A stretch of DNA of 64,000 bases, from NCBI GenBank assembly GCA_963795085.1, contig CAWCFX010000004.1, positions 288,001 to 352,000 on the forward strand, read 5' to 3'. Below are positions 1 to 64,000 of this stretch, in pieces (the first letter of the stretch is position 1; the number at the start of each line of letters is the position of its first letter). A program made the translations under genes and the position numbers. The notes beneath the pieces are model-generated. The model ran no database searches, was not told where the DNA came from, and saw nothing but the letters and a program-made list of their open reading frames with translations. This stretch comes from an uncultured Gemmatimonadales bacterium. Its GTDB lineage: Bacteria; Gemmatimonadota; Gemmatimonadetes; Gemmatimonadales; GWC2-71-9.

Positions 1-560
1 CCCGATGGTGGCGGACGCCCCGGGAGCCCGCGCCAGGCCAGGACGGCCACGGCTGCCGCCAGGGAGAGGGCCGCCGGAATCCATTGCCGGCGCCGTGGCT
101 CGGGCAGCGTGGCATCCAGCGCGAACGCCAGCGCGCCCAGGACCCCGGGCCAGGGGCTTCCCGATTCGTACATGACCCAGCCCAGCAGGAGGAGGGCGGC
201 GGCGGAATCCAGCGGGGTGGCCGGAATTCCCACCGTGCGGTTGACGATCCGTACTGCCACGAGCACCGCGAAGGCGAGCAGCAGGCTGGAGGAGGGCCAC
301 GCCACGGACGCGGTCCACCCCAGCGCCATGGCGGCAAAGGCGGCGGGATTGTCATCGGGCGCCAGCTCCCGCGCCAGGGCCCACGCGACAAAGGCCGCCA
401 ACCCACCTCGAAAGCCGAATCGCAGGCTCTCCCAGAGGGAATGGGACTGCATCAGCCAGATCAGGCCGGCGACCGCGCCGGCCAGCGGAGCCAGCACCAA
501 GACGGCGAGATTGGTCGGGTAGCTCGGATCGAGCTTACGCCCGATGGCTGACCGGATGAT
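1..560 (-). CDS. Multi-pass membrane protein, partial (runs off the left edge); start uncertain
   Basis: Open minus frame IIRSAIGRKLDPSYPTNLAVLVLAPLAGAVAGLIWL...FVAWALARELAPDDNPAAF...VRIVNRTVG with several hydrophobic segments. The first TTG/GTG are at 500/497; the ATC codons at 560/557 overlap the upstream gene. Confidence 0.65.
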   Translation of the reverse strand, partial: MIRSAIGRKLDPSYPTNLAVLVLAPLAGAVAGLIWLMQSHSLWESLRFGFRGGLAAFVAWALARELAPDDNPAAFAAMALGWTASVAWPSSSLLLAFAVLVAVRIVNRTVGIPATPLDSAAALLLLGWVMYESGSPWPGVLGALAFALDATLPEPRRRQWIPAALSLAAAVAVLAWRGLPGRPPPS

Positions 561-1326
561 GGACCGTGTTGGTGAGGATGAAATCGTCTTTGTCCCGGTC
601 CCAGGTGTGTGTGTCCGTGACGATTTCGCCGGGGTGCACCCGGTGCACGAAGCAGGAGTTGGGCTCGCCGCGGGCCCGGGTCGAGGTCGTCGTCCCGGCC
701 TGGAAAACGGGGACGTGATAATCGGGGACCTGGTAGCGGGCGGTGTTACCGACATAGGCCAGGTGAAGGTGGCCGGCAAGAAACATATCTATGCCGAGGC
801 GGGCGAACACCGGCATGGCTGTTTCGATCCCGTCCACCACCTCGACACCCTCGAGGCCTTCGGGCAGGTCGAAGGGATGGTGCCCGACCAGGATCTTCAC
901 CTGGCCGGCCAGCTTCCTCACGTCGGCTTCAAGGTAACGCAGCTGCTCGGCGCTGATGGCGCCACCCTTGATCACCAGTGACCGGGCGGTGTTGACGGTG
1001 AGCACCGCGATCTCCTCGTCCACATAGCGGGGCGAGAGGTCAGGCGTGATCAGCCGCCGGTAGCGATCCAGCGGGTGCAGCAGCCGGCGATACAGGTTGT
1101 AGGCCGGGACATCGTGGTTACCGGGGGTGACGACCTGGGGCTGGGGCAGCGAATCGAGAAAGGCCCGGGCCGCGAGAAACTGGTGCTCCCGCGCCCGCTG
1201 GGTCAGGTCGCCGGAAACGACGACCACGTCCGGCCTCAGGGCATGGGCCAGCCGGCGCAGCGGATCCAGCGTCGGGAGATAGATCATCCCGAAGTGCAGG
1301 TCGGAGATGTGCAGGATGGTCCTCAT
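535..1326 (-). CDS. Calcineurin-like metallophosphoesterase (CpdA/Icc-like)
   Basis: Motifs HISDLHFG, SGDLT, PGNHD, GHHP, AGHLH. ATG at 1326 overlaps the stop of the upstream kinase (ATGA). Confidence 0.9.
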   Translation of the reverse strand: MRTILHISDLHFGMIYLPTLDPLRRLAHALRPDVVVVSGDLTQRAREHQFLAARAFLDSLPQPQVVTPGNHDVPAYNLYRRLLHPLDRYRRLITPDLSPRYVDEEIAVLTVNTARSLVIKGGAISAEQLRYLEADVRKLAGQVKILVGHHPFDLPEGLEGVEVVDGIETAMPVFARLGIDMFLAGHLHLAYVGNTARYQVPDYHVPVFQAGTTTSTRARGEPNSCFVHRVHPGEIVTDTHTWDRDKDDFILTNTVHHPVSHRA

Positions 1327-2216
1327 GCCGGACGCTCCCGGGGGACGACGACCTGGAGCGCGCCGGGATGAATCGCGTAGTGCAGCGGCGGTTTGAGAAT
1401 GGTGACCTCGCCATCCAGGGAGATCCGCAGGCGGCGGTGCCGGGCGTCGATCCAGCACTCGCTGGTGCGGAAGGCATCGAAGTCCTCCCCGGGCCGGACC
1501 TGGCCGAGCAGGGCCCGAATCGAAAACCAGATGAGACGGTAGCGCCCCTGGGCGCGGGGGATGTAAATGCAGAGCTGGCCCTGGTCCAGGGTCTCGCGGG
1601 CGGGCAGCCGTACCCCGTCAAAGAGATATTCGTTGTTCCCCACGAAGACCGCCGACGTCCGCCGGAGGACTTCCTGATCCTCGATGCTGACCTTGATGCC
1701 GAGCCGCTCGTAGTGGGCCAGCGCCTTGAGGGTAGCCCAGATGGCGGCAGGCCACTTGGCCAGGCCGTCCCGCTGCTTGAGCTCCCGGAGCCGGACGATC
1801 GAAGGATAGAGCCCCAGCCCGGAATTGTTGAGGAAGATACGATCGTTCACCTGGGCGTAGTCCACGCTCGCCAGGTTCCCCGCGGTGAGCACTTCGATGG
1901 CGGATTCGATTTCGAGCGGAATCCCCAGGTCCTTGGCGAAGTGGTTGAGGGTCCCCAGGGGAAGCACGCCGAGCGGCGTGCTGGAACCGGCGAGCGCGGC
2001 CGCGACCGAACTGATGGTGCCATCGCCGCCGCCGGCCACCACGATCCGGCTGCCCTCCTCCGCCGCGGCCCGGGCCAGGCCCGTGACATCAGATTCTCCG
2101 TCCATGAATACGATATCGGCGTCGTCGACGAGACTATGGATCAGGTGGGTCAGCCGGTCCCGGGCATCCTCGTCCTTGATACTGCCGGCGCGGCCGTTGA
2201 TCAGGAATCGAATCAT
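1323..2216 (-). CDS. Diacylglycerol/lipid kinase family protein (YegS/DAGK)
   Basis: INGRAG, AGGGDGT, LPLGTLNHFAKDLGIP, LDGE motifs; start MIRFLIN at 2216. Confidence 0.9.
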   Translation of the reverse strand: MIRFLINGRAGSIKDEDARDRLTHLIHSLVDDADIVFMDGESDVTGLARAAAEEGSRIVVAGGGDGTISSVAAALAGSSTPLGVLPLGTLNHFAKDLGIPLEIESAIEVLTAGNLASVDYAQVNDRIFLNNSGLGLYPSIVRLRELKQRDGLAKWPAAIWATLKALAHYERLGIKVSIEDQEVLRRTSAVFVGNNEYLFDGVRLPARETLDQGQLCIYIPRAQGRYRLIWFSIRALLGQVRPGEDFDAFRTSECWIDARHRRLRISLDGEVTILKPPLHYAIHPGALQVVVPRERPA

Positions 2217-2340
2217 AGGGGTGGAGTATCCATCAAACCGGCCGGGGAGGATGTAACCGGGGTTACAGGGACGCGGCCTCGATCCTTTTGGCCCGTAATG
2301 ATTTATTATTCCCGGCCTGCCTCCCCCACACCGGACGTGT

Positions 2341-3690
2341 ATGGGCGTGATCCACCTCCAGACCGAGATCCCCGGCCCGGCCAGCCGTGCCCTGCTGGCC
2401 CGGCGGGAGCGCGCCGTGTCGCGGGCGGTGCCGGCGACCACCCCGCTGGCCATCGTGCAGGCCGACGGTGCGATGGTGACCGACGCCGACGGCAACCGGC
2501 TTATTGATTTCGGGGGCGGGATCGGCACCCTTAACATCGGCCACCGGCATCCCGGGGTCATTGCCGCCATCCGGGAGCAACTGGACCGCTATCTCCACCT
2601 GGCCTTTCCGGTGTCGACCTACGAACCCTACGTGGCCCTGGCCGAGCGGATGAACCGGGTGACCCCGGGCGCCCACGAGAAACGCACCCTCTTTCTCAAC
2701 AGCGGGGCGGAAGCGGTGGAGAACGCGGTCAAGGCGGCCCGCTTCTTCACCGGGCGGCAGGCCATCGTCTGCTTCGACCATGCCTTTCACGGGCGCACCA
2801 ACCTGGCCCTCGGCCTGACAGCCAAGGTGATGCCCTACAAGAAGGGATTCGGCCCGTTCGCGCCGGAGATTTACCGGATTCCCTTTCCGTACTGCTACCG
2901 CTGCCCGGTGGCGGTACGGCGGCCGGCGGGAACCGGTGAGGCCTGCTGCCAGGCCAGCCGGACGTACCTGGACCAGCTGTTCGCCGGCGGGGTTGATCCG
3001 GGTTCGGTGGCGGCCATCGTCATGGAACTGGAACTGGGCGAGGGCGGGTTCGTGCCGGCGCCTGCCGAGTACGTCCGGGAACTGGCCGGGTTCGCGAAGG
3101 CGAACGGCATCCTGTTCATCGCCGACGAAATCCAGACCGGTTTCGGCCGCACCGGCAGGATGTTCGCGTCCGAACACTATGGCCTGGTGCCGGACCTCAT
3201 CGTCACCGCAAAATCGCTGGCGGGCGGGTTGCCGCTGGCCGCGGTGACCGGCCGCGCCGACATCCTTGATGCGCCGCAGGTCGGCGGCCTCGGCGGCACT
3301 TACGGCGGTAATCCCCTGTCCTGCGCGGCGGCGATCGCCGTGCTCGACGCGATGGAATCGGAGCAGATTACCGAGCGGGGCGCCCGGGCAGGCCAGCGGA
3401 TCCGGGAGCGGTTCCAGCGCTGGGCGGCCACTGATCCCGGTATCGGCGACGTCCGGGGCCTCGGCGCAATGATGGCGCTGGAACTGGTGCGCGACCCGGT
3501 CACCCGGGAACCGGACAAGGAACGCACCGGCCGGGTGCTTACCGAAGCACTGTCGCGAGGCGTGATCCTCCTCTCGGCCGGGACCTTTGGCAACGTGATC
3601 CGGGTGCTGGTGCCCCTCACCGTGAGCGACGACATCCTGGAGGAAGGCCTGGCGGTCATGCAGCAGGCGCTGGAGGCCACGCGGGGATGA
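2341..3690 (+). CDS. gabT: 4-aminobutyrate--2-oxoglutarate aminotransferase (class III PLP)
   Basis: DFGGGIG, NSGAEAVENAVK, HAFHGRT, IADEIQTGFGRTG, AKSLAGG (PLP Lys), GGTYGGNP. Confidence 0.88.
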   Translation: MGVIHLQTEIPGPASRALLARRERAVSRAVPATTPLAIVQADGAMVTDADGNRLIDFGGGIGTLNIGHRHPGVIAAIREQLDRYLHLAFPVSTYEPYVALAERMNRVTPGAHEKRTLFLNSGAEAVENAVKAARFFTGRQAIVCFDHAFHGRTNLALGLTAKVMPYKKGFGPFAPEIYRIPFPYCYRCPVAVRRPAGTGEACCQASRTYLDQLFAGGVDPGSVAAIVMELELGEGGFVPAPAEYVRELAGFAKANGILFIADEIQTGFGRTGRMFASEHYGLVPDLIVTAKSLAGGLPLAAVTGRADILDAPQVGGLGGTYGGNPLSCAAAIAVLDAMESEQITERGARAGQRIRERFQRWAATDPGIGDVRGLGAMMALELVRDPVTREPDKERTGRVLTEALSRGVILLSAGTFGNVIRVLVPLTVSDDILEEGLAVMQQALEATRG

Positions 3691-4550
3691 AGAAGCTCCG
3701 GTTCTGGCACTACCTCAAGGCGGCCTTCAACGCACGGCCCTTCGGCATGCTGGTGCCGCCCAACTGGATCGGGCTGGCGCTGTTCGGCCTGCTGGGACTG
3801 ATGAACCCCGGCTTCTGGGTAATCGGGGCGGGACTGGAGCTGGGATACCTGGGCGTGCTGATCACCAGCGGCCGTTTCCAGCGCGCGGTCGCCGCGCGGC
3901 ACAACTCGGCCACAACCGACCAATGGGGCGGCCGGGTGGAGGAACTGGTGGGCCAGCTCAGCGAAGCCGACCAGCGGAAATACGTCGCCCTGCTGGCCCG
4001 CTGCCGCTCCATCCTCGAGCAGCAGGGCCAGGGCGCGGAAACGAGCCTGGTCCAGGGCCTGGAAAGCCAGAACACCAGCCTCAGCCGGCTGGCCTGGCTC
4101 TATCTCCGGCTGCTGCTGATGCGCCGGGCTATCGACAAGGTGCTGGTGGACGACGGCGACCCGGGGAACCGGCACCTTTCCGATCGGATCACCACGCTGG
4201 AAAAGCGGCTGGCCGACGAATCGATCGGCGAAGACCTGCGCCGGAGCCTGGGCGGTCAACTGGCGATCCTGCAGCAGCGGATGGCCCAGCGCACCGAAGG
4301 CGCGGAGAAGATGGCCTTCCTCGACGCCGAGCTGACCCGGATCCATGAGCAGGTGGAACTGATCCGGGAACAGGCGGTGCTGTCCACCGACCCGGACCTC
4401 CTGTCGCAGCGCATTGACGAGATCACGACGACGCTGGGCGGTACCTCCCAGTGGATCCGCGACCAGCAGCAGGTGTACGGCGTCCTGCAGGACCTGGCCG
4501 CCGAGCCTCCACTCCTACCGCTCCGATCCCGGGGCAAAGCGAGCCAGTGA
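3687..4550 (+). CDS. Membrane-anchored coiled-coil protein (2 N-terminal TM segments), first gene of the PspA/AAA operon
   Basis: Hydrophobic N-terminus followed by a long helical/coiled-coil region; ATGA overlap with gabT and GTGA overlap with the ATPase gene. Confidence 0.8.
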   Translation: MKKLRFWHYLKAAFNARPFGMLVPPNWIGLALFGLLGLMNPGFWVIGAGLELGYLGVLITSGRFQRAVAARHNSATTDQWGGRVEELVGQLSEADQRKYVALLARCRSILEQQGQGAETSLVQGLESQNTSLSRLAWLYLRLLLMRRAIDKVLVDDGDPGNRHLSDRITTLEKRLADESIGEDLRRSLGGQLAILQQRMAQRTEGAEKMAFLDAELTRIHEQVELIREQAVLSTDPDLLSQRIDEITTTLGGTSQWIRDQQQVYGVLQDLAAEPPLLPLRSRGKASQ

Positions 4551-6298
4551 CCACTCCGCCGCTTCCCGCGGGCGCTCCGAACGGGACCGCGCTGCCGCCC
4601 TGGGCCGCCGAAATGCGGGACCTGTTCCGGTCCGGCTCGGTGGCGCAGTTCATCGTGCACGGCAACATCTTCGATGTGGTTCCGGCGGGCGGCAAGTTGT
4701 ATCCGCTCAAGCGGTTCATGGAAGAAGTGATGTTCGAGGTGTACGACGTGGTGCTGACCTACGACCGGGGCCGGGGTATTCGCGCCGCCCGGGGCGGCGA
4801 GGACTGGGGCGACTGGCTCAAGGGCGCCGTCGGGATGGATGGCAGCATGCTGGCCCAGCTCCGGGAGCCGGGCCCGGCGCTGGAACTGCTCGACCGGTAC
4901 CTGCTCAGGTCGCTCAACCTCCAGGCGCTCAAAGGCGGCGCCAGCGGCGCGCCCCGGATCGCGGTGGTCATCGATTTCGCCGAGTTCGTGGTGCCCCGGG
5001 GAGACGCGCTGGCACTGGGAGGGCCGTTCAGCGCCAACGTCGTGAAGACCCTGGGCTGGGCCAACGATCCGGCGGTGCTGCAGTCGAACATCATCACCGT
5101 GCTGCTCACCGAGGAGGCGGGGGATCTCAATGAGCTGGTCATGGAGAATCCCCACCAGGCCACCCTGCGCATTCCGCTCCCGGGCGAAGCCGACATGCTG
5201 GAGTACGTGAACACGCTGGCCGCCACCCAGTTTCCGGAACTGGCCGCGAAGTCGGAGGTCCCGCTGGAGGTGCTGGCCCGGCGGCTCACCGGGTTGAGCC
5301 GGATCGGCGCTAGGACAGTGATCGCCCTGGCCCTGCGCAACCACCGCACGATTACGGCGGCCTGGCTGGCCCAGATGAAGAAACAAATGATCGAACGGGA
5401 GTGCCAGGGCCTGCTCGATTTCGTGGAGTCGCCGTTCACCCTGGATCATGTGGCCGGCCACGAGCCGGTCAAGGTCTGGCTCCGGGAGGATACCCTGCTA
5501 CTCAAGCGGGGCGCTCTCCATGCGCTGCCCATGGGGTACCTGATCACCGGCCGGATCGGGACCGGCAAGACCTTCCTGGTGCAGGCCTGGGCCGGGGAGC
5601 TGGGGATCCCCTGCGTGGTCTTCAAGAACTTTCGCGACCGCTGGGTGGGGGCCACCGAATCCAACCTGGAAAAGATCTTCGCGGTCCTCCGGGCGCTGGG
5701 CCAGGTCGTCGTTTTCGTGGACGAGGCCGATCAGGCGGCCGGCAAGCGGGAGGGCGGCGACGGGGACAGCGGGCTCTCCGGCCGGGTCTATTCCATGCTG
5801 GCCAAGGAGATGTCGGACACCCGGAACCGGGGGCGGATCATCTGGGTCTTCGCGACATCGCGCCCCGACCTGCTGGAGGTGGATCTCAAGCGGCAGGGCC
5901 GGCTCGACGTCCATATCCCGCTCTTCCCGCCCCAGACCCGGGACGAACGGCGTGCCCTGCTGCTCGCGGTCGCCCGCAAGCTCAAGGTCCCGGTGACGGA
6001 GGCTGACCTGCCGCCGCTGCCGGAGAACCAGGACCTGGGCGGCAACGAACTGGAAGGGATCCTGGTGCGGGCGCTCCGGGTCCTTGAGCTGGCCCCGGAG
6101 CCGCGGCCGCCGCTCAAGGACATCCTGGCCCAGGTGTTCAGCGAGGTGCGGCCCAGCGCCCATACCCGGAAACTGGAGTACATGGACCTCGTCGCGGTGA
6201 AGGAATGCACCGACGCCCGCTTCCTCCCCCTTCGCTACCGCGACATGGCGCCGGAGGAAATCGAGCGGCAGATTGATGAACTCCGGCGGTTTATCTGA
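4547..6298 (+). CDS. Classical-clade AAA+ ATPase with a degenerate N-terminal AAA-like domain
   Basis: Walker A GRIGTGKT, pore loop DRWVGATESN, Walker B VVVFVDEAD, SRH-like TSRPDLLEVDLKRQGRLD; N-terminal degenerate Walker B (AVVIDFAE). GTG start at 4547. Confidence 0.9.
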   Translation: MTTPPLPAGAPNGTALPPWAAEMRDLFRSGSVAQFIVHGNIFDVVPAGGKLYPLKRFMEEVMFEVYDVVLTYDRGRGIRAARGGEDWGDWLKGAVGMDGSMLAQLREPGPALELLDRYLLRSLNLQALKGGASGAPRIAVVIDFAEFVVPRGDALALGGPFSANVVKTLGWANDPAVLQSNIITVLLTEEAGDLNELVMENPHQATLRIPLPGEADMLEYVNTLAATQFPELAAKSEVPLEVLARRLTGLSRIGARTVIALALRNHRTITAAWLAQMKKQMIERECQGLLDFVESPFTLDHVAGHEPVKVWLREDTLLLKRGALHALPMGYLITGRIGTGKTFLVQAWAGELGIPCVVFKNFRDRWVGATESNLEKIFAVLRALGQVVVFVDEADQAAGKREGGDGDSGLSGRVYSMLAKEMSDTRNRGRIIWVFATSRPDLLEVDLKRQGRLDVHIPLFPPQTRDERRALLLAVARKLKVPVTEADLPPLPENQDLGGNELEGILVRALRVLELAPEPRPPLKDILAQVFSEVRPSAHTRKLEYMDLVAVKECTDARFLPLRYRDMAPEEIERQIDELRRFI

Positions 6299-6356
6299 GG
6301 GGGCCGCCGCCCCCGGTCCACCCGTTTGCCCTTCTTAGCTCACAGGAGACTCTCTG

Positions 6357-7097
6357 ATGGCAATTTTCTCGAGGATCGGGCGCCTTTTCCGGGGCTTTGT
6401 CAGCCTGTTCATCAGCGGCATCGAGGAGCAGAACCCCGAGGCGCTGATGGAGGCGGCGAAACAGGATTTCCGCCAGAAGATGGTCCAGTACAACCTGGCC
6501 CTGGCCCGGATGGGGGGCGTGGCCGAGCGGCTCAAGAACCAGGTGAAGGGCAAGGTGATCCGGATCGGCGAGCTGGAGCGGCGGGTGATGGCCAATCACC
6601 AGGCCGGGAACCTCGAACTGGCGGGCAGCCTGGCCCGGGAACTCCAGGAACTCAAGACCGATGTCACGACCGATACTGACGAACTGAAGGAAACCGAGGA
6701 GGCGTACCAGGCCAACCTCCGGCAGGCCAAGGTGGCCCAGAAAGATTTCGAGGACAAGATCCGCCGGCTGGATAAGCAGCTCTCCCAGGTCAAGATCAAG
6801 GAAGCGCAGGCCGAGGCTGCGGCGGCCCTGGGGAACGCGGCCTTCAAAGTCGGCGATCTGGGCGATACGATGAAAACGGTCGAGGATGCGCTGCAGAAGC
6901 GGTACGAGGTCTCGGCCGGCAAGGCCCGCCTCGCGAAGGACCTGGTGGACATGGACCGGGTGCAGGAGAAAGAGGGCGAGCGTAAGGCGCTGGAACAGGC
7001 AGCCCTGGCCGACTTCCTGGCCTCCCAGGGCATCCAGGCCAGCGGGACCGCGGCGCCCCAGCCGACCGAGAAAGAGATCGGGCCGAAGGGAAGCTGA
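6357..7097 (+). CDS. PspA/IM30 (Vipp1, ESCRT-III superfamily) protein
   Basis: Amphipathic N-terminus MAIFSRIGRLFRGF..IEEQNPEALMEAA, long helical hairpin, 246 aa; SD AGGAG upstream. Confidence 0.85.
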   Translation: MAIFSRIGRLFRGFVSLFISGIEEQNPEALMEAAKQDFRQKMVQYNLALARMGGVAERLKNQVKGKVIRIGELERRVMANHQAGNLELAGSLARELQELKTDVTTDTDELKETEEAYQANLRQAKVAQKDFEDKIRRLDKQLSQVKIKEAQAEAAAALGNAAFKVGDLGDTMKTVEDALQKRYEVSAGKARLAKDLVDMDRVQEKEGERKALEQAALADFLASQGIQASGTAAPQPTEKEIGPKGS

Positions 7098-7158
7098 CGG
7101 GATGTCAGTCCGCTGATGTCAGATCGCAGAGTGAAACCATCCACGCCAGGAGCCTCCT

Positions 7159-8805
7159 GTGGCCGGTGAACCGCGGGTCACCCCGTTTGGCAAGCTGATC
7201 TCCCTTCTCCTCGTGCTCGGTGTAGTGGCGGTGGGGATCTACATGGTCAAGGGCAAGAGCGGGGGGTCTTCGTCCGGCGAGCGCGAGGAGAGCGGGCCCG
7301 CCGAAGTCGCGCAGCTGCAGGTGGAGGTGCCGCGGCTGGCGCCCCCGGCCGCCCACCAGCTCCAGGACAAGACCGTCCCCATCGAAATCAGCGAGTATGC
7401 CGGCTATGCCGGCCTGATCGCGGCCAACGGCGGCCTGGCGCCCAACGAGAACTCGGTCTTCTACCGGAACGGCGGGTTCAAGGTCCGGCTCACGGTGAGC
7501 GAGGAAGAGAGCTGGTCGGCGCTCAACTCGGGCGCCCTCGCCGGCTCGGTCACGACGGTGGACGTGCTGGCCGTCTATGGCCGCCAGTTCCAGGTCACGG
7601 TGCCGGCCCAGATCGGATACTCGCGCGGCGCCGACGGGCTGGTGGTCCGCAGCGAGATCGGTCGGGTCAACGCCCTCCGCGGCAAGGTGATCGCCGCGGC
7701 CCAGTTTACCGAGGTCGATTTCTTCATCCGCTACCTGGCCCAGGAGGCCGGGCTGGGCGTCAATGCGCTGCCCAGCCTGGACGCAACGCCGGATCCCACC
7801 CGGATCAACCTGGTTTACACCGAGGACGGCTTCAGCGCGGGCGACCTCTTCCTTCAGGACCTCACCTCGGGCGCCAACCGGCTGGCGGGCTGCGTCACCT
7901 GGGAGCCCAAGACCTCCGAAGTGGTAGAACGGAGCGGGGGGCAGGCCAGGGTCCTCACCACCAACAAGAACCTGCTGATCGTCGCCGACATCCTGGTGCT
8001 GAACCGCGGGTTCGCCGACCAGAACCCCCAGATTGTCGCCGGATTGGTCCGGGGACTGCTGGAAGGGAACCGCATGGTGCGGGATGACCCGGAAGCCCAC
8101 CTGGATGTGATTGCCCGCGCCTTCAAGTGGAGCCGGGAGGATGCCCGGAGCGAACTGGCCAAGGTCCACCTGTCCAACCTGCCGGAGAACCTGGCATTCT
8201 TCAGCGGAGCCATCGATGCGGCAGGCAGCTTCGGCGGTATTTACCAGTCGGCGGTGCTGGCCTATGGCTCCGGACTGATCAAGGACCCGGTGGACGCGGA
8301 GCGCTTCATGGACCTCGCCGCGCTCAACGCGGCGAAACAGTCCGGCGCCTTTGCCGAGCAGGCGGTCGCCATCGCGCCGATCCGGTCGGGAACCCGGGGC
8401 ACCGTCGAGACCGACCCGCTCCTGAGCAAGGACATCCGGTTCCTCTTTCAGCCCAACTCGTCGGTCCTCGACCTGGAGAACCAGGACAACCTGGCCAATC
8501 TGGACGCCATCAAGCGGCTGCTGCAGGTGAGCCCGGGATCCACCATCCTGCTCCGGGGCCATGTGGACAATGCCCTGGTCGCCCAGTTCCGGCAGCAGGG
8601 CGGCGAGTCCTTCGTGCGGCAGATGGCGCTCAAGGCGGTGGAACTGAGCAAGAACCGCGCGGCGGAGATCCGCCGGGTGCTCACCGAGCGGCTCCGGGTG
8701 GATCCCAAACGGCTGGAAGTAGTGGGCCGCGGCTGGGAAGAGCCAGCCGGCACCGACTCGGAGCAGAACCGGCGGGTCGAAGTGCAGTGGTTCACGGTCG
8801 AGTAG
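7159..8805 (+). CDS. Membrane-anchored type II periplasmic binding protein (NMT1/SsuA-like) fused to a C-terminal OmpA-like peptidoglycan-binding domain
   Basis: N-terminal TM; binding-protein motifs GYSRGADGLVV and VTWEP; OmpA-C motifs GHVD, LSKNRA, VGRGWEEP, NRRVEV. Confidence 0.85.
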   Translation: MAGEPRVTPFGKLISLLLVLGVVAVGIYMVKGKSGGSSSGEREESGPAEVAQLQVEVPRLAPPAAHQLQDKTVPIEISEYAGYAGLIAANGGLAPNENSVFYRNGGFKVRLTVSEEESWSALNSGALAGSVTTVDVLAVYGRQFQVTVPAQIGYSRGADGLVVRSEIGRVNALRGKVIAAAQFTEVDFFIRYLAQEAGLGVNALPSLDATPDPTRINLVYTEDGFSAGDLFLQDLTSGANRLAGCVTWEPKTSEVVERSGGQARVLTTNKNLLIVADILVLNRGFADQNPQIVAGLVRGLLEGNRMVRDDPEAHLDVIARAFKWSREDARSELAKVHLSNLPENLAFFSGAIDAAGSFGGIYQSAVLAYGSGLIKDPVDAERFMDLAALNAAKQSGAFAEQAVAIAPIRSGTRGTVETDPLLSKDIRFLFQPNSSVLDLENQDNLANLDAIKRLLQVSPGSTILLRGHVDNALVAQFRQQGGESFVRQMALKAVELSKNRAAEIRRVLTERLRVDPKRLEVVGRGWEEPAGTDSEQNRRVEVQWFTVE

Positions 8806-9251
8806 CGGGTGCCCGGTCCTGGCGGTCGCCCTCGTAAGCGCGTTGGAGCACCCGCGGACATCGTGATTGATCTCCGCCACCGCACTCACGGCCGATCCGG
8901 TGGGTGATCCGGTTGCCCTTCCGTTCGCCTCCGGTTGAGACCAGACGTCCCACCGGTTTCACGCCGCGTAGACAGAGACCCAGGCCACCCGGGCCTGGGT
9001 GGCCGGCTTCACCCGGGCAAAGACCCGGCGGCGGTACAGGGGCACGAGGGTTTTTACCGGCGACATGGTGACATCGGGCCCCAGCCCCAGGGCGACCGTC
9101 AGCAATGCATCGAGGATCGGCCGGAGCGCGGCCTCCTTTCCCGAGAACATCGCCTCTACCCGGGCGCGTCGAGGAGATACCGGGCCGCATCCGCCGCGGT
9201 GCCCATCCGCCGAATGCCGGGATGCAGGGTGTACGGGTAAACAGGATCCAT
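8792..9251 (-). pseudogene. Degraded DUF5655-like gene with 4 frameshifts
   Basis: Joining frames gives MDPVYPYTLHPGIRRM...RYLLDAP-VEAMFSGKEAALRPILDALL...SPVKTLVPLYRRRVFARVKPATQARV-LGLCLRG...GRLVSTGG..KGNRITHRI-VSAVAEINHDVRG-LQRAYEGD. Shifts near 9160, 8985, 8890 and 8850. Family assignment is from recall. Confidence 0.7.
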
Positions 9252-9299
9252 GCCGTCTCGCTGGATGATGTGTGCGCCTCCCCCGTCGGAGAGGACCGC

Positions 9300-10571
9300 G
9301 TGGCTTCCATCTGGCTCAAGGATATCGCCGCTACGGAGGAATCCGTGCCGCCCCTGCCGGCCCGCGCCGATGTGGTGGTGATCGGCGGCGGCTATACCGG
9401 CGTGGCCGCCGCGCTGGCGCTCGCCGCAGCGGGAGCGAGCGTAACGGTGCTGGACCGGGAGGCGATGGGCTTTGGGGCCAGCACCCGGAACGGGGGGTTC
9501 GTGCTTCCCGGGTTCAAGCGGGAGTACTCCGCGCTGCGGCGCGCCTGGGGCCAGGACGCGGCCCGGCGGCTCTTCCTGGAGTCCCTGGAATCCATCGTCT
9601 CGCTCGAGTCGCTCATCGCGGCAGAGTCCGTGGATTGCGATTTCCGGCGGGTGGGCCATATCACGCTCGCCGAAACGGCCGGCCAGCTACGGTCGCTCGA
9701 TACGGAGCGCACACTGCTCGCCGGTTCAGCCGGCCATGCCACGCACCTGTTGGAATCATCCGACCTGGGCCAGGAGATCGGGTCGCCGCGCTACCTCGGC
9801 GGGCTCCTCGATCCGGCGGCCGGTTCGCTGCACCCGGCCCGGTTGTTTGCCGGGCTGCTCCGGGCGGCGGTGCGGCGGGGGGCGGTCGCGCTGGCTCGAA
9901 CCGAGGCCACCCGGATCGAAGGGACTCCCGGCAAGTTCGTGGTCCATACAAGTCGCGGCCCGATTCCCGGCGCGCACGTGCTGGTCGCCACCAACGGGTA
10001 CAGCGGCCCGGTCCACCGGGGGTTTCGCCGCCGGGTGGTCCCCGTGGGCAGCCATATCATTGCCACCGCGCCGCTGGCCCCGGAGCTGGCCCGGGATCTC
10101 ATTCCACGCCAGCGCGTGCTGAGCGACAGCCGCCACCTGCTGCACTACTTCCGAATGTCGTACGATGGCCGGCTGATCTTCGGCGGCCGGGCGTCCTTCC
10201 GCACGGCGGGGGGAGAGTCGGACCCGGTGGCGGCCGCCGTCCTTCGCGAGGACATGGTGTCGGTGTTTCCCCAGCTTCACGGCTGTCCGGTCGAACGGAC
10301 CTGGTCGGGGAACGTGGCCTTTACCCGCGACCGGATGCCTCACCTGGGCCGGCTGGACGGGGTATATGCGGCGGGCGGGTATTGCGGACACGGGGTCGCC
10401 ATGGCCATATACCTTGGCACCCGGGCCGGGGAGCACCTTGCCCGCGGCGCTGCGCTTCCTTTCCTGAGCACCCTGAGTTTCCCGGCGGTGCCGCTCTACA
10501 CCGGCCGGCCCTGGTTTCTTCCCCTGGCCGGTGCCTGGTACCGGCTGCTGGATTGGACGGCGCGCCGCTGA
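9300..10571 (+). CDS. FAD-dependent oxidoreductase, PuuB/OrdL-like (gamma-glutamylputrescine oxidase family)
   Basis: VVVIGGGYTG, GASTRNGG, VATNGY, GYCGHGV; GTG start at 9300 after GGAGAGG; polyamine gene context. Confidence 0.85.
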   Translation: MASIWLKDIAATEESVPPLPARADVVVIGGGYTGVAAALALAAAGASVTVLDREAMGFGASTRNGGFVLPGFKREYSALRRAWGQDAARRLFLESLESIVSLESLIAAESVDCDFRRVGHITLAETAGQLRSLDTERTLLAGSAGHATHLLESSDLGQEIGSPRYLGGLLDPAAGSLHPARLFAGLLRAAVRRGAVALARTEATRIEGTPGKFVVHTSRGPIPGAHVLVATNGYSGPVHRGFRRRVVPVGSHIIATAPLAPELARDLIPRQRVLSDSRHLLHYFRMSYDGRLIFGGRASFRTAGGESDPVAAAVLREDMVSVFPQLHGCPVERTWSGNVAFTRDRMPHLGRLDGVYAAGGYCGHGVAMAIYLGTRAGEHLARGAALPFLSTLSFPAVPLYTGRPWFLPLAGAWYRLLDWTARR

Positions 10572-10604
10572 GAGCGGCACCAGGCCAACTCGATCGGGGA
10601 CATC

Positions 10605-11747
10605 ATGAGCCCACGGCAGGAAGCCAGCGATCTGGTCCACGCGCTCGAGAGCGGCGCCATTACCCGGCGCGCATTCGTGCTGCGGGCCGCGGCGCTGGGC
10701 CTCAGCCTGGGGACTATCGGCCTGGTCCTCGGCGCCTGCCGGGGCAAGGCCGAGCCGCCCGCCGCCGAGGCGGACCTGGGACCCATCGGCACCGCACTCA
10801 GCATCTACAACTGGTCGGACTATATCGCGAAAGAAGCCATCACCGGCTTCGAGAAGGAGTTCGGGGTCAGGGTCTCCTACAACACGTACGAAAGCAACGA
10901 GGAACTGGCCGCCAAGCTGCAGACCGGCATCTCGCCCTATGACCTGGCGGTGCCCTCCGGTTACCTGGTGCCCGCGCTGGCGGCGGCCGGCCTCCTCGCC
11001 CCGCTCAACCGCCAGTACCTCACCAACTGGGACAATATCTCGCCCCTGTTCCTTGACCTGGGCAGCGACCCGGGGAACCGGTACTCGGTGCCCTGGCAGT
11101 GGGGCACGACCGGGGTGGCCTACCGGAGCGACAAGCTGGCCGCACCCCCGGCCAGCTGGGGCGTTTTCCAGGATCCCCGCTATCGGCGGCGGATGACGAT
11201 GATGGACGAGGGGCGCGAAGTGATCGGGGCCTGGCTCCGCTACCGGGGCCATTCCGTGAACAGCGTGAGCGGGCCGGAACTCGACGCGGCACGCGCCGAT
11301 GGCCTGGCGGCCGCCGGTCACCTGGCGGGCTTCGTATCGGGACCGGTCAAGGACCGCCTGGTCTCCGGCGAAATCTGGGTCGCCCAGCTCTGGAACGGCG
11401 ACACCACCCAGGCCCGGGTCCGCGAACCGGCGATCGCTTATGCCCTGCCCGCGGAGGGCGGCACGATCTGGACCGATTCCCTGGTGGTCCCCCGGTCCGC
11501 GCCCCACAAGCGGGCCGCGCACGAGTTCCTGAACTACATCCTGCGGCCCGACGTGGCCGCTTCCATTTCCAACGCCACCGGCTATGGATCCCCCAACGCG
11601 AAGGCGGTGCTGGACCAGCCGGTGCCTTTCCCCGCGCCGGATGAACTCTCCCGCCTGGAATACCAGGCCGACCTGGGTGAGAAGTCCTATCTCTGGGACC
11701 TCATCTGGTCGGACATCCGGGCCCACGGAGCCGGCTCACTCTCCTGA
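10605..11747 (+). CDS. Spermidine/putrescine-binding protein (PotD/PotF family) with twin-arginine signal and lipobox
   Basis: YNWSDYI, YESNEE, YSVPWQWGTTG, WNGD, EGGTIWTDS; TRRAFV and LGAC in the leader. Confidence 0.9.
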   Translation: MSPRQEASDLVHALESGAITRRAFVLRAAALGLSLGTIGLVLGACRGKAEPPAAEADLGPIGTALSIYNWSDYIAKEAITGFEKEFGVRVSYNTYESNEELAAKLQTGISPYDLAVPSGYLVPALAAAGLLAPLNRQYLTNWDNISPLFLDLGSDPGNRYSVPWQWGTTGVAYRSDKLAAPPASWGVFQDPRYRRRMTMMDEGREVIGAWLRYRGHSVNSVSGPELDAARADGLAAAGHLAGFVSGPVKDRLVSGEIWVAQLWNGDTTQARVREPAIAYALPAEGGTIWTDSLVVPRSAPHKRAAHEFLNYILRPDVAASISNATGYGSPNAKAVLDQPVPFPAPDELSRLEYQADLGEKSYLWDLIWSDIRAHGAGSLS

Positions 11748-11761
11748 ACGGACCCCCGCCC

Positions 11762-13102
<1,341 letters not shown>

Positions 13103-13108
<6 letters not shown>

Positions 13109-13174
13109 GGGAATTGAGGGAATTGAGGGAAGGTGAGGAGTGGATCCCGTCCCCAATTCCCTCAATTCTCCTCC
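13103..13174. repeat. Nonamer tandem repeat (AATTGAGGG x3) plus inverted copies, forming a hairpin between convergent genes
   Basis: AATTGAGGG at 13103, 13112 and 13121; complementary CCCCAATTCCCTCAATTC at 13151-13168. Confidence 0.85.
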
Positions 13175-13181
13175 ACCGCTC

Positions 13182-14003
13182 TCAGTCTCCGCTGGCCCAG
13201 CTCAGCGTCACCCCGAACCAGAGCTTGACGCTTTCGTCCGGCTTGCTGGGTTTGTTGAACTTGGTGTACTCATCGCCGCTGAACTGGACGTGCAGGGCCG
13301 GGCTGATCGCGAACGGTCCGGCCATGAACTCGGTGGAGGCGGAGAGGTCCACGTGGGTGAGCCCGTTGCCGGAGAAGTTGGCCGATTCCGACGGGTCGCT
13401 GTCGTTGACGCCCTGGCCGGCGCTGAGCCCGGCCAGCGCGCCGAGGGAGAGGGAGACGGATTCCGAGAGGGGAATCCCGTATCCGATACTCCCCTCGAGA
13501 TACAGCCCCTTGATCTTGTCCACGTCGTAGTACGCGGCAACCTGCGGCGAGAGGACGTGAGCCAGGCCCAGCCGGGCGTAGATTTCCAGGGTATTGGCAT
13601 CGCTGGTCAGGCCGGGGGGATCGTTGGGGTAGAGGTACCCGACGGCGCCCAGCCCGAGCTCCACGTCCCCGAAGGCATGGGTGTATTCAATCCAGGGATC
13701 GAACTCGCTGACATCGGGACCCCCCTCCCCGCCGCCCAGGCTGACCTCGTCGGCGCCATCGTACTTGCCCAACTCCACGTTGCTCCATCCGCCGAGCGTG
13801 AAGGCGCCGTTCTCCCCCACGGGAAAGGACAGCCAGAGATCCGGCTGGATCACCGGCTTGCTGGTGAGGGTGAGCCCGCGCCAGACATACGCGCTGAATA
13901 CGCCTACGTCAATGCCGACCGATACCTGGGCGGATGCGGCCGGCGCGCCCAGCATCAGGGCGGCCGCACTCAACATCAGGCTACACCGGGAGGAGCGGAG
14001 CAT
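13182..14003 (-). CDS. Outer-membrane beta-barrel protein, TorF/Gcw_chp-like
   Basis: Signal peptide ending ASA-Q; SAYVWRGLT..PVIQP motif; C-terminal LWFGVTLSW strand. Confidence 0.8.
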   Translation of the reverse strand: MLRSSRCSLMLSAAALMLGAPAASAQVSVGIDVGVFSAYVWRGLTLTSKPVIQPDLWLSFPVGENGAFTLGGWSNVELGKYDGADEVSLGGGEGGPDVSEFDPWIEYTHAFGDVELGLGAVGYLYPNDPPGLTSDANTLEIYARLGLAHVLSPQVAAYYDVDKIKGLYLEGSIGYGIPLSESVSLSLGALAGLSAGQGVNDSDPSESANFSGNGLTHVDLSASTEFMAGPFAISPALHVQFSGDEYTKFNKPSKPDESVKLWFGVTLSWASGD

Positions 14004-14111
14004 GTTCTCTCCTTAGAGGGAAATAGGCGTTGGTCTATTGCGGAACGTCCACTACTATGCGGTGCGCTGGCTAATAAGTCCAGCAGGCATAAGGCGTTAC
14101 CCGGCGCACGG

Positions 14112-14127
14112 CGGCGCGACTATTGCA
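14112..14127 (+). promoter_or_regulatory. Candidate sigma-54 promoter for the HEAT gene
   Basis: CGGCGCGACTATTGCA: GG-N10-GC with TTGCA at -12, about 45 nt upstream of the ATG. Confidence 0.45.
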
Positions 14128-14170
14128 TGAATGCGGAGTCCCCTGACCCCTGGCCCATTGACGTGGAACC

Positions 14171-15535
14171 ATGATCCCTGTTCGGCCTGCCAATCCGTTT
14201 AGCGCTCTTTTCACCACCTATTTTGGCCAACTGGTGGTGCTGTTGCGCCGGCAACCGGATGATGTAAGCGCCCAGAAAGGTGCCTTGCGGAGCGCCATGG
14301 CGGTCCTCCGGCATGGGCCGGTGCGGATCGAGGCTGGCATCGAGTACTCCGACGTCCTGGACGACGCCACCCTCAAAGGCCGGCTCCTGGCCCGGTATGT
14401 GGACTACATCGAGTGCGGGGCCGATTCGCCCGCCGCCGAGGTGCTGGAACTGGCCCGGGCGCTGGCCGCCGATACGGGACCGATTCCCCAGAGCGTGTTG
14501 ACCCGGGTCGAACTGGTCACCATCCCCGGGATGGCCCGGGTTTCCGACGCGGTGGCCGCGCCTCCCACCCCGCCATCGGCCGGACGGCAGCGAACCATGT
14601 CCGGGCCGGTGGGCAACGCGGAGCAGCTGGCAGCCGCGCTCGAGCGGGCGATCACGACCGGGTTCTGGATGGAGGCCGTCCATGCTGCCCAGGCCCTGAT
14701 CCGGCTCACCCCTCAGTTTCCGGAGCACGAACAGCGCGCCCACCTGCTCGCCCTGCGGCGCGCTTTCACCCGGCCGATCCTCGAACAATTCATCGCCTTT
14801 GCCATGCGGGCCACCGAAGAACAGGCCCGGGTGGCCGAAATCCTCAGTTACGGGGGACCGGAAGCCATCGAGCTGATGGTGGACCAGGTTCGGGGTGGCG
14901 AGGTGATCGGTCCCCGAAAGTTCCTCTATGACGTGCTGGTGGCCACGCCGGCCTCGCTGCCCCTGCTGCTGCCGCTGCTGGAAAGTCCGGTGTGGTATGA
15001 AGTGCGGCACGCCGCCGACCTGGTGAGCCGGCTGGGCGCGGCAGAAGCGATTGACCCGCTTCGGCGGGCCCTCAAGCATCCGGACCCCCGGGTGCGCCAG
15101 GCGGTGGTCGAGGCGCTGGGCCGGTTCCCCGGCAAGGAAGTGGTAGAACCGATTCGGCGAACCCTGGGAGACCCCGACCCGGGTCCCCGAGCGAGTGCCG
15201 CGTTCGCCCTGGCCCAGCGGCATTCGCCCGGCTTGGCGCTGCCGATCCTGGTCGCGCTGGAATCAGAGAAGGACCCGGATGCGTGGAACGCGCTGGTCGA
15301 GGCGCTGGCCCGGATTGACTCCCCGGAGGCGGTCTCCTCGCTCGCGGGGATGGCCCTGGGCAAGCGTTCGCTGCTCCGACCGGGCCGGTCCATGGGGCAG
15401 CGGCTGGAGATTATCCGGGCGCTGGCCCGGGCGGGGACGCCCGGCGCGCGCGGTGCGCTGGAGAGAATTGCGGCGGAGGGAACGGCCCAGATCCAGAGCG
15501 CGGCGGCTGCCGCGCTCCAGGATCCGCAGCGCTAG
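14171..15535 (+). CDS. HEAT-repeat (PBS-lyase-like) protein
   Basis: Repeats such as LKHPDPRVRQAVVEALG and LGDPDPGPRASAAFALA in the C-terminal half. Confidence 0.85.
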   Translation: MIPVRPANPFSALFTTYFGQLVVLLRRQPDDVSAQKGALRSAMAVLRHGPVRIEAGIEYSDVLDDATLKGRLLARYVDYIECGADSPAAEVLELARALAADTGPIPQSVLTRVELVTIPGMARVSDAVAAPPTPPSAGRQRTMSGPVGNAEQLAAALERAITTGFWMEAVHAAQALIRLTPQFPEHEQRAHLLALRRAFTRPILEQFIAFAMRATEEQARVAEILSYGGPEAIELMVDQVRGGEVIGPRKFLYDVLVATPASLPLLLPLLESPVWYEVRHAADLVSRLGAAEAIDPLRRALKHPDPRVRQAVVEALGRFPGKEVVEPIRRTLGDPDPGPRASAAFALAQRHSPGLALPILVALESEKDPDAWNALVEALARIDSPEAVSSLAGMALGKRSLLRPGRSMGQRLEIIRALARAGTPGARGALERIAAEGTAQIQSAAAAALQDPQR

Positions 15536-16173
15536 CGGGGATGCACTCCCAGGGACTCCAGGTGCAGGCTGAGGTTGTGATTGGCGCGCAGGCCCACCAC
15601 GCCCCTGGTGTCCACCTGGGCGGCCGGCACGGTATGCACCGGCTTACCGTTGACCATGAAGGTCACCGAGTCGGCGCCCACTTCGAAACTCAGTTCATTC
15701 TCCACCGGTCCGTCGGTCTTGCCCTTGACGATGGCTTCGCTGTCGGTCCAGTTCACCACGGTGGACGTCTCGGCCCCGGTCCGGCGCTTGATGAGAAACT
15801 TGCCGTCGCCACGAACCAGGAAATAGGTATAGCTCACCGTGGGGCCGGAGAGATTCTGGCCGCCCAGGAACAGTCCGTAGCCCTCGTGGTGTCCGGCACC
15901 GGGGAAGAGGTGCACCTTGGCCACCGCGTGGACCGGCCCGGTCGCCCGGTCGGTTTCGCGGTAGAGGATCACGGCGGGCCCCGTGGTCAGGTGCCAGCCC
16001 GGCGCCATGACCTCATACTTGAGGTTGGTCAGCGGGCCGCCGTTGTCGGTGCGGGCGCTCCACCCGGCGGGCAGTGCGCCGCCCGCGACGTTGCGGTCGT
16101 GATCGTCGTGCTGCTGGGCGGCCAGGGGGCCGGTGGCCAGGGCCAGCGCTGCTAGGGCAAGGGTAACTCGCAT
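15532..16173 (-). CDS. Secreted beta-sandwich (ConA/lectin-like) hypothetical protein
   Basis: Signal peptide MRVTLALAALALATGPLAAQ; SD GAGG; beta-rich body (YGLFLGG, YTYFLVRGDGKFLIK, FMVNG). Confidence 0.75.
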   Translation of the reverse strand: MRVTLALAALALATGPLAAQQHDDHDRNVAGGALPAGWSARTDNGGPLTNLKYEVMAPGWHLTTGPAVILYRETDRATGPVHAVAKVHLFPGAGHHEGYGLFLGGQNLSGPTVSYTYFLVRGDGKFLIKRRTGAETSTVVNWTDSEAIVKGKTDGPVENELSFEVGADSVTFMVNGKPVHTVPAAQVDTRGVVGLRANHNLSLHLESLGVHPR

Positions 16174-16293
16174 ATGAACCTCTGGGGTCAGGCAGGTTGA
16201 GTGAGGGTCCCGGTCCGCCGGACGCTTGCGAAACCCGGGGTTACGACAGTAATCTACCGCTCGGACCGGCGCCACTCACGGGAGCTCTTGATC

Positions 16294-16464
16294 ATGTTTG
16301 ATGTTCTCTTTGTTCTCTTCGCCGCTATTGGTGCCGCCCTCATCCTGGGCGCGCTGACCTACGTCACCCTCCTCATCGGCGGGCTGGTCAACGGCATGGT
16401 GGTTCTCCTGGCCGGGCCGATCATCGACCGCATTATCGAAAAGCGAAAGGCCCGTACCGCCTAG
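16294..16464 (+). CDS. Small membrane protein (56 aa)
   Basis: GGAG SD, then MFDVLFVLFAAIGAALILGALTYVTLLIGG...KRKARTA (hydrophobic body, basic tail). Confidence 0.6.
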   Translation: MFDVLFVLFAAIGAALILGALTYVTLLIGGLVNGMVVLLAGPIIDRIIEKRKARTA

Positions 16465-16826
16465 CTCGACGCCCCGCCCGACCCGGTCTCGCCCTGCGGC
16501 GTACTCGCCGTTTTTCTTGCCCCATCACAGTTGATTCGAAGCCCGGCCAGCCCCTCGCGAAGTCCGCGAATCCGGGTTTGCAGCCCCCCGGTCCGCCGGG
16601 CCAGGCTGCCCATGTTCGCAGCCGCCTGGGCGACGGCGCTCAAACCCAGGCCCGCCGAGCCGGATTTGAGTTCGTCCAACTGGCGCACCAGGCTGCGTGC
16701 GGCAGATTCGGCTTCGGAGGGGGAGGTCAGTTTCTCGACCAGGGACTGGATCCGCTGGATCTTCGGAACCTGGGAGTCCAGGTAGGCGAGTTGAGCCTGC
16801 TGTCGGGCGGAAAGTTTAACGGCCAT
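16461..16826 (-). CDS. Four-helix protein resembling an HPt domain but lacking the His
   Basis: LVRQLDELKSGSAGLGLSAVAQAAANM resembles the HPt core (H-x-L-K-G-x-A-G-x-x-G); the protein contains no His. Confidence 0.6.
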   Translation of the reverse strand: MAVKLSARQQAQLAYLDSQVPKIQRIQSLVEKLTSPSEAESAARSLVRQLDELKSGSAGLGLSAVAQAAANMGSLARRTGGLQTRIRGLREGLAGLRINCDGARKTASTPQGETGSGGASS

Positions 16827-16881
16827 GGGCGGAGAGTAAGCCCGGCAGGAGGGTGGGGCAACGCAGTACTAAGGGAATCCC

Positions 16882-16910
16882 TTGCTTTTTCGGCCTTTGT
16901 TCGGTATAGT
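16882..16910 (+). promoter_or_regulatory. Sigma-70 promoter of the RND operon
   Basis: TTGCTT-N17-TATAGT. Confidence 0.7.
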
Positions 16911-17068
16911 GCCGCCCCTCGGCCTGGGCCAGTCGATTTCTTCCCGGTGATTTCGTCGCGACCCAGACCGAGTAGATTGTCCGGTTCCGCAAAACTTCTG
17001 TAAAGTGGTACCGTACGTTGCCTGACGACTGCCGCCGGCGGTCGCACCTGATCCAGCCTGGACCTGTC

Positions 17069-20000
17069 ATGAAACTCTCCGATATCGCCATTGAGCGCCC
17101 GGTCTTCGCCGGCATGATGAGTGCGGCCCTCGTGCTCTTCGGTATCCTCGGCTACAGCCGGCTGTCGGTGCGGGAATTCCCTGACGTGGATCCGCCCATC
17201 ATCTCGGTGAACACCGTGCTTCCGGGAGCGAACCCCCAGGTGGTGGAGTCGGCGGTCACCGACATTCTCGAGGAAGAGCTGAGCACCGTCGAAGGGCTCC
17301 GGACCATCACCAGTTCAAGTGCGGAGCAGTCCAGCAGCATCACCCTGGAGTTCAACCTCGACCGGGATGTCGAATCAGCCGCGCAGGACGTGCGGGACAA
17401 GGTGTCCCGGGTTCGGGGCCGCCTGCCGGAGGAAATCCTGGAGCCGGTGGTGGCGAAGCAGGAAGCGGACGCGGATCCTTTCTTCTGGCTCGCGCTCTCC
17501 GGTGCCAACTACGACCTGCTTCAGCTATCCGACCTGGCGGACCGCCTGGTCAAGAGCCGGCTGCAGACGCTCCCCGGCGTCGGCCAGGCGGGCATCTACG
17601 GCGAGCGCCGTTTTGCCATGCGGGTCTGGCTTTCGGCCGCCGAGCTGGCCGGCCGGGGTCTCACCGTGCAGGATGTTGAAAACGCGATCCGGACCCGGAG
17701 CGTGGAGATTCCCTCCGGGCGTATCGAGTCGGAGCGGCGGGAGTTCAGCGTACGCTCGCTGGGAGAACTCAAGACCCCGGCCGAATTCGCGGACATGGTC
17801 GTGGACAACAGTTCCGGGCAGCTGGTCCGGCTGCGGGACGTGGGCTCCGTCGAGCTGGGGCCGGAGGATGAGCGGAGCGCCCTCCGCTACAACAGCACGC
17901 CGGCGGTCGCCATCGGGGTCATCCGCCAGTCCAAGTCCAACCTGGTCGAGGTCGCCGATGCGATCCATGCGGAGCTGCCGGCGATCCGGGAGAACCTGCC
18001 GCCCGGGGTGGAGTTGTCCGTCGCGTTCGACCAGTCGGTCTTCGTCCGCCGCTCCATCAAGGAGGCCCAGGAGACGCTGGTCATCGCGGGCATCCTGGTC
18101 GTCATCATCATCTTCGTGTTCCTGCGCAACCTGCGGGCGACCATCATTCCCGGCCTGGCCATCCCCGCGTCCATCGTCGCGACGTTCGCGATCATGAACG
18201 TGCTGGGTTTCTCCATCAACAACCTCACGCTGCTGGCGCTCACCCTGGCGATCGGCATCGTGGTGGACGATGCCATCATCGTGCTGGAAAACGCCTATCG
18301 CCACCAGGAAGAACTGGGCGAGGATCCCAAGACCGCCGCCATCCGGGGCACCCGCGAAATCGCCTTTGCCGTCATTGCGACGACGATCTCGCTGGTCGCT
18401 GTCTTCACGCCGCTGGCCTTTCTCAAGGGCGCCACCGGCCGGCTGTTCAACGAGTTCGGGATCGCGGTCGCCGGCTCGGTGGTCATCTCCGGGTTCGTGG
18501 CGCTGACCCTGACCCCGATGCTTTGCGCCCAGATCCTGCGAGTTCCCAAGCAGCACGGCAAGACATTCAAAGCGCTGGAGCGCGGCTTTGAATCGCTTTC
18601 CCTGGGATATGCCCGGATGCTGCGATGGGCGCTCAACCACAAGGGGATCATCATGGCTGGCGCCCTGGCGACGGTCCTGCTGGCCGTTGGGATGTTCAAA
18701 GTGCTGAAACGGGAGTTTGTGCCGGCCGAGGACAAGGGCTGGTTCTTCATGTTCGTGCTGGGGCCCCAGGGCAACACCATGGAGTTCACCGACAGCTACA
18801 TGAAGCGGGTGGAGGAAGTGCTGGCGCGGACCGAGGAAATCGAGGGCTACTTCTCCATTACCGGGGGATTCGTTCCCGTCAACCAGGGGATTGCCTTTGT
18901 CCGGCTCAAGGACTGGGCCGACCGGGATCGCAAGGTCTGGGACATCATCAACGAGGTGCAGCCCCAGCTGTTCGGGATTCCCGGGGTGCTTGCATTCGCC
19001 AACAATCCACCCGCTTTCGGCTTCGGCCAGCCGGTGCAGTTCGTGGTGCAGCACTCCGACTTTGACCAGCTGAAAGCGGGCATGGCGGCCTTCACGGCCC
19101 GGGCTCAGCAGATCCCCGGGCTGACCAACCAGGACGTGGATCTCCGGGTCAACAAGCCGGAACTCACCGTCACCTTCGACCGGGACCGGGCCGAAGATCT
19201 CGGCATCTCGGTACGCGACATCGCCACGACCCTTCAGACCATGCTGGGGGGGCGCGAGGTCAGCACCTTTACCCGGGCCAACAAGCTGTATGATGTCATC
19301 GTCCAGGTCCGCCCCGAGGAGCGGGCGACGCCGGCCGACATGAGCGGCTTATACATCCGGGGCCGCCAGGGAGAACTGATCCAGCTCGACGCGGTCGCCC
19401 GGGTCAGCGAAGCGGTCGGGCCCCAGTCGCTCAACCACTTCAACCGGGTGCGCGCGTTTACTCTCTCCGCCGGGCTCGCGCCCGGTTTCACGCTGGGCGA
19501 GGCCATCGATTCGCTCCGTGCGGCGGCAGCCGAGGTCCTGCCTCCCGGAAGCACGACCGCGCTGGCCGGCGAGTCCCGGGAGCTCGAGGAAAGCGGAAAC
19601 GCCCTGTACTTCGCCTTCTTTCTGGCGCTCATCGTGGTGTTCATGGTCCTGGCGTCGCAGTTCGAGTCGCTGATCCACCCATTCACGGTGCTGTTGGCGG
19701 TTCCACTGGCCGTCACCGGGGCGCTGGTCACGCTCAAGCTGGCGGGGTCGACCATGAATCTCTACAGCCAGATCGGCCTCATCCTGCTGATCGGCATCGT
19801 GACCAAGAACTCCATCCTCCTGGTCGAGTACGCCAACCAGCTCCGCGACCGAGGCATGGACATCGTGTCGGCCATCCTGGAATCGGGCCGGATCCGGCTG
19901 CGTCCGATTCTCATGACGTCCTTCGCGACAATCATGGGAGCGTTGCCGATTGCCCTCGGGCTGGGCGCCGGTTCCATCAGCCGCCGTCCGCTGGGCTACG

Positions 20001-20137
20001 GCATCGTGGGGGGGGTGCTCTTCTCGACCGTGCTCACGCTCTTTCTCGTTCCGGTGGGGTACGTCCTGCTCGACCGGCTGGCCCGGAAGCCGTCCCCGGA
20101 GTCGGCCGCCAACGAGCCCGCCGAGGTGACAGCCTGA
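17069..20137 (+). CDS. RND efflux transporter permease (AcrB/AcrD/AcrF family)
   Basis: IAIERPV, EFPDVDPP, GIVVDDAIIVLEN, TKNSILLVE, RLRPILMT; ATG at 17069. Confidence 0.95.
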   Translation: MKLSDIAIERPVFAGMMSAALVLFGILGYSRLSVREFPDVDPPIISVNTVLPGANPQVVESAVTDILEEELSTVEGLRTITSSSAEQSSSITLEFNLDRDVESAAQDVRDKVSRVRGRLPEEILEPVVAKQEADADPFFWLALSGANYDLLQLSDLADRLVKSRLQTLPGVGQAGIYGERRFAMRVWLSAAELAGRGLTVQDVENAIRTRSVEIPSGRIESERREFSVRSLGELKTPAEFADMVVDNSSGQLVRLRDVGSVELGPEDERSALRYNSTPAVAIGVIRQSKSNLVEVADAIHAELPAIRENLPPGVELSVAFDQSVFVRRSIKEAQETLVIAGILVVIIIFVFLRNLRATIIPGLAIPASIVATFAIMNVLGFSINNLTLLALTLAIGIVVDDAIIVLENAYRHQEELGEDPKTAAIRGTREIAFAVIATTISLVAVFTPLAFLKGATGRLFNEFGIAVAGSVVISGFVALTLTPMLCAQILRVPKQHGKTFKALERGFESLSLGYARMLRWALNHKGIIMAGALATVLLAVGMFKVLKREFVPAEDKGWFFMFVLGPQGNTMEFTDSYMKRVEEVLARTEEIEGYFSITGGFVPVNQGIAFVRLKDWADRDRKVWDIINEVQPQLFGIPGVLAFANNPPAFGFGQPVQFVVQHSDFDQLKAGMAAFTARAQQIPGLTNQDVDLRVNKPELTVTFDRDRAEDLGISVRDIATTLQTMLGGREVSTFTRANKLYDVIVQVRPEERATPADMSGLYIRGRQGELIQLDAVARVSEAVGPQSLNHFNRVRAFTLSAGLAPGFTLGEAIDSLRAAAAEVLPPGSTTALAGESRELEESGNALYFAFFLALIVVFMVLASQFESLIHPFTVLLAVPLAVTGALVTLKLAGSTMNLYSQIGLILLIGIVTKNSILLVEYANQLRDRGMDIVSAILESGRIRLRPILMTSFATIMGALPIALGLGAGSISRRPLGYGIVGGVLFSTVLTLFLVPVGYVLLDRLARKPSPESAANEPAEVTA

Positions 20138-20162
20138 TGAATCCTTCAATCCCGATACTGGT

Positions 20163-21443
20163 ATGCTGCTAGCGCTTCTGGCCATGCTCCAGCTGGGCAC
20201 CGCCCAGGACTCGGTGCCCCGGGTGACCTTGAACCAGGCCCTGGAACGGGCGAGCCGGCTCGATCCGGACTATGTCCAGGCCCTGGGGTCGGTCGCCACC
20301 GCCGAGTGGGGGCGCCGCGCGGCGTTCCTGGCCTTCGTGATCCCCTCGGTGGACCTCCAGTTGGACTATACCAAGTATTCCACCGGGTTCTTCAACATCG
20401 GGACGCTGCAGCAATCGTCGACCTCCGCGACCTTCAACGCATCGGCCTCGTACGAGCTGTTTTCGATGCGGAAGTTCAGCGAACTTGGCCGCAGCCGGGC
20501 GGTGCTCGATGAAGCCGAGGCCGGAGGACTGCAGGCCCGGTTCGTGGCGGCGCTGCGCACCGAGTCAGCCTACTACGATGTGCTGGCCAACCAGGACCTG
20601 GCGCGGTTGGCCCTGGAACGTCAGCGCCGCGCCCGGGAGGCCTTCGGCGTCGCGCGGGCCCGGGTGCTGTCCGGGGCCGCCGTGCAGAGCGACTCGCTGC
20701 AGCTGATGCTGGAACTGACCGGCGCCGAGGTTGACGTGCTGCGCCAGCGCTCTGCCCTGCGGGTGGCCCAGCTTCAACTGGGCCGCCGCATCGGTACGCC
20801 CGGCCCGGTGGATGCCGTGCCGCTCGACTCCGCGGCCCTGGGGCCGCTTCCCATTGAACTGGACGCCGCCGTACAACTCGCGCTGGACCAGGGGCCCCAG
20901 TTCCGGGCCGCCCGCGCCAGCGAGCGCGCGGCCGAAGCGCTGCTCAAGGGCCGCCGTGGTGAGTATCTGCCCCGGCTCACCATCAACGCGGGGCATTCCC
21001 GGTTCGATACCGAGGTGTTCCCGGACGCCTTTGCCGTTTCGTCGCTGCAGCTCGCGGTGCGGCTCCCCATCTGGGACAACGCCCAGCGCGAGATCGGCAT
21101 TAGCCAGGCCCGGGTGACGCGCGATGTCTCCCGGGCCATCCGGGAGGACCTGGAGCGGTCGGCCCAGGCCGACGTGACCGCCGCGTACGAGGCCTACCAG
21201 ACCGCCCGCGCCACCGCCGAGTTGGGACGGACCGCGGTGCTGGTGGCCCGGGAGAACTACCGGGTGCAGGATGCCCGCTACCGGGCCGGGGCCTCGCCGA
21301 TTCTCGACTTGCTGGGCGCCCAGGTGAGTCTCACCGTCGCGGAGAGCAACCTGGTCCAGGCCCGCTTCGCGTTACGACTCGCGCTGGCGGGTCTCGAAGC
21401 GATCATCGGGCGGCGCTTGATCGAAGACAGGATATTACCGTGA
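20163..21443 (+). CDS. TolC-family outer membrane efflux protein
   Basis: Signal peptide, two OEP halves, ARYRAGASPILDLLGAQ; located in the RND operon. Confidence 0.9.
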   Translation: MLLALLAMLQLGTAQDSVPRVTLNQALERASRLDPDYVQALGSVATAEWGRRAAFLAFVIPSVDLQLDYTKYSTGFFNIGTLQQSSTSATFNASASYELFSMRKFSELGRSRAVLDEAEAGGLQARFVAALRTESAYYDVLANQDLARLALERQRRAREAFGVARARVLSGAAVQSDSLQLMLELTGAEVDVLRQRSALRVAQLQLGRRIGTPGPVDAVPLDSAALGPLPIELDAAVQLALDQGPQFRAARASERAAEALLKGRRGEYLPRLTINAGHSRFDTEVFPDAFAVSSLQLAVRLPIWDNAQREIGISQARVTRDVSRAIREDLERSAQADVTAAYEAYQTARATAELGRTAVLVARENYRVQDARYRAGASPILDLLGAQVSLTVAESNLVQARFALRLALAGLEAIIGRRLIEDRILP

Positions 21444-22561
21444 ACCATCATACTGGCGGCGGAATAGTGACTGACTTCCGAGAGTTGTCTCGTACCCTCG
21501 TGTTGTTCCTGGGAGTGGCCGCGGCGGCCTGCGGAAAAAAAGACGCTGGCGCCGCCGGTGGCGAAGGGGGCGGCCCTCCCGGGGGGTTCGCCATGCCGGT
21601 GGAGGTCGCCGTCGCCAGCCGGGACACGGTGGTCGAAGCGCTCCAGGCGACCGGCCAGATCGAAGCCGTGCAGTCCATCGACCTGAAGCCGGAAGTGGAA
21701 GGCCGGATCACGGCCATCCTGATCAGAGAAGGCCAGAATGTGGGGAAGGGCGCCCCGCTGTTCCGCATTGACGATGCCGAGCTCAAGGCCCAGGTCGCCC
21801 AGGCCGAAGCGGAATGGGACCTGGCCAGCCAGGCGCTCAAGCGGACCCGTGACCTGCTGGCGCAGAACGCGTCGTCCGCCGCCGACCTGGAGCGAGCCGA
21901 GGCAACGGAGCGCTCCACCCGGGCCCAGCGGGACCTGCTCAAGGTGCGCGAGGACCGCACCACCGTCCGGGCGCCGTTCGGCGGCGTGGTGGGCCAGCGG
22001 TCGGTCAGCCTGGGCGACTATGTCACGACCGCCACGACGCTCATCTCGCTGCAAACGGTGGATCCGCAGCGGGCGGTCTTCACGGTCCCGGAGCGCTACG
22101 CCGAACGCCTGCAGTCCGGCCAGCGGGTCCAGATCCGGGTCGCATCGCTGGCGAACCGGGAGTTCACCGGGGTGGTGGATTTCGTGGACCCGGTGGTCCA
22201 GCAGCCGGCCCGCACCATCCTGGTCAAGGCCCAGGTGTCCAACGGGCGGCGCCAGCTGCAGCCGGGCATGTTCATCGAAGCCCGGCTGGCCACCGAGGTG
22301 CGGCCCAACGCCGTGCTGGTGCCCGAGGAAGCCATCGTGCCCATGCAGGGCGGCAGTTTTGTCTGGGTGGTGGTGGACGGCAAAGCCGCCCGGCGCGAGG
22401 TAGGGTTGGGAATCCGGATCCCCGGGTTCGTGGAAATCCGCAGTGGAGTGGACGAGGGCGAACAGGTCATCGTGGGCGGGATGGAGCGCATCGCGATGGA
22501 TGGCATGCCGGTCAACCCGGCGGTCGTGGAGCGTGCTGCGGCGACCCCGCGGGAGAACTGA
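21440..22561 (+). CDS. RND periplasmic adaptor (membrane fusion protein), lipoprotein
   Basis: AAAC lipobox, VRAPFGGVV, LQPGMF, VLVPEEAI. Confidence 0.92.
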   Translation: MNHHTGGGIVTDFRELSRTLVLFLGVAAAACGKKDAGAAGGEGGGPPGGFAMPVEVAVASRDTVVEALQATGQIEAVQSIDLKPEVEGRITAILIREGQNVGKGAPLFRIDDAELKAQVAQAEAEWDLASQALKRTRDLLAQNASSAADLERAEATERSTRAQRDLLKVREDRTTVRAPFGGVVGQRSVSLGDYVTTATTLISLQTVDPQRAVFTVPERYAERLQSGQRVQIRVASLANREFTGVVDFVDPVVQQPARTILVKAQVSNGRRQLQPGMFIEARLATEVRPNAVLVPEEAIVPMQGGSFVWVVVDGKAARREVGLGIRIPGFVEIRSGVDEGEQVIVGGMERIAMDGMPVNPAVVERAAATPREN

Positions 22562-22563
22562 CG

Positions 22564-22887
22564 CTACAACAACCCCGACTTGGCCGCCTGCCACAGTTTG
22601 CAGAGCCGGTCAAAACCATCCTGCAGGATCTCGACTTGCTGGGGACTGGGGCTGGCGGCGATGGCCAGTTCCAGTTCCCCCGCGATGATCCCCATCTCCC
22701 GGCGCGCCGCCCGGGCGCTTTCCTCCTTGATGCTGGCGATCACCTGTACCAGCTCGGCTCGGACTGCGGCATCGCCGGGCACCTGCCAGAGATACTCGGT
22801 CGAGGACTTCCCCTTGAAGCACAGTTCGCCCAGCGGATCCATGAGAGGGAACGAGGACCTGCGGGGGCCGGCAGGGGGCTGATTCAT
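22564..22887 (-). CDS. Small helical protein resembling a His-less CheA-P1/HPt domain
   Basis: PGDAAVRAELVQVIASIKEESA...IAGELE...PQQVEILQDGFDRL resembles the P1 helix pattern; no His in the protein. Confidence 0.55.
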   Translation of the reverse strand: MNQPPAGPRRSSFPLMDPLGELCFKGKSSTEYLWQVPGDAAVRAELVQVIASIKEESARAARREMGIIAGELELAIAASPSPQQVEILQDGFDRLCKLWQAAKSGLL

Positions 22888-22925
22888 GGCCTGCTCCGAA
22901 TCGAATGAGTACCGATGGGTGGCGA

Positions 22926-23381
22926 TCAGTCGCCGGTGCCGCGGTTCAGGAGGCGAAGCGTCTGTTCGTCCCGGGCGCCACCATAATACCTGGCGAGTAT
23001 CAGGTCAAACACCGAATCCGGCTGGGACACCTCCGCAAACAACGTCGCGCATGACCGGAGCTTCAGATCATCCGGCCGGCCGAAGATCTCCAGCGCGCTC
23101 CGGCCCTTCACCGCCATCGCTGCCTCGGCGCACTGGACCAGGCGGGGTCCCAGCACCGGGTGCGCCAGGTACGCCCGGGCCTCTTCGAGGTCCCGGATCG
23201 CGAAATGCCGTGCGGTGGCACTCGAACCCAGCCCGGCCAACTGGGGAAAGATGTACCACATCCAGTGGCTGCGTTTCCGGCCATCCGTGATCTCGGCCAG
23301 GGCTCGCTGGTAGTCATGCTGCTGGGCGCGGGTGAAACGCGCCAGGTCGAAACGGTCCTGATCCGGGAAGCTGGTCGTCAT
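22926..23381 (-). CDS. DUF1810 family protein
   Basis: FDLARF, GRKRSHWMWYIFPQ, AYLAHPVLGPRL, DDLKLRSCATLF. Confidence 0.9.
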   Translation of the reverse strand: MTTSFPDQDRFDLARFTRAQQHDYQRALAEITDGRKRSHWMWYIFPQLAGLGSSATARHFAIRDLEEARAYLAHPVLGPRLVQCAEAAMAVKGRSALEIFGRPDDLKLRSCATLFAEVSQPDSVFDLILARYYGGARDEQTLRLLNRGTGD

Positions 23382-23495
23382 GTATGGCCGGTGAAGTTCC
23401 CCTGGACGCGGGCGGGGCCAGTCCCTGCGGCGGTCGAAATCAAATTATGTTGCCTGACGACGTGGTTCCAGTCGGCACCGACCCTTTCCGAGAGC

Positions 23496-23942
23496 ATGGC
23501 CATGGGACAGACCTGCCGCGAAATCATGACCCAGAACCCCGCCTGCGCCGAACCCGGCGACACGGTGGAACAGGTCGCGGTTCTGATGGGCACGCACAAT
23601 GTCGGCTCGGTCCCGGTCGTGGAGTCGCGGGAGTCGCTGTCGCCGGTCGGCATCGTGACGGACCGCGATCTCACGCTCAAGGTATTGGCGACGGGCCGCG
23701 ACCCGCGGCAGGTCAAGGTCGGCGAGGTAATGACCCCGCGCCCGATCACCTGCCACCCCGACGACCAGATCAGCCGGGCGCTGGAGACCATGGGCCGCCA
23801 CAAGGTGCGGCGCCTCCCGGTGGTGGAGCACGGCAAGGTCATCGGCATCATCGCCCAGGCGGACATCGCGATCCGCCTCAATGCCCCCGCCGACACCGCC
23901 GCCCTGGTCGAAGAGATATCCCGCGAGTGGAAGGACATGTGA
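23496..23942 (+). CDS. CBS-pair domain protein
   Basis: CREIMT, GIVTDRDL, VMT, VRRLPVV, GIIAQADI; start at 23496 or 23502. Confidence 0.9.
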   Translation: MAMGQTCREIMTQNPACAEPGDTVEQVAVLMGTHNVGSVPVVESRESLSPVGIVTDRDLTLKVLATGRDPRQVKVGEVMTPRPITCHPDDQISRALETMGRHKVRRLPVVEHGKVIGIIAQADIAIRLNAPADTAALVEEISREWKDM

Positions 23943-25855
23943 AGCTCGCCCTCCTGTTCGCCGCGCTGGCGGGCCTGGCGCCCGGGATCCTCGATGCGCA
24001 GGTCGCCGGCCGGTGGAGGCTTTCGCTCGACCTGCTTCCCGGGTCTTCCGTCTCCGGTGAACTGGTCCTCACCGAAGAACCGGGTGGCAGGCTGCTCCTC
24101 GAAAATCGCGACTCCGCCTGGATGCCGCTGCGTGAGGTCCGCTTCGCCGGCGATTCCGTCGCCTTTACGGTGCTGGCCGGCTCCCGGCTGCGCTTTGAGG
24201 GAAGCCGTGCTGGATCCGCGCTTTCGGGCATCCTGGCGGCCGAAGGCGGCAGGCGGGTCCCCTGGCGCGCGGTGCGACTGGATCCGGAGGAAGAGTTCTA
24301 CGCGGCGGTACCGCGATTCGTCCAGCGCCAGATGACCATCGGCGCCGACCCACCCCTGGTCGTTCCCGGCCAGTGGCTGGCGGCCTCCCATGCCATGGGC
24401 GAAAGGCCCGAGTCCGCCACGACCCGGTACACCGAGGTCGCCCTCCGGTCGGGCCTCGCACCGCTTCCTCCCGACAGCGTCCAGGGGCTGGCGCTGTTCC
24501 GTGCGATGGGCCTGTTCGACCGCGAGGGGTTGCACCGGGCCGCGCTGGGCACGCTCGAGAACATGCGACGGTCGCTGGCGAACGACACCTCGGTGGCCCG
24601 GTTCGATAACCTCTTCCGGCCCGGTGGCCGCTGGCAGGTGGATATCCACGATGTCGCCCTGGCCCGGGCCCGCCGGCCTTTTCCGACCCTGCACTGGGCA
24701 TCCGCGGAGCCCGCGCTCGCCGCGGCGGGCCTCATCGAACGCCGGGCCGGAGTGGACGCGCTGCCGCTGGCCCTCTACCGTCTCGCCGTACAGGCCCAGA
24801 ACGATACCCTGGCCTGGCGGACTACAATCGCGACCATCCGGCAGGCGGACGCGTCGAGCGCAGCCGCGGTCCTGGCGCTGGTCTCAGGGTACGGCGAGGC
24901 GAGCGAGTGGTACGGGCAAGCCATGCAGTTCCTGCTCACTGCAGACTGGATCCCGGCCGGCGGCCGGACTCGTTCGGCGGCGGACCTGGTCCGCGAGGCG
25001 TGGGGTTCTTCGGCGCCGGTTCCCGACATCAGGGCACGGTCGTTTGGCTATCCCGAAGGCGCCGTCCGCATCGGGACCGACAGTCTGCTCGCCGCCCGGA
25101 TTCTTCAGCCGGAGAACGCCTCGGCGCGGGACTGGATTGCCCGCCACGGCTACCGCCGCCTCCTCCAGGCGATACACCGGCTTCGGGTGCCGGCCGGCGA
25201 GGCCACCCGGCTCGCGGCAGGGAAGGCTTCCTACCGGCTGAGTTCCGTCGAGTGGTATGCGGGAGAGTCTTTCAGCGGATTCCTGGAGCCCCGCGACCTG
25301 ATTCTCCTCGATCCCAGCTACAGCCCCTTGCTGGCGCTGGGGACCCTGGTGCATGAGTGGCAGCACATCCTCCAGGGCCGGGCGAGGCAGGTCCTCGGGC
25401 CCGGCGGCGGGTTTGCCCAGGACGGGGAACAGGTCCGGATTCAGGTCCCCGATCCTTTCCTGGCCGAGGGGCTTGCCGAGTGGATGACGGAAACCATCCT
25501 GGCGCCGGCCGTGGCCGAGTATCCGCTACTGGCGTTCGGCGAAACCGAGAAGCGGATCTCACTTCCGCAGAACGACCCGCACAACCTCGGTTATCTGCTG
25601 GTCCGGACGCTGGCCCGGACGCTCAACGATGTGGAGGCCACCCGCCGCCTGCTGGTGGAGGCGACCGGCGATGCCCGGGTCGTGGTGCTCGACCCCCGGA
25701 TCCGGCGGGCCTGGAGCCGGTTTCGGGGGCCGGACCGGCCGGTTGCCCGCCACGGGGATCCGGTCCTGCTGCCGGAGGCGATTTTCACGATCGAGGACGG
25801 CGAGCCCGATCTGGTTCAGTCCCGCATCATTGCTCCCTATATTTCGGCCCCATGA
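23939..25855 (+). CDS. Secreted gluzincin-like metallopeptidase
   Basis: Signal peptide; LVHEWQH (HExxH) and a downstream LAEGLAEW third-ligand motif; GTGA overlap. Confidence 0.7.
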   Translation: MKLALLFAALAGLAPGILDAQVAGRWRLSLDLLPGSSVSGELVLTEEPGGRLLLENRDSAWMPLREVRFAGDSVAFTVLAGSRLRFEGSRAGSALSGILAAEGGRRVPWRAVRLDPEEEFYAAVPRFVQRQMTIGADPPLVVPGQWLAASHAMGERPESATTRYTEVALRSGLAPLPPDSVQGLALFRAMGLFDREGLHRAALGTLENMRRSLANDTSVARFDNLFRPGGRWQVDIHDVALARARRPFPTLHWASAEPALAAAGLIERRAGVDALPLALYRLAVQAQNDTLAWRTTIATIRQADASSAAAVLALVSGYGEASEWYGQAMQFLLTADWIPAGGRTRSAADLVREAWGSSAPVPDIRARSFGYPEGAVRIGTDSLLAARILQPENASARDWIARHGYRRLLQAIHRLRVPAGEATRLAAGKASYRLSSVEWYAGESFSGFLEPRDLILLDPSYSPLLALGTLVHEWQHILQGRARQVLGPGGGFAQDGEQVRIQVPDPFLAEGLAEWMTETILAPAVAEYPLLAFGETEKRISLPQNDPHNLGYLLVRTLARTLNDVEATRRLLVEATGDARVVVLDPRIRRAWSRFRGPDRPVARHGDPVLLPEAIFTIEDGEPDLVQSRIIAPYISAP

Positions 25856-27447
25856 AACTCCCCTTTGTAACCCTGGGAATCCTGGCGCTGTACGGGAGCC
25901 CGCTCCCGGCCCAGGTGACCACGGCCGAGCAGACGGGGTATCGGGAGACTTCGGCCTACAGCGAGGTCTTCGGGTTCCTGGATTCCCTGGAACGGAGAAC
26001 CGGCGACCTGCTCCGCTGGCGGCTGGGCACGACAGCCGAAGGCCGGGAACTGCCGGTCGTCCTGGCGTCCCGGCCCATGGTGCACGGGCCAGCGGCGGCC
26101 CACCGGTCGGGCAAGCCGCTGGTCTATCTCCAGGCCAACATTCACGGCGGCGAAGTAGAGGGGAAAGAGGCGGTGCAGATGCTCCTGAGGGACCTGACGA
26201 CCGGTGCCCTGCGGCCGCTGCTGGACAGCATCATCCTGCTGGTTGTCCCTATCTACAACGCCGATGGGAACGAGCGCCTGGCCCCGGCCGACCGCAACCG
26301 GCCCGGCCAGAACGGGCCGCCGGAGGTGGGCGAGCGGTCCAACGGCCAGGGACTCGATCTCAACCGTGATTACGTAAAGCAGGAGGCCCCGGAAACCCGG
26401 GCCGCGCTGGCCCTTCTCGACCGCTGGAATCCGGATTTCTTCATTGACCTGCATACCACCAACGGCAGCTATCACGGATACCTGCTGACCTATTCCCCGG
26501 GGCTGAACCCCAACAGTGCACCGGCCAACGAATACGTGCGGGACCGGTTTCTCCCCGCCATCCGGGAACGGATGCGGCGCCGGCACGGTCAGGAGACGTT
26601 CTGGTACGGGAACTTCCGGAACCAGACGCCGGACTCGCTGGTACAGGGATGGGAGACCTACGATGGGCGGGCGCGCTACGGGACCAACCTGGCCGGGCTG
26701 CAGGGGCGGATTTCCATCCTGAGCGAGGCCTACAGCAACGCGCCGTTCCAGGACCGGGTGTCGGTGACCTATAACTTCGTCCGTGAAATCCTGAGCCTGG
26801 CCGCGGAGGAGCGGAGCCAGGTGAAATCGGTGGTCGCGGCGACCAGCCGCTACCGCCCCGACTCGGTGGTGCTTCGCTCCGCGCTGGCCCCGGCCACCGA
26901 GCAGGACGTGATCGCAGAGCTCACGGAGCCGGCCGGCGACGGGGCGGGGCCGTTCGCGCAGCGGCGGCGAACCGGGGAGTACCGCACCATTCGCATGCCG
27001 GTGTACGACCGGTTTGTGGGGGTGCGGCGAACAGCCCGGCCGGCGGGCTACCTGGTGCCGCCCCAGCACGGCCACCTGGTCACCCTGCTGCACCGCCAGG
27101 GTGTACTGGTCCAGCGGTTCCGAGTGCAGTGGAGCGGGGCGGCCGAAACATTCATGGTGGACAGCGTTTCGGTGGCTCGCGGCGTCTTCGAAGGGCACCG
27201 CACGATCGCGGTGGAGGGCCGCTGGGGCCGGGTCGAAGCCGTCGCGGCGCCCGGCTGGTTCTATGTTTCCACCGATCAGCCGCTCGGGGTCCTGGCGGCG
27301 TACCTGCTGGAGCCCGAGAGCGAAGACGGGTTCGCAACCTGGAACCTGCTGGATCGCGACCTCAGGCCCCGTGCCAGGTTTCCGGTCATCCGGGTCATCC
27401 ATCCCATCCTGGGCGGACTGGTCGTGGTCGGTCCGGAGGAGAACTGA
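25852..27447 (+). CDS. M14 family zinc carboxypeptidase
   Basis: NIHGGEVEGKE, YNADG, DLNRD, IDLHTT; signal peptide. Confidence 0.9.
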   Translation: MKLPFVTLGILALYGSPLPAQVTTAEQTGYRETSAYSEVFGFLDSLERRTGDLLRWRLGTTAEGRELPVVLASRPMVHGPAAAHRSGKPLVYLQANIHGGEVEGKEAVQMLLRDLTTGALRPLLDSIILLVVPIYNADGNERLAPADRNRPGQNGPPEVGERSNGQGLDLNRDYVKQEAPETRAALALLDRWNPDFFIDLHTTNGSYHGYLLTYSPGLNPNSAPANEYVRDRFLPAIRERMRRRHGQETFWYGNFRNQTPDSLVQGWETYDGRARYGTNLAGLQGRISILSEAYSNAPFQDRVSVTYNFVREILSLAAEERSQVKSVVAATSRYRPDSVVLRSALAPATEQDVIAELTEPAGDGAGPFAQRRRTGEYRTIRMPVYDRFVGVRRTARPAGYLVPPQHGHLVTLLHRQGVLVQRFRVQWSGAAETFMVDSVSVARGVFEGHRTIAVEGRWGRVEAVAAPGWFYVSTDQPLGVLAAYLLEPESEDGFATWNLLDRDLRPRARFPVIRVIHPILGGLVVVGPEEN

Positions 27448-27448
27448 A

Positions 27449-27913
27449 ATGGCCGTGTTGAAGGCGGGTGACCGGGCGCCGGCATTCGCGTTGCCCGCTG
27501 ATACGGGAGAGACCATCTCGCTCGGCGCCCTCCAGGGCAAGCCGGTGGTGCTCTATTTCTATCCCAAGGACGATACCAGCGGGTGCACGACCCAGGCCTG
27601 CGAGTTCCGCGACAGCTGGCGCGAGGTCCGGCAATCAGGTGCCGTGGTCCTCGGCGTATCGCCGGACGGGGTGACGTCGCACCAGAAGTTCCGCCGGAAG
27701 TACGACCTGCCCTTCCCGCTCCTGGCCGACCAGGACCACGCTGTCGCGGAGGCCTACGGCGCGTGGGGCGAGAAGTCGATGTACGGCAGGAAGTACCAGG
27801 GAATCCTGCGGACCACGTTTGTCATCGGGGCGGACGGCAGGATCCTGAAGGTGTTTGAAAAAGTGAAACCCAGGGGCCATGCGGCCCAGGTGCTGGACAC
27901 GCTGCGGGGCTGA
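27449..27913 (+). CDS. bcp: Peroxiredoxin Bcp/PrxQ
   Basis: YFYPKDDTSGCTTQACEFRD, EKSMYGRKY, RTTFVI. Confidence 0.93.
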   Translation: MAVLKAGDRAPAFALPADTGETISLGALQGKPVVLYFYPKDDTSGCTTQACEFRDSWREVRQSGAVVLGVSPDGVTSHQKFRRKYDLPFPLLADQDHAVAEAYGAWGEKSMYGRKYQGILRTTFVIGADGRILKVFEKVKPRGHAAQVLDTLRG

Positions 27914-27974
27914 GCGGTCTCACCCGGGCGGCGGCCCGTCATGCCAATCAACAAAACGATGGAGTCATCGAGCG

Positions 27975-29045
27975 ATGCGAGGATGGAGTATTCTGGGAGC
28001 CGGCATGTTGGGGATGGGCGGGCTCGGCCTGGCATTGGCCGGCTGCGGCCGGCCCGGCACGGCGGCGGTCACGGTGCAGCCGGAGCCGGGCGAGGCGCAT
28101 CTGGCCAACATCCGGCAGCTTACGTCCGGCGGCAACAATGCCGAGTCGTACTTTTCCAAGTCGGGCCGGCAGCTGATCTTCCAGCGGCAGGAGGAGGTCA
28201 ACGCCGGCTGCGACCAGCAATACATCATCAATCTCGATGGTACCGGTATGCGCCGGGTCTCCAATGGCCAGGGCCGCACCACCTGCGGGTATTTCTACGA
28301 CAACGACCGCCGCATCTTCTACAGTTCGACCTTCCGGCACTCGCCCGCCTGCCCCGCGCCGCCAGATCGCTCCCGGGGGTACGTCTGGCCACTTGACCCC
28401 CTGGAGATCTACACATCCAGGACCGACGGTTCCGATCTGCGGCAACTGACCGATAATGGCGCCTACAATGCCGAGGGTACGCTATCCCCGGATGGCCGGA
28501 CCATCATCTTCACCAGCACCCGGGACGGCGATATCGAGCTGTACACCATGAACGTGGACGGCAGCAACGTGCGCCGGCTGACCCACCGGGTCGGCTACGA
28601 CGGGGGTGCCTTCTTCTCGCCCGACGGCCGCCATCTCGTGTGGCGGGCCGGCTATCCGGCCACCACCGCCGACACGGCCGACTACCTGGGCCTGCTGGCC
28701 CAGCGCCTGGTGCGACCCTCCCGGGTTGAACTGTGGATGGCCGATGCCGACGGCGGGAACCCGCGGCAGGTCACCCGGCTCGGCGGGGCCAACTTCGCGC
28801 CCTACTTCCATCCTGATGGCCGGCGGATCATCTTTTCGTCCAACTACGAGAATCCCCGGAGCCGGAACTTCGACCTGTTCCTCATCAACACCGACGGCAC
28901 CGGCCTCACCAGGATCACCTCGCACGGCGATTTCGACGGGTTCCCGGTGTTCAGCCCCGACGGGCGGAAACTGGTCTGGGCGTCCAACCGTCATTCCAGA
29001 GAAGAAGGCGAGACCAACCTGTTCGTGGCGGACTGGGTGGAGTAG
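27975..29045 (+). CDS. TolB-like (PD40) beta-propeller lipoprotein
   Basis: LAGC lipobox; repeated FSPDGR..IF.S motifs. Confidence 0.88.
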   Translation: MRGWSILGAGMLGMGGLGLALAGCGRPGTAAVTVQPEPGEAHLANIRQLTSGGNNAESYFSKSGRQLIFQRQEEVNAGCDQQYIINLDGTGMRRVSNGQGRTTCGYFYDNDRRIFYSSTFRHSPACPAPPDRSRGYVWPLDPLEIYTSRTDGSDLRQLTDNGAYNAEGTLSPDGRTIIFTSTRDGDIELYTMNVDGSNVRRLTHRVGYDGGAFFSPDGRHLVWRAGYPATTADTADYLGLLAQRLVRPSRVELWMADADGGNPRQVTRLGGANFAPYFHPDGRRIIFSSNYENPRSRNFDLFLINTDGTGLTRITSHGDFDGFPVFSPDGRKLVWASNRHSREEGETNLFVADWVE

Positions 29046-29107
29046 GGCATGCCTTCAGGTTTCAGACTGCTGATCGCCATCGCGGTAGCCACTAGCCGGG
29101 ACATTTC

Positions 29108-29860
29108 ATGAGCACGAGCACGACCCCGACCGCCGAGACCCCTGATGGAGGTTCTCACCACCCTCGCGCATTCACCGCCTGGCTCTGGGACTGGACCAAG
29201 TCCATCGCCATTGCGCTGGTGGTGTGGATGGTGCTTCGGACCTTTCTGATCGAAGCCTTCCGGATTCCATCCGGCAGCATGGAAAACACCCTGCTGGTCG
29301 GCGACTTCCTGTTCGTGAACAAGGCGCTGTACGGGGCCGAGGTCCCGTTCACCGGCCGCCGGCTCCCGGCGGTCCGCGAACCGGAGCGGGGCGACATCCT
29401 GGTCTTCGATTCGGTCGAAGAAGAAGACATGAAAGTGGTGAAGCGGCTGGTCGGCATGCCCGGCGATACGCTGAGCATGGTGGAAGGCGATCTCTTCCTG
29501 AACGGCCAGCGGGTGAACGAGCCCTATGCCGTGCGCAGCGATCCCAACAAAAGCGAAGAGCCCCTGCAGCGGGCCAAGATGCGCCGGTGGCAGGTCAACC
29601 ACCTGGTCGGCCGCGACCCCGCCACCTATCAGCCCGACCTGCATGACTGGGGACCGATCGTGGTACCGGCCGATTCGTTTTTCATGATGGGGGACAACCG
29701 GGACAGTTCCTACGACGGCCGCTACTGGGGATTCCTTCCCCGCCTTCATGTCCGGGGCCGGCCGCTGGTGGTGTACTTCAGCTACGATAAGACCAGCTAC
29801 AAGCCGCTGCCCTTTCTCTCCGCGATCCGGTGGGGAAGACTGCTGAGTACGCCGGACTGA
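29108..29860 (+). CDS. lepB: Signal peptidase I
   Basis: IPSGSMENTL (catalytic Ser), VKRLVGMPGD (catalytic Lys), MGDNRDSSYDGRYWG. Confidence 0.95.
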   Translation: MSTSTTPTAETPDGGSHHPRAFTAWLWDWTKSIAIALVVWMVLRTFLIEAFRIPSGSMENTLLVGDFLFVNKALYGAEVPFTGRRLPAVREPERGDILVFDSVEEEDMKVVKRLVGMPGDTLSMVEGDLFLNGQRVNEPYAVRSDPNKSEEPLQRAKMRRWQVNHLVGRDPATYQPDLHDWGPIVVPADSFFMMGDNRDSSYDGRYWGFLPRLHVRGRPLVVYFSYDKTSYKPLPFLSAIRWGRLLSTPD

Positions 29861-29864
29861 CCCG

Positions 29865-29890
29865 GCACTCTGCACTCTGCACTCTGCACT
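29865..29890. repeat. Heptamer tandem repeat (GCACTCT, 3.7 copies) between convergent genes
   Basis: GCACTCT GCACTCT GCACTCT GCACT. Confidence 0.85.
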
Positions 29891-31064
29891 ATTTTTCTTC
29901 CGCCGCCCGAAGCGCCGCCCCGACCCCGGCCAGGGCGATGATGGCGCCCGCGAGAAAGACGGTACGTTCCCCGGCGACTTCCGCCAGGAACCCCGAGGTC
30001 GTCGGCCCCACGATCCGGGACACCGAGGCGATCCCCTGCAGGGTGCCCAGCGCGGCTCCCTGCCGGTGGGCCGGCGTTATCCTGGATACGAAACCGGTGA
30101 CGCTCGGCATGACGAGGCCGGTACCCAGAGCCATGCAGACCAGCGCCAGCAGGAGGGCCGCCAGCTCGAAGCGGGCCGCCAGGCCGGTGCCCTGGGTCGC
30201 GGGAACCAGCGCCATCCCCACCGCCAGCGAGGTGCCGCCGGCGAGCATCAGGGCCCGCTCCCCGAAGCGCCGCACCAACCCACCGATCAGCCAGCCCTGC
30301 ACCATCACCGATATCAATCCCAGCAGTACGAAGAAATAGGAAGTCGTGCGCTGGTCATACCCCAGGGTGCGGCCAGCGTAGAGGGGGAATACGACGTACA
30401 TCACCGTAAAGCTCAGCACCACCAGGAACATCACCGCGTAGGGCGCGACCAGGAGCCGCCAGGCGGAGGGGGCGAGGGTTCCTGCGTCCGACGGGCGGTG
30501 GACCCGGGTTTCCGGCAGCCGAAACCAGGCCAGGAGAAAACTGGCAAGGGAGATCCCAGCCGCGATGAACCCGGGCGCGCTGGCGCCCCACTGGACGGTG
30601 AGGCCGGCGATCGCCGGGCCCAGCACAAAACCGAGCCCGAACGCGGCGCCAATCAGGCCCATGGCGCGGGACCGGCCCTCGATCGGGGTGATGTCGGCGA
30701 GATAGGCCTGGGCGACGTTGACGGTCGCACCCATGCCGCCGGCCAATACCCTCGACAGCAGCAGGATCCAGAAACTGCCCGCGACCGCAAACAACAGGTA
30801 GCTGAGCGAACTGCCGACCAGCCCGATCAGGATGACCGGGCGGCGGCCCACCCGGTCGCTGAGCCGGCCCCACCAGGGCGCCAGCAGGAACTGCATCAGG
30901 GAAAAGCTGGCGACCACGATGCCGATGGCGGTTTCGCTGGCGTGGAACCGGGCCGCGTAGCCCGGCAGGAGCGGCAGGACAATGCCGAATCCGACCAGGT
31001 CGATGACGACCGTGACGAACAGGGCGCCAACCGCCGAGCCGCTCGGACGGTCAGCGCGCGGCAT
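29889..31064 (-). CDS. MFS drug:H+ antiporter (TetA/DHA1-like)
   Basis: DLVGFGIVLPLLP, WGRLSDRVGRRPV, AFGLGFVLGPAIAG; start at 31064. Confidence 0.9.
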   Translation of the reverse strand: MPRADRPSGSAVGALFVTVVIDLVGFGIVLPLLPGYAARFHASETAIGIVVASFSLMQFLLAPWWGRLSDRVGRRPVILIGLVGSSLSYLLFAVAGSFWILLLSRVLAGGMGATVNVAQAYLADITPIEGRSRAMGLIGAAFGLGFVLGPAIAGLTVQWGASAPGFIAAGISLASFLLAWFRLPETRVHRPSDAGTLAPSAWRLLVAPYAVMFLVVLSFTVMYVVFPLYAGRTLGYDQRTTSYFFVLLGLISVMVQGWLIGGLVRRFGERALMLAGGTSLAVGMALVPATQGTGLAARFELAALLLALVCMALGTGLVMPSVTGFVSRITPAHRQGAALGTLQGIASVSRIVGPTTSGFLAEVAGERTVFLAGAIIALAGVGAALRAAEEK

Positions 31065-32235
31065 CGGGATTCTTGGATGAAAAAAGGCCCGCAATCGCCG
31101 CCGCCACCGAGAGGCCCGCGGCGACGAAGAACGCCGTCTCGAATCCGCCGCGTTCCCCCACAAGGCCGATGAAGAGCGGCCCGATTACCCGGGCAATGGA
31201 GGCCACGCTGTGGAGGGCGCCCAGGGCCCGGCCCTGGTCTTCCCCGGCGGTGTTGCGGGAGACCAGCGCCGCCACCGCGGGCCATGCGAACCCGGTTCCC
31301 GCGGAGAGTGCCACCAGTCCGCCGACGAACAGGGCCCCTTCGGCCGCGGGGCTCCACTGGAGCCATCCGGGGAGCGGTATCGCGGCCAGCCCGGCCGCGA
31401 GCAGGAGGCTGCCCATGATCATCAGGACCCGTTCTCCGACCCGAGGAGCCAGCTTGCCGACCAGCCAGCCCTGCACCACCGCCGACGACACCCCCATCAG
31501 CACGAAAAACATGGAGGTCTCCCGCCGCCCCAGCCCCAGGCTTTGGACCGTAAACAGCGGGAACACCACCGTGATGACGGCGAAGCCGACGACGGATAGC
31601 AGCATGACCGCGTAGGGCGCCGTGACCGACGGCCAGGGCACCGCTCCGCGGGGATTCGCCGGGGTATGGCCCCGGGTCTCCGGGAGATAGCGCCAGCCGA
31701 GAACCAGGCTGAGCAGGCAGAAACCGGCGGCGACCAGGCCGGGAACGGTGGCGCCCGAGTGGCTGGTCAGCGCGGCGATGGCGGGGCCCACGATGAACCC
31801 GACACCAAAAGCGACCCCGATCATGCCCATCGCCCGGGAGCGGTTCGGCGCTGGAGTGATGTCGGCCAGATAAGCCTGGCCGACATTTACGGTGGCGCCG
31901 ATGCCGCCGGCCAGCACCCGGGAGAGCAGCAGCATCCAGTAATCATGGGCCAGCGCGAACAGCACGTAGGATGCGGCACTGGACGCGAGTCCCAGGAGAA
32001 TGACGGGACGGCGACCGATCCGGTCGCTGAGCCGTCCCCACCACGGAGCCACCAGGAACTGAAGGAACGAAAAGCTTGCCACCAGGGCCCCGATCGCCGT
32101 CTCGCTGGTGCTGAACTCGGCGGCATAGGCGGGCAGCAGCGGCAGCACGATCCCGAACCCGATCAGGTCGATCAGGACAATGACAAACAGGATCCGTCCG
32201 GCCAGGGGGCCGGTGCGGGGCTCGCGGGGTTTCAA
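31051..32235 (-). CDS. MFS drug:H+ antiporter (TetA/DHA1-like), paralog of the neighbouring gene
   Basis: DLIGFGIVLPLLP, WGRLSDRIGRRPV, AFGVGFIVGPAIA. Confidence 0.9.
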   Translation of the reverse strand: MKPREPRTGPLAGRILFVIVLIDLIGFGIVLPLLPAYAAEFSTSETAIGALVASFSFLQFLVAPWWGRLSDRIGRRPVILLGLASSAASYVLFALAHDYWMLLLSRVLAGGIGATVNVGQAYLADITPAPNRSRAMGMIGVAFGVGFIVGPAIAALTSHSGATVPGLVAAGFCLLSLVLGWRYLPETRGHTPANPRGAVPWPSVTAPYAVMLLSVVGFAVITVVFPLFTVQSLGLGRRETSMFFVLMGVSSAVVQGWLVGKLAPRVGERVLMIMGSLLLAAGLAAIPLPGWLQWSPAAEGALFVGGLVALSAGTGFAWPAVAALVSRNTAGEDQGRALGALHSVASIARVIGPLFIGLVGERGGFETAFFVAAGLSVAAAIAGLFSSKNPDAAR

Positions 32236-32266
32236 GGGGTGGCTATCTTCAGGAAGGATCCGGCGG

Positions 32267-32530
32267 TCAGTGGCGGTATGGCTTCTCCGGGGGGGCCTCC
32301 GGCGAGGTTCCGCCGCTCACCGCGAGATAGACCGCAGAGCGGCCACAGGCTTTGCAATGGAGGGTGATCCGGCCGGTGTCAGGGCTGTCCGGTTTGGGGT
32401 CACGGCGAGGCACCCGGTCGATCTCGGCGGCCCCGCAACTGGGGCACACCAGAGGTTTGTGGTCGCGGTCGGCCGCGATCAGTGTCAGCGCCTCTGCTGC
32501 CCTGTATTCCTTGATGCCTCGACGTCCCAC
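32267..32530 (-). CDS. Small zinc-ribbon protein (87 aa)
   Basis: CPSCG...CKACG; GTG at 32530 after a purine-rich SD-like tract. Confidence 0.65.
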   Translation of the reverse strand: MGRRGIKEYRAAEALTLIAADRDHKPLVCPSCGAAEIDRVPRRDPKPDSPDTGRITLHCKACGRSAVYLAVSGGTSPEAPPEKPYRH

Positions 32531-32636
32531 GGTACCGCCCCTTCCAGGCGGGCAGTCGCTTGCAGCCGACCCGCCTTGCCTGAATCTACCCGGAGCACGG
32601 CGGCTTCGGCAAATCCTCGGGGGTTGAAACAGAATC

Positions 32637-33041
32637 ATGAGGATCCTCTTGTTCCTGGTAGTTTGCGCAGGCCCGGGGTTGGCCGCGGTAACCATTGACT
32701 CCCGGATCCACACCATCAGGCTCATTGGGAACTCCGAAAACGGAGAGTTCCGTTTCAGCCCGGCCCAGGTAACGGCCAGCCGGGGGGATACGCTGGCCTT
32801 CGTCGCCGCCTCGGGTGGTCCCCATTCCCTTGGTCTCGATCCGGCTGGAGTTCCCCCCGCCGCGCAGGAGGCCTGGAACCAGGCCTTTTCCCGGCGGACT
32901 GGACGGCTGCGCAGCCCTCTCCTCAGGGACGACCAGGCCTACCAGCTCCAGGTCCCTCGCGGCACTCCACCGGGGAAGTACCGGTTCTTCTGCCTGGCCC
33001 ACCGGGCCTACGATATGCGGCTGGAAGTAGAGGTAAAGTAG
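32637..33041 (+). CDS. Secreted cupredoxin (plastocyanin/halocyanin-like)
   Basis: FSPA..GDT, GGPHS and YRFFCLAHRAYDM supply the type-1 copper ligands H, C, H, M. Confidence 0.85.
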   Translation: MRILLFLVVCAGPGLAAVTIDSRIHTIRLIGNSENGEFRFSPAQVTASRGDTLAFVAASGGPHSLGLDPAGVPPAAQEAWNQAFSRRTGRLRSPLLRDDQAYQLQVPRGTPPGKYRFFCLAHRAYDMRLEVEVK

Positions 33042-33110
33042 GCCCCACTGGCCCGCAGGCCCTTCGGCCGGTACATTGGCGGAACCTCATTTATTGAATC
33101 CAAAGGCCTT

Positions 33111-34445
33111 ATGTACAGCATGCGTCCTCTTTTCGTGGCGGGCATGGGTGCCCTGCTGGCGGGGTGTGCCGGCTCGGTCCAGTCTCCGCCGGTGGGACCT
33201 GCCGACGTTGCCGCCCTGGAGGCGGAACGGCAGGAACGGCCCAATGATCCGGCGGTGCTCACCCGCCTGGGGATCGCCTACTACGAGGCCGGGGACCACG
33301 CCCGGTCGCGGGATGTGTTGCGCACCGCGGCGGTGATCGAATCGCAATCCTTTCCCGCGGCCGTCTATCTCGGGCTTGCCTATGAGGAACTGGGAATTCT
33401 CGATTCGGCGCGGGCCAGCTACACCCGGGCCTCGGGGCTCACTCGCTCCTCGCCCCAGCGGGCCGAGATCGGCGACCGCCTCACGCTGCTGACGCGGAAG
33501 GAAATGCAGCAGGATGCCCGGACGGCACTGAGCCAGGAGTCCACGCTGGCGAACACGCCTCCAGTGGAAAACACCATCGCGGTGTTCCCCTTCCGGTACC
33601 GGGGCGCCAACGAAGAACTCCGCCCGTTGGAACGGGGGCTCTCCCACCTGGTCCTGACCGATCTCAGCAAGGTCTCCCGGCTGCGGCTGCTGGAGCGGGA
33701 GCGGGTGCAGTTCCTGCTCGATGAGATGCAACTGGCCGATTCCAACCGGGTCGTGACCTCGACCGGTGCACGGTCGGGACGGATGCTGCGCGCCGCCCGC
33801 GTGGTGCAGGGTTCGCTGCAGGACCAGGCAACCCAGCTCCGGCTCGACGCCAACGTGGTCGATGCCACCAGCTCCACCGTCACCGCCACCGGGGCGGCCA
33901 CCGACCGGCTGCAGCAGCTCTTCGAGGTCGAGAAGCAGGTGGTTCTCCAACTCGTGGAACGGATGGGCATTACCCTGTCCGCGGCCGAGCGCCGCGCGAT
34001 CAGCGAGCGGCCCACCGCCGACCTCCAGGCCTTCCTGGCGTTCAGCCGGGGGCTGGAGGCCGAGGACCGGGGAGACTTCCAGGAAGCGGCGAACCAGTTC
34101 AATGCCGCTCTGCAGCGGGATCCCAATTTCCGGAGCGCGCGGGACAAGCGGGCCCAGAATGTCCGGCTGGCTTCCGCGGTCACGGTGACTGCACCCCAGT
34201 TGGCCGGCATCCAGGAAGGCATAAGCGACCGGCCCGCCCGCCCCGGCAACGAGGCGCCCCGCACGATCACCCTGCGGAATGTCATCAGCGGTTCAGTCCC
34301 CAGTCACGGCGGTCTTATCCAGGCCCAGGTCCCGGGCGGAAGGCCACCGGTCGTCCGGCCGCCGCTGCCTGAGGCGCTGCAGCAGGACGATCCGCGGATT
34401 CCCGGCCTGACCGGTACCGTCATCATTATCATCACGCGCCCATGA
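33111..34445 (+). CDS. TPR + CsgG/TolB-N-like lipoprotein
   Basis: LAGC lipobox; TPR helices; IAVFPF...DLSKVSRLRLLERE...GRMLRAARVVQGS. Confidence 0.75.
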   Translation: MYSMRPLFVAGMGALLAGCAGSVQSPPVGPADVAALEAERQERPNDPAVLTRLGIAYYEAGDHARSRDVLRTAAVIESQSFPAAVYLGLAYEELGILDSARASYTRASGLTRSSPQRAEIGDRLTLLTRKEMQQDARTALSQESTLANTPPVENTIAVFPFRYRGANEELRPLERGLSHLVLTDLSKVSRLRLLERERVQFLLDEMQLADSNRVVTSTGARSGRMLRAARVVQGSLQDQATQLRLDANVVDATSSTVTATGAATDRLQQLFEVEKQVVLQLVERMGITLSAAERRAISERPTADLQAFLAFSRGLEAEDRGDFQEAANQFNAALQRDPNFRSARDKRAQNVRLASAVTVTAPQLAGIQEGISDRPARPGNEAPRTITLRNVISGSVPSHGGLIQAQVPGGRPPVVRPPLPEALQQDDPRIPGLTGTVIIIITRP

Positions 34446-35539
34446 GACCCATCATGCGATCCGCCTTGGTCCTCGTTCCGGTCCTGCTGGCCACTGGCCC
34501 GCTCGCGGCCCAGGAGAACATGGTCAGCAGCCGGTCGGTCATAACCGGCGTGCAGGCGCGGAGCTACTCCATCGAGGACGGCACCGAGACCCGGCAGTTC
34601 GCGTTCCCCATCGCGATCGCGATGCCGGTGACCGACCGGCTGTCGGTCGATATCGGCGCGTATTACGCCAGCACGGAATCCGGAGATCGGACGCTCTCCG
34701 GGATGACCGACACCCAGGTGCGGGGCTCCTACGTGTTCGGCCGGGACGCCCTGGTGGCGACCATCATGGTCAACCTGCCCACCGGCAAGACCCAGGCGTT
34801 CGACCAGACCGCCACCAGCGGTGCCGCGGCCGCGAACTTCCTGTCCTTTCCGGTGAACGCCTATCGCACCGGCACTGCGGTTACCGGGGGACTGGCTGCG
34901 GCCACCGCGCTGGGTTCCTGGAACATCGGCCTGGCGGGAAGTGTCCGGTACAGCGGGGAATACGAGCCCTTCAACGACATCGACACCCGCTATTCCCCGG
35001 GCACCGAAGCCCGCCTCAAGCTGGGGATGGACCGCCTGCTGGGCTCCTCTCGCCTGAACGCCGGATTTACGTTCAGTACCTTTGGCAACGACAATTTCGA
35101 GGACCTCGGTGGCGGTGGGTCGGGGCAGTATCAGCCTGGCAACCGGTTTATCGGGGAATTGTCGCTTGCGTTCCTGGCGGGCAACGGCAGCATCACCGGG
35201 TACGTCTGGGACTATTACCGGGCCAACGCGGGCGGGTCGGCGGCCGCCAACAGCGAGAATATCCTCTCCATCGGGGCGAGCGGCTCCTGGCCCATCGGCG
35301 GCAGCATGCGGCTGGAGCCGTTGGCCGAGGTCCGGTTCTGGTCTCCCGAAAACGGTAACGGAAGGCTGTTTGGCGCGGGTGCCGCCCTCCAGATCCCGGT
35401 CGGCGAGCGGTTTACTCTCTCCCCCTCGGGGCGCTTCGATTTTGGAAGCACCCAGTTTCCTGATCCACCGATCAGCGATGGCAGCAAGCACGACATTACC
35501 GGCTGGGGTTTTTCGGTGCTTCTACGGTATGGTTGGTAG
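34442..35539 (+). CDS. Outer-membrane beta-barrel protein
   Basis: Signal peptide; amphipathic strands; C-terminal ...FSVLLRYGW; ATGA overlap. Confidence 0.75.
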   Translation: MRPIMRSALVLVPVLLATGPLAAQENMVSSRSVITGVQARSYSIEDGTETRQFAFPIAIAMPVTDRLSVDIGAYYASTESGDRTLSGMTDTQVRGSYVFGRDALVATIMVNLPTGKTQAFDQTATSGAAAANFLSFPVNAYRTGTAVTGGLAAATALGSWNIGLAGSVRYSGEYEPFNDIDTRYSPGTEARLKLGMDRLLGSSRLNAGFTFSTFGNDNFEDLGGGGSGQYQPGNRFIGELSLAFLAGNGSITGYVWDYYRANAGGSAAANSENILSIGASGSWPIGGSMRLEPLAEVRFWSPENGNGRLFGAGAALQIPVGERFTLSPSGRFDFGSTQFPDPPISDGSKHDITGWGFSVLLRYGW

Positions 35540-35593
35540 GTCTCGTGTAAGCAGCCATACAATAATGAGTTAGGCCAGCCCTACGGGGCTCTG

Positions 35594-35648
35594 AAGGGGC
35601 CTCCCGGTGGCTCACTCGCTTGACGCCACCGGGGGGCCCTTGTACGTT
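35594..35648 (+). promoter_or_regulatory. Sigma-70 promoter embedded in an inverted repeat
   Basis: TTGACG(35620)-N17-TACGTT(35643); arms AAGGGGCCTCCCGGTGGC (35594-35611) and GCCACCGGGGGGCCCTT (35625-35641). Confidence 0.6.
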
Positions 35649-35736
35649 GCCGCCGGTTCGGGGGGTCCCCCCCGGGACCGGATCCGGCCGCTGTGGCCCC
35701 TCCGGCGGTTAGTGGATGTCCCATGGAGGCAGACCC

Positions 35737-36111
35737 GTGACGGATCTTGGCGGCTCCCAGATTTCGACCCTGCTCGAAACGCTGCCGGGTATTGCCCACG
35801 TTCTGCGCAGCCCGGTGGCCGATGCCCTCGTCAACGTCATCCGGGCAGCGGCCCGGGTGGGGGAATTTTCAGCCTCCGATGCCGAAGAACTGATCAAATA
35901 CGCAACGAGGCGAGGGTTGGTGGCGCAGGATGAGGGGGACAGGGTACTGGCGGAGGTTCACGAGGCCCAGAAGCGGAAGCAGGACAAGGCCGCGGAGCGG
36001 GTCAAGGCCTCGAAGAGCCGGCCCAAGCCCAAGCCGAAACCCAAGCCAACGCCCAAGGCCAAAGTGGTGAGGAAGCCGCCCAAGGCCGCGGCAAAGACCA
36101 AGCGGCGTTAA
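35737..36111 (+). CDS. Small helical protein with a Lys/Pro/Ala-rich histone-like tail
   Basis: GGAGG SD and GTG at 35737; tail KSRPKPKPKPKPTPKAKVVRKPPKAAAKTKRR. Confidence 0.8.
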   Translation: MTDLGGSQISTLLETLPGIAHVLRSPVADALVNVIRAAARVGEFSASDAEELIKYATRRGLVAQDEGDRVLAEVHEAQKRKQDKAAERVKASKSRPKPKPKPKPTPKAKVVRKPPKAAAKTKRR

Positions 36112-36144
36112 AGGGGGGCCCGGGAAGAATTCCCGGGCCCTTTT
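36110..36144. terminator. Intrinsic terminator between convergent genes, probably bidirectional
   Basis: AAA..GGGCCCGGGAA-GAA-TTCCCGGGCCC-TTTT. Confidence 0.8.
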
Positions 36145-37838
36145 CAGGTGCGGAAGTCCGCCACCAGGGCCGTCAGACGATTGGCGCCCGATAACAACTC
36201 GCTCGCCGCCGCCGCCATCTCTTCGGTGGCGGCGTTCTGCTGCTCGGCCGCGGCCGTTACCGATTCACTGGACGCGGCGTGCTCGGAGGCCGCTTGCGCG
36301 GCCTGGGTGGTCGTCGCGGCGAGTTCGTCCACGATGGTCCGGTTGAGCGTAGCTTCCTGCTCTACCTGGGCGGCGGCCATCTGGATCTCCTGCACCGCCT
36401 GGGCGATCTCCTCCAGGCCCCGGGCCGCCGCCTCCGCCACATGCTCAATGCCCTCCACCTTGCCGCTGCCTATCTCCATGGTGGCGGAGGTCTCCCGCAC
36501 CTGGGTGAGCAGGACCTGGACGGTCTTGGTAACGTCCTCGGCGGCGCGAGCGCTGGAGTCGGCGAGGTTGCGGACCTCCTCGGCGACCACCGCGAACCCG
36601 CGCCCCTGTTCCCCCGCGCGAGCCGCTTCGATGGCGGCGTTGAGCGCCAGCAGGTTGGTCTGGGAAGAAATCTGCTTGATGAGGTCGATGAAGGCGGTGA
36701 TCGACGCGGATAACTGGGCCAGCTGCCGGACCTGGGAGGCGGAGGTGCGGACGACCTCGCGGACGTCCAGCAGGGTGCGCCGCGCCGCGTCGACGTCGCC
36801 ACGGTGCTGGGCGGCGACCCTGCGGATATCCTCGCCGACCCGGACCACCCGGCTGGCCGCCTCGCCGGTCGTGACCGAGGCCTGGCGCAGTTCTCCCAGT
36901 GCCTTGCCGGCCTTGTCCATGCCGCGGACCTGGGATTCGGCGCTGGTAGAAACTTTCACCATGGCGGTGGAGATCTCGTGGCCGCTCGCGGCAAGCTCCT
37001 CGCTCATGGCGGAAAACTCCCCGGCGCTGGTTCCGATCTGCTCCGCCTCTCTGATGACTTCCGACACCACGGTGCGGAGCCGGGCGCCGGTGGAGTCGAG
37101 CGTCATCGCCAGCTGGTTGAGTTCGGTGGGCATGTCGCCCAGCTGCACCGGCCGGAGGTCGCCGGCGCCGAACCGTTCGGCGGACCCGACCAGCCGGCGG
37201 AGCGGCACGTTGACCGACTGCCGGGTAATGAAGATGGTCGCCAGGCCGCCGGCGATGATGCAGAGGATGATGAGGCCCAGCACGATCTCGGCCCGGGACG
37301 CCTGGCCTCGCAGCATCTCGGCGCGAGCCATCGCGTCCTTGGCCTGGCCGCTGGTGAGGCCGCGGACCAGGTGAACCAGGCTGTCGGCCGGGACGTGCGC
37401 GGCGCGGGCCTGGGCCAGGGCGGCGTCGGGGCGGCCGACATCGGCCAGCGCGTGAGCCAGCGCGTAGGCGACTTCGATCTCGGCCTGCCGGGTGGCGATC
37501 CGGTTGAGGGTTACCCGTTCGTCGTTGGTCAGGCTCCGGAGATCGCGGAATCGGCGCTGCGCCGCATAGGCGGAATCACCATCGGCGATGAACTCGGACT
37601 TGAGCTCCTCCGACGGGGTGAGCAGGTATTGCTGGGCGGCCCGGATCTCGCCGATGACCGAGGCCACCAGTGCGCTCCCAACGTCGGTCTCCTGGGCGAG
37701 ATTGGTCAGCTCGTCGTCGGCGGAGCGACCCAGCGACTGGATCGAGGAATAGCTGATCCACCCCACGACGAGGACAAGCGCCAGCAACGCGAACATTGCG
37801 ATGCTGATCCGGTTGGTCAGGCCCCTGAAGAAATTCAC
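36144..37838 (-). CDS. Methyl-accepting chemotaxis protein (2 TM, HAMP)
   Basis: [37 protein letters not shown] signalling tip. Confidence 0.95.
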
Positions 37839-38950
37839 TGCTCCTCCGCTGGTCTCAGCATGCCATTGCGCACGACACCGATCTGGATGTCGAGTTGGGG
37901 GACATCGCCGTTCTCGTCAAACCCGATGGCGCCGGTCACCCCCTGGAACGCCGGCGTCCCCCGCCCGATGTCGGCGACGGCGTCGCGGAGCGCCCGGCGG
38001 TCCGGCCCGGCCCGGAGCAAGGCATCCCGGAGGAGATAGACGATGTCATACGTGGCGGCCGCGGAGTAATCCACCGGGTTGCCCAGCGGGTGCCGGGCCC
38101 GGTAGGCCTCCAGGAATTTCCGGTTGGCCTCGGTGTTCATGGTGGGCAGGTAGACCGTGCTGGCGTAGATCCCCTCCGTGAAGGCGCCCATGTCCTCCAT
38201 GCCGTCAAAGCCGTCCCCGCCCATGATGGGAAGCCGGATGGCCCGGTCCCGGATCTGCCGTACCACCACGGCACCTTCATCGATGTTGGCGGCGACCACG
38301 ATGAACTCGGCCCCGCTTCGGACGGCGCGGTCGAGGTACGGCCCGACCTGGGGAGCCTCCTCGAGGAAGGGGTCCACGTCGGTCACCGTTCCGCCCAGCC
38401 GGCGAAACTCCTCGCTAAAAGTCCGCCGGATGCCCCGTCCGTAATCGTTGTTCACATAGAGCACCACGCCCCGGCCGAGCCCCAGCGACGTGCGGGCAAA
38501 CCGGGCCAGCGCCCCGCCGTACTGGAGGTCGCTGGGGCAGACGCGGAAAGTGTAGTCACCCGCCAGCGTAATGCTCGGCGACGTGGCCGACTGAGAGATC
38601 TGCAGCACCGGTTCCCGGGGGTCGTTATAGACCGGCGCGGACGCGAGCGTGGTACTGGAGTAGATGTGTCCGATCACGGCGACGACGCCGGAGTCCACCA
38701 GCATGGAGGCAACCCGCACGGCGGAATCGGCGTCGCCGCCATCCTCCAGGACCACCAGCCGGAGGGGCTGACCCCGGATGCCGCCCTGCCGGTTGATCTC
38801 TTCGACCGCGAGTTCCGCGGTGTGCAGCGAAGGGGCGACCGTCGAATCGGCGAGGGGACCGCCGCCCCAGCCGATCAGGATGGGTTCGGCGGCATCGCCG
38901 CACCCGTACAGGGTCGCGACGACCAGCAGCAGGCAGGCGCGCCCAATCAT
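37835..38950 (-). CDS. LivJ-like type I periplasmic binding lipoprotein
   Basis: LYGC lipobox; [44 protein letters not shown]; probable start at 38950. Confidence 0.88.
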
Positions 38951-39217
38951 GCGCAGGGACGCACCTGATCCGGGACGCTGATCGATGTAATGGGGCAGAG
39001 TTCTATGATTCAAGGCTACGCGACATGATACGGACGTCCTTGGACTCTCATGGCCGAGGTTCTGGCTGGGTACCCCTGAATCTGAGCCTCATATTTTCTA
39101 TGGGGCGTGGGCCAGCGCGGGGAGAAACCCTTCTGCCGGCGGGTCTTCGTCGTTGCGGAAGTTGGGATGCAAACGTTAGTCATTTTCGACGGTCTGCGCA
39201 ACAAAAAAACGGCCGAA

Positions 39218-39772
39218 CTAGGGCGTGCGGGGCCGCCGCTGGGCGCCCCAGCCGTCGAGGACCCTTCCATCGACCAGGCTTACGGAGGCGGTGGTGCCGC
39301 CCTGCTCGCGGCGCCAGGTCAGCCTGATCATGCGGCCGCGGCGCACCCACTGCATCATGCGCTGGGGCCCCTGGACCTGGGTGGGCACGGCGCCGTAGCG
39401 GCGCTCGAGATCGTGCCGCCACCGCTCCAGTTGCGTGACGGAGCCGGCATGGGTGAAGGTGACGATGCCGGCCACGCTGTCGATGGCGCTGAGCCAGAGT
39501 TCGACGGCATTCCCGGTCACGCTGTCGGTGAAGCGGCCCCGGCAATCCTGGACCGAGCGGTCCTGGCGGGAGCCGACACAGCGGAGAGGGCGGCCTCCCA
39601 TGGTCCGGATCCGGTGGGCCAGGGGGTCGAGGGAAGGGCCCGCGGGAACGTCGTAGAGGGAAAGCGGGGTGGTATCACGCATGACTACCTGCGAGGCGGC
39701 GGCCTGCGGAAACATCGCCAGCGCCAGCAGGAGGGGCGCGACCGCCGCGCCCCGGCGCTGGTGCTGGTTCAC
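39218..39772 (-). CDS. Secreted hypothetical protein
   Basis: Signal-like N-terminus, a Cys pair, coding-like composition; lies downstream of the cold-shock gene. Confidence 0.65.
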   Translation of the reverse strand: MNQHQRRGAAVAPLLLALAMFPQAAASQVVMRDTTPLSLYDVPAGPSLDPLAHRIRTMGGRPLRCVGSRQDRSVQDCRGRFTDSVTGNAVELWLSAIDSVAGIVTFTHAGSVTQLERWRHDLERRYGAVPTQVQGPQRMMQWVRRGRMIRLTWRREQGGTTASVSLVDGRVLDGWGAQRRPRTP

Positions 39773-39807
39773 TGTCGTCGTTTCGGGAGGAAAGTGCGAG
39801 GCGCCGT

Positions 39808-40008
39808 TCAGGCCTTGCGGACGTTGGAGGCCTGGAGGCCCTTGGGTCCTTCAACGATGTCGAATTCCACGCTGTCGCCCTCGGCAAGCGACCGGAATCC
39901 TTCGGCCACGATCGCGGTGTGATGCACGAACACGTCCTTGCCGCCATCCTGCGCGATGAAGCCAAACCCCTTGGCATCGTTGAACCACTTCACTGTGCCC
40001 TTCGCCAT
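39808..40008 (-). CDS. Cold-shock protein (CspA family)
   Basis: [30 protein letters not shown]. Confidence 0.97.
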
Positions 40009-40072
40009 CGCAAGACCTCTTCGGAAGGGGAGCGCCAGGCTCCGGAATTGCCTAGCCATCGTCGGCTAGCAG

Positions 40073-40106
40073 AAAAAAAGCCGGCCGGAGGGGAACTCCG
40101 GGCGGC
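40073..40106 (-). terminator. Terminator-like hairpin upstream of the csp gene (possible attenuator)
   Basis: GCCGCCCGGAG-TTCCC-CTCCGGCCGGC-T7 on the minus strand, about 65 nt upstream of the ATG. Confidence 0.6.
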
Positions 40107-40246
40107 CACTTACTGCCTAAGCGGAATACATCGGGAAAACACCGAGCCATACGGCGGACATGGTTGAAAACTCTGATTTGCCAGGAGTTTTGTCAATACT
40201 GGGGCCGGTTTAGATTAATGGCTTCCGCCCATAACCCGAGGGATCC

Positions 40247-42241
40247 ATGCTCTCTCTTCTCATGGCGCTGGCAGCTCTGCAGCAGCCCGCAACGCCGCCC
40301 TCCCCGGCCCGGCCGGTTCTCCAGGCTTCCCTCATCGCGCGGGTGGCCGTTCAGCCGGCGGAGGCGGCCGTCCAGGCCAACGACACGATCCGCCTGACCG
40401 CGATCGCCTACGATTCCGCGGGCCGCGCCCTGCCCGACACCCGGGTGATCTGGAACATCTCGGGCGGGATGTTCGAAGGCCGGGTCGACTCCACCGGTCT
40501 CGTCACCGGCGGATCCCCCGGAACATTGACGATTTCCGCCATGGTGCGGCCCCTCGGGGGCGGCCGCGGCGGCGTGGCCACGGCCCGGGTCACGGTGCTC
40601 CCCTCGCCGGCCGCCCGGATCGAGGTGTCCCCGTCCGTGCGCCAGATGATGGTCGGGCAGGTGCTGGCGCTGACCGCCGACCCCTACGCGGCGAATCACG
40701 ATCGCCGATACGACCCGGTCTCCTGGAGTGCGGACCGCCCCGCCGTCCTGGCGGTGGACAGCACCGGGCTCCTGACCGCGAAGGCACCGGGCCGCGCCAT
40801 TATTACGGCCCGGGCCGGCCAGGCCAGCTATTCCGCGACCGTGACCGTGGTCCCCAACCTGGTGACCGCTGTCGAACTCTCTCCCTCGAGCGCGGCGGTG
40901 CGGGCCGGCGACGTCGTCCGGTTCGAGTTTCTCGCCCGCACCAGCGCGGGACGCGCGGTGGCCGACCTGCGGCCCCAATGGTTCATCGCTCCCGGGAGCG
41001 GGCTGGTGGATCACGACGGTGGGTTCGTGGCCGACGTGCCGGGCACCTACCGGGTGATGGCCAGTTTCGCCGGCCGAACGGCGGAAGCCGTCGTCACCGT
41101 GCGCCCGCGGGACGCGGCCCGCCCCGCCACCGTGGTGGGCCGGCTGCCGCTCAAGGTGCAGGCGGCGGAGTTCTGGCTCCATCCCGATGGCCGACACGGG
41201 TATCTCACCACCCTGTCCGACCGGATCTACGCCCTGGACGTCAGCGATCCGGCCGCGCCCGTGATCACCGACTCGGTGATGGTGGACGCCCGGGTCATCA
41301 ATGACCTGATGACGACCGAGGACGGCAAGTTCGGCGTGGTCACCCGGGAGGGCGCGTCCACCCGGAAGAACGGGATCGTCGTGCTCTCCTTCGAGGACCC
41401 GGCTCACCCGAGGGCCATCGCCGAGTTTACCGAGACCGTCTCCGGAGGCGTGCACAGCACGTTCATCTACCGCGGCTACGTGTACCTGACCGACGACGCC
41501 ACCGGCTCGATGCGGGTGATCGACCTTCGCGATCCGTACCAGCCCCGGCAGGTGGCCCGTTGGGAGACGCCCCGCACCGAAGCGGGCCGGATGCTGCACG
41601 ACATCGACGTGCAGGACGGGCTGGCCTATCTGTCCTACTGGAACGACGGCCTGGTGATCCTCGACGTCGGCAACGGCATCAAGGGCGGGAGCCCGGAGAA
41701 CCCCCAGCTCGTTTCCCAGTACAAGTACGATCTCAATGCCCTCTACCGCGAAGTCGAAGCCATCGGCGGTCCCGGCTTCATCCGTGGTACCCATACCGCC
41801 TGGCGGGCCGGCCGCTACGTGTTCGTCGGTGACGAAGTCTTCAGTGCCCGCCCGGTGGCCGGGGGGGTGATCGGGCTGGGGCGCGCCTATGGGCGGCTGC
41901 ACGTGGTGGACGTCTCCGATATCCTGAATCCCCGGGGGGTCGCCTACTACGAGCCCCGGGACGGCGGGACCCACAACGTCTGGGTGGCGGGAGACACCCT
42001 GTATCTGGGCGATTACCAGGGGGGCCTCCGGGTGCTGGATATCTCGGGTGAGCTCCGCGGCGACCTGCTCCGGCAGGGCCGGGAAATCGCCCACGTCCAT
42101 ACCGGCGATCCCAAGGGGGTTACCCCCAACTCCGCCAACGCCTGGGGCGCGATCTACCGGAACGGGTATGTCTACGTGCCTGACATGAATTCGGGGCTGT
42201 GGATCGTCCGGATCGAGTCCCAGTCCGCGCTGACCCCGTAG
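40247..42241 (+). CDS. Secreted Ig-like (Big) repeat + LVIVD-repeat beta-propeller protein
   Basis: Ig-like repeats (VSWSADRPAVLAVDSTGLLTA); GLVILDV, LHVVDVS, GLRVLDIS repeats. Confidence 0.85.
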   Translation: MLSLLMALAALQQPATPPSPARPVLQASLIARVAVQPAEAAVQANDTIRLTAIAYDSAGRALPDTRVIWNISGGMFEGRVDSTGLVTGGSPGTLTISAMVRPLGGGRGGVATARVTVLPSPAARIEVSPSVRQMMVGQVLALTADPYAANHDRRYDPVSWSADRPAVLAVDSTGLLTAKAPGRAIITARAGQASYSATVTVVPNLVTAVELSPSSAAVRAGDVVRFEFLARTSAGRAVADLRPQWFIAPGSGLVDHDGGFVADVPGTYRVMASFAGRTAEAVVTVRPRDAARPATVVGRLPLKVQAAEFWLHPDGRHGYLTTLSDRIYALDVSDPAAPVITDSVMVDARVINDLMTTEDGKFGVVTREGASTRKNGIVVLSFEDPAHPRAIAEFTETVSGGVHSTFIYRGYVYLTDDATGSMRVIDLRDPYQPRQVARWETPRTEAGRMLHDIDVQDGLAYLSYWNDGLVILDVGNGIKGGSPENPQLVSQYKYDLNALYREVEAIGGPGFIRGTHTAWRAGRYVFVGDEVFSARPVAGGVIGLGRAYGRLHVVDVSDILNPRGVAYYEPRDGGTHNVWVAGDTLYLGDYQGGLRVLDISGELRGDLLRQGREIAHVHTGDPKGVTPNSANAWGAIYRNGYVYVPDMNSGLWIVRIESQSALTP

Positions 42242-42299
42242 CCCTGTATCAGGGTCGCCACACTACCCAGAGGCCTCCGGGGGGAATAGCTTCCGTCCC

Positions 42300-42911
42300 A
42301 TGGCTGAGCCATCTACGCTGGTTGTCCGGACCTTCCTCGATCGGGCGGAAGCACTCGCGCACTTTTTCCACCGGGCCGGGGAGGCGCCCCGCCTGATCGC
42401 GTTCGACGACGCGCTGGGCTGCCCCATGGAAACCGCCCTGGCCGCTCTCGAGTGGACCAACGCGGTCGGGGCGCTCCACGATGACGACCTGCTACACGCC
42501 GCCCGGCTCACCAGCGAGACCGCCGCGGCGGTCATCGAGCGGAAGGCCGATGGGGGGCGGCGATACCTCTACCTGGGTCCCCGGCTGGACGCGCCCCCGA
42601 TGGACGTATTCGAGGGGGCCGTCATCTTCGACGAGCCGGGCGTCAAGGTGGTGGAGTTCTCCCAGCGGGCCCACGGCCTGGCCCATTTTCTCCGGGCCAC
42701 CTCGGGCGTCGGCGCGCTCCTGGCGCTGCTGGGCCGCCGCCCGCCCGAGATTCGCCACATGCGCCGGTGGCTGGGTCCCATCGTGCAGGAACTTGATGCA
42801 CCCCGCCTGCTGGTCGCGGGCTGGTTCGCCGCCAGTTCGGCCGGGTGCCTGTTTTCATCGAAGGAGGATGAACCATCATATCGCTACATCGAAGTCGGTC
42901 TGGAATCCTAG
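42300..42911 (+). CDS. Hypothetical protein with an internal two-fold repeat
   Basis: LVVRTFLDRAEALAHFF versus VKVVEFSQRAHGLAHFL; RYLYLG versus RYIEVG. Confidence 0.8.
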   Translation: MAEPSTLVVRTFLDRAEALAHFFHRAGEAPRLIAFDDALGCPMETALAALEWTNAVGALHDDDLLHAARLTSETAAAVIERKADGGRRYLYLGPRLDAPPMDVFEGAVIFDEPGVKVVEFSQRAHGLAHFLRATSGVGALLALLGRRPPEIRHMRRWLGPIVQELDAPRLLVAGWFAASSAGCLFSSKEDEPSYRYIEVGLES

Positions 42912-43468
42912 CCGTTCTCGCCCTGTTCGCCGTTCACCCTCTCGCGGCACAGAGCGGATTCATCAAGCCGGTAATCCTCGATTCTGCAGGCGCCGCAATG
43001 CTGGACAGCTACGCCTCCATCCGCGATACCATCCGGGTCGTCAGCGGCAAGGCCGCCATACTGCAACGTGATGCCCGCTCGGCGTCTGACCCGGTGCTCT
43101 TTTCCCGCGCCCGGAGTCTCACCGGCGCATGCGACGCCTCGCTGCGCCACCTCGACCGGACCCGGCACCTGATTCTCTCGTCCGACCGCGCCGAACGGGC
43201 CCCGGCACCCCGGCGCACGGCGCTGGATCGCTCAGCCATCGCGCTGCGAGCCGAACTGATGAACTGCACGGGGTTCTACCGGGAGATAACCAGGGACCGG
43301 GTGCGCGATATGCGCGGGAAAGGCGTGACCCAGGCGCTCAAGACCCAGGGCGCCATCCGCGACTTCGAAGGTGCCGCGGAAGCCTACCTGCTGAGCGTGG
43401 GCATCAAGGTCCGGCCCCATGGATCCGGCACGGATGTGTACGCTGGGAGTGCCCGCCGGGCGGATTAG
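42875..43468 (+). CDS. Secreted helical protein with a Cys pair; start possibly non-canonical (ATC 42875; first ATG at 42998)
   Basis: In-frame extension ISLHRSRSGILAVLALFAVHPLAAQ is a signal-peptide pattern; AAGGAGG lies 7 nt upstream of the ATC. Confidence 0.6.
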   Translation: MISLHRSRSGILAVLALFAVHPLAAQSGFIKPVILDSAGAAMLDSYASIRDTIRVVSGKAAILQRDARSASDPVLFSRARSLTGACDASLRHLDRTRHLILSSDRAERAPAPRRTALDRSAIALRAELMNCTGFYREITRDRVRDMRGKGVTQALKTQGAIRDFEGAAEAYLLSVGIKVRPHGSGTDVYAGSARRAD

Positions 43469-43486
43469 AATGGCTGGCTTCCGGGT

Positions 43487-43530
43487 AAAAAAAAGAACGG
43501 CCACCTGGCCCTCAGACCAGGTGGCCGTTC
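43487..43530 (-). terminator. Strong intrinsic terminator ending the ncRNA candidate
   Basis: GAACGGCCACCTGGTC-TGAG-GGCCAGGTGGCCGTTC-T8. Confidence 0.9.
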
Positions 43531-43908
43531 CCACAAAGACTTACCTGAGGTCGGGGCGATGCCGCCGTTCTTCTCTCAACTGCCGCCAGACCGCTTTCGC
43601 TGTCCGGGAGGGCAGGGTGAGGCCTCAGCTTTGATCCCCAGGCCGGATGGCCATCCCACCTGGTTCATCCCTGTGAGCGCTGCGAATCCAACCGGGTCGC
43701 ACCGGTCTTTCGCAGGGCACTCCGAGGCGCCGGATCGGAGTGGATGAAGCCCGCGACGGACTCCATCTGTCGGAGCCGGAGTGATCACCGGGATCTGCGG
43801 CCGCCTGAGCCCTTGGTTGCGTCGGCGACCTCCCCCGATATTCCGCTCAAACTCGCTAAACGCTCGTCCTGGCAAACGCGGGGTTCAACAGCGATCTCGT
43901 TCAGCGGT
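43487..43908 (-). ncRNA. Candidate large structured stand-alone ncRNA (~420 nt), family not recognised
   Basis: No credible ORF; own promoter and terminator; many 5-15 bp helices including a long-range closing helix; GNRA loops. Confidence 0.7.
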
Positions 43909-43913
43909 GATAC

Positions 43914-43941
43914 AAGATAGGATATCGAAATAGCCCCGCAA
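43914..43941 (-). promoter_or_regulatory. Sigma-70-type promoter for the ncRNA candidate
   Basis: TTGCGG-N16-TATCTT on the minus strand, just upstream of the first helix. Confidence 0.6.
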
Positions 43942-44054
43942 GCGCCTGTCTTTATTCGGTTTACGGCACCTCTACGTGGAACAAATGTGGATTGCTAACT
44001 GCGCGGGCAACGCCACGATAGCTGATCTCTCCACACCCGTGTGGAGAATGTGAA

Positions 44055-45026
44055 TCAGAGTCCCCACGTACTTTTCCCCCGGAAGATCCGGCGCCGGTCC
44101 AGTTGCCAGATGGTTCGGGAGCTGATCGCTTCGCCTTCGGAGAAGTTCTCCGGGTCGGCCAGTGCCCGGACCATGCTGTCGGCCTTGGCGCTGGCATCGT
44201 CCGCGTGGTGCAACAACTCGGCTTCCAGCGTCATGGGGAGCACCGGCGCGCCAAACTCGAGCTTGCCATGGTGGGCAAGAATCAGGTGGTGCAGCAGGTC
44301 CAGTTCGCCGCTGGTGAGGCCGTGGTCGCGGCCGGCGGCTCGCTCCTGCAGCATGAGGCTCCCCAGGACCACGTGGCCGTAGAGATGACCCCGCGGCGTC
44401 ATCTCGAACCCGCGCTGGTATCCGTAGGCCTCCAGCTTGCCGATATCATGCAGCAACACTCCCGCGACCAGCAGGTCGGGATCGGCCGGCGTGGTTCGGC
44501 TCAGGGTGCGGGCGATCAGACCGACCTCCCAGGTGTGCTGGAGTAATCCACCGAGCGCCGCGTGGTGCCCGGCAACGCTGGCGGGACACCGGCCAAAGGC
44601 GCTGCGGAAGAGTTGATCGTCGTAGAACAACGCCAGAAGGTCCCGGATCCCGGGCGCGGCAACCTGGGCGCGCCATCCGTCCAGGGCCTGCCAGTACAGG
44701 GCCGTATCGCCGACGGTCGGCAGCATGTCCGCCCAGTTCACGGAGGTCTCCGGGATGGGCCGAATGCGATGGACCCGCAGCTGCCGACGCTCGCGATAGA
44801 GCGTGATGTCGCCGCAGACTTCGACCACCTGGCCGCGGCGGATCCCGGCGAGGAGGGGCAGGGTTTCGGTCCAGAAGGGCGCACTCTGGATCCGGCCTGA
44901 CCGGTTGCCGAGGGTGAGGACGACAAAGGGCTGGTTGCCGGCGCCTCGCTGGGCGATGTCGCAGACCAGCAGGGTTCCTTCCAACTGGTCTCCGGCGGCC
45001 AGTCCGGGAAGCGGGATCATGACCAT
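44055..45026 (-). CDS. YhaM/Cbf1-family 3'-5' exoribonuclease (OB fold + HD domain)
   Basis: N-terminal OB fold; PASVAGHHAALGGLLQHT, LLHDIGK, GHLYGH, ILAHHGKLEFGAP, AELLHHAD. Confidence 0.9.
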   Translation of the reverse strand: MVMIPLPGLAAGDQLEGTLLVCDIAQRGAGNQPFVVLTLGNRSGRIQSAPFWTETLPLLAGIRRGQVVEVCGDITLYRERRQLRVHRIRPIPETSVNWADMLPTVGDTALYWQALDGWRAQVAAPGIRDLLALFYDDQLFRSAFGRCPASVAGHHAALGGLLQHTWEVGLIARTLSRTTPADPDLLVAGVLLHDIGKLEAYGYQRGFEMTPRGHLYGHVVLGSLMLQERAAGRDHGLTSGELDLLHHLILAHHGKLEFGAPVLPMTLEAELLHHADDASAKADSMVRALADPENFSEGEAISSRTIWQLDRRRIFRGKSTWGL

Positions 45027-45115
45027 GCCCCAAGGTAGCGGTGATCGCCGGCGCCACCGTTACCATTTGCACCCGGCACAGGTACAAAAAAGGACGCGGC
45101 ATTATCTTGGGTTTC

Positions 45116-45514
45116 ATGCCCCCTCTGCACTGCGTGGTCGTCGCTGGTTCAGCGGAACGCCGCCGCCTCATGGAAGACGCGTGGCGCGGGGCAGGGCAGG
45201 TGATCGTCCCCGCCAGGGATGCCGAGGAGGCGGCCAATGCCCTGACTGCGCCGGGACTGGATGTCCTCGCCGTGGACCTGGCTCTGCCCCTCCTCGACCG
45301 GGCGGCCCTGCAACGCGCCATCAGTCCGGCTCTCACCCATCCGCCCGAATCACTCGAGGCCGCCGAGCGGCGGCACATCGCGCTGACCCTGGCCTACACC
45401 GGGGGAAACCGGCGGCAGGCCGCCCGGCTCCTGGGCATCGCCCGTTCAACGATGCTCGCCAAGCTTCGGAAGTATGGGCTGGAATCCATCGGCGGAACCA
45501 CCGGGAGCGACTGA
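45116..45514 (+). CDS. Fis-type HTH protein with a short degenerate receiver-like N-terminus
   Basis: SLEAAERRHIALTL..TGGNRRQAARLLGIARSTMLAKLRKYG; N-terminal LDVLAVDLALP. Confidence 0.8.
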   Translation: MPPLHCVVVAGSAERRRLMEDAWRGAGQVIVPARDAEEAANALTAPGLDVLAVDLALPLLDRAALQRAISPALTHPPESLEAAERRHIALTLAYTGGNRRQAARLLGIARSTMLAKLRKYGLESIGGTTGSD

Positions 45515-45517
45515 GCC

Positions 45518-46093
45518 ATGCGGATGCAACTGGTTCTCCTCGGTACGCTTCTGGGTATGCCGGCCTGGTCGGGAGCTCAGCAGGCGGTGCGGGATGGTAG
45601 CGTGGCGGAAGGGACGCTCAGTTTCGATGGCCGGGCCACGGTCGGTAATTTCACGGGGACGACGTCCACCGTCACCGGCCGGTTGACCGGCGGCAGCGAT
45701 CTCGCCCAGGCACGGGGCTGGATCGAGGCGCCGGTGGAGTCGCTCAAGACCGGCAACGGCCGGCGCGACCGCGACCTTAACAAGTCCATGGAGTCCGACC
45801 AGTTCCCCGTCCTCCGGTTCGATCTCGCGGGCGTCGTGCCGGGGGTCACCCGGGGCGATTCGACCGCAGTCACCCTGACCGGCTCGTTTACGATTCACGG
45901 GGTGGTGCGTGAGGTCGCAGTGCCGGCCACCGTGATCCGGCTGCCGGGGCACCTCCGGCTCCGCACCAGTTTTCCGATGAACCTGGTCGATTACCAGATC
46001 GGCGGGCTGAGCAAGATGCTGGGCTTGCTCAAGATGTATCCGGACATCACGGTGCACGTGGATCTGCTGTTCTCGCAACCGACCGGCTCTTGA
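45518..46093 (+). CDS. YceI family protein
   Basis: Signal peptide; SLKTGNGRRDRDL, FP.LRF, GSFTIHGVVREV. Confidence 0.9.
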   Translation: MRMQLVLLGTLLGMPAWSGAQQAVRDGSVAEGTLSFDGRATVGNFTGTTSTVTGRLTGGSDLAQARGWIEAPVESLKTGNGRRDRDLNKSMESDQFPVLRFDLAGVVPGVTRGDSTAVTLTGSFTIHGVVREVAVPATVIRLPGHLRLRTSFPMNLVDYQIGGLSKMLGLLKMYPDITVHVDLLFSQPTGS

Positions 46094-46109
46094 CCGGGAG
46101 CGGTGCTAC

Positions 46110-46144
46110 GATCCACAGGGACAGGGTACCCCGCCCTGTGGATC
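46110..46144. terminator. Stem-loop between convergent genes
   Basis: GATCCACAGGG...CCCTGTGGATC perfect 11-bp stem; no clear U tract. Confidence 0.5.
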
Positions 46145-46199
46145 TCGATCAGACGACTTGGCCGTCAAAGTGGGTCGCCGATCTATTTCCTCGACATTC

Positions 46200-46634
46200 C
46201 TAGGGAGTGATACGCACCCGCCCAAGGCGGGAGACAACGACCTGGCGGCGGGCGCTGCCGCGGGTGACCACGAAGGTGGCGTTGGCAAAGCCCAGCGTCA
46301 CGCCGGTCGGGGCGAAGCGAAGCGTCCGGGGCGGCGAGGCCATGGCGGCACCCCGGGGTACCGGTCCCGGCGCCGCCCAGGCGGGGCTCATGGCCCCCCC
46401 GGCCTGAGTCACCCGGAGAATCAGGGAATCGGCGCGGATCTCCAGTTCGGTGGATCGTCCCTCCAGGACGGCGCGGATCCGGGCCCGCTGGTGGCTCCCC
46501 GCAATGTCTGCCGCGACGGCCTGGACGATGTATCGGTCGCGGAATCGGCCGGCCAGCGGCGCGGCCAGCGACGAGATGAGGCCCACGAGAACCAGCGCCA
46601 GGGCCACCTCCACCAGGGTCATTCCGTTCTTCAT
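46200..46634 (-). CDS. Prepilin-type pseudopilin (GspH/FimT-like)
   Basis: N-methylation motif G-MTLVE plus hydrophobic helix; LRFAPTG, VVVSRLGRVR. Confidence 0.85.
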   Translation of the reverse strand: MKNGMTLVEVALALVLVGLISSLAAPLAGRFRDRYIVQAVAADIAGSHQRARIRAVLEGRSTELEIRADSLILRVTQAGGAMSPAWAAPGPVPRGAAMASPPRTLRFAPTGVTLGFANATFVVTRGSARRQVVVSRLGRVRITP

Positions 46635-46848
46635 GGCCCAACCTTAGGCGGGTCGCTGCAAAGACCGGCATCCTATTATCGCAAGACGCAACACAATTAC
46701 GCGGCAGGGTCCCGCAGGCCATATTCGAGGGCCTTGTCAAACAACGAGTTGGATACCCTTTGCCCGGGGCAGGGGCAGGGCACGGTTTCTGCCAAACTAC
46801 CGGGACGTTGCGAAGACCGGTTTCTGCAGGAGCCCTCCCCCTGAGGCC

Positions 46849-46877
46849 TTGCTCCCCGGCGTCTCATTCGGCATACT
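46849..46877 (+). promoter_or_regulatory. Sigma-70 promoter of the TPR gene; a sigma-54-like GG-N10-GC also lies at 46778-46792
   Basis: TTGCTC-N17-CATACT; upstream GGGCACGGTTTCTGC. Confidence 0.55.
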
Positions 46878-46919
46878 AGCCGGAGCGACAACGGCGGGCT
46901 TTTTCTCTGGAGGCGGAGC

Positions 46920-48215
46920 GTGGTTGCTATTCCCTCGTTTGAGCTTTTCTCCCCGGACGACCTCCAGGTCGATTCGACCAGTTTCGGAACTTTTCTCAAT
47001 CGGGCCCGTACCGAGCGGGAGCAGGGCCGGGACGTGCCGGCTCGCATTGCGCTGGGAGCCTACCTGGGCGCCCGGCTGGTGGATCGCTGCCTCAAGCTGA
47101 CCGCCGGGGACGACGAGCAGGAAGGGTTCCGCTGGCAGCTGGAAAGCACCCGCAAGTTCCTGGACGACCTCCCTGCCGGCGATGCCGAAGTGTCCCACCT
47201 GCTGGGGATCATCGACGCCATCACCTCACCGCCCAAACACCGGGATACCGTGCTCCGCATGGCGCTGGTGGCCTACGGCTATTTCCTGGAATACGAGGCC
47301 CGGCTCGAGGAGGCCCTCGAGGTCCTCGGCCTGAGCGCCCGCACCTACCGCGCCGACCTCCCGCTGGTAGATGCCGCTACCCTCTCGCTATTCGTCGCCC
47401 GGCTGAACCGGATGCTGGCCCGGTGGGACCGGGCCACCCGGGCGTATGCCATGGCCGAGCAGGCCGGCCTCGAGGCCCGCGACCTCAGCACCGTGATGCT
47501 GGCCCGGATCGGCAGGGCCAACACCATGTGGGGCCAGGGTAACCTGCCGGCCGCCCGTGCCGCGCTGGAAGCGGTCGTGGCCGAAACAGATTCTCCTGAA
47601 CTGTTCGATTGCCGGGGCCGCGCCCTGAGCGATCTCTCGGTAGTTCTTGAGCGGCAGGGATACCTGCTGGAGGCGATCCGGACCCGGTACGATGCCCTGC
47701 GCACTCTGCGCGACGAGGTGCAGCGGACCCGCGCCTTTGGCGACCTCGGTATCACCTTGCGGATGGTCGGGGAGTACGACGCGGCTCGCCGCAGCCTGGA
47801 GATCGTCATGCGGTCGGACGCGGGCCTTCTCCTCCGGGCCAACTCCTGCCTGGAAATGATGGAACTGGAGTCCGCGGTCGGCAACCGGATGGCCTTCGAG
47901 CGCTATCGCCAGGAAGCGCGCACCTTCGAGGACCGAATGCCCCCCTCTATGGCGATCGATTACCGCTATAAAGTAGGCATCGGATTCGCCCGGTTTGGCA
48001 AGGAGGCCAAGGCTCGGTCCATGTTGCGGGAAGCGCTGGCCCTGTCGGAGGCCCACGGGTTGAACCAGTGGTATTTCAAGGTGGACCGGGTGCTGAATGG
48101 TCTGGCCCTCTGCGAGGAGCAGACCCAGGAAACAGCCGCAACCACCGAGTCCAGTGAAGTGGCCTCGGCGGCTGCGGAGATCGTGGCGGGACTGCTCGAG
48201 CTTACCGGAGTGTAG
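46920..48215 (+). CDS. Cytoplasmic TPR-repeat protein (candidate peptide receptor)
   Basis: About six TPR-like helix pairs (e.g. ARIGRANTMWGQGNLPAARAAL, AFGDLGITLRMVGEYDAARRSL); no signal peptide or TM; GGAGG SD. Confidence 0.85.
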   Translation: MVAIPSFELFSPDDLQVDSTSFGTFLNRARTEREQGRDVPARIALGAYLGARLVDRCLKLTAGDDEQEGFRWQLESTRKFLDDLPAGDAEVSHLLGIIDAITSPPKHRDTVLRMALVAYGYFLEYEARLEEALEVLGLSARTYRADLPLVDAATLSLFVARLNRMLARWDRATRAYAMAEQAGLEARDLSTVMLARIGRANTMWGQGNLPAARAALEAVVAETDSPELFDCRGRALSDLSVVLERQGYLLEAIRTRYDALRTLRDEVQRTRAFGDLGITLRMVGEYDAARRSLEIVMRSDAGLLLRANSCLEMMELESAVGNRMAFERYRQEARTFEDRMPPSMAIDYRYKVGIGFARFGKEAKARSMLREALALSEAHGLNQWYFKVDRVLNGLALCEEQTQETAATTESSEVASAAAEIVAGLLELTGV

Positions 48216-48224
48216 ACCTTCCGG

Positions 48225-48368
48225 TTACTGGCATGAACGGCCGCCGGAACCCTGGGTTTCCGTGCAAGGTGCGGTATCGGGCCGGGGTCCGCTGGCGTCA
48301 GCGCAGGCGGCGGTCCCAAACAGGGTGAGCGTGACCAGCAGAAGGGCGAGGCGCTTGGTGGTGGACAT
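48225..48368 (-). CDS. 47-aa lipoprotein-like peptide precursor (absent from the ORF track)
   Basis: AAGGAG-6nt-ATG; MSTTKRLALLLVTLTLFGTAAC-ADASGPRPDTAPCTETQGSGGRSCQ; GC-rich third positions; fills the intergenic gap. Confidence 0.85.
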   Translation of the reverse strand: MSTTKRLALLLVTLTLFGTAACADASGPRPDTAPCTETQGSGGRSCQ

Positions 48369-48408
48369 CGTTAGCTCCTTGTAAGCTAGGTTCCTGGGGG
48401 GCGCCCTT

Positions 48409-48476
48409 ATTATCGGGCGGACCGATGGCCCTGTTTAGGCCCTTTTTACGACATTCAGGGACGGTTTTGCGACATT
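48409..48476 (-). promoter_or_regulatory. 21-bp-phased direct repeat (candidate AraC-family operator) next to a weak promoter for the peptide gene
   Basis: TTTTACGACATT (48444-48455) and TTTTGCGACATT (48465-48476); minus-strand TAAACA-N17-GATAAT at 48437-48409. Confidence 0.6.
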
Positions 48477-48477
48477 G

Positions 48478-49269
48478 ATGCTGCTTCTGGCGGTGGTGCC
48501 CGGTCTTCGGCTGCATCAACTCCGTACAGCTGATCCAAAGCTGTACAGCTTTCTTGGGCTGCCGTCGTGGGCCGAGGTGGTGGATACCATCCGGCACCGC
48601 CCGGTTGAGATGGTGGTGGTGGACCCGTTGCTGGACGGGCACATGCGGACCCGTGAGATCGAACGGCTGCGAGTGCTGTTTCCATCGCTGCCAATTCTGA
48701 TCTACACCAGCCTCACGCCGGAAGCGCCGAGCGCGTTGCTGGAGTTGGGCCGGATCGGGATCCGGCGGGTCATTCTGGCCCGTTTCGACGACAGCCCGGC
48801 GAACCTGCGGGTCATTCTGCGGGACGAGCTGGAGTGCACGGTCTCCCGCAAAGTGATCCAGGGAGTGGAACCCCTGCTGGTCGGCCTGCCGGCGCAGGCC
48901 CGGTGGGCGCTGGCGTCCCTGCTGCACGCCCCGTCCGAGGTGGCCACGGTGACGGAGCTGGCCGAGCGGGTTCGGATCAAGCGGCGAACCTGTGAACGCT
49001 GGTTTGCGCGGGTTGGATTGCCCTCTCCCCGAATGGTCCTGGTGCTGGCGCGGCTGCTCTACGCCCATCGGCTGCTCCAGGATCCCGGGTACACGGTCGA
49101 GGACGTGGCGGTGAAACTCGGCTATGGCCGGACCCGGAGTCTGCAGTCCCAGTTCAAGGAGATCTTCGGCCTGACGGCGGGTGAGGTGCGGCTTTCGCTG
49201 ACCGTGGAGGAGGCGCTGGACTTGGTAACCAAGCGGTATTTTGCCGGACTCAACAAGGCGGCATCGTAA
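48478..49269 (+). CDS. AraC-family regulator with a receiver-like N-terminal domain
   Basis: EMVVVDP..LPILIYT; TVTELAERVRIKRRTCERWF; TVEDVAVKLGYG..FKEIFGLT. Confidence 0.88.
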   Translation: MLLLAVVPGLRLHQLRTADPKLYSFLGLPSWAEVVDTIRHRPVEMVVVDPLLDGHMRTREIERLRVLFPSLPILIYTSLTPEAPSALLELGRIGIRRVILARFDDSPANLRVILRDELECTVSRKVIQGVEPLLVGLPAQARWALASLLHAPSEVATVTELAERVRIKRRTCERWFARVGLPSPRMVLVLARLLYAHRLLQDPGYTVEDVAVKLGYGRTRSLQSQFKEIFGLTAGEVRLSLTVEEALDLVTKRYFAGLNKAAS

Positions 49270-49670
49270 TGGCCAGGGTACTGCTCATCGACGATGAACC
49301 CTCGGTGCGGAATGCGCTGGAACGCGCGCTTCGGTATTTCGGCTACGACGTGATGTCGGCCGCGGGGGGGGACTCCGCCTATGAGCTGCTGCAGCACGAG
49401 ACCTTCGATGCGATCCTGCTGGATATCCGGATGCCGCTCATGTCGGGTGACGCGCTCTTCCTTGCGCTGGTGCGCAGGTGGCCCGAGCTGCGCGACCGCA
49501 TCATCCTGATGAGCGGCGACCCCGACAATGCCACCGAGGGCTGGTCGGCCGAGCTGAAGAGCCGTCCGCTGCTGGCCAAGCCGTTCACACTGGACGCGCT
49601 CAAGCACTGCCTCACCAGCGTCCTGTCCCGCCAGGTTCAACCCCGTCCCAAGTTCGGCAACGGCGCATGA
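49269..49670 (+). CDS. Single-domain response regulator
   Basis: LLIDDE, LLDIRMP, MSG, AKPF. Confidence 0.92.
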   Translation: MARVLLIDDEPSVRNALERALRYFGYDVMSAAGGDSAYELLQHETFDAILLDIRMPLMSGDALFLALVRRWPELRDRIILMSGDPDNATEGWSAELKSRPLLAKPFTLDALKHCLTSVLSRQVQPRPKFGNGA

Positions 49671-50323
49671 CCGGATCGAATCCCGGTGCGCCGGGTGCCG
49701 ATCCGCTGCGAGTTCTCCGGGAGTACCGTGCGCTGGCTCCGTGGAGCCTGCGGGATCTCGCCGCCCTGGCCGGTTCCATCCTCGACGCCTCCGCCATCTT
49801 CCCCCTCAATGTGTCGGCCCGGGCCCGCCCCACCGAACGGACTATCCGGTACTACGTGGCGCAGGGACTGGTGAGTCCCCCCGAGGGGCGGGGTACCGCC
49901 GCGACCTATAGCTACCGCCATCTGCTCCAGGTGCTGGCCATCAAGCTCCGCCAGATGGAAGGCTCCACCCTGGAGACGATTACCCGGGACCTGGCCGACC
50001 AGGGCGGCGACGTGATCGAGCGGCGAGTCGCCGCGGCGCTGGGGGCTGGACTCCCGGCACCGTCCCTGATCACCGTGACCCAGCCGGGCGCCCCGCGCGG
50101 CCGGGTGGGCCGAGCCATCCAGGACTGGCAGTGGGGCAGCAGCAACGGCGACCTGGAGCCTCCCTCCAGCTGTCGCCGGATTCCCCTGGGCCATGGCATA
50201 GAGTTGCTGATGGATGAGCGGCATCCGCTGCTGCTGGCCAACCCGGACGAGCAGGCGATCGTCAGCGCCTTTCGCGCGGCCCTGGCGGAACTGGCGGGAG
50301 CGGACCTGCCGGCAGACCGTTAG
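49667..50323 (+). CDS. MerR-type HTH regulator
   Basis: WSLRDLA..PTERTIRYYVAQGLVSPP..ATYSYRHL; ATGA overlap. Confidence 0.85.
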   Translation: MTGSNPGAPGADPLRVLREYRALAPWSLRDLAALAGSILDASAIFPLNVSARARPTERTIRYYVAQGLVSPPEGRGTAATYSYRHLLQVLAIKLRQMEGSTLETITRDLADQGGDVIERRVAAALGAGLPAPSLITVTQPGAPRGRVGRAIQDWQWGSSNGDLEPPSSCRRIPLGHGIELLMDERHPLLLANPDEQAIVSAFRAALAELAGADLPADR

Positions 50324-50346
50324 CACTCTCTTGAGCGAGGAGTTCC

Positions 50347-50904
50347 ATGGGTACCATTCTCGTGATTGTCGTCCTGGCCGTGCTGGCGCTGTGGATCATC
50401 GGCGCCTATAACGCCCTGATCGCCCTCAAGAACCAGGTGATGAACGCCTGGAAGCAGATCGACGTGCAGCTCAAGCGGCGGCACGACCTGATTCCCAACC
50501 TGGTCAGCACCGTCAAGGGCGCCATGACCTTCGAACGGCAGACCCTGGAGGCGGTGATCACGGCCCGTAACCAGGCGGTCGGCGCCCAGGGCGTGGCGGC
50601 GACCGCCCGGGCGGAGGGTGAGTTGACGCAGGCGCTGGGCCGGTTGTTCGCCCTGACCGAGGCCTATCCCGATCTCAAGGCGACCGGGAATATCGCGCAG
50701 CTGCAGGAGGAAATTACCAGCACCGAGAACAAGATCGGCTTTGCCCGGCAACTCTACAACGACACGGCCACGGCGTACAACACGAAGCAGATGCAGTTTC
50801 CCACCAACCTGGTCGCCGGATTGGCCAAGGCGGTACCGGCCGAACTGTGGGAGATCGACGACGCATCCGAGCGGGCGGTCCCCAAGGTCGACCTCTCCAC
50901 ATGA
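50347..50904 (+). CDS. lemA: LemA family protein
   Basis: AWKQIDVQLKRRHDLIPNLV, EAYPDLKA, ENKIGFARQLYN. Confidence 0.95.
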   Translation: MGTILVIVVLAVLALWIIGAYNALIALKNQVMNAWKQIDVQLKRRHDLIPNLVSTVKGAMTFERQTLEAVITARNQAVGAQGVAATARAEGELTQALGRLFALTEAYPDLKATGNIAQLQEEITSTENKIGFARQLYNDTATAYNTKQMQFPTNLVAGLAKAVPAELWEIDDASERAVPKVDLST

Positions 50905-50982
50905 TGACGGTCAGCAGCCGGCAGTAGGCTGTGCGCGGGGCCTTCCTGCGCACCGCGCGCTTCTCACTGCGCACCCCTCGCT
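50905..50982. repeat. Degenerate heptamer-phased palindromic spacer
   Basis: TGACGGT CAGCAGC CGGCAGT AGGCTGT GCGCGGG ... TGCGCAC CGCGCGC TTCTCAC TGCGCAC. Confidence 0.5.
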
Positions 50983-50985
50983 TCT

Positions 50986-51996
50986 ATGTCGGACTCTAAT
51001 CTTTTCTCCCAGCAGGAGAGCAACCGGAAGCGAACCCGCTGGCTGGTGGCCGGCTTTCTCCTGTTCTTTGGCTGGGTCGGCTTCGGAGGGGATCTCGGCC
51101 TCTACCTGCTGACGGCGGAGCAGCAGTCCGGATACCGGCACACGGTTCCGTTGATCGGCATCGTGATGACGCTGGCAGCCGGCGCCATCTGCTGGTCCTC
51201 CTTCCGCAAAGGCCCCGCCCGGGTCCTGTGGGCCGCGGGCGCCTCGGAGGTGGTGGAGGCGGTGACCCCGGCGCACCGTCAGCTCGCCAACGTGGTCGAG
51301 GAAATGGCGATCGCCTCCGGCGTGCCGGTGCCGAAGATCTGGGTGGTGCCGGATCCCGATCCCAACGCCTTTGCCACCGGGCTCGATGCCCAGCGGGCCA
51401 ACATCGCGGTGACCGAAGGCCTGCTGCAGCTGCTCGATCGCGATGAGCTGCAGGCGGTCATCGCGCACGAGATGGCCCATATCAGAAATCTCGACGTGCG
51501 GCTGATGACCATGCTGGCCGCGATGGTCGGCGCCATCGCGCTCATATCCGATGGCATGGGACGGATGCTGGGGCGGGGGGTCCGGGTCGGGGGCGGGGGG
51601 AAAGGCCGCGGCGGCAAGAAGGGCAATCAGCTTGCCATCATCATCCTGGTGCTCTGGGTACTGACCCTCCTCGTGGCTCCGCTGATCACCCGGCTCCTCG
51701 CCATGGGGGTAAGCCGGAAGCGCGAATTCCTGGCCGACGCCTCGGCCGCCCAGTTCACCCGTAACCCTGACGCCCTGGCCAGCGCCCTCGAGAAACTGGA
51801 CGGCGCCCCCGGCGCCACCCGGGCCATCACCCGCGGCGCCGCCCATCTCTGTATCGTGGACCCCGGCGAACGAAAGCTCTCCCAGCGGGACGGACTGCTG
51901 GGCGACATCTTTGCCTCCCACCCGCCCATCCGGCACCGGATCACCCGGCTCAAGGGGATGGCGTACCAGCAGGCGAACGCAACCAGCGACCGGTGA
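50986..51996 (+). CDS. htpX: HtpX-like M48 membrane zinc protease
   Basis: PNAFATG, AHEMAH, SRKREFLAD, FASHPP; follows lemA. Confidence 0.88.
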   Translation: MSDSNLFSQQESNRKRTRWLVAGFLLFFGWVGFGGDLGLYLLTAEQQSGYRHTVPLIGIVMTLAAGAICWSSFRKGPARVLWAAGASEVVEAVTPAHRQLANVVEEMAIASGVPVPKIWVVPDPDPNAFATGLDAQRANIAVTEGLLQLLDRDELQAVIAHEMAHIRNLDVRLMTMLAAMVGAIALISDGMGRMLGRGVRVGGGGKGRGGKKGNQLAIIILVLWVLTLLVAPLITRLLAMGVSRKREFLADASAAQFTRNPDALASALEKLDGAPGATRAITRGAAHLCIVDPGERKLSQRDGLLGDIFASHPPIRHRITRLKGMAYQQANATSDR

Positions 51997-52035
51997 GCCG
52001 ACGTCGTTATCGCGCCACTCGTCACGGGATTGTTC

Positions 52036-53082
52036 TTACCGCCCCTGTTCCATCGCCCTCAGGATCTCCTCGGTAAATGATCCCGGATCGAATGGCAGGG
52101 CGACGGTGTGGTCGGCCCCGGCGGCACGCTCGGCCTCCCCGCTGCCATCCACCAGCGCGACCACGGCGTAGGCGCGGGCGACCGCCGGGCGAAATCCTGC
52201 CAGCGGGGACTTGTCCTGGGCCGGCTGGCAGATGACGACCAGGCTCACGCCCAGGGTCTCGGCTTCTGCCGCCAGGGTCTCCCCGTCGGGAACCCGCCGG
52301 ACGGAGAAGCCGGCGTGCTTGAGAAGCAGCGCGACGATCCGCGCCGTGTCGTTCTCGTCGACCCAGAGCAGGGCCTCGCCCGGGGAGATGCCTGCCGGTT
52401 GGGCCCCCGGCGCCTGCAGGTCGATCATGCCTACATCCCCGACGTACTGCCGGGCGCTGGCCTGGCTCAACCCGCCGACCCGTCTGAGCACGCCGGCGAT
52501 CCGTGCCAGCGCGTCCCGGACCGCCTCCAGTGAACACCGGGTCTCGTCGTCCAGGGTTCCCTGCAGCAGCAGCTCGATCTCCACCCCGGCCGCCATGAGG
52601 GGATTGTTGATCTCGTGGTGCAGGGTGACGTTGAGCTGCCCCACCGCCGCCAGGCGTTCGGCCCGTACCAGGTCCTCTTCCGCCGCCGCCAGCGCGCTGC
52701 GGAGCGCGCGGGTCCGGCGCACCCGTTCCAGCACCTGGGGCAACAGCTTGGGCAGCGAGGCATCCTTGATGAGATAGTCATCCGCGCCCTGTCGGAGAGC
52801 GGCGGCTGCGAGCGCTTCATCCCCGTTGCCGGTGATCAGGATGATCGAAGGGCGGCCGGGGCGGGCCCGGAGCGCGGGGATGGCCTCGAGACCCGTGGTA
52901 TCCGGCAACTGGTGATCCAGGAGGACGATGTCAAAGGGCCCGGCCGCGGCGAGCGCCTCCCTCCCGGTCGTCACCACCTGCGGATCGGTGGCCGCCTGGG
53001 CGCGCACCAGCTGGCGCAGCATGGCGCCCATTGCGGGGTCGTCATCGACCACCAGGAGCCGCAGCAGGGTCCGCTCAGGCAC
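52036..53082 (-). CDS. Receiver + HisKA (no ATPase domain) + pseudo-receiver protein
   Basis: VVDDD, LLDHQLPD, DYLIK; H-box TLHHEINNPL; no N/G boxes; C-terminal LLWVDEND..LPFDP. Probable GTG start at 53082. Confidence 0.8.
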   Translation of the reverse strand: MPERTLLRLLVVDDDPAMGAMLRQLVRAQAATDPQVVTTGREALAAAGPFDIVLLDHQLPDTTGLEAIPALRARPGRPSIILITGNGDEALAAAALRQGADDYLIKDASLPKLLPQVLERVRRTRALRSALAAAEEDLVRAERLAAVGQLNVTLHHEINNPLMAAGVEIELLLQGTLDDETRCSLEAVRDALARIAGVLRRVGGLSQASARQYVGDVGMIDLQAPGAQPAGISPGEALLWVDENDTARIVALLLKHAGFSVRRVPDGETLAAEAETLGVSLVVICQPAQDKSPLAGFRPAVARAYAVVALVDGSGEAERAAGADHTVALPFDPGSFTEEILRAMEQGR

Positions 53083-54640
53083 GGTTGGGACCCGATTCGG
53101 TCCGGAACCCGACCCGGGCAAACTTCTCCCACGTGGTCTTGCCGCGCCAGGCGTCCCACAGACCCCGCAGCCGCCAGTAGAGCGTGATGTGCCGAAAGCT
53201 GAACGGGAGATTCTCCAGCACCGAGTAGAGCAGCAGGATCAGCACATCCCGCTTGCGGCTGAACGGCAGCAGCCCGCGCTGCAGCCGGTCGGCGAGCCCG
53301 AACCGGAATCGCCACGCCCCGACCAGGACGGCGAAGAGGTTGACCAGGATGCCGTAGCCCAGCGAGGCGAGGAAGAACGCCACTGCGTACGCCTCGTTGA
53401 GGAAGTTGACCCCCAGCGCATACTCCAGGATCAGAAAGACGATGACGAACAGGTAGCCGACGATCTCGATGATCGGCCCCCAGTACTCGAATAGCCAGAA
53501 GGTGGGGAGCGCGAACCAGCCGATGCGGCCGAACTTCCGCCGGAACAGCATGTCCCGGTGGTAGTGCAGCGACTCCCGCAGGCCGCGGTACCAGCGGCCC
53601 CGCTGCTTGCGCAGGGAGTCGAGCCGCTCCGGCACTTCGGTCCAGGCCACCGGGTGGGGCAGAAAGGCGATGCGCTTGTCCCGCATCTTGTCCCGCACGA
53701 ACCGGTGCAGCCGCACGATGATTTCCATGTCCTCGCAGACGGTGCCGGTCCGGGCCCCGATATACTCCTCCACGATCCGGTGCGTGACGAAAGGGGTCAG
53801 GTACCCGCCGGCCCGGATCACCGTTTCCTTCTCGAACACCGCGAACACGCCGGACAGGATGAGAATGGCGTCCAGCTTGTCGAGACCGGTCCGCCCGGTG
53901 GTGAAGGACCGCAGGTACTCCACCATCTGGAACCGGGCCAGCGGGTTGGACGGCAGCCCCACGCTCACCACCCGCCCGTTGCGGATGGCGCATCCGTTGG
54001 CGATTGCTACCTGGCCGCCGACGGCAACTACCCGGGGATCCTCCTGGATGACCCGCATCAGCTCCTTCAGCGCCCGCTGGTCGAGGATCGAATCGGCGTC
54101 GAGCGAAACGAAATAGGGTGCGGTGGACGCGTTGATCCCCGCGTTGAGCGCATCGGCCTTGCCGGCGTTCTCCTTGTCGATGACCATCACCTTGGTGACG
54201 TTCTTCGGCAGGGGGATGGTGGCCTCGTAGGTGGCTCGGACCCGGGCGGTGCCGATGGCGTCGCGGTAGGCGAGGTCGGTACGGCGAAGCCGGAACGCCT
54301 GCTTCAGCACCTCCAGAGTACGGTCCGCCGAGCCATCGTTGACGACCACCACCTCGAACCGGGGATAGTCCACATGGATGAGGTTGGTCACCGAGTCCAC
54401 GATGGTGACCTCCTCGTTGTACGCCGGTACCACCATCGTGATCGGCTTGGTGGAGTCGTGGGCGTCGATCAGGTCGAGGTCTTCGATGAAATGTCCGGCC
54501 ACCCGCCGGCGGACCTGGCGGGCCGACAGGATGATGAGCGAGAGGGTATAGGTATTGTACAGGATGAAATAGGCCAGGAAAAAGGGCTGCAGCACCAGGG
54601 CCACAACCCCGACGACCAGGATGACCTGTTCCCGGCTCAC
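53075..54640 (-). CDS. Processive GT2 glycosyltransferase (PgaC/IcaA-like)
   Basis: VPAYNEE, VNDGS, GKADALN, SLDADS, VCEDME, QRGRW; TM segments. Confidence 0.92.
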   Translation of the reverse strand: MSREQVILVVGVVALVLQPFFLAYFILYNTYTLSLIILSARQVRRRVAGHFIEDLDLIDAHDSTKPITMVVPAYNEEVTIVDSVTNLIHVDYPRFEVVVVNDGSADRTLEVLKQAFRLRRTDLAYRDAIGTARVRATYEATIPLPKNVTKVMVIDKENAGKADALNAGINASTAPYFVSLDADSILDQRALKELMRVIQEDPRVVAVGGQVAIANGCAIRNGRVVSVGLPSNPLARFQMVEYLRSFTTGRTGLDKLDAILILSGVFAVFEKETVIRAGGYLTPFVTHRIVEEYIGARTGTVCEDMEIIVRLHRFVRDKMRDKRIAFLPHPVAWTEVPERLDSLRKQRGRWYRGLRESLHYHRDMLFRRKFGRIGWFALPTFWLFEYWGPIIEIVGYLFVIVFLILEYALGVNFLNEAYAVAFFLASLGYGILVNLFAVLVGAWRFRFGLADRLQRGLLPFSRKRDVLILLLYSVLENLPFSFRHITLYWRLRGLWDAWRGKTTWEKFARVGFRTESGPNRA

Positions 54641-57600
54641 CGGGGCTCCCGTCCCGGTTCGAGGACCGCGCCCACCGCCTCGCGGACCTCGTGGACCGGA
54701 TCGTTCCGGGCCACTTCGCCCGCCAGCGGATCGTCCATCAGGGCCAGCGCGATGCCCGCCGCGATCCGTCGCCGCGCCTCGGGACTGGTCCGCGCCACGG
54801 TCTGCAACTCCTCCAGGCCCGCCACCTCCCGGAGGGCGGCAGCTGCGGTCTCCCGCCCGAAACTGTCTGGCAGGTCGATCCGGGCGCCCCGAAGCAGCTG
54901 GGCGCTCCAGGCCGCGGCCCGCACGCCCTCGTCAGGATCCCGTAATAGTGGCGCGGTATCCGGGCCCTGGGTGCTCGAGGCCAGGGCGAGCGCCGCCCGG
55001 CGCCGGACATCCGCTTCGGGATCGGTGAAGAACGAAGCCAGCCGATCGAACTGCCCCGCGGCGGCCCACGCCGCTACTGCGGCGAGCCGTACGGCCGGGA
55101 CCGGATCCATGCTCAGGGCGCGAAGGCTCTCTTCCGACACCAACTCGGGCCGGTGCCGCCAGAGCAGGGCCAGTTCCTCCCGCACCTCCGGGCTGGCGCT
55201 CCGGCCGATGGTCGTCAGCAACGACGGGAGATCGGGGTGGTTGATGTAGCGGGCGATGCGCGCGATGACGACGCCCTCGTGGGAACCCGGCGCCGCCCCC
55301 ATGGTCAGGTCCACGAAGGCGTGAAAGGCCTGCTCGGCGTGGCGGGCCACCGCCTGCAGGACCACGATGTCATCGTCTTCCGCTCGAAGCAGGCGAATCA
55401 GCAGGGGGAGCGCCTGCCCCGGCTCCATCCGCGCGAACAGGGTCACCGCGACGCGGCGGACCGCCGGATGCGGATCGGTCACCGCCCGTCGCGCCGAGAG
55501 GAATAATTCGTCCGGGTCCAGCAGATCCGCCACGGCGGCCAGGGCCGCGGCCCGCACTTCGGGGCTGGGATCGCTGCGTACGGCATACACCAGCGCCCGC
55601 CGGCTTCGCTCGCCTTTGAAGGCCTGGATCGCGGAGACCAGCCGCACTCGCTCCCGCGGGTCCAGCACCCCCCGCATGCCTTCCACCAGGGAGGCCTCCA
55701 TCTGTTCCCGGTTCAGGCTGCCCAGCGCGCGCAGTTCCACCTGCTGAGCCTCCTTGAGGCGCTGCCGGATCTGGCGAAACCCGGGATCATGCTGCAACCG
55801 GTCGCGCAGGAACTCCCGGACTGGTTCTTCATCCATCATCTGCAGAACCTGGGCGACGATGCTCTCCTGGTCAAAGGCACCGATGCCGAGGGCGGCCGCC
55901 GCCCGTACGTTGAGCGGCTCCTCCGAGCGGCAGGCCGCCAGCAGGGCGGCATCGCCGCCGGGCACCCGGAGCAGCCCGGTGGCCAGCGCGGCGCGCTCCC
56001 GCACCCGCGCCGACGGATCGCCCTGGAGCAGCCCGAGAATCTCCGGTCCCGCGCGGGTCGCCCCGAAGCGGGAGAGTGCCTCGACCGACTTGGCGCGGAC
56101 TTCTTCGTCCGGGTCGTTGAGTCCCTGCTGCAGCAACTCCTCACTGCGCTCGCCGCCGAGGTGGACCAGAGCGTCCACCGCCAGGGAGCGGACCACCGGG
56201 TCTTCGTCCTTCCACACGATCTCCAAGAGTCCAGCCGAGGCCGGCGAGTGGATCCGGGCGAGGATCCGTACGATGGCCAGCCGGGCCTCGCGGTCGCGGG
56301 ATTCCATCAGGATATCGAGCAGGGCGGGGAGGGCATTGACGTCGATCCGGGCCACCGCATCGGCGATGACCTCGCGGAGGTCGGCACTGCCGGTCTGGAA
56401 GGCCCGTACCAGCGCCGGCAGGATGGGCGGGCCCCCCACCCGCCCCAGCGCGTGTGCGGCGCTGCGCCGGGCATGCGGGTCCGAGTCCACCAGCAGCTTG
56501 AGCAATTCGGGGACGGCCCACGATCCACCCCCATCGGCGACGCCGTCGGCCGCCGCGGCGCGTACCTCGGGCACCGGGTCCTTGAGCAGGCGGGCCAGTT
56601 CGGGCTGGGCATCCTTCGCCTGGATCTGGCCGAGGGCGCGGGCGGAGGCGGCCCGGACCATCGGCTCGTAGTCGCCGGTGCGAGGCCGGATCATGCTGGC
56701 CACCTCGGCCTCGCCCAGTTCGCCGACCAGTTGCATCGCGGCGGTGCGGACATGCTGGTCCGCATCGCCCAGCCCGTCGAGCGCCGACGGGACGGCGTCC
56801 TTGATGCCCAGGTGCCGGAGCGCATTGTACGCTTCGGCCCGGATTTCCGGTTCGGCGTCGTGGGTGGCCACGTGGATCAGTTCGATCGCCAGGTCCCGCC
56901 GGCCGGCCTGCATGATCGCGGTGATGACGGTCTGGCGGACCATGGTCGAGGGATGGGCCAGCTGCTCGGCCAGCAGCTCCCGGGCGCCGGCCAGGCCGAA
57001 CTTGGTCAGGATCTCCATCGCCTCGGTGGAGGCGGTGCCGGACTCGATCTGGCTGATGATCCGGTTGGGCACGCCCAGCCGCTCCAGGGCGACCGCGGCA
57101 CGAATCCGGATCTCCGGGTCGGTGTCGTCGAGGGCCAGCATGAGAGGGCCTTCCGAGACCGCTCCGATCTGTTCCAGCGCCTCGACGCTGCGCATCCGGA
57201 CCCACCAGGCGGGATCGCCCAGGGCGCGAACCAGGGTGTCGATGACCTCGGTATCGTTGAACTGGCCCAGCGCACCGGCGATGCGGGCACGGACAAACGG
57301 CGCCGGATCGGTGAGCAGGTGGTCGAGGAGATAGGTGACGGCGCGGTGGTCGCCCAGTTTGCCGAGGGAGGCGGCCGCCTTGGCCCGGACTTCGTCATCG
57401 AGGTCGTCCAGGGCGCGCACCAGGGCAGGAAAGGCGCGAGTGGCGCGTACCTCCCCCAGGATGTTGGCCGCCCAGGCGCGGGCTGGATGTTGGGACGGTT
57501 CCTCCAGGAAGCCGATCATCGGCTCCACGACCATGTCGCCGTGGCGGGCCAGGATGTCGGCGATGCGGGGGGCCAGCCACACCTCGGCTTTCTTGAGCGC

Positions 57601-58128
57601 CTCGGAAAGCGGGCCGACCGCCCGCGGATCCGCGATCCTGGCCAGGGCGCGGAGGGCAATCTCGCGGACATCGGCGTCTTCGGCCCGGGTGGCCTGGATG
57701 GTTTCCAGCAGGACGGGGACCGCGGCGGCGTTGCCCACCCGGCCCAGCAGCTCGGCGGCAAAGGCGCGCTCCCGCCACTTCTTGGCGTGGCGCAGGCGGT
57801 CGATGTATTTGGTGACCAGCCCCAGCCGGTCATATGCGTCGAGCAGCCAGTCGGGGCGTTCGGTCTGGCCCCGGGCCTGTTCTTCGAGAACGGCCTCCAG
57901 CGCGGAGAAGTCGCGCAGTGTCCGGGCCTGGTGGAGGACCGGCTCCAGGAGGGCCCGGTCCCGGGTGGCGAGTCCCGCGACGAGGTCACGATAAAACCCC
58001 TTGCGGACGGACAGCCGGCGCTCCAGCCGGGTCAGATACGTGGTGTAGATCAGCCAGACGGCCACCGCCACCACGCCCATAACGGCGAGGCCGGCGGCAA
58101 CCACCAAGATGATATCGAGAAAGGTCAC
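54637..58128 (-). CDS. Large membrane-anchored HEAT-repeat protein (1163 aa)
   Basis: N-terminal TM followed by more than 20 repeats of type L.DP...VR..AA.ALG. Confidence 0.9.
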   Translation of the reverse strand: MTFLDIILVVAAGLAVMGVVAVAVWLIYTTYLTRLERRLSVRKGFYRDLVAGLATRDRALLEPVLHQARTLRDFSALEAVLEEQARGQTERPDWLLDAYDRLGLVTKYIDRLRHAKKWRERAFAAELLGRVGNAAAVPVLLETIQATRAEDADVREIALRALARIADPRAVGPLSEALKKAEVWLAPRIADILARHGDMVVEPMIGFLEEPSQHPARAWAANILGEVRATRAFPALVRALDDLDDEVRAKAAASLGKLGDHRAVTYLLDHLLTDPAPFVRARIAGALGQFNDTEVIDTLVRALGDPAWWVRMRSVEALEQIGAVSEGPLMLALDDTDPEIRIRAAVALERLGVPNRIISQIESGTASTEAMEILTKFGLAGARELLAEQLAHPSTMVRQTVITAIMQAGRRDLAIELIHVATHDAEPEIRAEAYNALRHLGIKDAVPSALDGLGDADQHVRTAAMQLVGELGEAEVASMIRPRTGDYEPMVRAASARALGQIQAKDAQPELARLLKDPVPEVRAAAADGVADGGGSWAVPELLKLLVDSDPHARRSAAHALGRVGGPPILPALVRAFQTGSADLREVIADAVARIDVNALPALLDILMESRDREARLAIVRILARIHSPASAGLLEIVWKDEDPVVRSLAVDALVHLGGERSEELLQQGLNDPDEEVRAKSVEALSRFGATRAGPEILGLLQGDPSARVRERAALATGLLRVPGGDAALLAACRSEEPLNVRAAAALGIGAFDQESIVAQVLQMMDEEPVREFLRDRLQHDPGFRQIRQRLKEAQQVELRALGSLNREQMEASLVEGMRGVLDPRERVRLVSAIQAFKGERSRRALVYAVRSDPSPEVRAAALAAVADLLDPDELFLSARRAVTDPHPAVRRVAVTLFARMEPGQALPLLIRLLRAEDDDIVVLQAVARHAEQAFHAFVDLTMGAAPGSHEGVVIARIARYINHPDLPSLLTTIGRSASPEVREELALLWRHRPELVSEESLRALSMDPVPAVRLAAVAAWAAAGQFDRLASFFTDPEADVRRRAALALASSTQGPDTAPLLRDPDEGVRAAAWSAQLLRGARIDLPDSFGRETAAAALREVAGLEELQTVARTSPEARRRIAAGIALALMDDPLAGEVARNDPVHEVREAVGAVLEPGREPR

Positions 58129-58496
58129 GCCGCTCCAGCAAGGCGGTTCACCGCCTGAATGAGGGCAGCGGACTCCACCGGCTTGGTGAGGAATTCGTCG
58201 GCGCCGGCCTGGGATGCCCAGAACTGGTCGGCCGGCTCCTGCTTGGTGGTGACCATAAGAATCGGGATGGCGGCGGTTTCAGGGTTCAGCTTGAGCGCCC
58301 TGGCGGTCTGGTATCCGTTCAGCCGCGGCATCATCACGTCGAGGATGATCAGCTTGGGGCGAAGGGCGACTGCGGTATCGAGGCCGGCTTGGCCGTCACT
58401 GGCGGTCACGACCCGGTGCCCCGACGCGGTCAGGGTGCGCTCCATCAATCTCCGCTGATCCGGGTCATCTTCAATGACCAGTATCACGTTGGCCAT
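58125..58496 (-). CDS. Single-domain response regulator (PilH-like)
   Basis: VIEDD, ILDVMMPRLNGYQ, VTTK, DQFW, LTKP. Confidence 0.92.
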   Translation of the reverse strand: MANVILVIEDDPDQRRLMERTLTASGHRVVTASDGQAGLDTAVALRPKLIILDVMMPRLNGYQTARALKLNPETAAIPILMVTTKQEPADQFWASQAGADEFLTKPVESAALIQAVNRLAGAA

Positions 58497-58573
58497 GGCT
58501 CCCCGCCCCCCATCTTTCGTAAGGTGTTACAATAGCTCGGTTTAGGCATTCTCGCCAACCGGCCCCCAAAACT

Positions 58574-58600
58574 AAACGAGGCCGCCCTCCGGCGGCCTCG
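58574..58600 (-). terminator. Intrinsic terminator after the HD-GYP gene
   Basis: CGAGGCCGCC-GGAG-GGCGGCCTCG-TTT. Confidence 0.6.
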
Positions 58601-58622
58601 GACTCCGGTGGCCGGAGCGCCC

Positions 58623-59681
58623 TCACGAGGCCGCATCGTCCAGGAACACCAGGGCCTGGCGCCGCTGTACCACGGCGAACAGCGCGGCATGCACCATCGG
58701 GTCGAGCACCGTCCCCACCAGGTCGCGCATTCGTGCCACCGCCAGCTCAGGGCTCATCTTCTCCTGGTACGGCCGGGAGGTGGTCAGGGCGTCGTAGATC
58801 TCGGAGGCGCAGAGCACCCGGGCGCCCAGCGGAATCGTCTCGCCGGCCAGCTGGTCGGGGTACCCCTGCCCGTCCCACCGCTCGTGGTGGTTCCGGACGA
58901 AGCCGATGATCTCCTTGAGGTGGGTGAGGGGGGAGAGAATCTGGGAGCCCACGGTCACGTGCTGCTTGACCTGTTCGTATTCCTCCGCGGTCAGCGGACC
59001 TTCCTTGTTGAGGATCTCCTCGCGGATTCCGATCTTGCCGATATCGTGGAGCCGGCCGGCCATGCGGATGGCATCCACGTTCTCATCGGGCAGCCCCATC
59101 TGGGCGGCGATCATGGCGGAGAGATCGGCCACCCGGGCGGAATGGCCCCGGAGGTAGGGATCCTTGGCTTCCAGCGCGTTCACCAGGGCCTCCAGGGTGG
59201 CCACCGACAGGCGCTCCAGCTTGGCCCGCTCGTTGTGCACCTCGGCGGTCCGGACCGCGACCTCTTCCTTGAGCCACAGGTTGAGGTTCTCCTGCTCCAG
59301 CAGCGTGGCCCGGCGCCGAAGCGCCCGCTGGATGGCGCGCGACAGCTCGCTCAGTTCGATGGGCTTGGTGAGGTAGTCCATCGCCCCCCGCTGCATGCAC
59401 AGCGCGGCCGCCGTCGCGTCGTTGACCGCGGTGAGCATCAGCAGCGCAATGCTGGGTTCCGCCGCCATGACCAGGGGAACCAGGTCCACACCGCTGGTGC
59501 CTGGCAGCTTCACGTCCAGCAGCATGCAGCCGACCTTCTGCTGCTGCAGGACGTGAAGGGCCTCCTCGCCAGTCGCGGCGGTGGAGACGTCGTAGCCATC
59601 CTGCGTCAGATACTTCTTGAGCGCCGTGCGGATGGGTTCTTCGTCGTCGCAGACGAGGACGCTCGCCTTGGCTTCGGTCAT
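58623..59681 (-). CDS. Response regulator with an HD-GYP cyclic-dinucleotide phosphodiesterase domain (RpfG-like)
   Basis: REC domain; GHSARV, LHDIGK, HHERWDGQGYP, YDALTTSRPY. Confidence 0.93.
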   Translation of the reverse strand: MTEAKASVLVCDDEEPIRTALKKYLTQDGYDVSTAATGEEALHVLQQQKVGCMLLDVKLPGTSGVDLVPLVMAAEPSIALLMLTAVNDATAAALCMQRGAMDYLTKPIELSELSRAIQRALRRRATLLEQENLNLWLKEEVAVRTAEVHNERAKLERLSVATLEALVNALEAKDPYLRGHSARVADLSAMIAAQMGLPDENVDAIRMAGRLHDIGKIGIREEILNKEGPLTAEEYEQVKQHVTVGSQILSPLTHLKEIIGFVRNHHERWDGQGYPDQLAGETIPLGARVLCASEIYDALTTSRPYQEKMSPELAVARMRDLVGTVLDPMVHAALFAVVQRRQALVFLDDAAS

Positions 59682-59723
59682 GGGGGCAAGGTACGGGTCA
59701 GGGAAAGGGTCGTCAATGCGATT

Positions 59724-60581
59724 TCAGCCGACAAAATCCACGTCCACCTGCTCGGGAATCAGCTCGGCCCCATAGGCCCGGTCCAGCAGGGCCTGGACGG
59801 CCTCGCGCCCCCGGGCGCCATAGTCCACGGTCCACTGGTTGACGTACATGCCGACGAAGGTGTCGGTCCGTTCGTCGCCAATCCCGCGATTGTACTGGCG
59901 GGCGTGGGCCAGGGCGGGGGCCCGGTGCTCCAGGCCGTACACGATGCTGGCCTTGAGATCGCGGGCGACCTGCGCGACGATGGCGTCACCCAGGTCACGG
60001 CGCACCACGTTGCCGCCCAGCGGCAGGGGGAGCCCGGTGTCGGCCAGCCACCAGGCGCCCATATCTTCCCAGAGATGAAAGCCGGCATCGGCGTAGGTGA
60101 GTTGCCCTTCATGGATCAGCAGGCCGACGTCCACGTCCCCGCGCGTCACGGCCGCCTCGATCTGGTCGAACGGGAGCACCACTTCCTCGACGTCCGGCTG
60201 GTAGAGCTTGAGCGCCAGGTAGGCGGTGGTCAGCTTGCCCGGGACGCCGACCCGGAGTCCCCGGATCGCCTCCTGGGGCTGGTCGGGGCGGTGCTCCCGG
60301 GAGACCAGCCGGGGGCCGTAGCCGTCTCCCATCGACGAGCCGCTGTTGAGCAGGGCATAGGTGCGGTGGAGGTAGGCGTAGGCGTGAATGGAAACGGCGG
60401 TCACCTCCAGCTCGCCGTTCAGGGCCCGGCGGTTGAGCGATTCGATATCGGACAGTTCGTGCCGGTACTGCAGCCCGCCGGTGTCCAGCTTGCCCTCCGA
60501 GAGGGCATAGAACATGAACGCGTCGTCGGAGTCGGGGCTATGCGCGACGTGGATGATCCGCGGGGGGGTGGCCTGGTTCAC
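59724..60581 (-). CDS. mqnD: 1,4-dihydroxy-6-naphthoate synthase (futalosine menaquinone pathway)
   Basis: HSPDSDDAFMFYAL, DIESLN, GYGP, IHEGQLTY, LPLPLG, MYVN. Confidence 0.88.
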   Translation of the reverse strand: MNQATPPRIIHVAHSPDSDDAFMFYALSEGKLDTGGLQYRHELSDIESLNRRALNGELEVTAVSIHAYAYLHRTYALLNSGSSMGDGYGPRLVSREHRPDQPQEAIRGLRVGVPGKLTTAYLALKLYQPDVEEVVLPFDQIEAAVTRGDVDVGLLIHEGQLTYADAGFHLWEDMGAWWLADTGLPLPLGGNVVRRDLGDAIVAQVARDLKASIVYGLEHRAPALAHARQYNRGIGDERTDTFVGMYVNQWTVDYGARGREAVQALLDRAYGAELIPEQVDVDFVG

Positions 60582-60604
60582 GGTAGACTCGCTTCTCTCG
60601 TCGT

Positions 60605-61372
60605 TCAGTTCTGGACGGCGGCTGTGGCGTTGGCCCGGAACTCGTCCACCACCGGCTTGTGGTCGAGATACTCGACCCGGTTGGCCGCCATTTCCCGGTC
60701 GTAGCTGGACTGGAACCCCAGGTAACTTCGGCGGAGCGCGGCGTCGTCGTCCTGGGCGCTGGCCACGTTGCCGCGGATCATGGCCGCGAAGAGGTGGCCC
60801 GGGACGGCGGACTCGATGGTGTCGGCCAGTGCCAGCGAGCCGGTGAAATCGCCGACGTTGAACCGCAGCATGGCGGCATGGAACCGGGCGTCGTTGCTGA
60901 TACTGTCCAGCTGCGCGTAGGCGCCGAGGGCCATCGGGGTGAACTGCATGACCTGGATGCTGTCACCGGCAGAGGCGGCCCGGGTGACCCGGTCGAAGAG
61001 CCGGTCGAACCGCTCCTGCGGCGACAGGTTGCTGATGTCGGGCGCCCGGCCCGGGACCGTCGCGCCTCCGACGCTGCCGGGGTTGGCCATGTCGGGGGTG
61101 ACTGGTTCCGGCGCGCCCCGCACCAGCACCCAGATAATGGCGCCGATCAGCACCGTGGACGTGACGCCCGCCACGATCCAGGCCCGGTTCTCCGCCCGGC
61201 GGGGGACGGTCCCGCCCGCCGCGTTCCCGCAGCGGTGGCAGAAGCGGGCACGGGCGGAGAGAGGCGCCGAACAGGAGGGGCAGAGCCGGGGACCCAGCGG
61301 AGCGCCGCAGGCATTGCAGAAGTTGCCGCCGGCGCTCAGCGCGCCGCATGCCGAACAGGTAGGGCTGGTCAT
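60605..61372 (-). CDS. Double zinc-ribbon membrane protein with a helical C-terminal domain
   Basis: Four CxxC motifs followed by a TM segment. Confidence 0.85.
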   Translation of the reverse strand: MTSPTCSACGALSAGGNFCNACGAPLGPRLCPSCSAPLSARARFCHRCGNAAGGTVPRRAENRAWIVAGVTSTVLIGAIIWVLVRGAPEPVTPDMANPGSVGGATVPGRAPDISNLSPQERFDRLFDRVTRAASAGDSIQVMQFTPMALGAYAQLDSISNDARFHAAMLRFNVGDFTGSLALADTIESAVPGHLFAAMIRGNVASAQDDDAALRRSYLGFQSSYDREMAANRVEYLDHKPVVDEFRANATAAVQN

Positions 61373-61453
61373 TGGGGTGCAAGTTAGTCGGCAGGGGGGC
61401 CGGACGGCAGGACGCGCTCTCGCGCGGCGCCCATTCTTCTGCTATTCTCAAGC

Positions 61454-61714
61454 ATGCCCCAGCCCCAACAGCTTCCCGGGTCGCCCCGGGCCCAGCACCT
61501 GGGCGACCTGGCCCGGGCCGATACCCGCTGGCACGTCTACCTGGAGACCACGGCCGAGGGCACCTCCGCCCGGGGCCGGGTCCACTTCGTAAGCGGAGCG
61601 AGACACCGGACCTCGGGATGGATCTTCCTCGAATGGAGCGAGCAGGCGATCTACGACCGGTTTGCCGAGTTCAGCCCGGCGGAATTGTGGAAGCTGCTGG
61701 AATCGCTGGCCTAG
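61454..61714 (+). CDS. Small hypothetical protein (86 aa)
   Basis: Coding-like composition; ends ELWKLLESLA. Confidence 0.75.
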   Translation: MPQPQQLPGSPRAQHLGDLARADTRWHVYLETTAEGTSARGRVHFVSGARHRTSGWIFLEWSEQAIYDRFAEFSPAELWKLLESLA

Positions 61715-61777
61715 CTGTCTGGACTGTTGCGCGGGGCCGGCCCTGACAGGACACGAAAACACGATGTCTCGACAAAA

Positions 61778-62039
61778 GCCTGACCGGCGATGGCGGGTGT
61801 AGCCAACGAGCCGGAGCAGGCACTTCTCGCCTGGACCTTTCTCGTTTTGTAGTGCTGCTGTTTTTCCGCCCTCCTTGTCCAGACAATTATTCTCGGGCCG
61901 CTCGTGATTTCGTGGAACACGACCACAGAATGACGAAGAATGGCCTGACTAGCGATGGCTGGTGTAGCCAACGAAGCTGGAGCGGACACTTCCCCGTTTC
62001 GGCCGTTTCTCGTCTTGCAGTTCTGCTGTTTTCTTTTTG
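61778..62039. repeat. Tandem duplicated ~90-nt structured motif (2 copies), candidate ncRNA/cis-element
   Basis: Copy 1 about 61778-61865, copy 2 about 61943-62039; shared GCCTGAC..GCGATGGC.GGTGTAGCCAACGA..GGAGC..CACTTC..TTTCTCGT.TTG.AGT.CTGCTGTTTT. Confidence 0.85.
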
Positions 62040-62192
62040 TTGTCCCGCGGCTGCTGTTGCCTGCCTCTTGGCGTGGTCATCGTGCTGGTTCGGTGGCTTC
62101 GCGATGACCTTGCATTTTCTGCACAGCGAGTCGCCGTCTTCATCAATTTTCCCCATATTGTCTGCAAATGTGACCCAGTTTTTGGGCCGCTT

Positions 62193-62221
62193 TTGCAATT
62201 TCCGAGTCCACCTGTTACCTT
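62193..62221 (+). promoter_or_regulatory. Sigma-70 promoter of glnA (extended -10)
   Basis: TTGCAA-N17-TACCTT preceded by TGn. Confidence 0.65.
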
Positions 62222-62269
62222 CCGCGGCTCCTGGAACCGACCCTTTTTACCTCTCCGCAAGGACCCGGC

Positions 62270-63646
62270 ATGGCCGCCAAACCCCGCCCCCACATTACCG
62301 AGTTTCCCAAGAGCCTGTCCGGTAGTCGGAAGGCCGATATCATGAAGCTGGCCAACCAGTTCGGGGTGGACTTCCTGCGCCTCCAGTTCACCGACATCCT
62401 GGGGGTGAACAAGAACGTGGAAGTGCCCCGGAGCCAGTTCGAGAAGGCGCTGGAGGGCGAGATCATGTTCGACGGCTCCTCCATCGAGGGGTTCGTCCGG
62501 ATCGAAGAGAGCGACATGCTGCTCAAGCCGGAACTGGACACCTTCCGGGTCCTCCCTTACGAGGACGAAGGCGGGCGGGTCGCCCGGCTGCTCTGCGACA
62601 TCTACACCCCGGACGAGAAGCCCTTCCCCGGCTGCCCCCGGATGACCCTCAAGCGCCAGATGGAGAAGGCCCGGAAAATGGGCTATGCCATGATGGCCGG
62701 GTGCGAGGCGGAGTTCTTCCTCTTCGAGAAGAACGCCGAGGGCGACGCCACCACCGACACCCACGACTCGGGCGCCTATTTCGACCTGACGCCGGTGGAC
62801 AAGGGCGAGGAGATCCGGCGGGTGATCGTCGAGCAGCTGGAGGTGATGGGTTTCGAGGTGGAAGCCGCGCACCATGAAGTCGCCATGGGGCAGCACGAGA
62901 TCGACTTCAAGTACGCCGACGCGCTGACCACCGCCGACAACATCGCCACCTTCAAGTTCATCGTGCGCGACGTGGCCCACCGCTATGGCTTCGTCGCCTC
63001 GTTCATGCCCAAGCCGATCCAGGGCCAGAACGGCAGCGGCATGCACACCCACCAGTCGCTGTTCAAGGGCAAGGAGAACGCCTTCTACGACACCAGGGCG
63101 GAGCACCAGCTCAGCAAGACCGCGCTCAGCTACATCGAGGGCCTGTTGCAGCACGCCCAGGGCTTCTGCGCCATCACCAATCCGCTGATCAACAGCTACA
63201 AGCGGCTGGTGCCGGGCTACGAGGCCCCGGTCAATGTCGCGTGGAGCATGCGGAATCGCTCCCCCCTGATCCGGATTCCCGACCGCCGCGGTCTCGGTAC
63301 CCGCTGCGAACTCCGGATGCCCGACCCCTCGGCCAACCCCTACCTCGCCCTGTCGGTGCAGCTGGCCGCCGGCCTGGACGGTATCGAGCGCAAGCTGACT
63401 GCCCGGGAGCCGGTCAACAAGAACATCTTCGAGATGAGCTACCGGGACCGCCGCAAGTACAAGATCGACGAACTGCCCCGCGACCTGCACGAGGCGCTGG
63501 AGTACCTCGAGAAGGACGACGTCGTCACCGGCGCGCTGGGCGAGCACCTGACCGAACGGTTCCTGGAAGCCAAGCGGGCCGAGGTGCTGCAGTACAACCT
63601 GCAGGTTTCCAAGTGGGAGATCGACAACTACCTGGGACGCTACTAG
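62270..63646 (+). CDS. glnA: Glutamine synthetase, type I (alpha-like)
   Basis: FDGSSIEGFVRIEESD, EAEFF, HHEVA.GQHEI, FMPKP..G.NGSGMH, YKRLVPGYEAP, ELRMPDP. Confidence 0.93.
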   Translation: MAAKPRPHITEFPKSLSGSRKADIMKLANQFGVDFLRLQFTDILGVNKNVEVPRSQFEKALEGEIMFDGSSIEGFVRIEESDMLLKPELDTFRVLPYEDEGGRVARLLCDIYTPDEKPFPGCPRMTLKRQMEKARKMGYAMMAGCEAEFFLFEKNAEGDATTDTHDSGAYFDLTPVDKGEEIRRVIVEQLEVMGFEVEAAHHEVAMGQHEIDFKYADALTTADNIATFKFIVRDVAHRYGFVASFMPKPIQGQNGSGMHTHQSLFKGKENAFYDTRAEHQLSKTALSYIEGLLQHAQGFCAITNPLINSYKRLVPGYEAPVNVAWSMRNRSPLIRIPDRRGLGTRCELRMPDPSANPYLALSVQLAAGLDGIERKLTAREPVNKNIFEMSYRDRRKYKIDELPRDLHEALEYLEKDDVVTGALGEHLTERFLEAKRAEVLQYNLQVSKWEIDNYLGRY

Positions 63647-63648
63647 GA

Positions 63649-63717
63649 AAAGTGAGGCGGGAGAGGTGAGCGGGGCGCCTCGCTCACCTCCCCTCTCTCA
63701 CTCCTCACCTCTCACTC
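63649..63717. repeat. Heptamer-phased palindromic repeat/hairpin after glnA
   Basis: AGTGAGG CGGGAGA GGTGAGC ... GCTCACC TCCCCTC TCTCACT CCTCACC TCTCACT. Confidence 0.7.
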
Positions 63718-63718
63718 G

Positions 63719-64000
63719 ATGTCTCCCGCCTACCTCTTCGACCTCGACGGCACCCTCTACCAGGGCGACGCGGCGATCCCCGGTGCCCCGGAGCTCATCG
63801 CCCGGCTCCGCCAGGAGGGGGCCGGGTTCCGGTTCGTGACCAACACCACCTCCCGGCCCCGGTCCGCCATCGTGGCGCGGCTGCGGGGCTACGGATTTGC
63901 CGTTGCTGAAGACGAGGTGTTCACGGCGCTGCTGGCCGGCGCCCGGGTGGCCCGGGAGATGGGCTGCACATCTCTCCTGCCGCTGGTAACCGCCGCGGCG
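63719..64000 (+). CDS. HAD-IIA family hydrolase (NagD-like), partial
   Basis: MSPAYLFDLDGTLYQGDAAIPGA..FVTNTT; truncated by the window end. Confidence 0.9.
   Translation, partial: MSPAYLFDLDGTLYQGDAAIPGAPELIARLRQEGAGFRFVTNTTSRPRSAIVARLRGYGFAVAEDEVFTALLAGARVAREMGCTSLLPLVTAAA

Follow-up and report, generated by a model that had tools for sequence, protein, structure and literature searches.

A divergent PspA gene shares a conserved cassette with genes for a two-ring AAA ATPase, a predicted membrane anchor and a wall-tethered binding protein

Does an ESCRT-III superfamily protein from bacteria work with an ATPase of its own, as ESCRT-III does with Vps4? Recent reviews say that such an ATPase is lacking in bacteria. 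The question is raised by a locus of an uncultured Gemmatimonadales bacterium, which lies in a window of 64,000 nucleotides (GCA_963795085.1 CAWCFX010000004.1:288001-352000; the window is the whole stretch of DNA that was analyzed). ORF calling on the window gave four co-oriented ORFs, g1 to g4, on the plus strand at 3687-8805 (Table 1), in the place where the first-pass annotation had seen four genes. They encode a predicted membrane anchor (g1), a two-ring AAA ATPase (g2), the PspA membrane-repair protein with which this ATPase is paired (g3) and a wall-tethered binding protein (g4). The annotation had also claimed a classical-clade pore loop, an Arg-finger region and an inactive N-terminal AAA-like domain for the ATPase, as well as a fusion to a peptidoglycan-tethering OmpA domain for the binding protein, and all of these were recovered, as described below. 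The stop codon of g1 and the start codon of g2 share 4 bases (GTGA), g2 and g3 are spaced by 58 nt and g3 and g4 by 61 nt, with a purine-rich stretch ahead of the start codons of both g3 and g4. Terminator-like sites on the plus strand were not seen inside the cassette, and the cassette genes are probably cotranscribed. Since the upstream aminotransferase gene also overlaps the start of g1, the transcription unit may exceed the cassette here.

Table 1. Positions of the cassette genes, their predicted parts and the upstream gene, counted from the first nucleotide of the window
Feature	Position	Strand	Description
Class-III aminotransferase	2341-3690		directly 5' of g1; overlaps g1 start by 4 bases (ATGA)
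g1, membrane protein	3687..4550	+	ORF, 287 aa; amphipathic N-terminal helix, 2 hydrophobic helices, ~225-aa cytoplasmic helical domain (predicted)
g1 hydrophobic hairpin	3756..3866	+	residues 24-60, then RFQR; predicted membrane anchor
g1 C-terminal motif	4464..4523	+	QQxYGxxxDLxxEPPxL; candidate docking motif
g2, ATPase	4547..6298	+	ORF, 583 aa, GTG start; tandem AAA with degenerate D1 and active classical D2
g2 D1, inactive AAA-like	4634..5401	+	HGNIFD for Walker A, VVIDFAEF for Walker B
g2 D2, active classical AAA	5444..6091	+	PF00004, motifs
g3, divergent PspA/IM30 (ESCRT-III superfamily)	6357..7097	+	ORF, 246 aa; PF04012
g4, binding protein	7159..8805	+	ORF, 548 aa; short cytoplasmic tail, TM anchor, periplasmic SsuA/NMT1-like domain, OmpA-like domain

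The polymer-forming partner would be g3, which matched PF04012 (PspA_IM30) over residues 3-216 with 36.5 bits (cutoff, 33.9); indeed, 37/37 aligned members of its family matched PF04012 at E ≤ 0.01, the best with an E value of 5.9e-17. Furthermore, the family profile matched, over profile positions 1-190, the solved chains of Vipp1 (8qhv and 7o3w) and PspA (8qbw) with E values of 9e-12 to 1e-7, and these matches cover helices a0-a4 of the protomers. Judged by these profiles, g3 is a bona fide relative of PspA/Vipp1. Its N terminus is an amphipathic helix and its C-terminal tail is conserved (ALAxFLAxQGI ... KxxGP). The canonical PspA of the genome is another protein, to which g3 is 27% identical over 143 residues. 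The product of g4 has its TM anchor at residues 13-30 and an OmpA domain at residues 429-540 (PF00691; 44.7 bits; cutoff, 27.2; E = 1.7e-11), which contains GHVD, LSKNRA and NRRVEV, motifs that we take to bind peptidoglycan. Similarity to the SsuA family at residues 246-388 (TIGR01728, 48.9 bits; cutoff, 163.5; E = 4.9e-13) and to NMT1_2 (E = 0.085) is of a kind that would indicate the fold class only. Conservation of g4 was seen across 50 sequences.

The start of g2 at 4547 is needed because the conserved LPxWA at residues 16-20 precedes the next ATG, and an identical 583-aa protein is already on record. A Pfam scan found AAA (PF00004) at residues 332-458 with an E value of 1.4e-23 as the sole Pfam family there, and D2 has Walker A (GRIGTGKT, 335-342), the pore loop (RWVGATE, 365-371), Walker B (VFVDEAD, 389-395), TSRPD (437-441) and the Arg fingers (KRQGR, 448-452). 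Walker A, Walker B, RWVG (365-368) and R449/R452 were invariant in 40 diverse sequences of the g2 family. A pore loop 1 with an aromatic residue, together with a pair of Arg fingers within the second region of homology, marks the classical clade. The sensor-1 residue, canonically Asn, is Ser, Ala or Cys in this family. By hhalign and the AF2 model, a degenerate AAA domain makes up the N-terminal 290 residues: the profile of the N half, with HGNIFD in place of a P-loop, matched that of the C half with a probability of 61% and an E value of 8e-5 over 139 columns, and the model (pLDDT, 90.3) aligned over ~590 to 620 columns with the tandem D1-D2 ATPases Rix7, Cdc48 and p97 (Foldseek; E values of about 1e-19 to 3e-20; TM, 0.50 to 0.57). 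Only ~30 residues lie ahead of D1, with no double-psi-barrel or other N domain. The best solved relatives of D2 were the D2 domains of VAT, Cdc48 and p97 (E = 6e-36); the CDC48 model TIGR01243 gave 68 bits against a cutoff of 802.

Because the model aligns end to end with Rix7, Cdc48 and p97, we regard g2 as a type II, Cdc48-like ATPase and not as a Vps4-like one. Judged from sequence profiles and the model, it is a tandem ATPase with a predicted inactive D1 and a predicted active D2, closest to Cdc48/p97/VAT and Rix7, and its predicted fold matches that of substrate-threading type II AAA unfoldases. The idea of a Vps4 counterpart in the first-pass annotation therefore holds for the classical-clade motifs but not for the build: an MIT or other recognizable ESCRT-III-binding domain was not found in the Pfam scan or by model comparison, the AAA domains are in tandem, the CdvC equivalog model NF041006 gave 40 bits against a cutoff of 650, and Vps4 was absent among the best 60 solved relatives. 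A Vps4-like build was thus rejected.

What links the ATPase to the membrane might be g1. It had no family match in Pfam or NCBIfam and has at least 2,210 relatives at E ≤ 1e-3. Its AF2 model (pLDDT, 82) is all-helical, with the helices of the hairpin at residues 25-39 and 41-60, and invariant residues are found in the hairpin (P25 N26 W27 and P41 G42 F43) and after it (R63 F64 Q65 R66). The hairpin, as the predicted membrane anchor, would leave the C-terminal domain cytoplasmic. In the C-terminal motif, Q260, Q261, G265, D269, L270, E273 and P275 were invariant in 33 g1 sequences, and the motif was kept in 53; this conservation suggests a docking role, and g1 and g3 alike have a conserved C-terminal tail that could be a docking site. 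Kinship of g1 to Snf7 or PspA, as considered in the first-pass annotation, was not borne out by HMM, hhalign, Foldseek or VIA-align comparisons. Of 75 families with E ≤ 10 for 33 g1 members, the 25 that were listed contained neither Snf7 nor PspA_IM30, the Snf7 HMM gave no match at the g1 coordinates in five genomes, the g1 profile matched the PspA profile of the cassette with a probability of only 0.2% (hhalign), Foldseek returned nothing at E ≤ 1e-3 for the model, and the best VIA-align Z score, 9.9, was to unrelated helical proteins and is below the meaningful level for helical bundles. The published label "divergent Snf7" for g1 was likewise not reproduced by HMM, profile and structure comparisons. 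As no tie between g1 and ESCRT-III could be established, the results do not support a polymer in which g1 takes part. In a language-model search, a minority of the members of the nearest clusters had the Rv2743c family, with scores of 0.82 to 0.87 that are leads only, and the Rv2743c HMM gave no match to g1.

If the ATPase acts on PspA, the two genes should stay together. A neighborhood survey, as the first-pass annotation had proposed, covered 80 ATPase loci, of which 45 were taken as complete because 5.5 kb or more was available on either side. Among the 80 loci, g1 was present in 65, PspA in 66, g4 in 61 and all three partners in 53; in the complete loci, the numbers were 40, 41, 39 and 39. 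Where present, g1 lay immediately upstream of the ATPase gene (65/80) and g4 after PspA (61/80). The gene set thus recurs in 53/80 loci, in 39/45 complete ones and in many phyla (at least six, with Acidobacteriota, Planctomycetota, Gemmatimonadota and Myxococcota among them), which is more than chance. Two orders occur, g1-g2-g3-g4 and g3-g4-ABC-ABC-g1-g2, and the pairs g1-g2 and g3-g4 are adjacent in both. Smaller sets were also found: PspA-ATPase dyads without g1 at four loci, g1-g2 alone within 18 kb in one relative, and none of the partners at 4/45 complete loci; at two Vulcanimicrobiota-type loci the ATPase gene lies beside a Ser/Thr kinase gene, with a PilZ protein next in line at one of the two. 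The cassette is patchy (19/301 genomes of the phylum searched) and therefore accessory. In relatives of the same family the flanks differ but the cassette is kept, and the ATPases of loci without ABC genes are mostly 58 to 80% identical to that of the window across phyla. The cassette is widespread, is shared horizontally and moves between phyla.

This architecture has been published from comparative genomics. As presented in passages of Ravi, Anantharaman, Aravind, Gennaro et al. (mSystems 2024; PMC11237479), the neighborhood reads PspA / PBPB+OmpA / (ABC) / TM+'Snf7' / inactive-AAA+classical-AAA, with OGG56892.1 as the example, and a hypothesis of ATP-dependent membrane remodeling is reached there independently for the same architecture. 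The proteins and domain architectures of that operon class, so described, are those of the window, which has PspA, the PBP+OmpA fusion and, directly upstream of the inactive plus active classical AAA, a helical TM protein; the long form carries an ABC permease and an ABC ATPase, whereas the window has neither and shows the order g1-g2-g3-g4. The statement of the first-pass annotation that similar neighborhoods occur in comparative surveys of Psp genes was correct, and, in line with its statement that experimental characterization was not known, literature searches found no experimental study of this cassette. The window cassette is a further instance of an already predicted, uncharacterized architecture.

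How does it compare with characterized systems? As in archaeal and eukaryotic ESCRT-III-Vps4/CdvC, the gene of an ESCRT-III-superfamily polymer is linked to that of a classical-clade AAA whose pore loop is aromatic and which has two Arg fingers, and the conserved C-terminal tail of the polymer protein could act as a handle. Unlike Vps4/CdvC, the ATPase is a tandem D1-D2 protein without MIT, and unlike archaeal or eukaryotic ESCRT-III, the polymer protein is of the PspA and not the Snf7 type and has a periplasmic wall-bound partner. Both AAA domains align full-length with those of Cdc48/p97/VAT and Rix7/NVL, but in comparison with Cdc48/p97/VAT there is no N domain, D1 has lost its Walker A and the enzyme would be membrane linked through g1. 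A small integral membrane partner of PspA is a feature shared with E. coli PspA-PspF plus PspB/PspC, B. subtilis LiaI-LiaH and M. tuberculosis PspA-PspM (Rv2744c-Rv2743c). In E. coli, PspA is also paired with an AAA+ protein, but PspF, which PspA inhibits, belongs to the NtrC-type enhancer-binding AAA+ proteins and is not a classical-clade unfoldase like g2; moreover, the window cassette contains no transcription factor.

Conservation of the four genes as one cassette gives good grounds for linking the ATPase and PspA in function, and ATP-driven remodeling of a PspA polymer would be the best reading. We infer the physical contacts, PspA as the substrate and the direction of signaling as follows. 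The cassette would comprise two tightly coupled gene pairs, g3-g4 and g1-g2. g3 would polymerize in the manner of ESCRT-III at the inner membrane, on its cytoplasmic side, and g4, anchored in this membrane and gripping peptidoglycan through its OmpA domain, would place or trigger PspA assembly depending on a solute in the periplasm or on the condition of the wall. The helical 2-TM protein g1 would bring the unfoldase, a Cdc48-like hexamer with tandem AAA domains, to the membrane, where D1 probably has a structural role or serves to recognize substrates and the active D2 could pull with its pore loops on PspA or g1, so that the polymer is disassembled, recycled or reshaped. In function, g2 would then correspond to Vps4 acting on ESCRT-III, by way of another AAA architecture. 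This reading of the whole cassette, with the ATPase acting on the PspA polymer, has in our estimation slightly more in its favor than against it. Against it count the missing ESCRT-III-binding domain, the sensor-1 residue, the ATPase family members at loci lacking PspA, the patchy occurrence of the cassette, the failure to connect g1 with ESCRT-III and the overlapping aminotransferase gene.

A quality-control or membrane protein extraction machine made of g1 and the ATPase, working like Cdc48, Msp1 or FtsH, would act on other envelope proteins, such as g4 or the ABC transporter of relatives, and PspA would only seal or stabilize the membrane. This would suit the fold and the nearest solved relatives of g2, which are general unfoldases and not Vps4, the missing ESCRT-III-binding domain, the ATPase family members found without PspA and the membrane protein adjoining the ATPase in 65/80 loci, here with translational coupling. 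However, PspA is as constant a neighbor as g1 (41 versus 40 of the 45 complete loci), PspA-ATPase dyads exist without g1 and g4, and the cassette has neither a protease domain nor a protease partner; we consider this explanation rather unlikely. If g1-g2 and g3-g4 were unrelated modules that travel together on a mobile segment and share no function, one would expect the pairs to be the units kept when the order changes, either pair to occur without the other and the cassette to move between phyla, and all of this is seen. Nevertheless, the pairs are together in 39/45 complete loci, in at least six phyla and in two orders, and the cassette is conserved but its flanks are not, which makes this explanation highly improbable.

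The core might also be an ABC importer for solute uptake or osmoregulation with a wall-tethered binding protein, with PspA and the ATPase as accessory assembly or stress factors and the window as a remnant that was partly decayed or rewired after loss of the transporter. In deeper-branching relatives, the genes of a BPD_transp_1 permease and of an ABC_tran ATPase lie between g4 and g1 (five loci scanned), the arrangements without ABC genes, that of the window included, group as a single derived clade (40 rows; SH-aLRT of 99 in a quick tree), and a ProX binding protein occurs in some archaeal ESCRT loci, according to passages of Makarova et al. 2024. Next to the window cassette, no ABC permease or ATPase was found among 11 scanned ORFs, from those listed between 535 and 14174, as the first-pass annotation had remarked for the neighborhood of the binding protein. 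But decay does not fit, since all four genes are intact and highly conserved in the clade without ABC genes; 40 loci retain g4 without these genes, and the nearest homologue of the permease in the genome, with an identity of only 33%, lies on a different contig. An importer core is, in our view, improbable.

Beyond remodeling of a PspA polymer by the ATPase, the cassette may be an ATP-driven ESCRT-III machine that bacteria of several phyla evolved without recourse to Vps4. In it, g2, a Cdc48-like double-ring unfoldase brought to the membrane, would act by threading on the tail of a PspA paralogue dedicated to it and so disassemble or constrict the polymer, a peptidoglycan-tethered solute receptor would gate assembly from the periplasmic side and g1 would be a PspM-like anchor and not a Snf7 protein. 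We put this forward tentatively, at clearly less than an even chance. If true, it would contradict current statements that bacteria lack Vps4-type regulation of ESCRT-III.

The cassette is real and strongly conserved, and the first-pass annotation, which had proposed an ESCRT-III-like operon with its own disassembly ATPase, read its outline correctly. Its genes encode a helical protein with two transmembrane (TM) helices (g1), a tandem AAA ATPase (g2), a divergent PspA/IM30 protein (g3) and a TM-anchored binding protein fused to an OmpA domain (g4). For a neighbourhood survey, one genome per species was searched with a 12-sequence ATPase alignment as the query, and the best 80 loci of 576 confirmed stretches were kept; ORFs were called in these loci and the partners were searched by HMMs built in two rounds, with the proteins of the window as seeds. 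g1 was found in 65, PspA in 66 and g4 in 61 of the 80 loci (all three in 53, none in 5). With at least 5.5 kb of sequence on each side (45 loci), the numbers were 40, 41 and 39, and all three partners were present in 39 and none in 4. The window's own order, g1-g2-g3-g4, was seen in 22 of the 80 loci; in another 18, a single additional gene separated g2 from g3, and in 2 there was a gap of ~4 kb at this place. Another 20 loci had the order g3-g4-[~1.8 kb]-g1-g2, 4 were PspA-ATPase dyads, and PspA was absent from the locus in 14, many of them on short contigs. A gap of ~1.8 kb occurred in 22 loci; five of these were scanned, and each had genes for a BPD_transp_1 permease and an ABC_tran ATPase in the insert. 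The extra gene between ATPase and PspA (21 loci, e.g., L015) is conserved and encodes a protein of ~205 amino acids without a Pfam family. Its N terminus is an amphipathic helix, its C terminus a coiled coil, and it also contains a helix of the pattern DAxARDQALDAYE; with this query, no copy was detected in the window's genome. In two related loci, L053 (labelled Vulcanimicrobiota) and L055 (labelled only "Bacterium"), a Ser/Thr kinase comes after the ATPase, and behind the kinase lies a PilZ protein (L053) or an ORF without a Pfam family (L055); g1, PspA and g4 were found in neither.

The cassette is present in many soil and sediment phyla and highly conserved. Within the window's phylum, the N-domain of the ATPase was detected in 19 of 301 genomes searched, corresponding to 7 of 128 genera. 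A quick, midpoint-rooted ATPase tree was calculated from 74 rows, namely the window and 73 loci, after exclusion of seven loci whose ATPase ORFs were fragmented. In this quick tree, the two arrangements without ABC genes form a single clade of 40 rows (SH-aLRT 99), the loci with ABC genes fall outside it, and the window clusters with four Gemmatimonadota loci. Acidobacteriota, Planctomycetota, Gemmatimonadota, Myxococcota and Pseudomonadota are intermixed, and most ATPases are 58 to 80% identical to that of the window, which together suggests that the whole cassette spread horizontally under strong constraint.

Features of the cassette, its surroundings and related loci
Feature	Location	Strand	Remarks
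Class-III aminotransferase	2341-3690	+	stop overlaps g1 start by 4 bases (ATGA)
g1	3687-4550	+	ORF, 287 aa
g2	4547-6298	+	ORF, 583 aa, GTG start
Walker A	g2 residues 335-342		GRIGTGKT
Pore loop 1	g2 residues 365-371		RWVGATE
Walker B	g2 residues 389-395		VFVDEAD
Arg-finger segment	g2 residues 448-452		KRQGR
GC hairpin, 6 bp	6299-6325	+	GGGGGC-CGCC-GCCCCC, directly 3' of g2 stop
g3	6357-7097	+	ORF, 246 aa
g4	7159-8805	+	ORF, 548 aa
DAO-type FAD oxidoreductase, SBP_bac_8 (PotD/PotF-like) binding protein, second class-III aminotransferase	9105-13108	+	downstream of cassette
Canonical PspA	window's own genome (G000), contig C6, 137646-138299 (L001 1396-2157)	-	PF04012, 159 bits, away from cassette
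Extra gene, ~205 aa	L015, 8725-9387	+	between ATPase and PspA
Ser/Thr kinase, then PilZ protein	L053, 8689-10429		after ATPase
Ser/Thr kinase	L055, 8772-9716		after ATPase

The stop codon of g1 and the GTG start of g2 overlap (GTGA), and 58 and 61 nucleotides separate g2 from g3 and g3 from g4, with a purine-rich stretch 5' of both starts. A protein identical to g2, with 583 residues, is on record; the GTG start is required because the motif LPxWA (residues 16 to 20), which is kept in distant relatives, precedes the next ATG. No promoter or terminator was found on the plus strand within the cassette in a scan of positions 2000 to 9600, which is weak at the window's G+C content of ~68%. The GC hairpin behind g2 has no U-run, and neither this hairpin nor the folds of the other two junctions were better than those of shuffled sequences (z of -0.97, -1.29 and +0.59); the hairpin could modulate expression of g3 and g4 relative to g1 and g2. 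Since the upstream aminotransferase gene overlaps g1, it may be cotranscribed with the cassette here, and together with the genes downstream of g4 it looks like part of an amine or polyamine utilization cluster enclosing the cassette. As a component of the system the aminotransferase was rejected: 1 of 80 loci had a homologue in the vicinity of the cassette, and none was beside it in five relatives. Three relatives of the same family keep all four cassette genes and lack all of the genes that flank them in the window; in one relative that is more distant, g1 and g2 alone were seen within 18 kb. Reading the cassette as a defence system was also discarded, with PADLOC reporting generic AAA similarity of the ATPase to IetA only and nothing for g1, g3 or g4.

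The ATPase matched the Pfam family AAA (PF00004, E = 1.4e-23), and the classical-clade pore loop and Arg-finger region recognized in the first-pass annotation are indeed in place in g2. The key residues of its motifs are invariant across an alignment of 40 relatives with identities as low as 28%. At the position that we take to be that of the sensor-1 Asn of classical AAA proteins, g2 has Ser, and Ser, Ala or Cys is found across the family. The inactive AAA-like domain postulated for the N-terminal half was borne out as well: HGNIFD stands in place of the P-loop, and hhalign aligned this half with the profile of the C-terminal AAA domain, starting in the Walker B region and reaching into the lid (61% probability, E = 8e-5, 139 columns). 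An AF2 model (pLDDT 90.3, pTM 0.86) aligned with tandem D1-D2 ATPases over 590 to 620 columns (best TM 0.50 to 0.57), with Rix7 (E = 2.7e-20) and Cdc48 (1.2e-19) as well as p97, NVL and AFG2 as matches. By sequence, g2 comes closest to solved chains of VAT, Cdc48 and p97, in each case to the D2 domain (E = 6e-36), and no Vps4 chain was among the 60 chains listed. All equivalog models stayed far below their cutoffs (CDC48, 68 versus 802; FtsH, 62 versus 600; CdvC, 40 versus 650), and neither an MIT domain nor a Cdc48-type N domain is present. Fold, sequence and equivalog results thus identify g2 as a family of its own among the type II classical AAA ATPases, with a dead D1 domain. The family comprises 816 clusters at 50% identity (E ≤ 1e-30). 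Some members are longer (P0249, P0257, P0262 and P0270; 818 to 856 amino acids), and a fused partner was considered for these and rejected; the extra part is a second degenerate AAA-like domain, so that two such domains precede the active one.

g3 barely exceeds the PspA_IM30 cutoff (36.5 versus 33.9 bits), and PF04012 was matched by all 37 aligned relatives (best E = 5.9e-17). Furthermore, the family profile matched solved Vipp1 and PspA chains with E values of 9e-12 to 1e-7. A C-terminal tail, ALAxFLAxQGI ... KxxGP, is kept. On another contig, the window's genome encodes a second, canonical PspA, which is 27% identical to g3 over the first 143 residues of g3, including the N-terminal amphipathic helix; g3 is thus an extra, specialized paralogue. 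g4 has a short tail with a moderately conserved TPxGK, a single TM helix (residues 13 to 30), a well-conserved binding-protein core with similarity to the SsuA family below the NCBIfam cutoff, and an OmpA domain (Pfam, E = 1.7e-11) carrying GHVD, LSKNRA and NRRVEV.

A protein of the g1 type is labelled a membrane-anchored divergent Snf7 in the supplement of Ravi et al. (2024). g1 has at least 2,210 relatives, none of which has a Pfam domain, and a Pfam/NCBIfam scan of the window's g1 gave no family. Its invariant residues form three clusters: a hydrophobic hairpin (PPNW, NPGFW, GLELGYL, then RFQR), several cytoplasmic helices and a C-terminal motif, QQxYGxxxDLxxEPPxL. When 33 members were run against Pfam at E ≤ 10, coiled-coil noise was obtained, and the 25 families listed, of 75 that matched, included neither Snf7 nor PspA_IM30. 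A Snf7 HMM gave no match at the g1 coordinates in five cassette-carrying genomes, and hhalign of the g1 profile with the cassette's own PspA profile gave a probability of 0.2%. The AF2 model is entirely helical (pLDDT 82); Foldseek against the pdb yielded no match at E ≤ 1e-3, a wide VIA-align search yielded generic helical matches only (Z up to 9.9), and the sequence profile found nothing credible in the PDB. The published Snf7 identity was not reproduced by these comparisons, which leaves it in some doubt. In two language-model searches, the nearest clusters were of the Rv2743c (PspM) family for 15 to 40% of the members (scores of 0.82 to 0.87). An Rv2743c HMM did not match g1 in the window's genome and exceeded its cutoff in none of 201 genomes of the phylum; kinship to Rv2743c is only a lead. 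The only match of g1 among longer proteins, P0341, has patchy similarity and looks like a frameshifted read-through rather than a fusion.

The anatomy of the cassette speaks for two coupled pairs, one of PspA and g4 and one of g1 and g2. In the first pair, a polymer on the cytoplasmic face would be joined to the periplasm and the wall; in the second, a substrate-threading unfoldase would be placed at the membrane. If g2 uses ATP to disassemble or reshape the PspA polymer, it would be an analogue of Vps4 on a Cdc48-like frame, and we consider this most economical joint function somewhat better than an even bet. The main rival is a machine that extracts membrane proteins, with PspA merely alongside; we regard it as rather unlikely. 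A reading centred on a transporter, for which the binding protein and the ABC genes of other loci come to mind, fits the conservation data less well and is improbable. Mere hitch-hiking of the genes fits these data less well, too, and appears very improbable.

Similar neighbourhoods, to which the first-pass annotation pointed, are described by Ravi et al. (2024), so that the cassette is already published as a comparative-genomic prediction. These authors find PspA together with a protein that has two AAA+ domains, the first of them inactive, and also describe a membrane-anchored Snf7-like protein and a PBPB+OmpA protein with ABC genes; they propose ATP-dependent remodelling comparable to Snf7/Vps4. 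According to a 2025 review (PMC7619361), a Vps4-like ATPase "appears absent in bacteria". No experimental work on the ATPase family or the cassette turned up in full-text searches, whose coverage of subscription journals was limited. To the published prediction, the analysis adds that the ATPase has a type II, Cdc48-like fold and that the cassette is modular, with two pairs, as well as the derived clade without ABC genes, the extra conserved gene in some lineages and the doubt on the Snf7 assignment of g1. How bacterial ESCRT-III-type polymers such as PspA and Vipp1 come apart is an open question, and the cassette is a compact candidate for the missing activity. If the ATPase acts on its PspA, the cassette would be a minimal four-protein system in which to study ATP-driven ESCRT-III remodelling, and this remodelling would be tied to a periplasmic, cell-wall-bound receptor.

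Follow-up and report, generated by a model that had tools for sequence, protein, structure and literature searches.

Large, intricately folded bacterial RNAs are rare, and to our knowledge every class that has been solved (RNase P, tmRNA, riboswitches, and omega RNAs) brought new biochemistry; the orphans OLE, raiA, ROOL, and GOLLD are under active structural study. raiA occurs in Firmicutes and Actinobacteria, and not, as far as we know, in Gemmatimonadales, and OLE is ~600 nt long. In excerpts of one report, the raiA motif RNA is presented as a stand-alone bacterial ncRNA that is abundant, acts in trans, and has no known function, and whose core consists of P3a-P3b, P4, PK1, and PK2 and is closed by a conserved P1 (PMC12968392); excerpts of a second describe RNA-only complexes formed by other large bacterial RNAs (PMC12286853). 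In the 64,000-nucleotide stretch of DNA analyzed here (the window), positions 43487-43908 of the minus strand are likely to constitute a gene for a stand-alone, trans-acting, highly structured ncRNA of ~420 nt, from a family that lies outside Rfam 15 and occurs in two Gemmatimonadales families. We are highly confident that this is a real family of stand-alone structured ncRNAs; its novelty is at the level of the RNA family, not of the kind of function. It adds a new fold in the Gemmatimonadales, an order that has received little study and is mostly uncultured; its records here are largely from soil.

The RNA gene (43487..43908, minus strand), whose sequence is GC-rich and which lies at ~332 kb on contig C4 of its genome, occupies the minus-strand gap that separates a yhaM-like gene (44055-45026) from a hypothetical gene in convergent orientation (42998-43468). 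A promoter recognized by sequence and conservation (43914..43941, minus strand) consists of a -35 hexamer TTGCGG (43941-43936), a 16-nt spacer, and a -10 hexamer TATCTT (43919-43914), just as an initial sequence-only reading had proposed, and cTTGCG and TAT.TT are kept across 23 aligned relatives from two families. Because a simple sigma-70 consensus scan listed no promoter-like site in 42800-44600, support for the promoter comes from this conservation. The transcript is predicted to start ~6 to 7 nt past the -10 box. The structure first read as a 16-bp terminator with U8 is found, by scan and by covariation, as an intrinsic terminator (43487..43532, minus strand; hairpin and T-run 43532-43493) whose stem of 18 pairs is capped by a 4-nt loop and followed by a T-run, and its helix shows both-side changes in 10 of 11 counted pairs among 66 sequences. 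The RNA strand has a minimum free energy of -204.1 kcal/mol (z = -3.94), and none of 100 shuffled sequences is as stable. The locus therefore has what a stand-alone ncRNA gene should have, namely its own promoter, an intrinsic terminator, a conserved structure, and no conserved ORF; its predicted 3' end is at the terminator U-tract.

The structure was derived from an alignment (A1) of 66 RNAs that are mutually <93% identical, with an unpublished locus omitted. RNAalifold gives 110 pairs, of which 87 change on both sides, and addition of two pseudoknots from a helix-level covariation screen yields a full model with 115 pairs in 20 helices. Across the 66 sequences, 95.1% of cells are paired in the 115-pair fold, compared with 80.4% after column shuffling (0 of 500 shuffles equal the observed value), and both-side changes occur at 87 pairs, compared with 60.6 in the shuffled alignments; when the 3' partners are slid by 1 to 3 columns, the cells paired drop to 37-47%. 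From 5' to 3', the fold runs from P1 through domain 1, the domain 2 core with its two pseudoknots, and domain 3 to the terminator, all on the minus strand. The 5' hairpin P1 (43855..43901) is variable and contains an internal loop; all 11 of its pairs are changed on both sides and 85-87% are paired, and it substantiates the 5' hairpin that had been proposed from the sequence. Domain 1 (43769..43852) is built of the nested helices P2, P3, and P4, which bear the conserved loop GACGCAACCAAGGGCUCAG, and a small hairpin, P5 (93-97% paired). Domain 2 (43676..43768) is the universal core, compact and rich in invariant unpaired bases, and its hairpins P6, P7, and P8 are supported by covariation in two sequence sets. 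In PK1, the P6 loop GUCGCG (43757-43752) pairs with the P8 loop CGCGAC (43701-43696), with G:C, A:U, C:G, and G:U variants; in PK2, the P7 loop GGCGC (43731-43727) pairs with GCGCU (43680-43676) just 3' of P8, with the consensus (A/G)G(C/U)GC with GC(G/A)C(U/C) and a variable column pair that is CG in 41 sequences, UA in 25, and unpaired in none of the 66. Domain 3 (43533..43675), also defined by covariation, is enclosed by the long-range 9-bp helix P9 (43675-43667 with 43541-43533), with both-side changes in 8 of 8 pairs, around P10, P11, P12, and P13.

A second, independent set of 29 more divergent cores (17 paralogues, truncated variants, and the window), aligned with a model lacking the pseudoknots, gave a similar picture, with 95.7% paired compared with 81.5% after shuffling. 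The pseudoknots are 97-100% paired in this set and have compensatory variants, though they lie outside the aligning model: PK1 has A:U in 14, G:C in 12, C:G in 1, and G:U in 1 at one position and a second compensatory position as well, and PK2 is 100% paired with another compensatory change.

The sequence-only reading thus holds up for its local hairpins and terminator, and fails for its long-range helix and for four more. Agreement with the covariation-supported fold is seen for ACUCCGA/UCGGAGU, for CUGCGAA/UUCGCAG and the hairpin inside it, for CCAGG/CCUGG, and for the GCC/GGC stem. The long-range helix of ~15 to 16 bp (43838-43823 with 43567-43551) does not survive, and neither do AGGGCUCAG/CUGAGGCCU, GAUCCC/GGGAUC, GGCUCC/GGAGUC, and UUCAUCC/GGAUGAA: counted jointly in the 66 sequences, these five helices are 69.6% paired compared with 70.2% in shuffled alignments, and 500 of 500 shuffles reach the observed value. 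Both arms of the long helix instead form local covarying helices (P3/P4 and P13), and the proposed architecture, in which a long closing helix surrounds one multibranch core, is unsupported at the same 69.6% against 70.2%.

High GC content produces long open frames in these RNAs (the longest stop-to-stop frame has a median of 122.5 aa in the 66 RNAs), and the locus could be viewed as a small-protein gene, alone or as part of a dual-function RNA, for which the candidate in the window is a 99-aa ORF at 43576-43875 (minus strand). However, each sense-strand frame is open in at most 6 of the 66 sequences, the 99-aa ORF has no Pfam match, and the substitutions are compensatory base-pair changes, and we regard a coding function as extremely improbable.

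Homologues of the RNA are common in close relatives and restricted in range. BLAST matches are present in 30 of 41 related genomes including the window's own, mostly one match per genome, with 23 of 24 genomes positive in family f1, 6 of 8 in f3, and 0 of 8 in f2. When a covariance model of the core (R1) was run on 151 genomes sampled across the phylum, matches were found in 73, with a similar division by family (f1, 70 of 71; f3, 2 of 2; f2, 0 of 31; nine other families, 0 of 46). These tallies take in two unpublished genomes, G018 in the 41-genome set and G083 in the 151-genome set, and no claim hinges on either. When named species genomes were scanned with a degenerate pattern, at least 120 stretches were returned, and among the 120 listed, nhmmer identified 73 as true homologues and the others as chance matches in GC-rich taxa; all of the confirmed pattern loci for which a title was displayed are Gemmatimonadales, Gemmatimonadetes, or Gemmatimonadota records. 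Among the searched genomes, the RNA family is confined to two Gemmatimonadales families.

Three protein genes lie near the RNA. A 203-aa orphan protein gene, c2 (42300..42911, plus strand), co-occurs with the RNA and adjoins it, and a hypothetical protein gene, c3 (42998..43468, plus strand), is located between c2 and the RNA, is convergent here, and ends ~20 nt from the RNA terminator. A c3 homologue is within 1.5 kb of the RNA in 20 of 30 loci; by eye, the c3 copy of one relative has a signal-peptide-like N-terminal stretch. The yhaM-like gene (44055..45026, minus strand) codes for a protein with an HD domain and a putative OB fold, matching Pfam HD at 3.2e-14 and OB-fold at 0.001, the latter under its cut-off. 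Its match to NCBIfam PRK13480 has an E value of 2.4e-37 and a score of 128.7 bits, compared with a cut-off of 460, and the protein appears to be YhaM-like and not an equivalog. In this genome the yhaM-like gene precedes the RNA and shares its strand, as the sequence-only reading had it, but in relatives it is convergent with the RNA. Moreover, its distribution does not track that of the RNA (f1, 18 of 24; f2, 5 of 8; f3, 5 of 8), and the tie to yhaM that this placement had implied is weaker than that to c2.

The arrangement of these genes varies. The majority of f1 genomes have the order c2(+) c3(+) RNA(+) yhaM(-), f3 genomes have RNA(+) c2(-) yhaM(-) with the RNA convergent with c2, and the window has c2(+) c3(+) RNA(-) yhaM(-). 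Compared with genomes of the same genus, only a ~570-bp cassette comprising the upstream region, promoter, RNA, and terminator is inverted here, and it constitutes a natural test of the RNA gene as an autonomous transcription unit. In a search for inverted repeats that could serve as inversion breakpoints, the only candidate was a 14-nt, 86% complementary pair (43478-43491/44072-44085), which is probably due to chance; one of its arms falls within yhaM.

These arrangements bear on whether the RNA is a cis-regulatory element, such as a leader, a riboswitch, or the 3' UTR of a neighboring gene. In most f1 genomes the RNA does trail c2 and c3 on the same strand. However, a conserved promoter and a terminator of its own delimit the RNA, the cassette is inverted here and is convergent with c2 in f3, and the paralogues described below are in unrelated contexts. 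A riboswitch or other cis-acting leader is made very unlikely by the terminator and the convergent gene that follow the RNA and by its varying orientation to its neighbors; the convergent gene had been the original reason to dismiss a riboswitch leader, and it is indeed present here, with orientation varying among relatives. We consider it very improbable that the RNA acts in cis in any of these ways.

Members of the RNA family are modular: a 140-nt core with the double pseudoknot is common to the long forms and to shorter paralogues. Two or three RNA matches per genome are present in ~20 of the 151 genomes, with the extra copies at varied loci. Of 20 loci fetched from these genomes, 17 are short paralogues that match only domains 2 and 3 and the terminator, and none of c2, c3, and yhaM lies within 4 kb of them; the other three, together with several others, are primary-locus copies without domain 3, and domain 1 is missing in the B1 paralogues. 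The element common to all forms is a ~140-nt stretch comprising domain 2 plus P10. No gene is consistently present beside the 17 short paralogues. Neighbors seen once or twice each include RtcB plus HPF, a beta-CASP RNase, DNA ligase, and an HHH protein, and one paralogue is directly 3' of an S30AE/HPF gene; we discarded an RNA-repair theme as these occurrences are too few among 17 loci.

Extra copies at varied loci in ~20 of 151 genomes, together with the inverted cassette, are also what might be expected of an RNA belonging to a mobile or defense element, for example the guide or scaffold of a transposon-encoded nuclease, or a retron. The primary copy is, however, single and syntenic across two families, the scanned flanks have no nuclease, reverse-transcriptase, or integrase domain, and there are no terminal repeats beyond the weak 14-nt inverted pair. 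In particular, a search of 10 window ORFs and 61 paralogue-side ORFs for protein partners of HEARO/omega RNAs, retrons, and group II introns revealed no IscB, IsrB, TnpB, or reverse-transcriptase domain. A mobile-element origin of this kind is therefore very unlikely.

The gene c2 is the best candidate for a functional associate of the RNA, because its adjacency survives three rearrangements and its phyletic pattern is identical to that of the RNA. A single c2 query finds homologues in 22 of 24 f1 genomes, 0 of 8 f2 genomes, and 8 of 8 f3 genomes, and a c2 profile searched over the 151 genomes identifies exactly the 73 that bear the RNA, with one copy per genome; both c2 and the RNA are absent from G102, a 97% complete f1 genome. 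In 71 of 72 published genomes c2 and the RNA core are on one contig and less than ~1 kb apart, the exception being G165, where they are on separate contigs. All 12 of the primary loci that were fetched have the two side by side (11 of 11 when the unpublished locus is left out), and this adjacency is retained through all three arrangements. We note that these patterns may also have arisen from a single gain in one clade and one joint deletion in G102.

The c2 protein belongs to no Pfam or NCBIfam family, and among the best 120 of 1301 clusters with E<=0.001 (8000 scored) the sole name given is hypothetical protein, from Gemmatimonadales or Gemmatimonadota. The structure is predicted with confidence (pLDDT 85.8, pTM 0.84), but Foldseek against the PDB gave nothing at E<=0.001 (best TM 0.27), the best match of a wide VIA-align search had a Z of 5.6 and spanned only residues 71-138, and the ESM Atlas gave no usable match; no RNA-binding fold or family is recognizable in the Pfam, NCBIfam, and structure searches. 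The protein is acidic (median pI 5.45), with Cys, Glu, Arg, and Trp residues that are invariant and a His that is nearly so.

These properties of c2 leave room for an RNA that acts alone, whether as a ribozyme, as a sensor of a metabolite or an ion, or in an assembly made of RNA only, with c2, c3, and yhaM being inherited neighbors. The 17 short paralogues keep the core beside diverse neighbors with none of these three genes in 4 kb, c2 is acidic and lacks an RNA-binding signature, and the core is compact, has two pseudoknots, and contains many invariant unpaired bases; RNA-only complexes also have precedent, as described in excerpts of PMC12286853. Such a protein-independent role is plausible, and we hold it as a minority possibility. 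It does not readily accommodate the occurrence of c2 and the long form in the identical 73 of 151 genomes, or the c2-RNA adjacency kept through three arrangements. That the RNA is functionally tied to c2 is an open prospect to which we give slightly less than even confidence.

A conserved region of ~110 bp (43942..44057, minus strand), marked by its conservation and its hexamer counts, lies upstream of the RNA promoter and contains repeated TGTGGA/TCCACA hexamers. The repeats (minus strand) are GATTCACA at 44056-44049, TTCTCCACA at 44048-44040, TGTGGA at 44036-44031, and AATCCACA at 43993-43986, and a GTAAaCCGAAgAAA..GGCAC block abuts the -35 hexamer. In both families the consensus is tGTGGATtCACA-n-TCTCCACAtcg-TGTGGA ... 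TCCACA ... GTAAcCCGAAgAAA...GGCACTTGCG. At least three exact TCCACA/TGTGGA hexamers are present in 22 of 23 primary copies, and in this genome, where the hexamer density is 0.225 per kb, the site is one of three places with three copies in 200 bp. A conserved TAA upstream of the -35 hexamer is not the yhaM stop codon: the stop is at 44055-44057, and the TAA is in non-coding conserved DNA.

These repeats resemble DnaA boxes, whose consensus is TTWTNCACA. Under a strict rule allowing at most one mismatch to it, at least one match occurs in 18 of 23 primary promoters, 9 of 9 B1 promoters, and 1 of 8 B2 promoters, compared with a background of 66 of 1785 windows, and just two of the upstream boxes in this genome match. 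The B1 promoters differ in box layout and are thus a partly independent observation, and the B2 paralogues are without the upstream repeats (1 of 8). On the strength of the motif, the repeats may be bound by DnaA, which is a tentative suggestion and far from assured. The box cluster is not a replication origin: on C4, the RNA lies at ~332 kb, whereas dnaA, with the top box cluster of the genome beside it, lies at ~209 kb and the GC skew reaches its minimum at ~175 kb.

We looked for the RNA in public sequencing data, and among the 24 runs listed there were none of this organism itself. The 24 runs, from 16 studies, are mostly of soil or rhizosphere, 23 are recorded as RNA, and each contains 5-10% of the sampled words. 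Logan contigs from four RNA runs, each of a different study, were aligned at >=80% likeness, and the contigs cover 43590-43908 only (10 to 11 of 30 bins by run); single-contig depth reaches 8700, and is 6255-6340 in another study. Contigs are absent from 43487-43589 and from the flanks, a gap that is uninformative because the uncovered parts diverge between species. The depth fits abundant RNAs of relatives in soil; the contigs give neither strand nor ends, and DNA carried over into the RNA libraries could contribute.

Comparison with catalogued RNAs yielded no counterpart. There are no Rfam 15 matches at gathering thresholds across the 64-kb window, which bears out the expectation of a large stand-alone ncRNA from an undescribed family, as do the promoter, terminator, covariation, two pseudoknots, and absence of a conserved frame. 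At E<=10 over 43300-44150 there are nine weak rows, the best scoring 24 bits against a gathering score of 82; the majority are on or beside the terminator hairpin, and none is near its own gathering score. ARAGORN found nothing in the 64-kb window. The genome's RNase P RNA (C4:201071-201465, 278.7 bits), tmRNA (C1:1227885-1228249, 137.4 bits), and SRP RNA (C3:303237-303336, 43.2 bits) are all elsewhere, which rules out these three identities for the RNA and confirms what had been judged from missing hallmarks. 6S RNA, a ~180-nt long rod with a central bubble, has no match with RF00013 at the locus or genome-wide in a search whose control was found in only 5 of 14 genomes. raiA (RF03072) has no row at E<=10 over the locus; its genome-wide search also gave no match, with a control found in 0 genomes, and is uninformative.

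Could the RNA nonetheless be a divergent member of a known family (raiA, OLE, 6S, RNase P, tmRNA, SRP, HEARO, or omega RNA) that Rfam has missed? 6S RNA was not found in this genome with RF00013, one paralogue comes right after an S30AE/HPF gene, and abundance, apparent trans action, a two-pseudoknot core, and variable stems resemble the description of raiA in excerpts of PMC12968392. Set against these points, matches at E<=10 over the locus are limited to short ones at the terminator, the RNase P, tmRNA, and SRP RNAs have been located elsewhere, the fold is multi-domain and unlike the 6S rod, and no IscB, TnpB, or reverse-transcriptase gene is in the flanks. We think this highly unlikely. No description of the RNA was found in the open-access literature (PMC, bioRxiv), and the family is probably undescribed in print.

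A working model can be outlined from these observations. The conserved core would form a compact tertiary structure that serves as a trans-acting binding or catalytic platform, and the RNA would most likely be part of a ribonucleoprotein, with the orphan protein c2 as the best candidate for its partner or functional associate. Transcription may be governed by a protein acting on the DnaA-box-like repeats upstream of the -35 hexamer, for which DnaA is the leading candidate. The fullest version of this model, in which the RNA and c2 form a novel ribonucleoprotein or ribozyme system that is core to the two families and whose synthesis is coupled to DnaA through the box cluster, is speculative and on present evidence unlikely; if true, a major group of soil bacteria would possess a new housekeeping RNA machine with a tie to the cell cycle. 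Fresh leads come from c2, the inverted cassette, the minimal core, and the control region with its DnaA-box-like repeats, and the family offers several handles for experiments, namely a covariation-tested structure, minimal and extended natural variants, a candidate partner with the same phyletic pattern, a putative control region, and signs of abundance in soil metatranscriptomes.

How does this system compare with those described? Several TTWTNCACA-like 9-mers within ~110 bp, adjacent to a promoter and away from oriC, are reminiscent of the DnaA-box clusters of Escherichia coli (datA/DARS) and Bacillus subtilis; several of the boxes here deviate from the consensus, however. We know of no structured ncRNA gene under a DnaA-box cluster. 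6S RNA is a rod, whereas the RNA here has multiple domains and pseudoknots. OLE RNA (RF01071) is, in excerpts of two reports (PMC3413148, PMC12286853), similarly large, ornate, strongly expressed, and restricted to one bacterial group, with a dedicated protein encoded alongside; in contrast, there is no sequence or model match between the two, and the candidate c2 protein is soluble-looking, acidic, and without a family. The raiA motif RNA shares a compact two-pseudoknot core and variable peripheral stems, with subtypes that gain or lose stems, in the excerpted description (PMC12968392), but its helix order is unlike that found here, the RNA here is about twice as long, and no core-closing P1 stem has been identified in it. 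The raiA motif RNA is the nearest counterpart in kind, followed by OLE RNA with its partner proteins.

In the window, the entire cassette of this structured RNA (upstream repeats, promoter, RNA and terminator; 43487-44057) is flipped relative to the orphan-protein gene c2 (42300-42911, plus strand) with its hypothetical neighbor c3 (42998-43468, plus strand) and to the yhaM-like gene (44055-45026, minus strand), taking four genomes of the same genus as the reference. As a consequence of this inversion, the first upstream repeat is overlapped by the yhaM stop codon. Immediately upstream of c2 is a gene (40247-42241, plus strand) whose 664-aa product contains Big_2 Ig-like domains together with an LVIVD repeat.

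Domain 3 is missing from the primary-locus copies of some genera (L180, L184, L185, L023, L027, L029, L041, L072, L097, L123, and L133), and the P9 closing helix is therefore unable to form in these as modelled. Three genomes with such a primary copy (G075, G058, and G091) have an additional core copy at another genomic site, and those fetched from G075 and G058 contain domains 2 and 3 (L179 only in part). Domains 2 and 3 alone are present in short paralogues in other genomes (L171-L179, L181-L183, and L186-L190). Paralogues of subtype B1 have their own promoter, in which DnaA-box-like repeats are abundant, and those of subtype B2 have a different promoter and a short stem resembling domain 1. 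One paralogue is immediately preceded on the same strand by RtcB and S30AE/HPF (raiA-type) genes (L172:2105-4286), and another by a beta-CASP RNase gene (L176:2452-4260); these are single cases, and there is no consistent neighbor pattern across the 17 paralogue loci.

Across the whole genome that includes the window, no match to the 6S RNA model (RF00013) was found at E<=0.001; the assembly is 93% complete, and just 5 of the 14 genomes used as controls gave a match to this model. Two tandem Bac_DnaA-domain matches, each assigned to a 638-aa open frame, are present at C3:100907-102463 (minus strand), in addition to dnaA at C4:~209 kb. Besides the repeats upstream of the RNA, the only sites in this genome with three TCCACA/TGTGGA hexamers in 200 bp are C1:617536 and C1:627553, and the latter also includes three matches to the strict DnaA-box rule (at most one mismatch to the consensus TTWTNCACA).

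Follow-up and report, generated by a model that had tools for sequence, protein, structure and literature searches.

In the window, that is, the whole 64,000-nucleotide stretch analyzed here, which is part of the genome of a soil-type, Gram-negative Gemmatimonadales bacterium, a TPR protein gene, a small lipobox ORF and an AraC-type gene form one cassette (Table 1). The cassette was interpreted as an RRNPP-like peptide-signaling system that works like the Rap/Phr branch and is made from parts native to a diderm phylum; the probability of this reading was put at roughly 50%. An earlier note on this DNA had suggested an analogous RRNPP-type system in a diderm bacterium. A system that works like RRNPP is plausible in view of the conserved linkage, the pheromone-like tails and the match in fold, but membership in RRNPP itself was not supported, since unrelated TPR proteins scored the same in the structure comparison and the best 60 of 100 matches of the family profile to solved structures were generic TPR proteins.

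Table 1. Features of the cassette and its flank (positions in the window)
Feature	Position	Strand	Remarks
TPR gene	46920..48215	+	431 aa, GTG start; all-helical, candidate peptide receptor and regulator partner
Propeptide gene (lipobox)	48225..48368	-	47 aa; convergent to TPR gene
Propeptide signal peptide	48306-48368	-	residues 1-21, ending ..TAA-C
Propeptide lipobox Cys22	48303-48305	-	
Propeptide Cys35-x10-Cys46 loop	48231-48266	-	variable unit inside; Pro-containing linker before, terminal Q after
Shine-Dalgarno sequence AAGGAG of propeptide gene	48375-48380	-	ATG 6 nt further on
Sigma-70-like promoter of propeptide gene	48409..48437	-	-35 at 48432-48437, -10 at 48409-48414; consensus match only
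Tandem direct repeat TTTTRCGACA (x2)	48444..48474	+	21-nt spacing; candidate AraC operator
AraC-family regulator	48475..49269	+	HTH_18 E 1.5e-14 (Pfam); N-terminal degenerate (pseudo-)receiver domain
REC, single-domain canonical response regulator	49269..49670	+	133 aa; Response_reg E 4.3e-19
MerR-like regulator	49667..50323	+	MerR_1 E 2.6e-8; start overlaps REC stop (ATGA)

The gene layout described in the earlier note was borne out by the coordinates. The stop codons of the TPR gene and the propeptide gene are separated by 9 nt (48216-48224), and the small ORF has the Shine-Dalgarno sequence, signal peptide end, proline linker, cysteine loop and terminal glutamine that had been attributed to it. 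On its other side, 106 nt separate it from the divergent AraC gene. The AraC stop codon overlaps the start of the response regulator gene (TAATG), and the two genes are translationally coupled, as had also been claimed. The ATG at 48478 may be the true start of the AraC protein. An Rfam scan of positions 46000-50500 gave no match, and no family in NCBIfam covers the TPR protein or the peptide.

Of 105 unique related loci in which 450 nt or more of sequence was available upstream of the AraC gene, 99 carried a homologous lipobox ORF at the same place and in the same orientation, and the small ORF was therefore regarded as more than a chance reading frame. Where present, it faces the TPR gene tail-to-tail and the AraC gene head-to-head, and Shine-Dalgarno-like sequences precede the homologs in related loci. 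The gap to the TPR gene had a median of 21 nt over 99 cassettes and was 50 nt or less in 85. The propeptide gene lies directly beside the candidate receptor gene, as is required of RRNPP(A) systems, although its convergent orientation is unlike that of most described systems. Judged from sequence conservation, the small gene is real; its conservation spans at least two families of Gemmatimonadales, and it is recognizable in more distant families of the class.

The peptide ORF was found in 19 of 20 loci collected with the TPR protein and in 56 of 64 related loci gathered with the single AraC protein as query; seven of the eight misses had less than 250 nt of upstream DNA. The titles of all 64 loci were Gemmatimonadota, Gemmatimonadales, Gemmatimonadaceae, Gemmatimonadetes or 'bacterium HR33'. 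After de-duplication, the TPR gene and the peptide gene were both present in 73 of the 79 loci for which 1700 nt or more of upstream DNA was available. Small lipobox ORFs thus adjoin the TPR homologs and the linkage of the three genes is conserved, two points on which the earlier note had made its proposal depend. The order of the surrounding block is GspH-like, TPR, peptide, AraC, REC, MerR-like, LemA and M48, with the GspH-like, MerR-like, LemA and M48 neighbors found in 43, 58, 55 and 51 of the 64 loci, respectively. Since the whole block is syntenic, linkage in orthologous loci alone is weak evidence.

The cassette also duplicates as a unit. In 16 of 18 extra-copy loci of multi-copy genomes the TPR, peptide and AraC genes had the same arrangement, and the second copies of one genus (L125-L130) were without the MerR and LemA neighbors of the first copies. 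Duplication to new sites without the other neighbors indicates that more than synteny links the three genes. The MerR-like gene, absent beside L125-L130, belongs to the ancestral locus and not to the mobile cassette, while the REC gene lay 3' of the AraC gene in most orthologous loci and in four of the six relocated second copies (L125-L128), hence not in every cassette. Several diverged cassettes per genome were present in some relatives, and the two peptides of one genome differed from each other. Genomes of distant families had 9-10 TPR paralogs each, and at 10 of 20 loci a lipobox ORF was again convergent to the TPR gene. L132 and, in a further family (G078), L143 and L144 have an AraC paralog but neither a TPR nor a peptide gene; L134 is a degenerate copy, and at L065 the TPR gene directly adjoins the AraC gene, with no peptide ORF found. 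The second AraC-like match in the window's own genome (26% identity, C4:196880-197647) had no TPR partner with this query.

The precursors are 39-104 aa long (median 48), and an N-terminal signal peptide ending in a lipobox was present in all 101 distinct ones, with the pattern A/S/T-A/G-C in every listed homolog. Processing by Lgt and LspA and a lipid anchor are therefore predicted, rather than cleavage by signal peptidase I. On its sequence, the propeptide would qualify as a bacterial lipoprotein by its lipobox with an invariant cysteine, and the genome encodes one LspA and one Lgt, together with four DsbA-like Thioredoxin_4 and four Opp-type SBP_bac_5 proteins. The motif C-[AS]-D-x-T-[GA]-P behind the lipobox was considered as a generic lipoprotein motif, which was ruled out because it occurs in only 4 of the genome's 163 candidate lipoproteins. 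A C-terminal sorting tag such as PEP-CTERM was also rejected: the unit forms the end of the precursor, with no membrane helix beyond it.

The tail is the hypervariable part of the propeptide. Beyond the lipobox cysteine it contained two cysteines in 94 and none in 7 of the 101 distinct precursor genes, and never an odd number, which points to a function of the oxidized, exported form. The loop comprised seven residues in 45 and eight residues in 24 of 107 precursors, and 41 of 44 seven-residue loops had distinct sequences. The lineage-specific unit of 7-8 residues has the core [D/S]-x-[Q/N]-[G/N]-S-[G/N]-T with a hypervariable second position; loops in the window's genus are of the type ..QG[ST]GGR... 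Among the 101 precursors, 57, including that of the window, contained the Cys-flanked copy alone ('loop only'), whereas 23 repeated their own unit, with up to nine copies in one precursor, and 17 ended exactly with it. The C-terminal tail was unlike the loop in 14 precursors. The identity of the linear copy and the loop copy fits a single binding site that reads an extended peptide. In an analysis conditioned on exact repeats, copies within a gene were identical in amino acids and differed in synonymous codons in 31 of 31 comparisons (101 of 255 codons). Such identity despite synonymous divergence supports the signaling reading. Tandemly duplicated pheromones at the C-termini of propeptides are described for RRNPPA systems in the available part of PMC11343458.

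The AraC protein carries the C-terminal double helix-turn-helix of AraC/XylS regulators, and its DNA-binding domain matched AdpA (3w6v) in Foldseek with a TMt of 0.80. A receiver domain was not detected in this protein by Pfam, but the receiver-like domain named in the earlier note was confirmed by the AlphaFold2 model (pLDDT 91), in which residues 1-119 form a (beta-alpha)5 N-domain, and by Foldseek matches of this domain to Spo0F (6ifh; TMt 0.84, rmsd 2.3 over 122 columns) and to 2qxy (0.83). Receivers of two-component response regulators have an acidic pocket (two Asp after strand 1), a phospho-acceptor Asp, a Thr/Ser and a Lys. In the AraC protein the acidic pair after strand 1 is changed to A-V-P and no Lys-Pro follows strand 5, while Asp50 and the threonine are kept. 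With a receiver fold that lacks the acidic pair and the Lys-Pro, the N-domain was classified as a pseudo-receiver. Its receiver fold without an acidic pocket also supports a receptor role of the TPR protein, because receivers are what Rap proteins bind (PMC11343458, available part).

The sigma-70-like promoter was the single site found for the propeptide gene, against 0.1 expected in shuffled sequences. The tandem TTTTRCGACA repeat abuts its -35 region and reaches the AraC start. Aligning 16 related intergenic regions showed the repeat to be conserved, and two of the three occurrences of the motif in the 3.89-Mb genome are at this intergenic site. We infer that the repeat is a candidate AraC operator.

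Neither a signal peptide nor a hydrophobic N-terminus was found in the TPR protein of the window, and the Pfam scan gave no helix-turn-helix match, in agreement with the earlier note; the TPR matches themselves were all below threshold. The model of the protein matched whole Rap, NprR and AimR chains, its residues from 38-42 onward aligning with Rap residues from 4-9 onward (RapH, RapF, pLS20 Rap). However, the unrelated TPR proteins APPBP2, APC/C subunits and MalT domain III scored equally in this comparison with Rap, AimR and NprR, which the earlier note had called for. Against solved structures the family profile found generic TPR proteins such as OGT (7.5e-11), LGN and kinesin light chain, and neither Rap nor NprR was among the best 60 of 100 matches. 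Of the two long TPR frames in a distant genome, one (L146) encodes a longer TPR protein of 577 aa and the other (L153) an unrelated TPR-HD_5 protein; no TPR-helix-turn-helix fusion was seen. The viral contigs searched contained no relative of the TPR protein.

The TPR protein is the fastest-diverging protein of the block, with a mean identity of 0.65 versus 0.82 for the AraC protein and the lower value in 30 of 30 pairs. The co-variation of receptor and peptide, which the earlier note had proposed to test, appeared as a positive partial correlation. With r = 0.23 for 342 dependent pairs, 0.31 for 30 independent pairs (p = 0.10) and a similar value of 0.18 for the AraC protein, it is only suggestive. 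Complex prediction with the TPR protein of the window and residues 18-47 of its own precursor gave a score of 0.02 (mark, 0.32), which speaks neither for nor against binding.

In the proposed mechanism, the precursor would be exported and lipidated at Cys22 by Lgt and LspA, and a disulfide would close the loop in the periplasm. A protease would free the C-terminal unit and, in many relatives, also the second, linear copy at the very C-terminus. The peptide would build up outside, enter the cell, for example through one of the four Opp-type binding-protein systems, be reduced and bind to the TPR protein in the cytoplasm, within its groove. The TPR protein, without a DNA-binding domain, would act in a Rap-like manner on the AraC regulator, whose degenerate receiver domain it would either hold or let go, and perhaps also on the neighboring free receiver protein. 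By binding to the tandem repeat beside the peptide -35 region, the AraC regulator would set expression of the peptide and of its own operon, giving a feedback loop, and convergent transcription across the short gap may add antisense cross-talk between receptor and peptide genes. Against this reading, a cytoplasmic receptor would meet the oxidized peptide only after reduction, a diderm needs an additional passage through the outer membrane, and the lipid anchor is absent from classical RRNPP propeptides.

Four other readings were weighed against peptide signaling. It is rather unlikely that the exported disulfide-closed lipopeptide is itself an end product in the envelope or on the surface (for instance a tethered ligand, a tag for adhesion or kin recognition, or a signal for a membrane sensor), with the TPR and AraC proteins only controlling its expression and the TPR protein never meeting it. 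The tail cysteine counts and tight loop sizes indicate a folded, oxidized extracytoplasmic form, the lipobox is conserved throughout, the loop-only precursors would suit such a product, and the canonical free receiver protein in the operon implies a kinase input. However, no sensor kinase belongs to the relocated cassettes, and this reading explains neither the linear C-terminal copies identical to the loop and the tandem units nor why the fastest-evolving partner, a cytoplasmic TPR protein of the peptide-binding type, always moves with the peptide gene. A further reading, that the genes are mere neighbors in a conserved syntenic block and are functionally unconnected, agrees with the conserved order of the surrounding genes; it is disfavored to the point of being hardly credible, given the extra copies that keep the three genes together at new sites and the convergent lipobox ORFs beside the TPR paralogs of distant families.

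Some ribosomal natural products typically have precursors with several hypervariable cores, and the repeated units would agree with a modified peptide or bacteriocin precursor for which the TPR and AraC proteins serve as regulators or immunity factors. This was considered very improbable: neither the conserved block nor the relocated cassettes include a gene for a modifying enzyme, a transporter or immunity, the precursor begins with a lipoprotein signal peptide instead of a leader, and the tails are polar Gly/Ser/Asn/Thr heptapeptides. A secretion-coupled partner switch like IpgC-MxiE also seems unlikely. Here the TPR protein would bind a precursor unit before export, and export would free it to co-activate or release the AraC protein, so that the switch reports export flux and not cell density. 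A TPR chaperone and an AraC activator governed by substrate secretion are an established logic in the available parts of PMC3299695 and PMC10701871; the cassette core has the same three elements, and specific, co-diversifying, repeated units would also suit cytoplasmic recognition. Yet the TPR protein aligns with whole Rap and NprR chains and is no class II chaperone of 3.5 repeats (PMC10701871, available part), the even cysteine number and the lipobox have no explanation if export yields nothing but a by-product, and multi-copy expansion of the unit better suits more signal per precursor.

Pheromone peptides that are genome-encoded and read by TPR receptors in the cytoplasm count as a hallmark of Bacillota, and such systems are so far known from Gram-positive bacteria only. 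Peptide quorum sensing is presented as a trait of Firmicutes in the RRNPP_Detector paper, and 'Gemmatimonad' does not occur in its available part (PMC10075063). Among the papers listed in the literature searches, none combined Gemmatimonadetes or Gemmatimonadota with peptide signaling, and no publication describing the cassette was found. If the signaling reading is true, it would extend the principle to diderms and give a first handle on cell-cell signaling in an abundant, barely studied soil phylum. The diverse loops and multiple cassettes per genome would then be a natural library of short orthogonal peptide/receptor pairs. More tentatively, the cassette may be an independently evolved 'pherotype' language of Gemmatimonadota, in which a lipid-anchored, disulfide-caged heptapeptide, often with free copies behind it, is read by a Rap-like TPR protein controlling a pseudo-receiver AraC regulator, with up to about ten diverged copies per genome forming a combinatorial system for kin or strain discrimination. 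In that case no RRNPP-type communication system would have been known before outside Gram-positive bacteria, and the ligand chemistry would be new.

Among known systems, IpgC-MxiE has SicA-InvF as a further chaperone/AraC co-activation pair. In Shigella, the activator MxiE belongs to the AraC family, and IpgC, which serves IpaB and IpaC as chaperone, is a TPR protein, so that TPR protein, AraC-family regulator and a secreted partner titrating the TPR protein recur (available parts of PMC3299695 and PMC10701871). These are, however, type III secretion chaperones of 3.5 repeats with large translocator substrates and no small hypervariable peptide. The PatS/PatX/HetN-HetR system of heterocystous cyanobacteria, with the active motif RG(S/T)GR, likewise uses a genome-encoded short peptide signal in a diderm, directed at a cytoplasmic transcription factor (PMC7761841, available part). 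The G-S/T-G core of that motif resembles the G-S-G core found here and the loops of the window's genus, a short resemblance that may be due to chance; HetR is no TPR protein, and in the available part of PMC7761841 its peptides are not described as lipobox precursors.

The cassette shares with enterococcal PrgX/TraA an opposed small peptide gene and, on the signaling reading, a lipoprotein precursor as the source of a signaling peptide. In those RRNPP receptor systems the opposed orientation brings antisense interplay, and the pheromone is what remains of the signal peptide of an ordinary lipoprotein, whereas here the conserved variable unit lies in the mature C-terminal tail and the TPR protein is without a helix-turn-helix.

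RRNPP(A) systems are known from Bacillota and the mobile elements of this phylum, and their receptors are cytoplasmic TPR-type proteins homologous to Rap, Rgg, NprR, PlcR, PrgX or AimR. The propeptide leaves the cell through Sec and loses its leader to signal peptidase; the mature pheromone of 5-10 residues, usually C-terminal and sometimes in 1-4 repeats, re-enters through an oligopeptide permease to bind the receptor. Members of the Rap subfamily have no helix-turn-helix, and their N-terminal helical bundle binds response-regulator domains. From Rap-Phr of Bacillus, plasmids and phages, the branch without a DNA-binding domain, the cassette differs in its occurrence in a diderm phylum, in the convergent instead of co-directional downstream peptide gene, in the lipobox-type signal peptide and the unit usually caged between two cysteines, in the AraC partner with a pseudo-receiver domain and in an extra C-terminal helical pair of the TPR protein. 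Phage copies were not found in the viral contigs searched, nor was a sequence-level relationship among the best 60 of 100 structure matches. The likeness lies in a cytoplasmic all-helical TPR protein of about 360-430 aa that superimposes over the whole chain, in receiver-domain proteins as neighbors or targets, and in several diverged cassettes per genome with fast divergence of receptor and peptide. It extends to the adjacent gene for a propeptide predicted to be exported (40-100 aa; about 50-120 aa for RRNPPA in general) with a C-terminal unit of 5-10 residues that is sometimes in tandem (PMC11343458, available part).

The cassette, that is, a TPR gene, a convergent gene for a lipobox propeptide and a divergent AraC-type gene, is listed with its neighbours in the table. 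All elements of the layout described in the earlier note (TPR ORF, 47-aa ORF, Shine-Dalgarno sequence, signal peptide end, Cys loop, AraC and receiver genes) were read in the sequence. The propeptide ATG is preceded at 6 nt by AAGGAG; in the precursor a signal peptide ending ..TAA before a Cys is followed by a linker containing Pro and then by a Cys-x10-Cys loop, with Gln as the last residue. The 47-aa product had no Pfam match; the TPR protein gave only sub-threshold TPR matches and no HTH in Pfam. No pilus operon adjoins the GspH-like gene. The M48 peptidase is a conceivable processor of the lipopeptide; LemA and M48 are absent from relocated cassettes. No ATPase domain was seen in Pfam for the 361-aa receiver-HisKA protein, which alone of the ORFs in its stretch was conserved, weakly, in a few related loci; one of these ORFs might conceivably phosphorylate the free receiver protein.

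Features of the cassette region in the window
Feature	Position	Strand	Remarks
GspH-like pseudopilin gene	46200-46634	-	solitary; N-terminal methylation motif; divergent from TPR gene
TPR gene, 431 aa	46920-48215	+	ORF read from sequence
Propeptide gene, 47 aa	48225-48368	-	ORF; stop 9 nt from TPR gene stop (48216-48224)
Tandem direct repeat TTTTRCGACA x2, 21-nt spacing	48444-48474		candidate operator; abuts peptide -35, runs into AraC start
AraC-type gene	48475-49269	+	Pfam HTH_18; divergent from propeptide gene
Terminator-like hairpin, T-rich tail	48524-48546	+	inside 5' AraC coding part; 1 found vs 0.4 expected (shuffles); possibly chance
Single-domain receiver gene, 133 aa	49269-49670	+	Pfam Response_reg; translationally coupled to AraC gene
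MerR-like gene			downstream of receiver gene; start overlaps receiver gene stop
LemA gene, then membrane M48 (HtpX-like) peptidase gene	50347-51996		downstream of MerR-like gene
Receiver-HisKA protein (361 aa), then 521-aa and 1163-aa membrane-type ORFs	52036-58128	-	

The source genome (3.89 Mb, 93% complete) carries the window on contig 4. TPR relatives were found in 21 of the 41 genomes searched (by family, without genome G000, in 14/24, 6/8 and 0/8). Of the 20 loci that this search yielded, 19 had an AraC homolog next to the TPR gene, and 19 had between the two genes an ORF of 41-64 aa with signal peptide and lipobox, convergent to the TPR gene. Searching contigs of one genome per species with the AraC protein gave 64 loci, all titled Gemmatimonadota, Gemmatimonadales, Gemmatimonadaceae, Gemmatimonadetes or 'bacterium HR33'. 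A rule-based scan detected the lipobox ORF in 55 of these, inspection by eye added one, and seven of the eight loci missing it had less than 250 nt of upstream DNA. At locus L065 (AraC at 2998-3768) the TPR gene lies directly upstream of AraC on the same strand, and a lipobox ORF looked for between them was not found; the locus may have been rearranged or be a variant that lacks the peptide. Pooling of 134 loci and removal of duplicates left 101 distinct precursor genes. The loci, two of which (L010 and L116) belong to genomes that carry an 'unpublished' flag, were selected by TPR or AraC similarity and never by peptide. The lipobox ORF was present in 99 of the 105 loci for which 450 nt or more of upstream DNA was available; of the 79 with 1700 nt or more, 76 had the TPR gene and 73 had both, and the small lipobox ORFs expected next to TPR homologs were thus confirmed. 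The TPR profile also picked up, in a distant genome (L153:1288-3042), a protein that combines TPR with an HD_5 (HD-GYP-type) domain and has no relation to the cassette.

The whole block was conserved at the orthologous position of the 64 loci (MerR-like gene in 58, LemA in 55, M48 in 51, GspH-like gene in 43), so that linkage there is explicable by plain synteny. A phylum-wide search with the AraC alignment revealed several strong AraC copies per genome in some genomes. The resulting set of extra copies comprised 18 loci from multi-copy genomes, plus two loci of a further family. TPR, lipobox peptide and AraC genes were retained in unchanged arrangement in 16 of the 18, which upholds the three-gene linkage suggested earlier; one of the other two was degenerate and one was an AraC paralog alone. 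All six second copies in one genus were without the MerR-like and LemA neighbours of the first copy, and four of the six kept the receiver gene, which is part of many cassettes, not of all. The loop sequences of two cassettes of one genome differed. Three families of the class that are more distant were also searched, and two of their genomes (6.5-6.8 Mb) had 9 and 10 paralogs of the TPR protein, about 440-450 aa in length. A convergent lipobox ORF was found in 10 of the 20 loci returned from the distant families, and 8 of these 10 ended ..[ILM]-G-S-G-x. The three genes thus behave as one unit in duplication, relocation and divergence.

The precursors were 39-104 aa long (median 48). After the lipobox Cys a conserved stretch of the type C-[AS]-D-x-T-[GA]-P was observed; a generic lipoprotein motif was ruled out, as the stretch occurred in only 4 of the 163 candidate lipoproteins of the source genome. 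Outside the window's genus the N-termini were mostly M-S/T-R-R-x-R-L-L (K-R in the window's own precursor), and this double-arginine n-region resembles a twin-arginine export motif in part only. Exactly two further Cys were present in the tail of 94 of the 101 precursors and none in 7; one or three never occurred. The loop enclosed 7 residues in 45 and 8 residues in 24 of a set of 107 precursors. Loops and linear units follow the pattern [D/S/G]-x-[Q/N]-[G/N]-S-[G/N]-T with an almost invariant Ser and a hypervariable second position, and 41 of 44 seven-residue loops and 34 of 39 linear C-terminal heptamers were distinct. A loop only, as in the window, was the layout of 57 precursors, while 17 had the loop and an identical linear copy at the protein end, 14 the loop and an unlike tail, 6 the loop and other repeats, and 7 linear units only; some contained six to nine tandem units.

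Exact repeats were found in 24 of 68 precursors; in one of the 24 the repeat belonged to the linker, not to the tail. In this test, which was conditioned on exact repeats, the copies were identical in amino acids and differed by synonymous codons in 31 of 31 comparisons (101 of 255 codons). Between close relatives the unit differed, and both copies had changed alike. Judged from these sequences, amino-acid identity despite synonymous divergence, with units changed in parallel, means that selection holds the copies of a precursor equal, whereas from lineage to lineage the unit drifts. Such equality would be expected if each copy must fit one specific partner.

The AlphaFold2 model of the TPR protein (pLDDT 88, pTM 0.87) has 22 helices; R52, R164, Y176 and D188 are invariant residues. 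In Foldseek the best E-values were obtained with LGN/Pins and the best TM-scores with NprR and Rap chains (TMt 0.60-0.64), and comparable scores were given by APPBP2 (26.0), an APC/C subunit (25.0) and MalT domain III (24.0). The family profile matched generic TPR proteins only among the best 60 of 100 matches to solved structures, and the near neighbours in the protein atlas were Gemmatimonadota TPR clusters only, with up to 1559 members. The modelled fold is compatible with a Rap-like receptor; since unrelated TPR proteins score alike and the profile matches generic ones only, kinship is not proved by it. The TPR protein is the fastest-evolving protein of the block, and every one of 30 independent nearest pairs gave it a lower identity than AraC (means 0.65 vs 0.82). 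Within the peptide, identity fell from 0.70 in the signal peptide through 0.64 in the linker to 0.58 in the core. The test of receptor and peptide co-variation called for by the earlier note gave a positive partial correlation of TPR and core divergence controlled for AraC (r = 0.23 in 342 dependent pairs; r = 0.31, p = 0.10, in 30 independent pairs), which with 0.18 for AraC the other way round is suggestive and does not amount to evidence.

The AraC model (pLDDT 91) bears out the receiver-like domain. Residues 1-119 form a (beta-alpha)5 domain that superposes on receivers (Spo0F 6ifh, TMt 0.84; 2qxy, 0.83), and the C-terminal part resembles the AdpA DNA-binding domain. In the alignment A-V-P replaces the acidic pair after strand 1, Lys-Pro is missing after strand 5, and Asp50 is nearly invariant. 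By model and alignment the N-domain is a pseudo-receiver, for which control by a partner protein would be more likely than control by phosphorylation. In Pfam the adjacent 133-aa protein is a receiver of the canonical kind. In the 106-nt spacer between propeptide and AraC genes a sigma-70-like candidate promoter of the peptide gene was recognized (1 site vs 0.1 expected). The TTTTRCGACA repeat was conserved in 16 aligned relatives and occurs three times genome-wide, twice at this spot. With this layout, a regulator of the AraC type would be well placed to activate the peptide promoter and also to touch the start of its own gene. The TPR and peptide gene ends were separated by a median of 21 nt (10 nt or less in 38 and 50 nt or less in 85 of 99 cassettes), and some pairs overlapped by 4 nt. 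This tail-to-tail packing leaves no room for separate terminators; the two transcripts probably overlap, and the overlap may be part of the regulation.

We favour, with a probability of about 0.5, a reading in which the propeptide is exported, lipid-anchored and disulfide-caged and releases its unit, which, once taken up, is read by the TPR protein. The latter would then free or capture the pseudo-receiver AraC regulator, and in this way feedback on the peptide promoter would be closed. The source genome encodes one LspA, one Lgt, four DsbA-like proteins of the thioredoxin fold and four binding proteins of the Opp type, so that the steps are at least possible. The RRNPP-like signalling put forward earlier is plausible and supported in part, and was much strengthened by the comparative features (conserved cassette, repeated units); sequence kinship with RRNPP was not detected.

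The even number of Cys is best accounted for if the oxidised lipopeptide has its function in the envelope or at the cell surface without ever meeting the TPR protein, but the linear copies and the co-travelling, fast-evolving TPR protein are then left unexplained, and we regard this as unlikely. A secretion-coupled partner switch, by analogy with IpgC-MxiE as described in the portion of its literature available, appears rather more doubtful. It is very improbable that the propeptide is a natural-product precursor, and mere synteny is hardly credible beside the relocated copies.

According to the available part of PMC11343458, pheromones of RRNPPA systems (Rap/Rgg/NprR/PlcR/PrgX/AimR peptide quorum sensing) have 5-10 residues, are usually C-terminal, occur in 1-4 repeats and are re-imported by Opp, and Rap acts on response regulators. 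As far as described there, RRNPPA propeptides are resembled by the cassette in its identical loop and linear copies, tandem units and multiple orthogonal cassettes. Literature linking Gemmatimonadota with peptide signalling was searched for, and there was none among the papers listed; in the available portion of PMC10075063 quorum sensing by peptides is treated as a trait of Firmicutes, and a term search of that text for 'Gemmatimonad' found nothing. The proposed way of working would be analogous to Rap-Phr, the branch without DNA-binding domain. However, no sequence kinship of Rap-Phr with the TPR protein was detected, and the cassette differs in its phylum, the lipobox type of its signal peptide, the caging of the unit between Cys, the convergent peptide gene and the pseudo-receiver AraC regulator as partner. 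With these features differing or unsettled, the cassette is classed as a variant on RRNPP logic and not as an RRNPP member, a design of TPR protein, lipopeptide and AraC regulator that is spread across the Gemmatimonadales in the present data.
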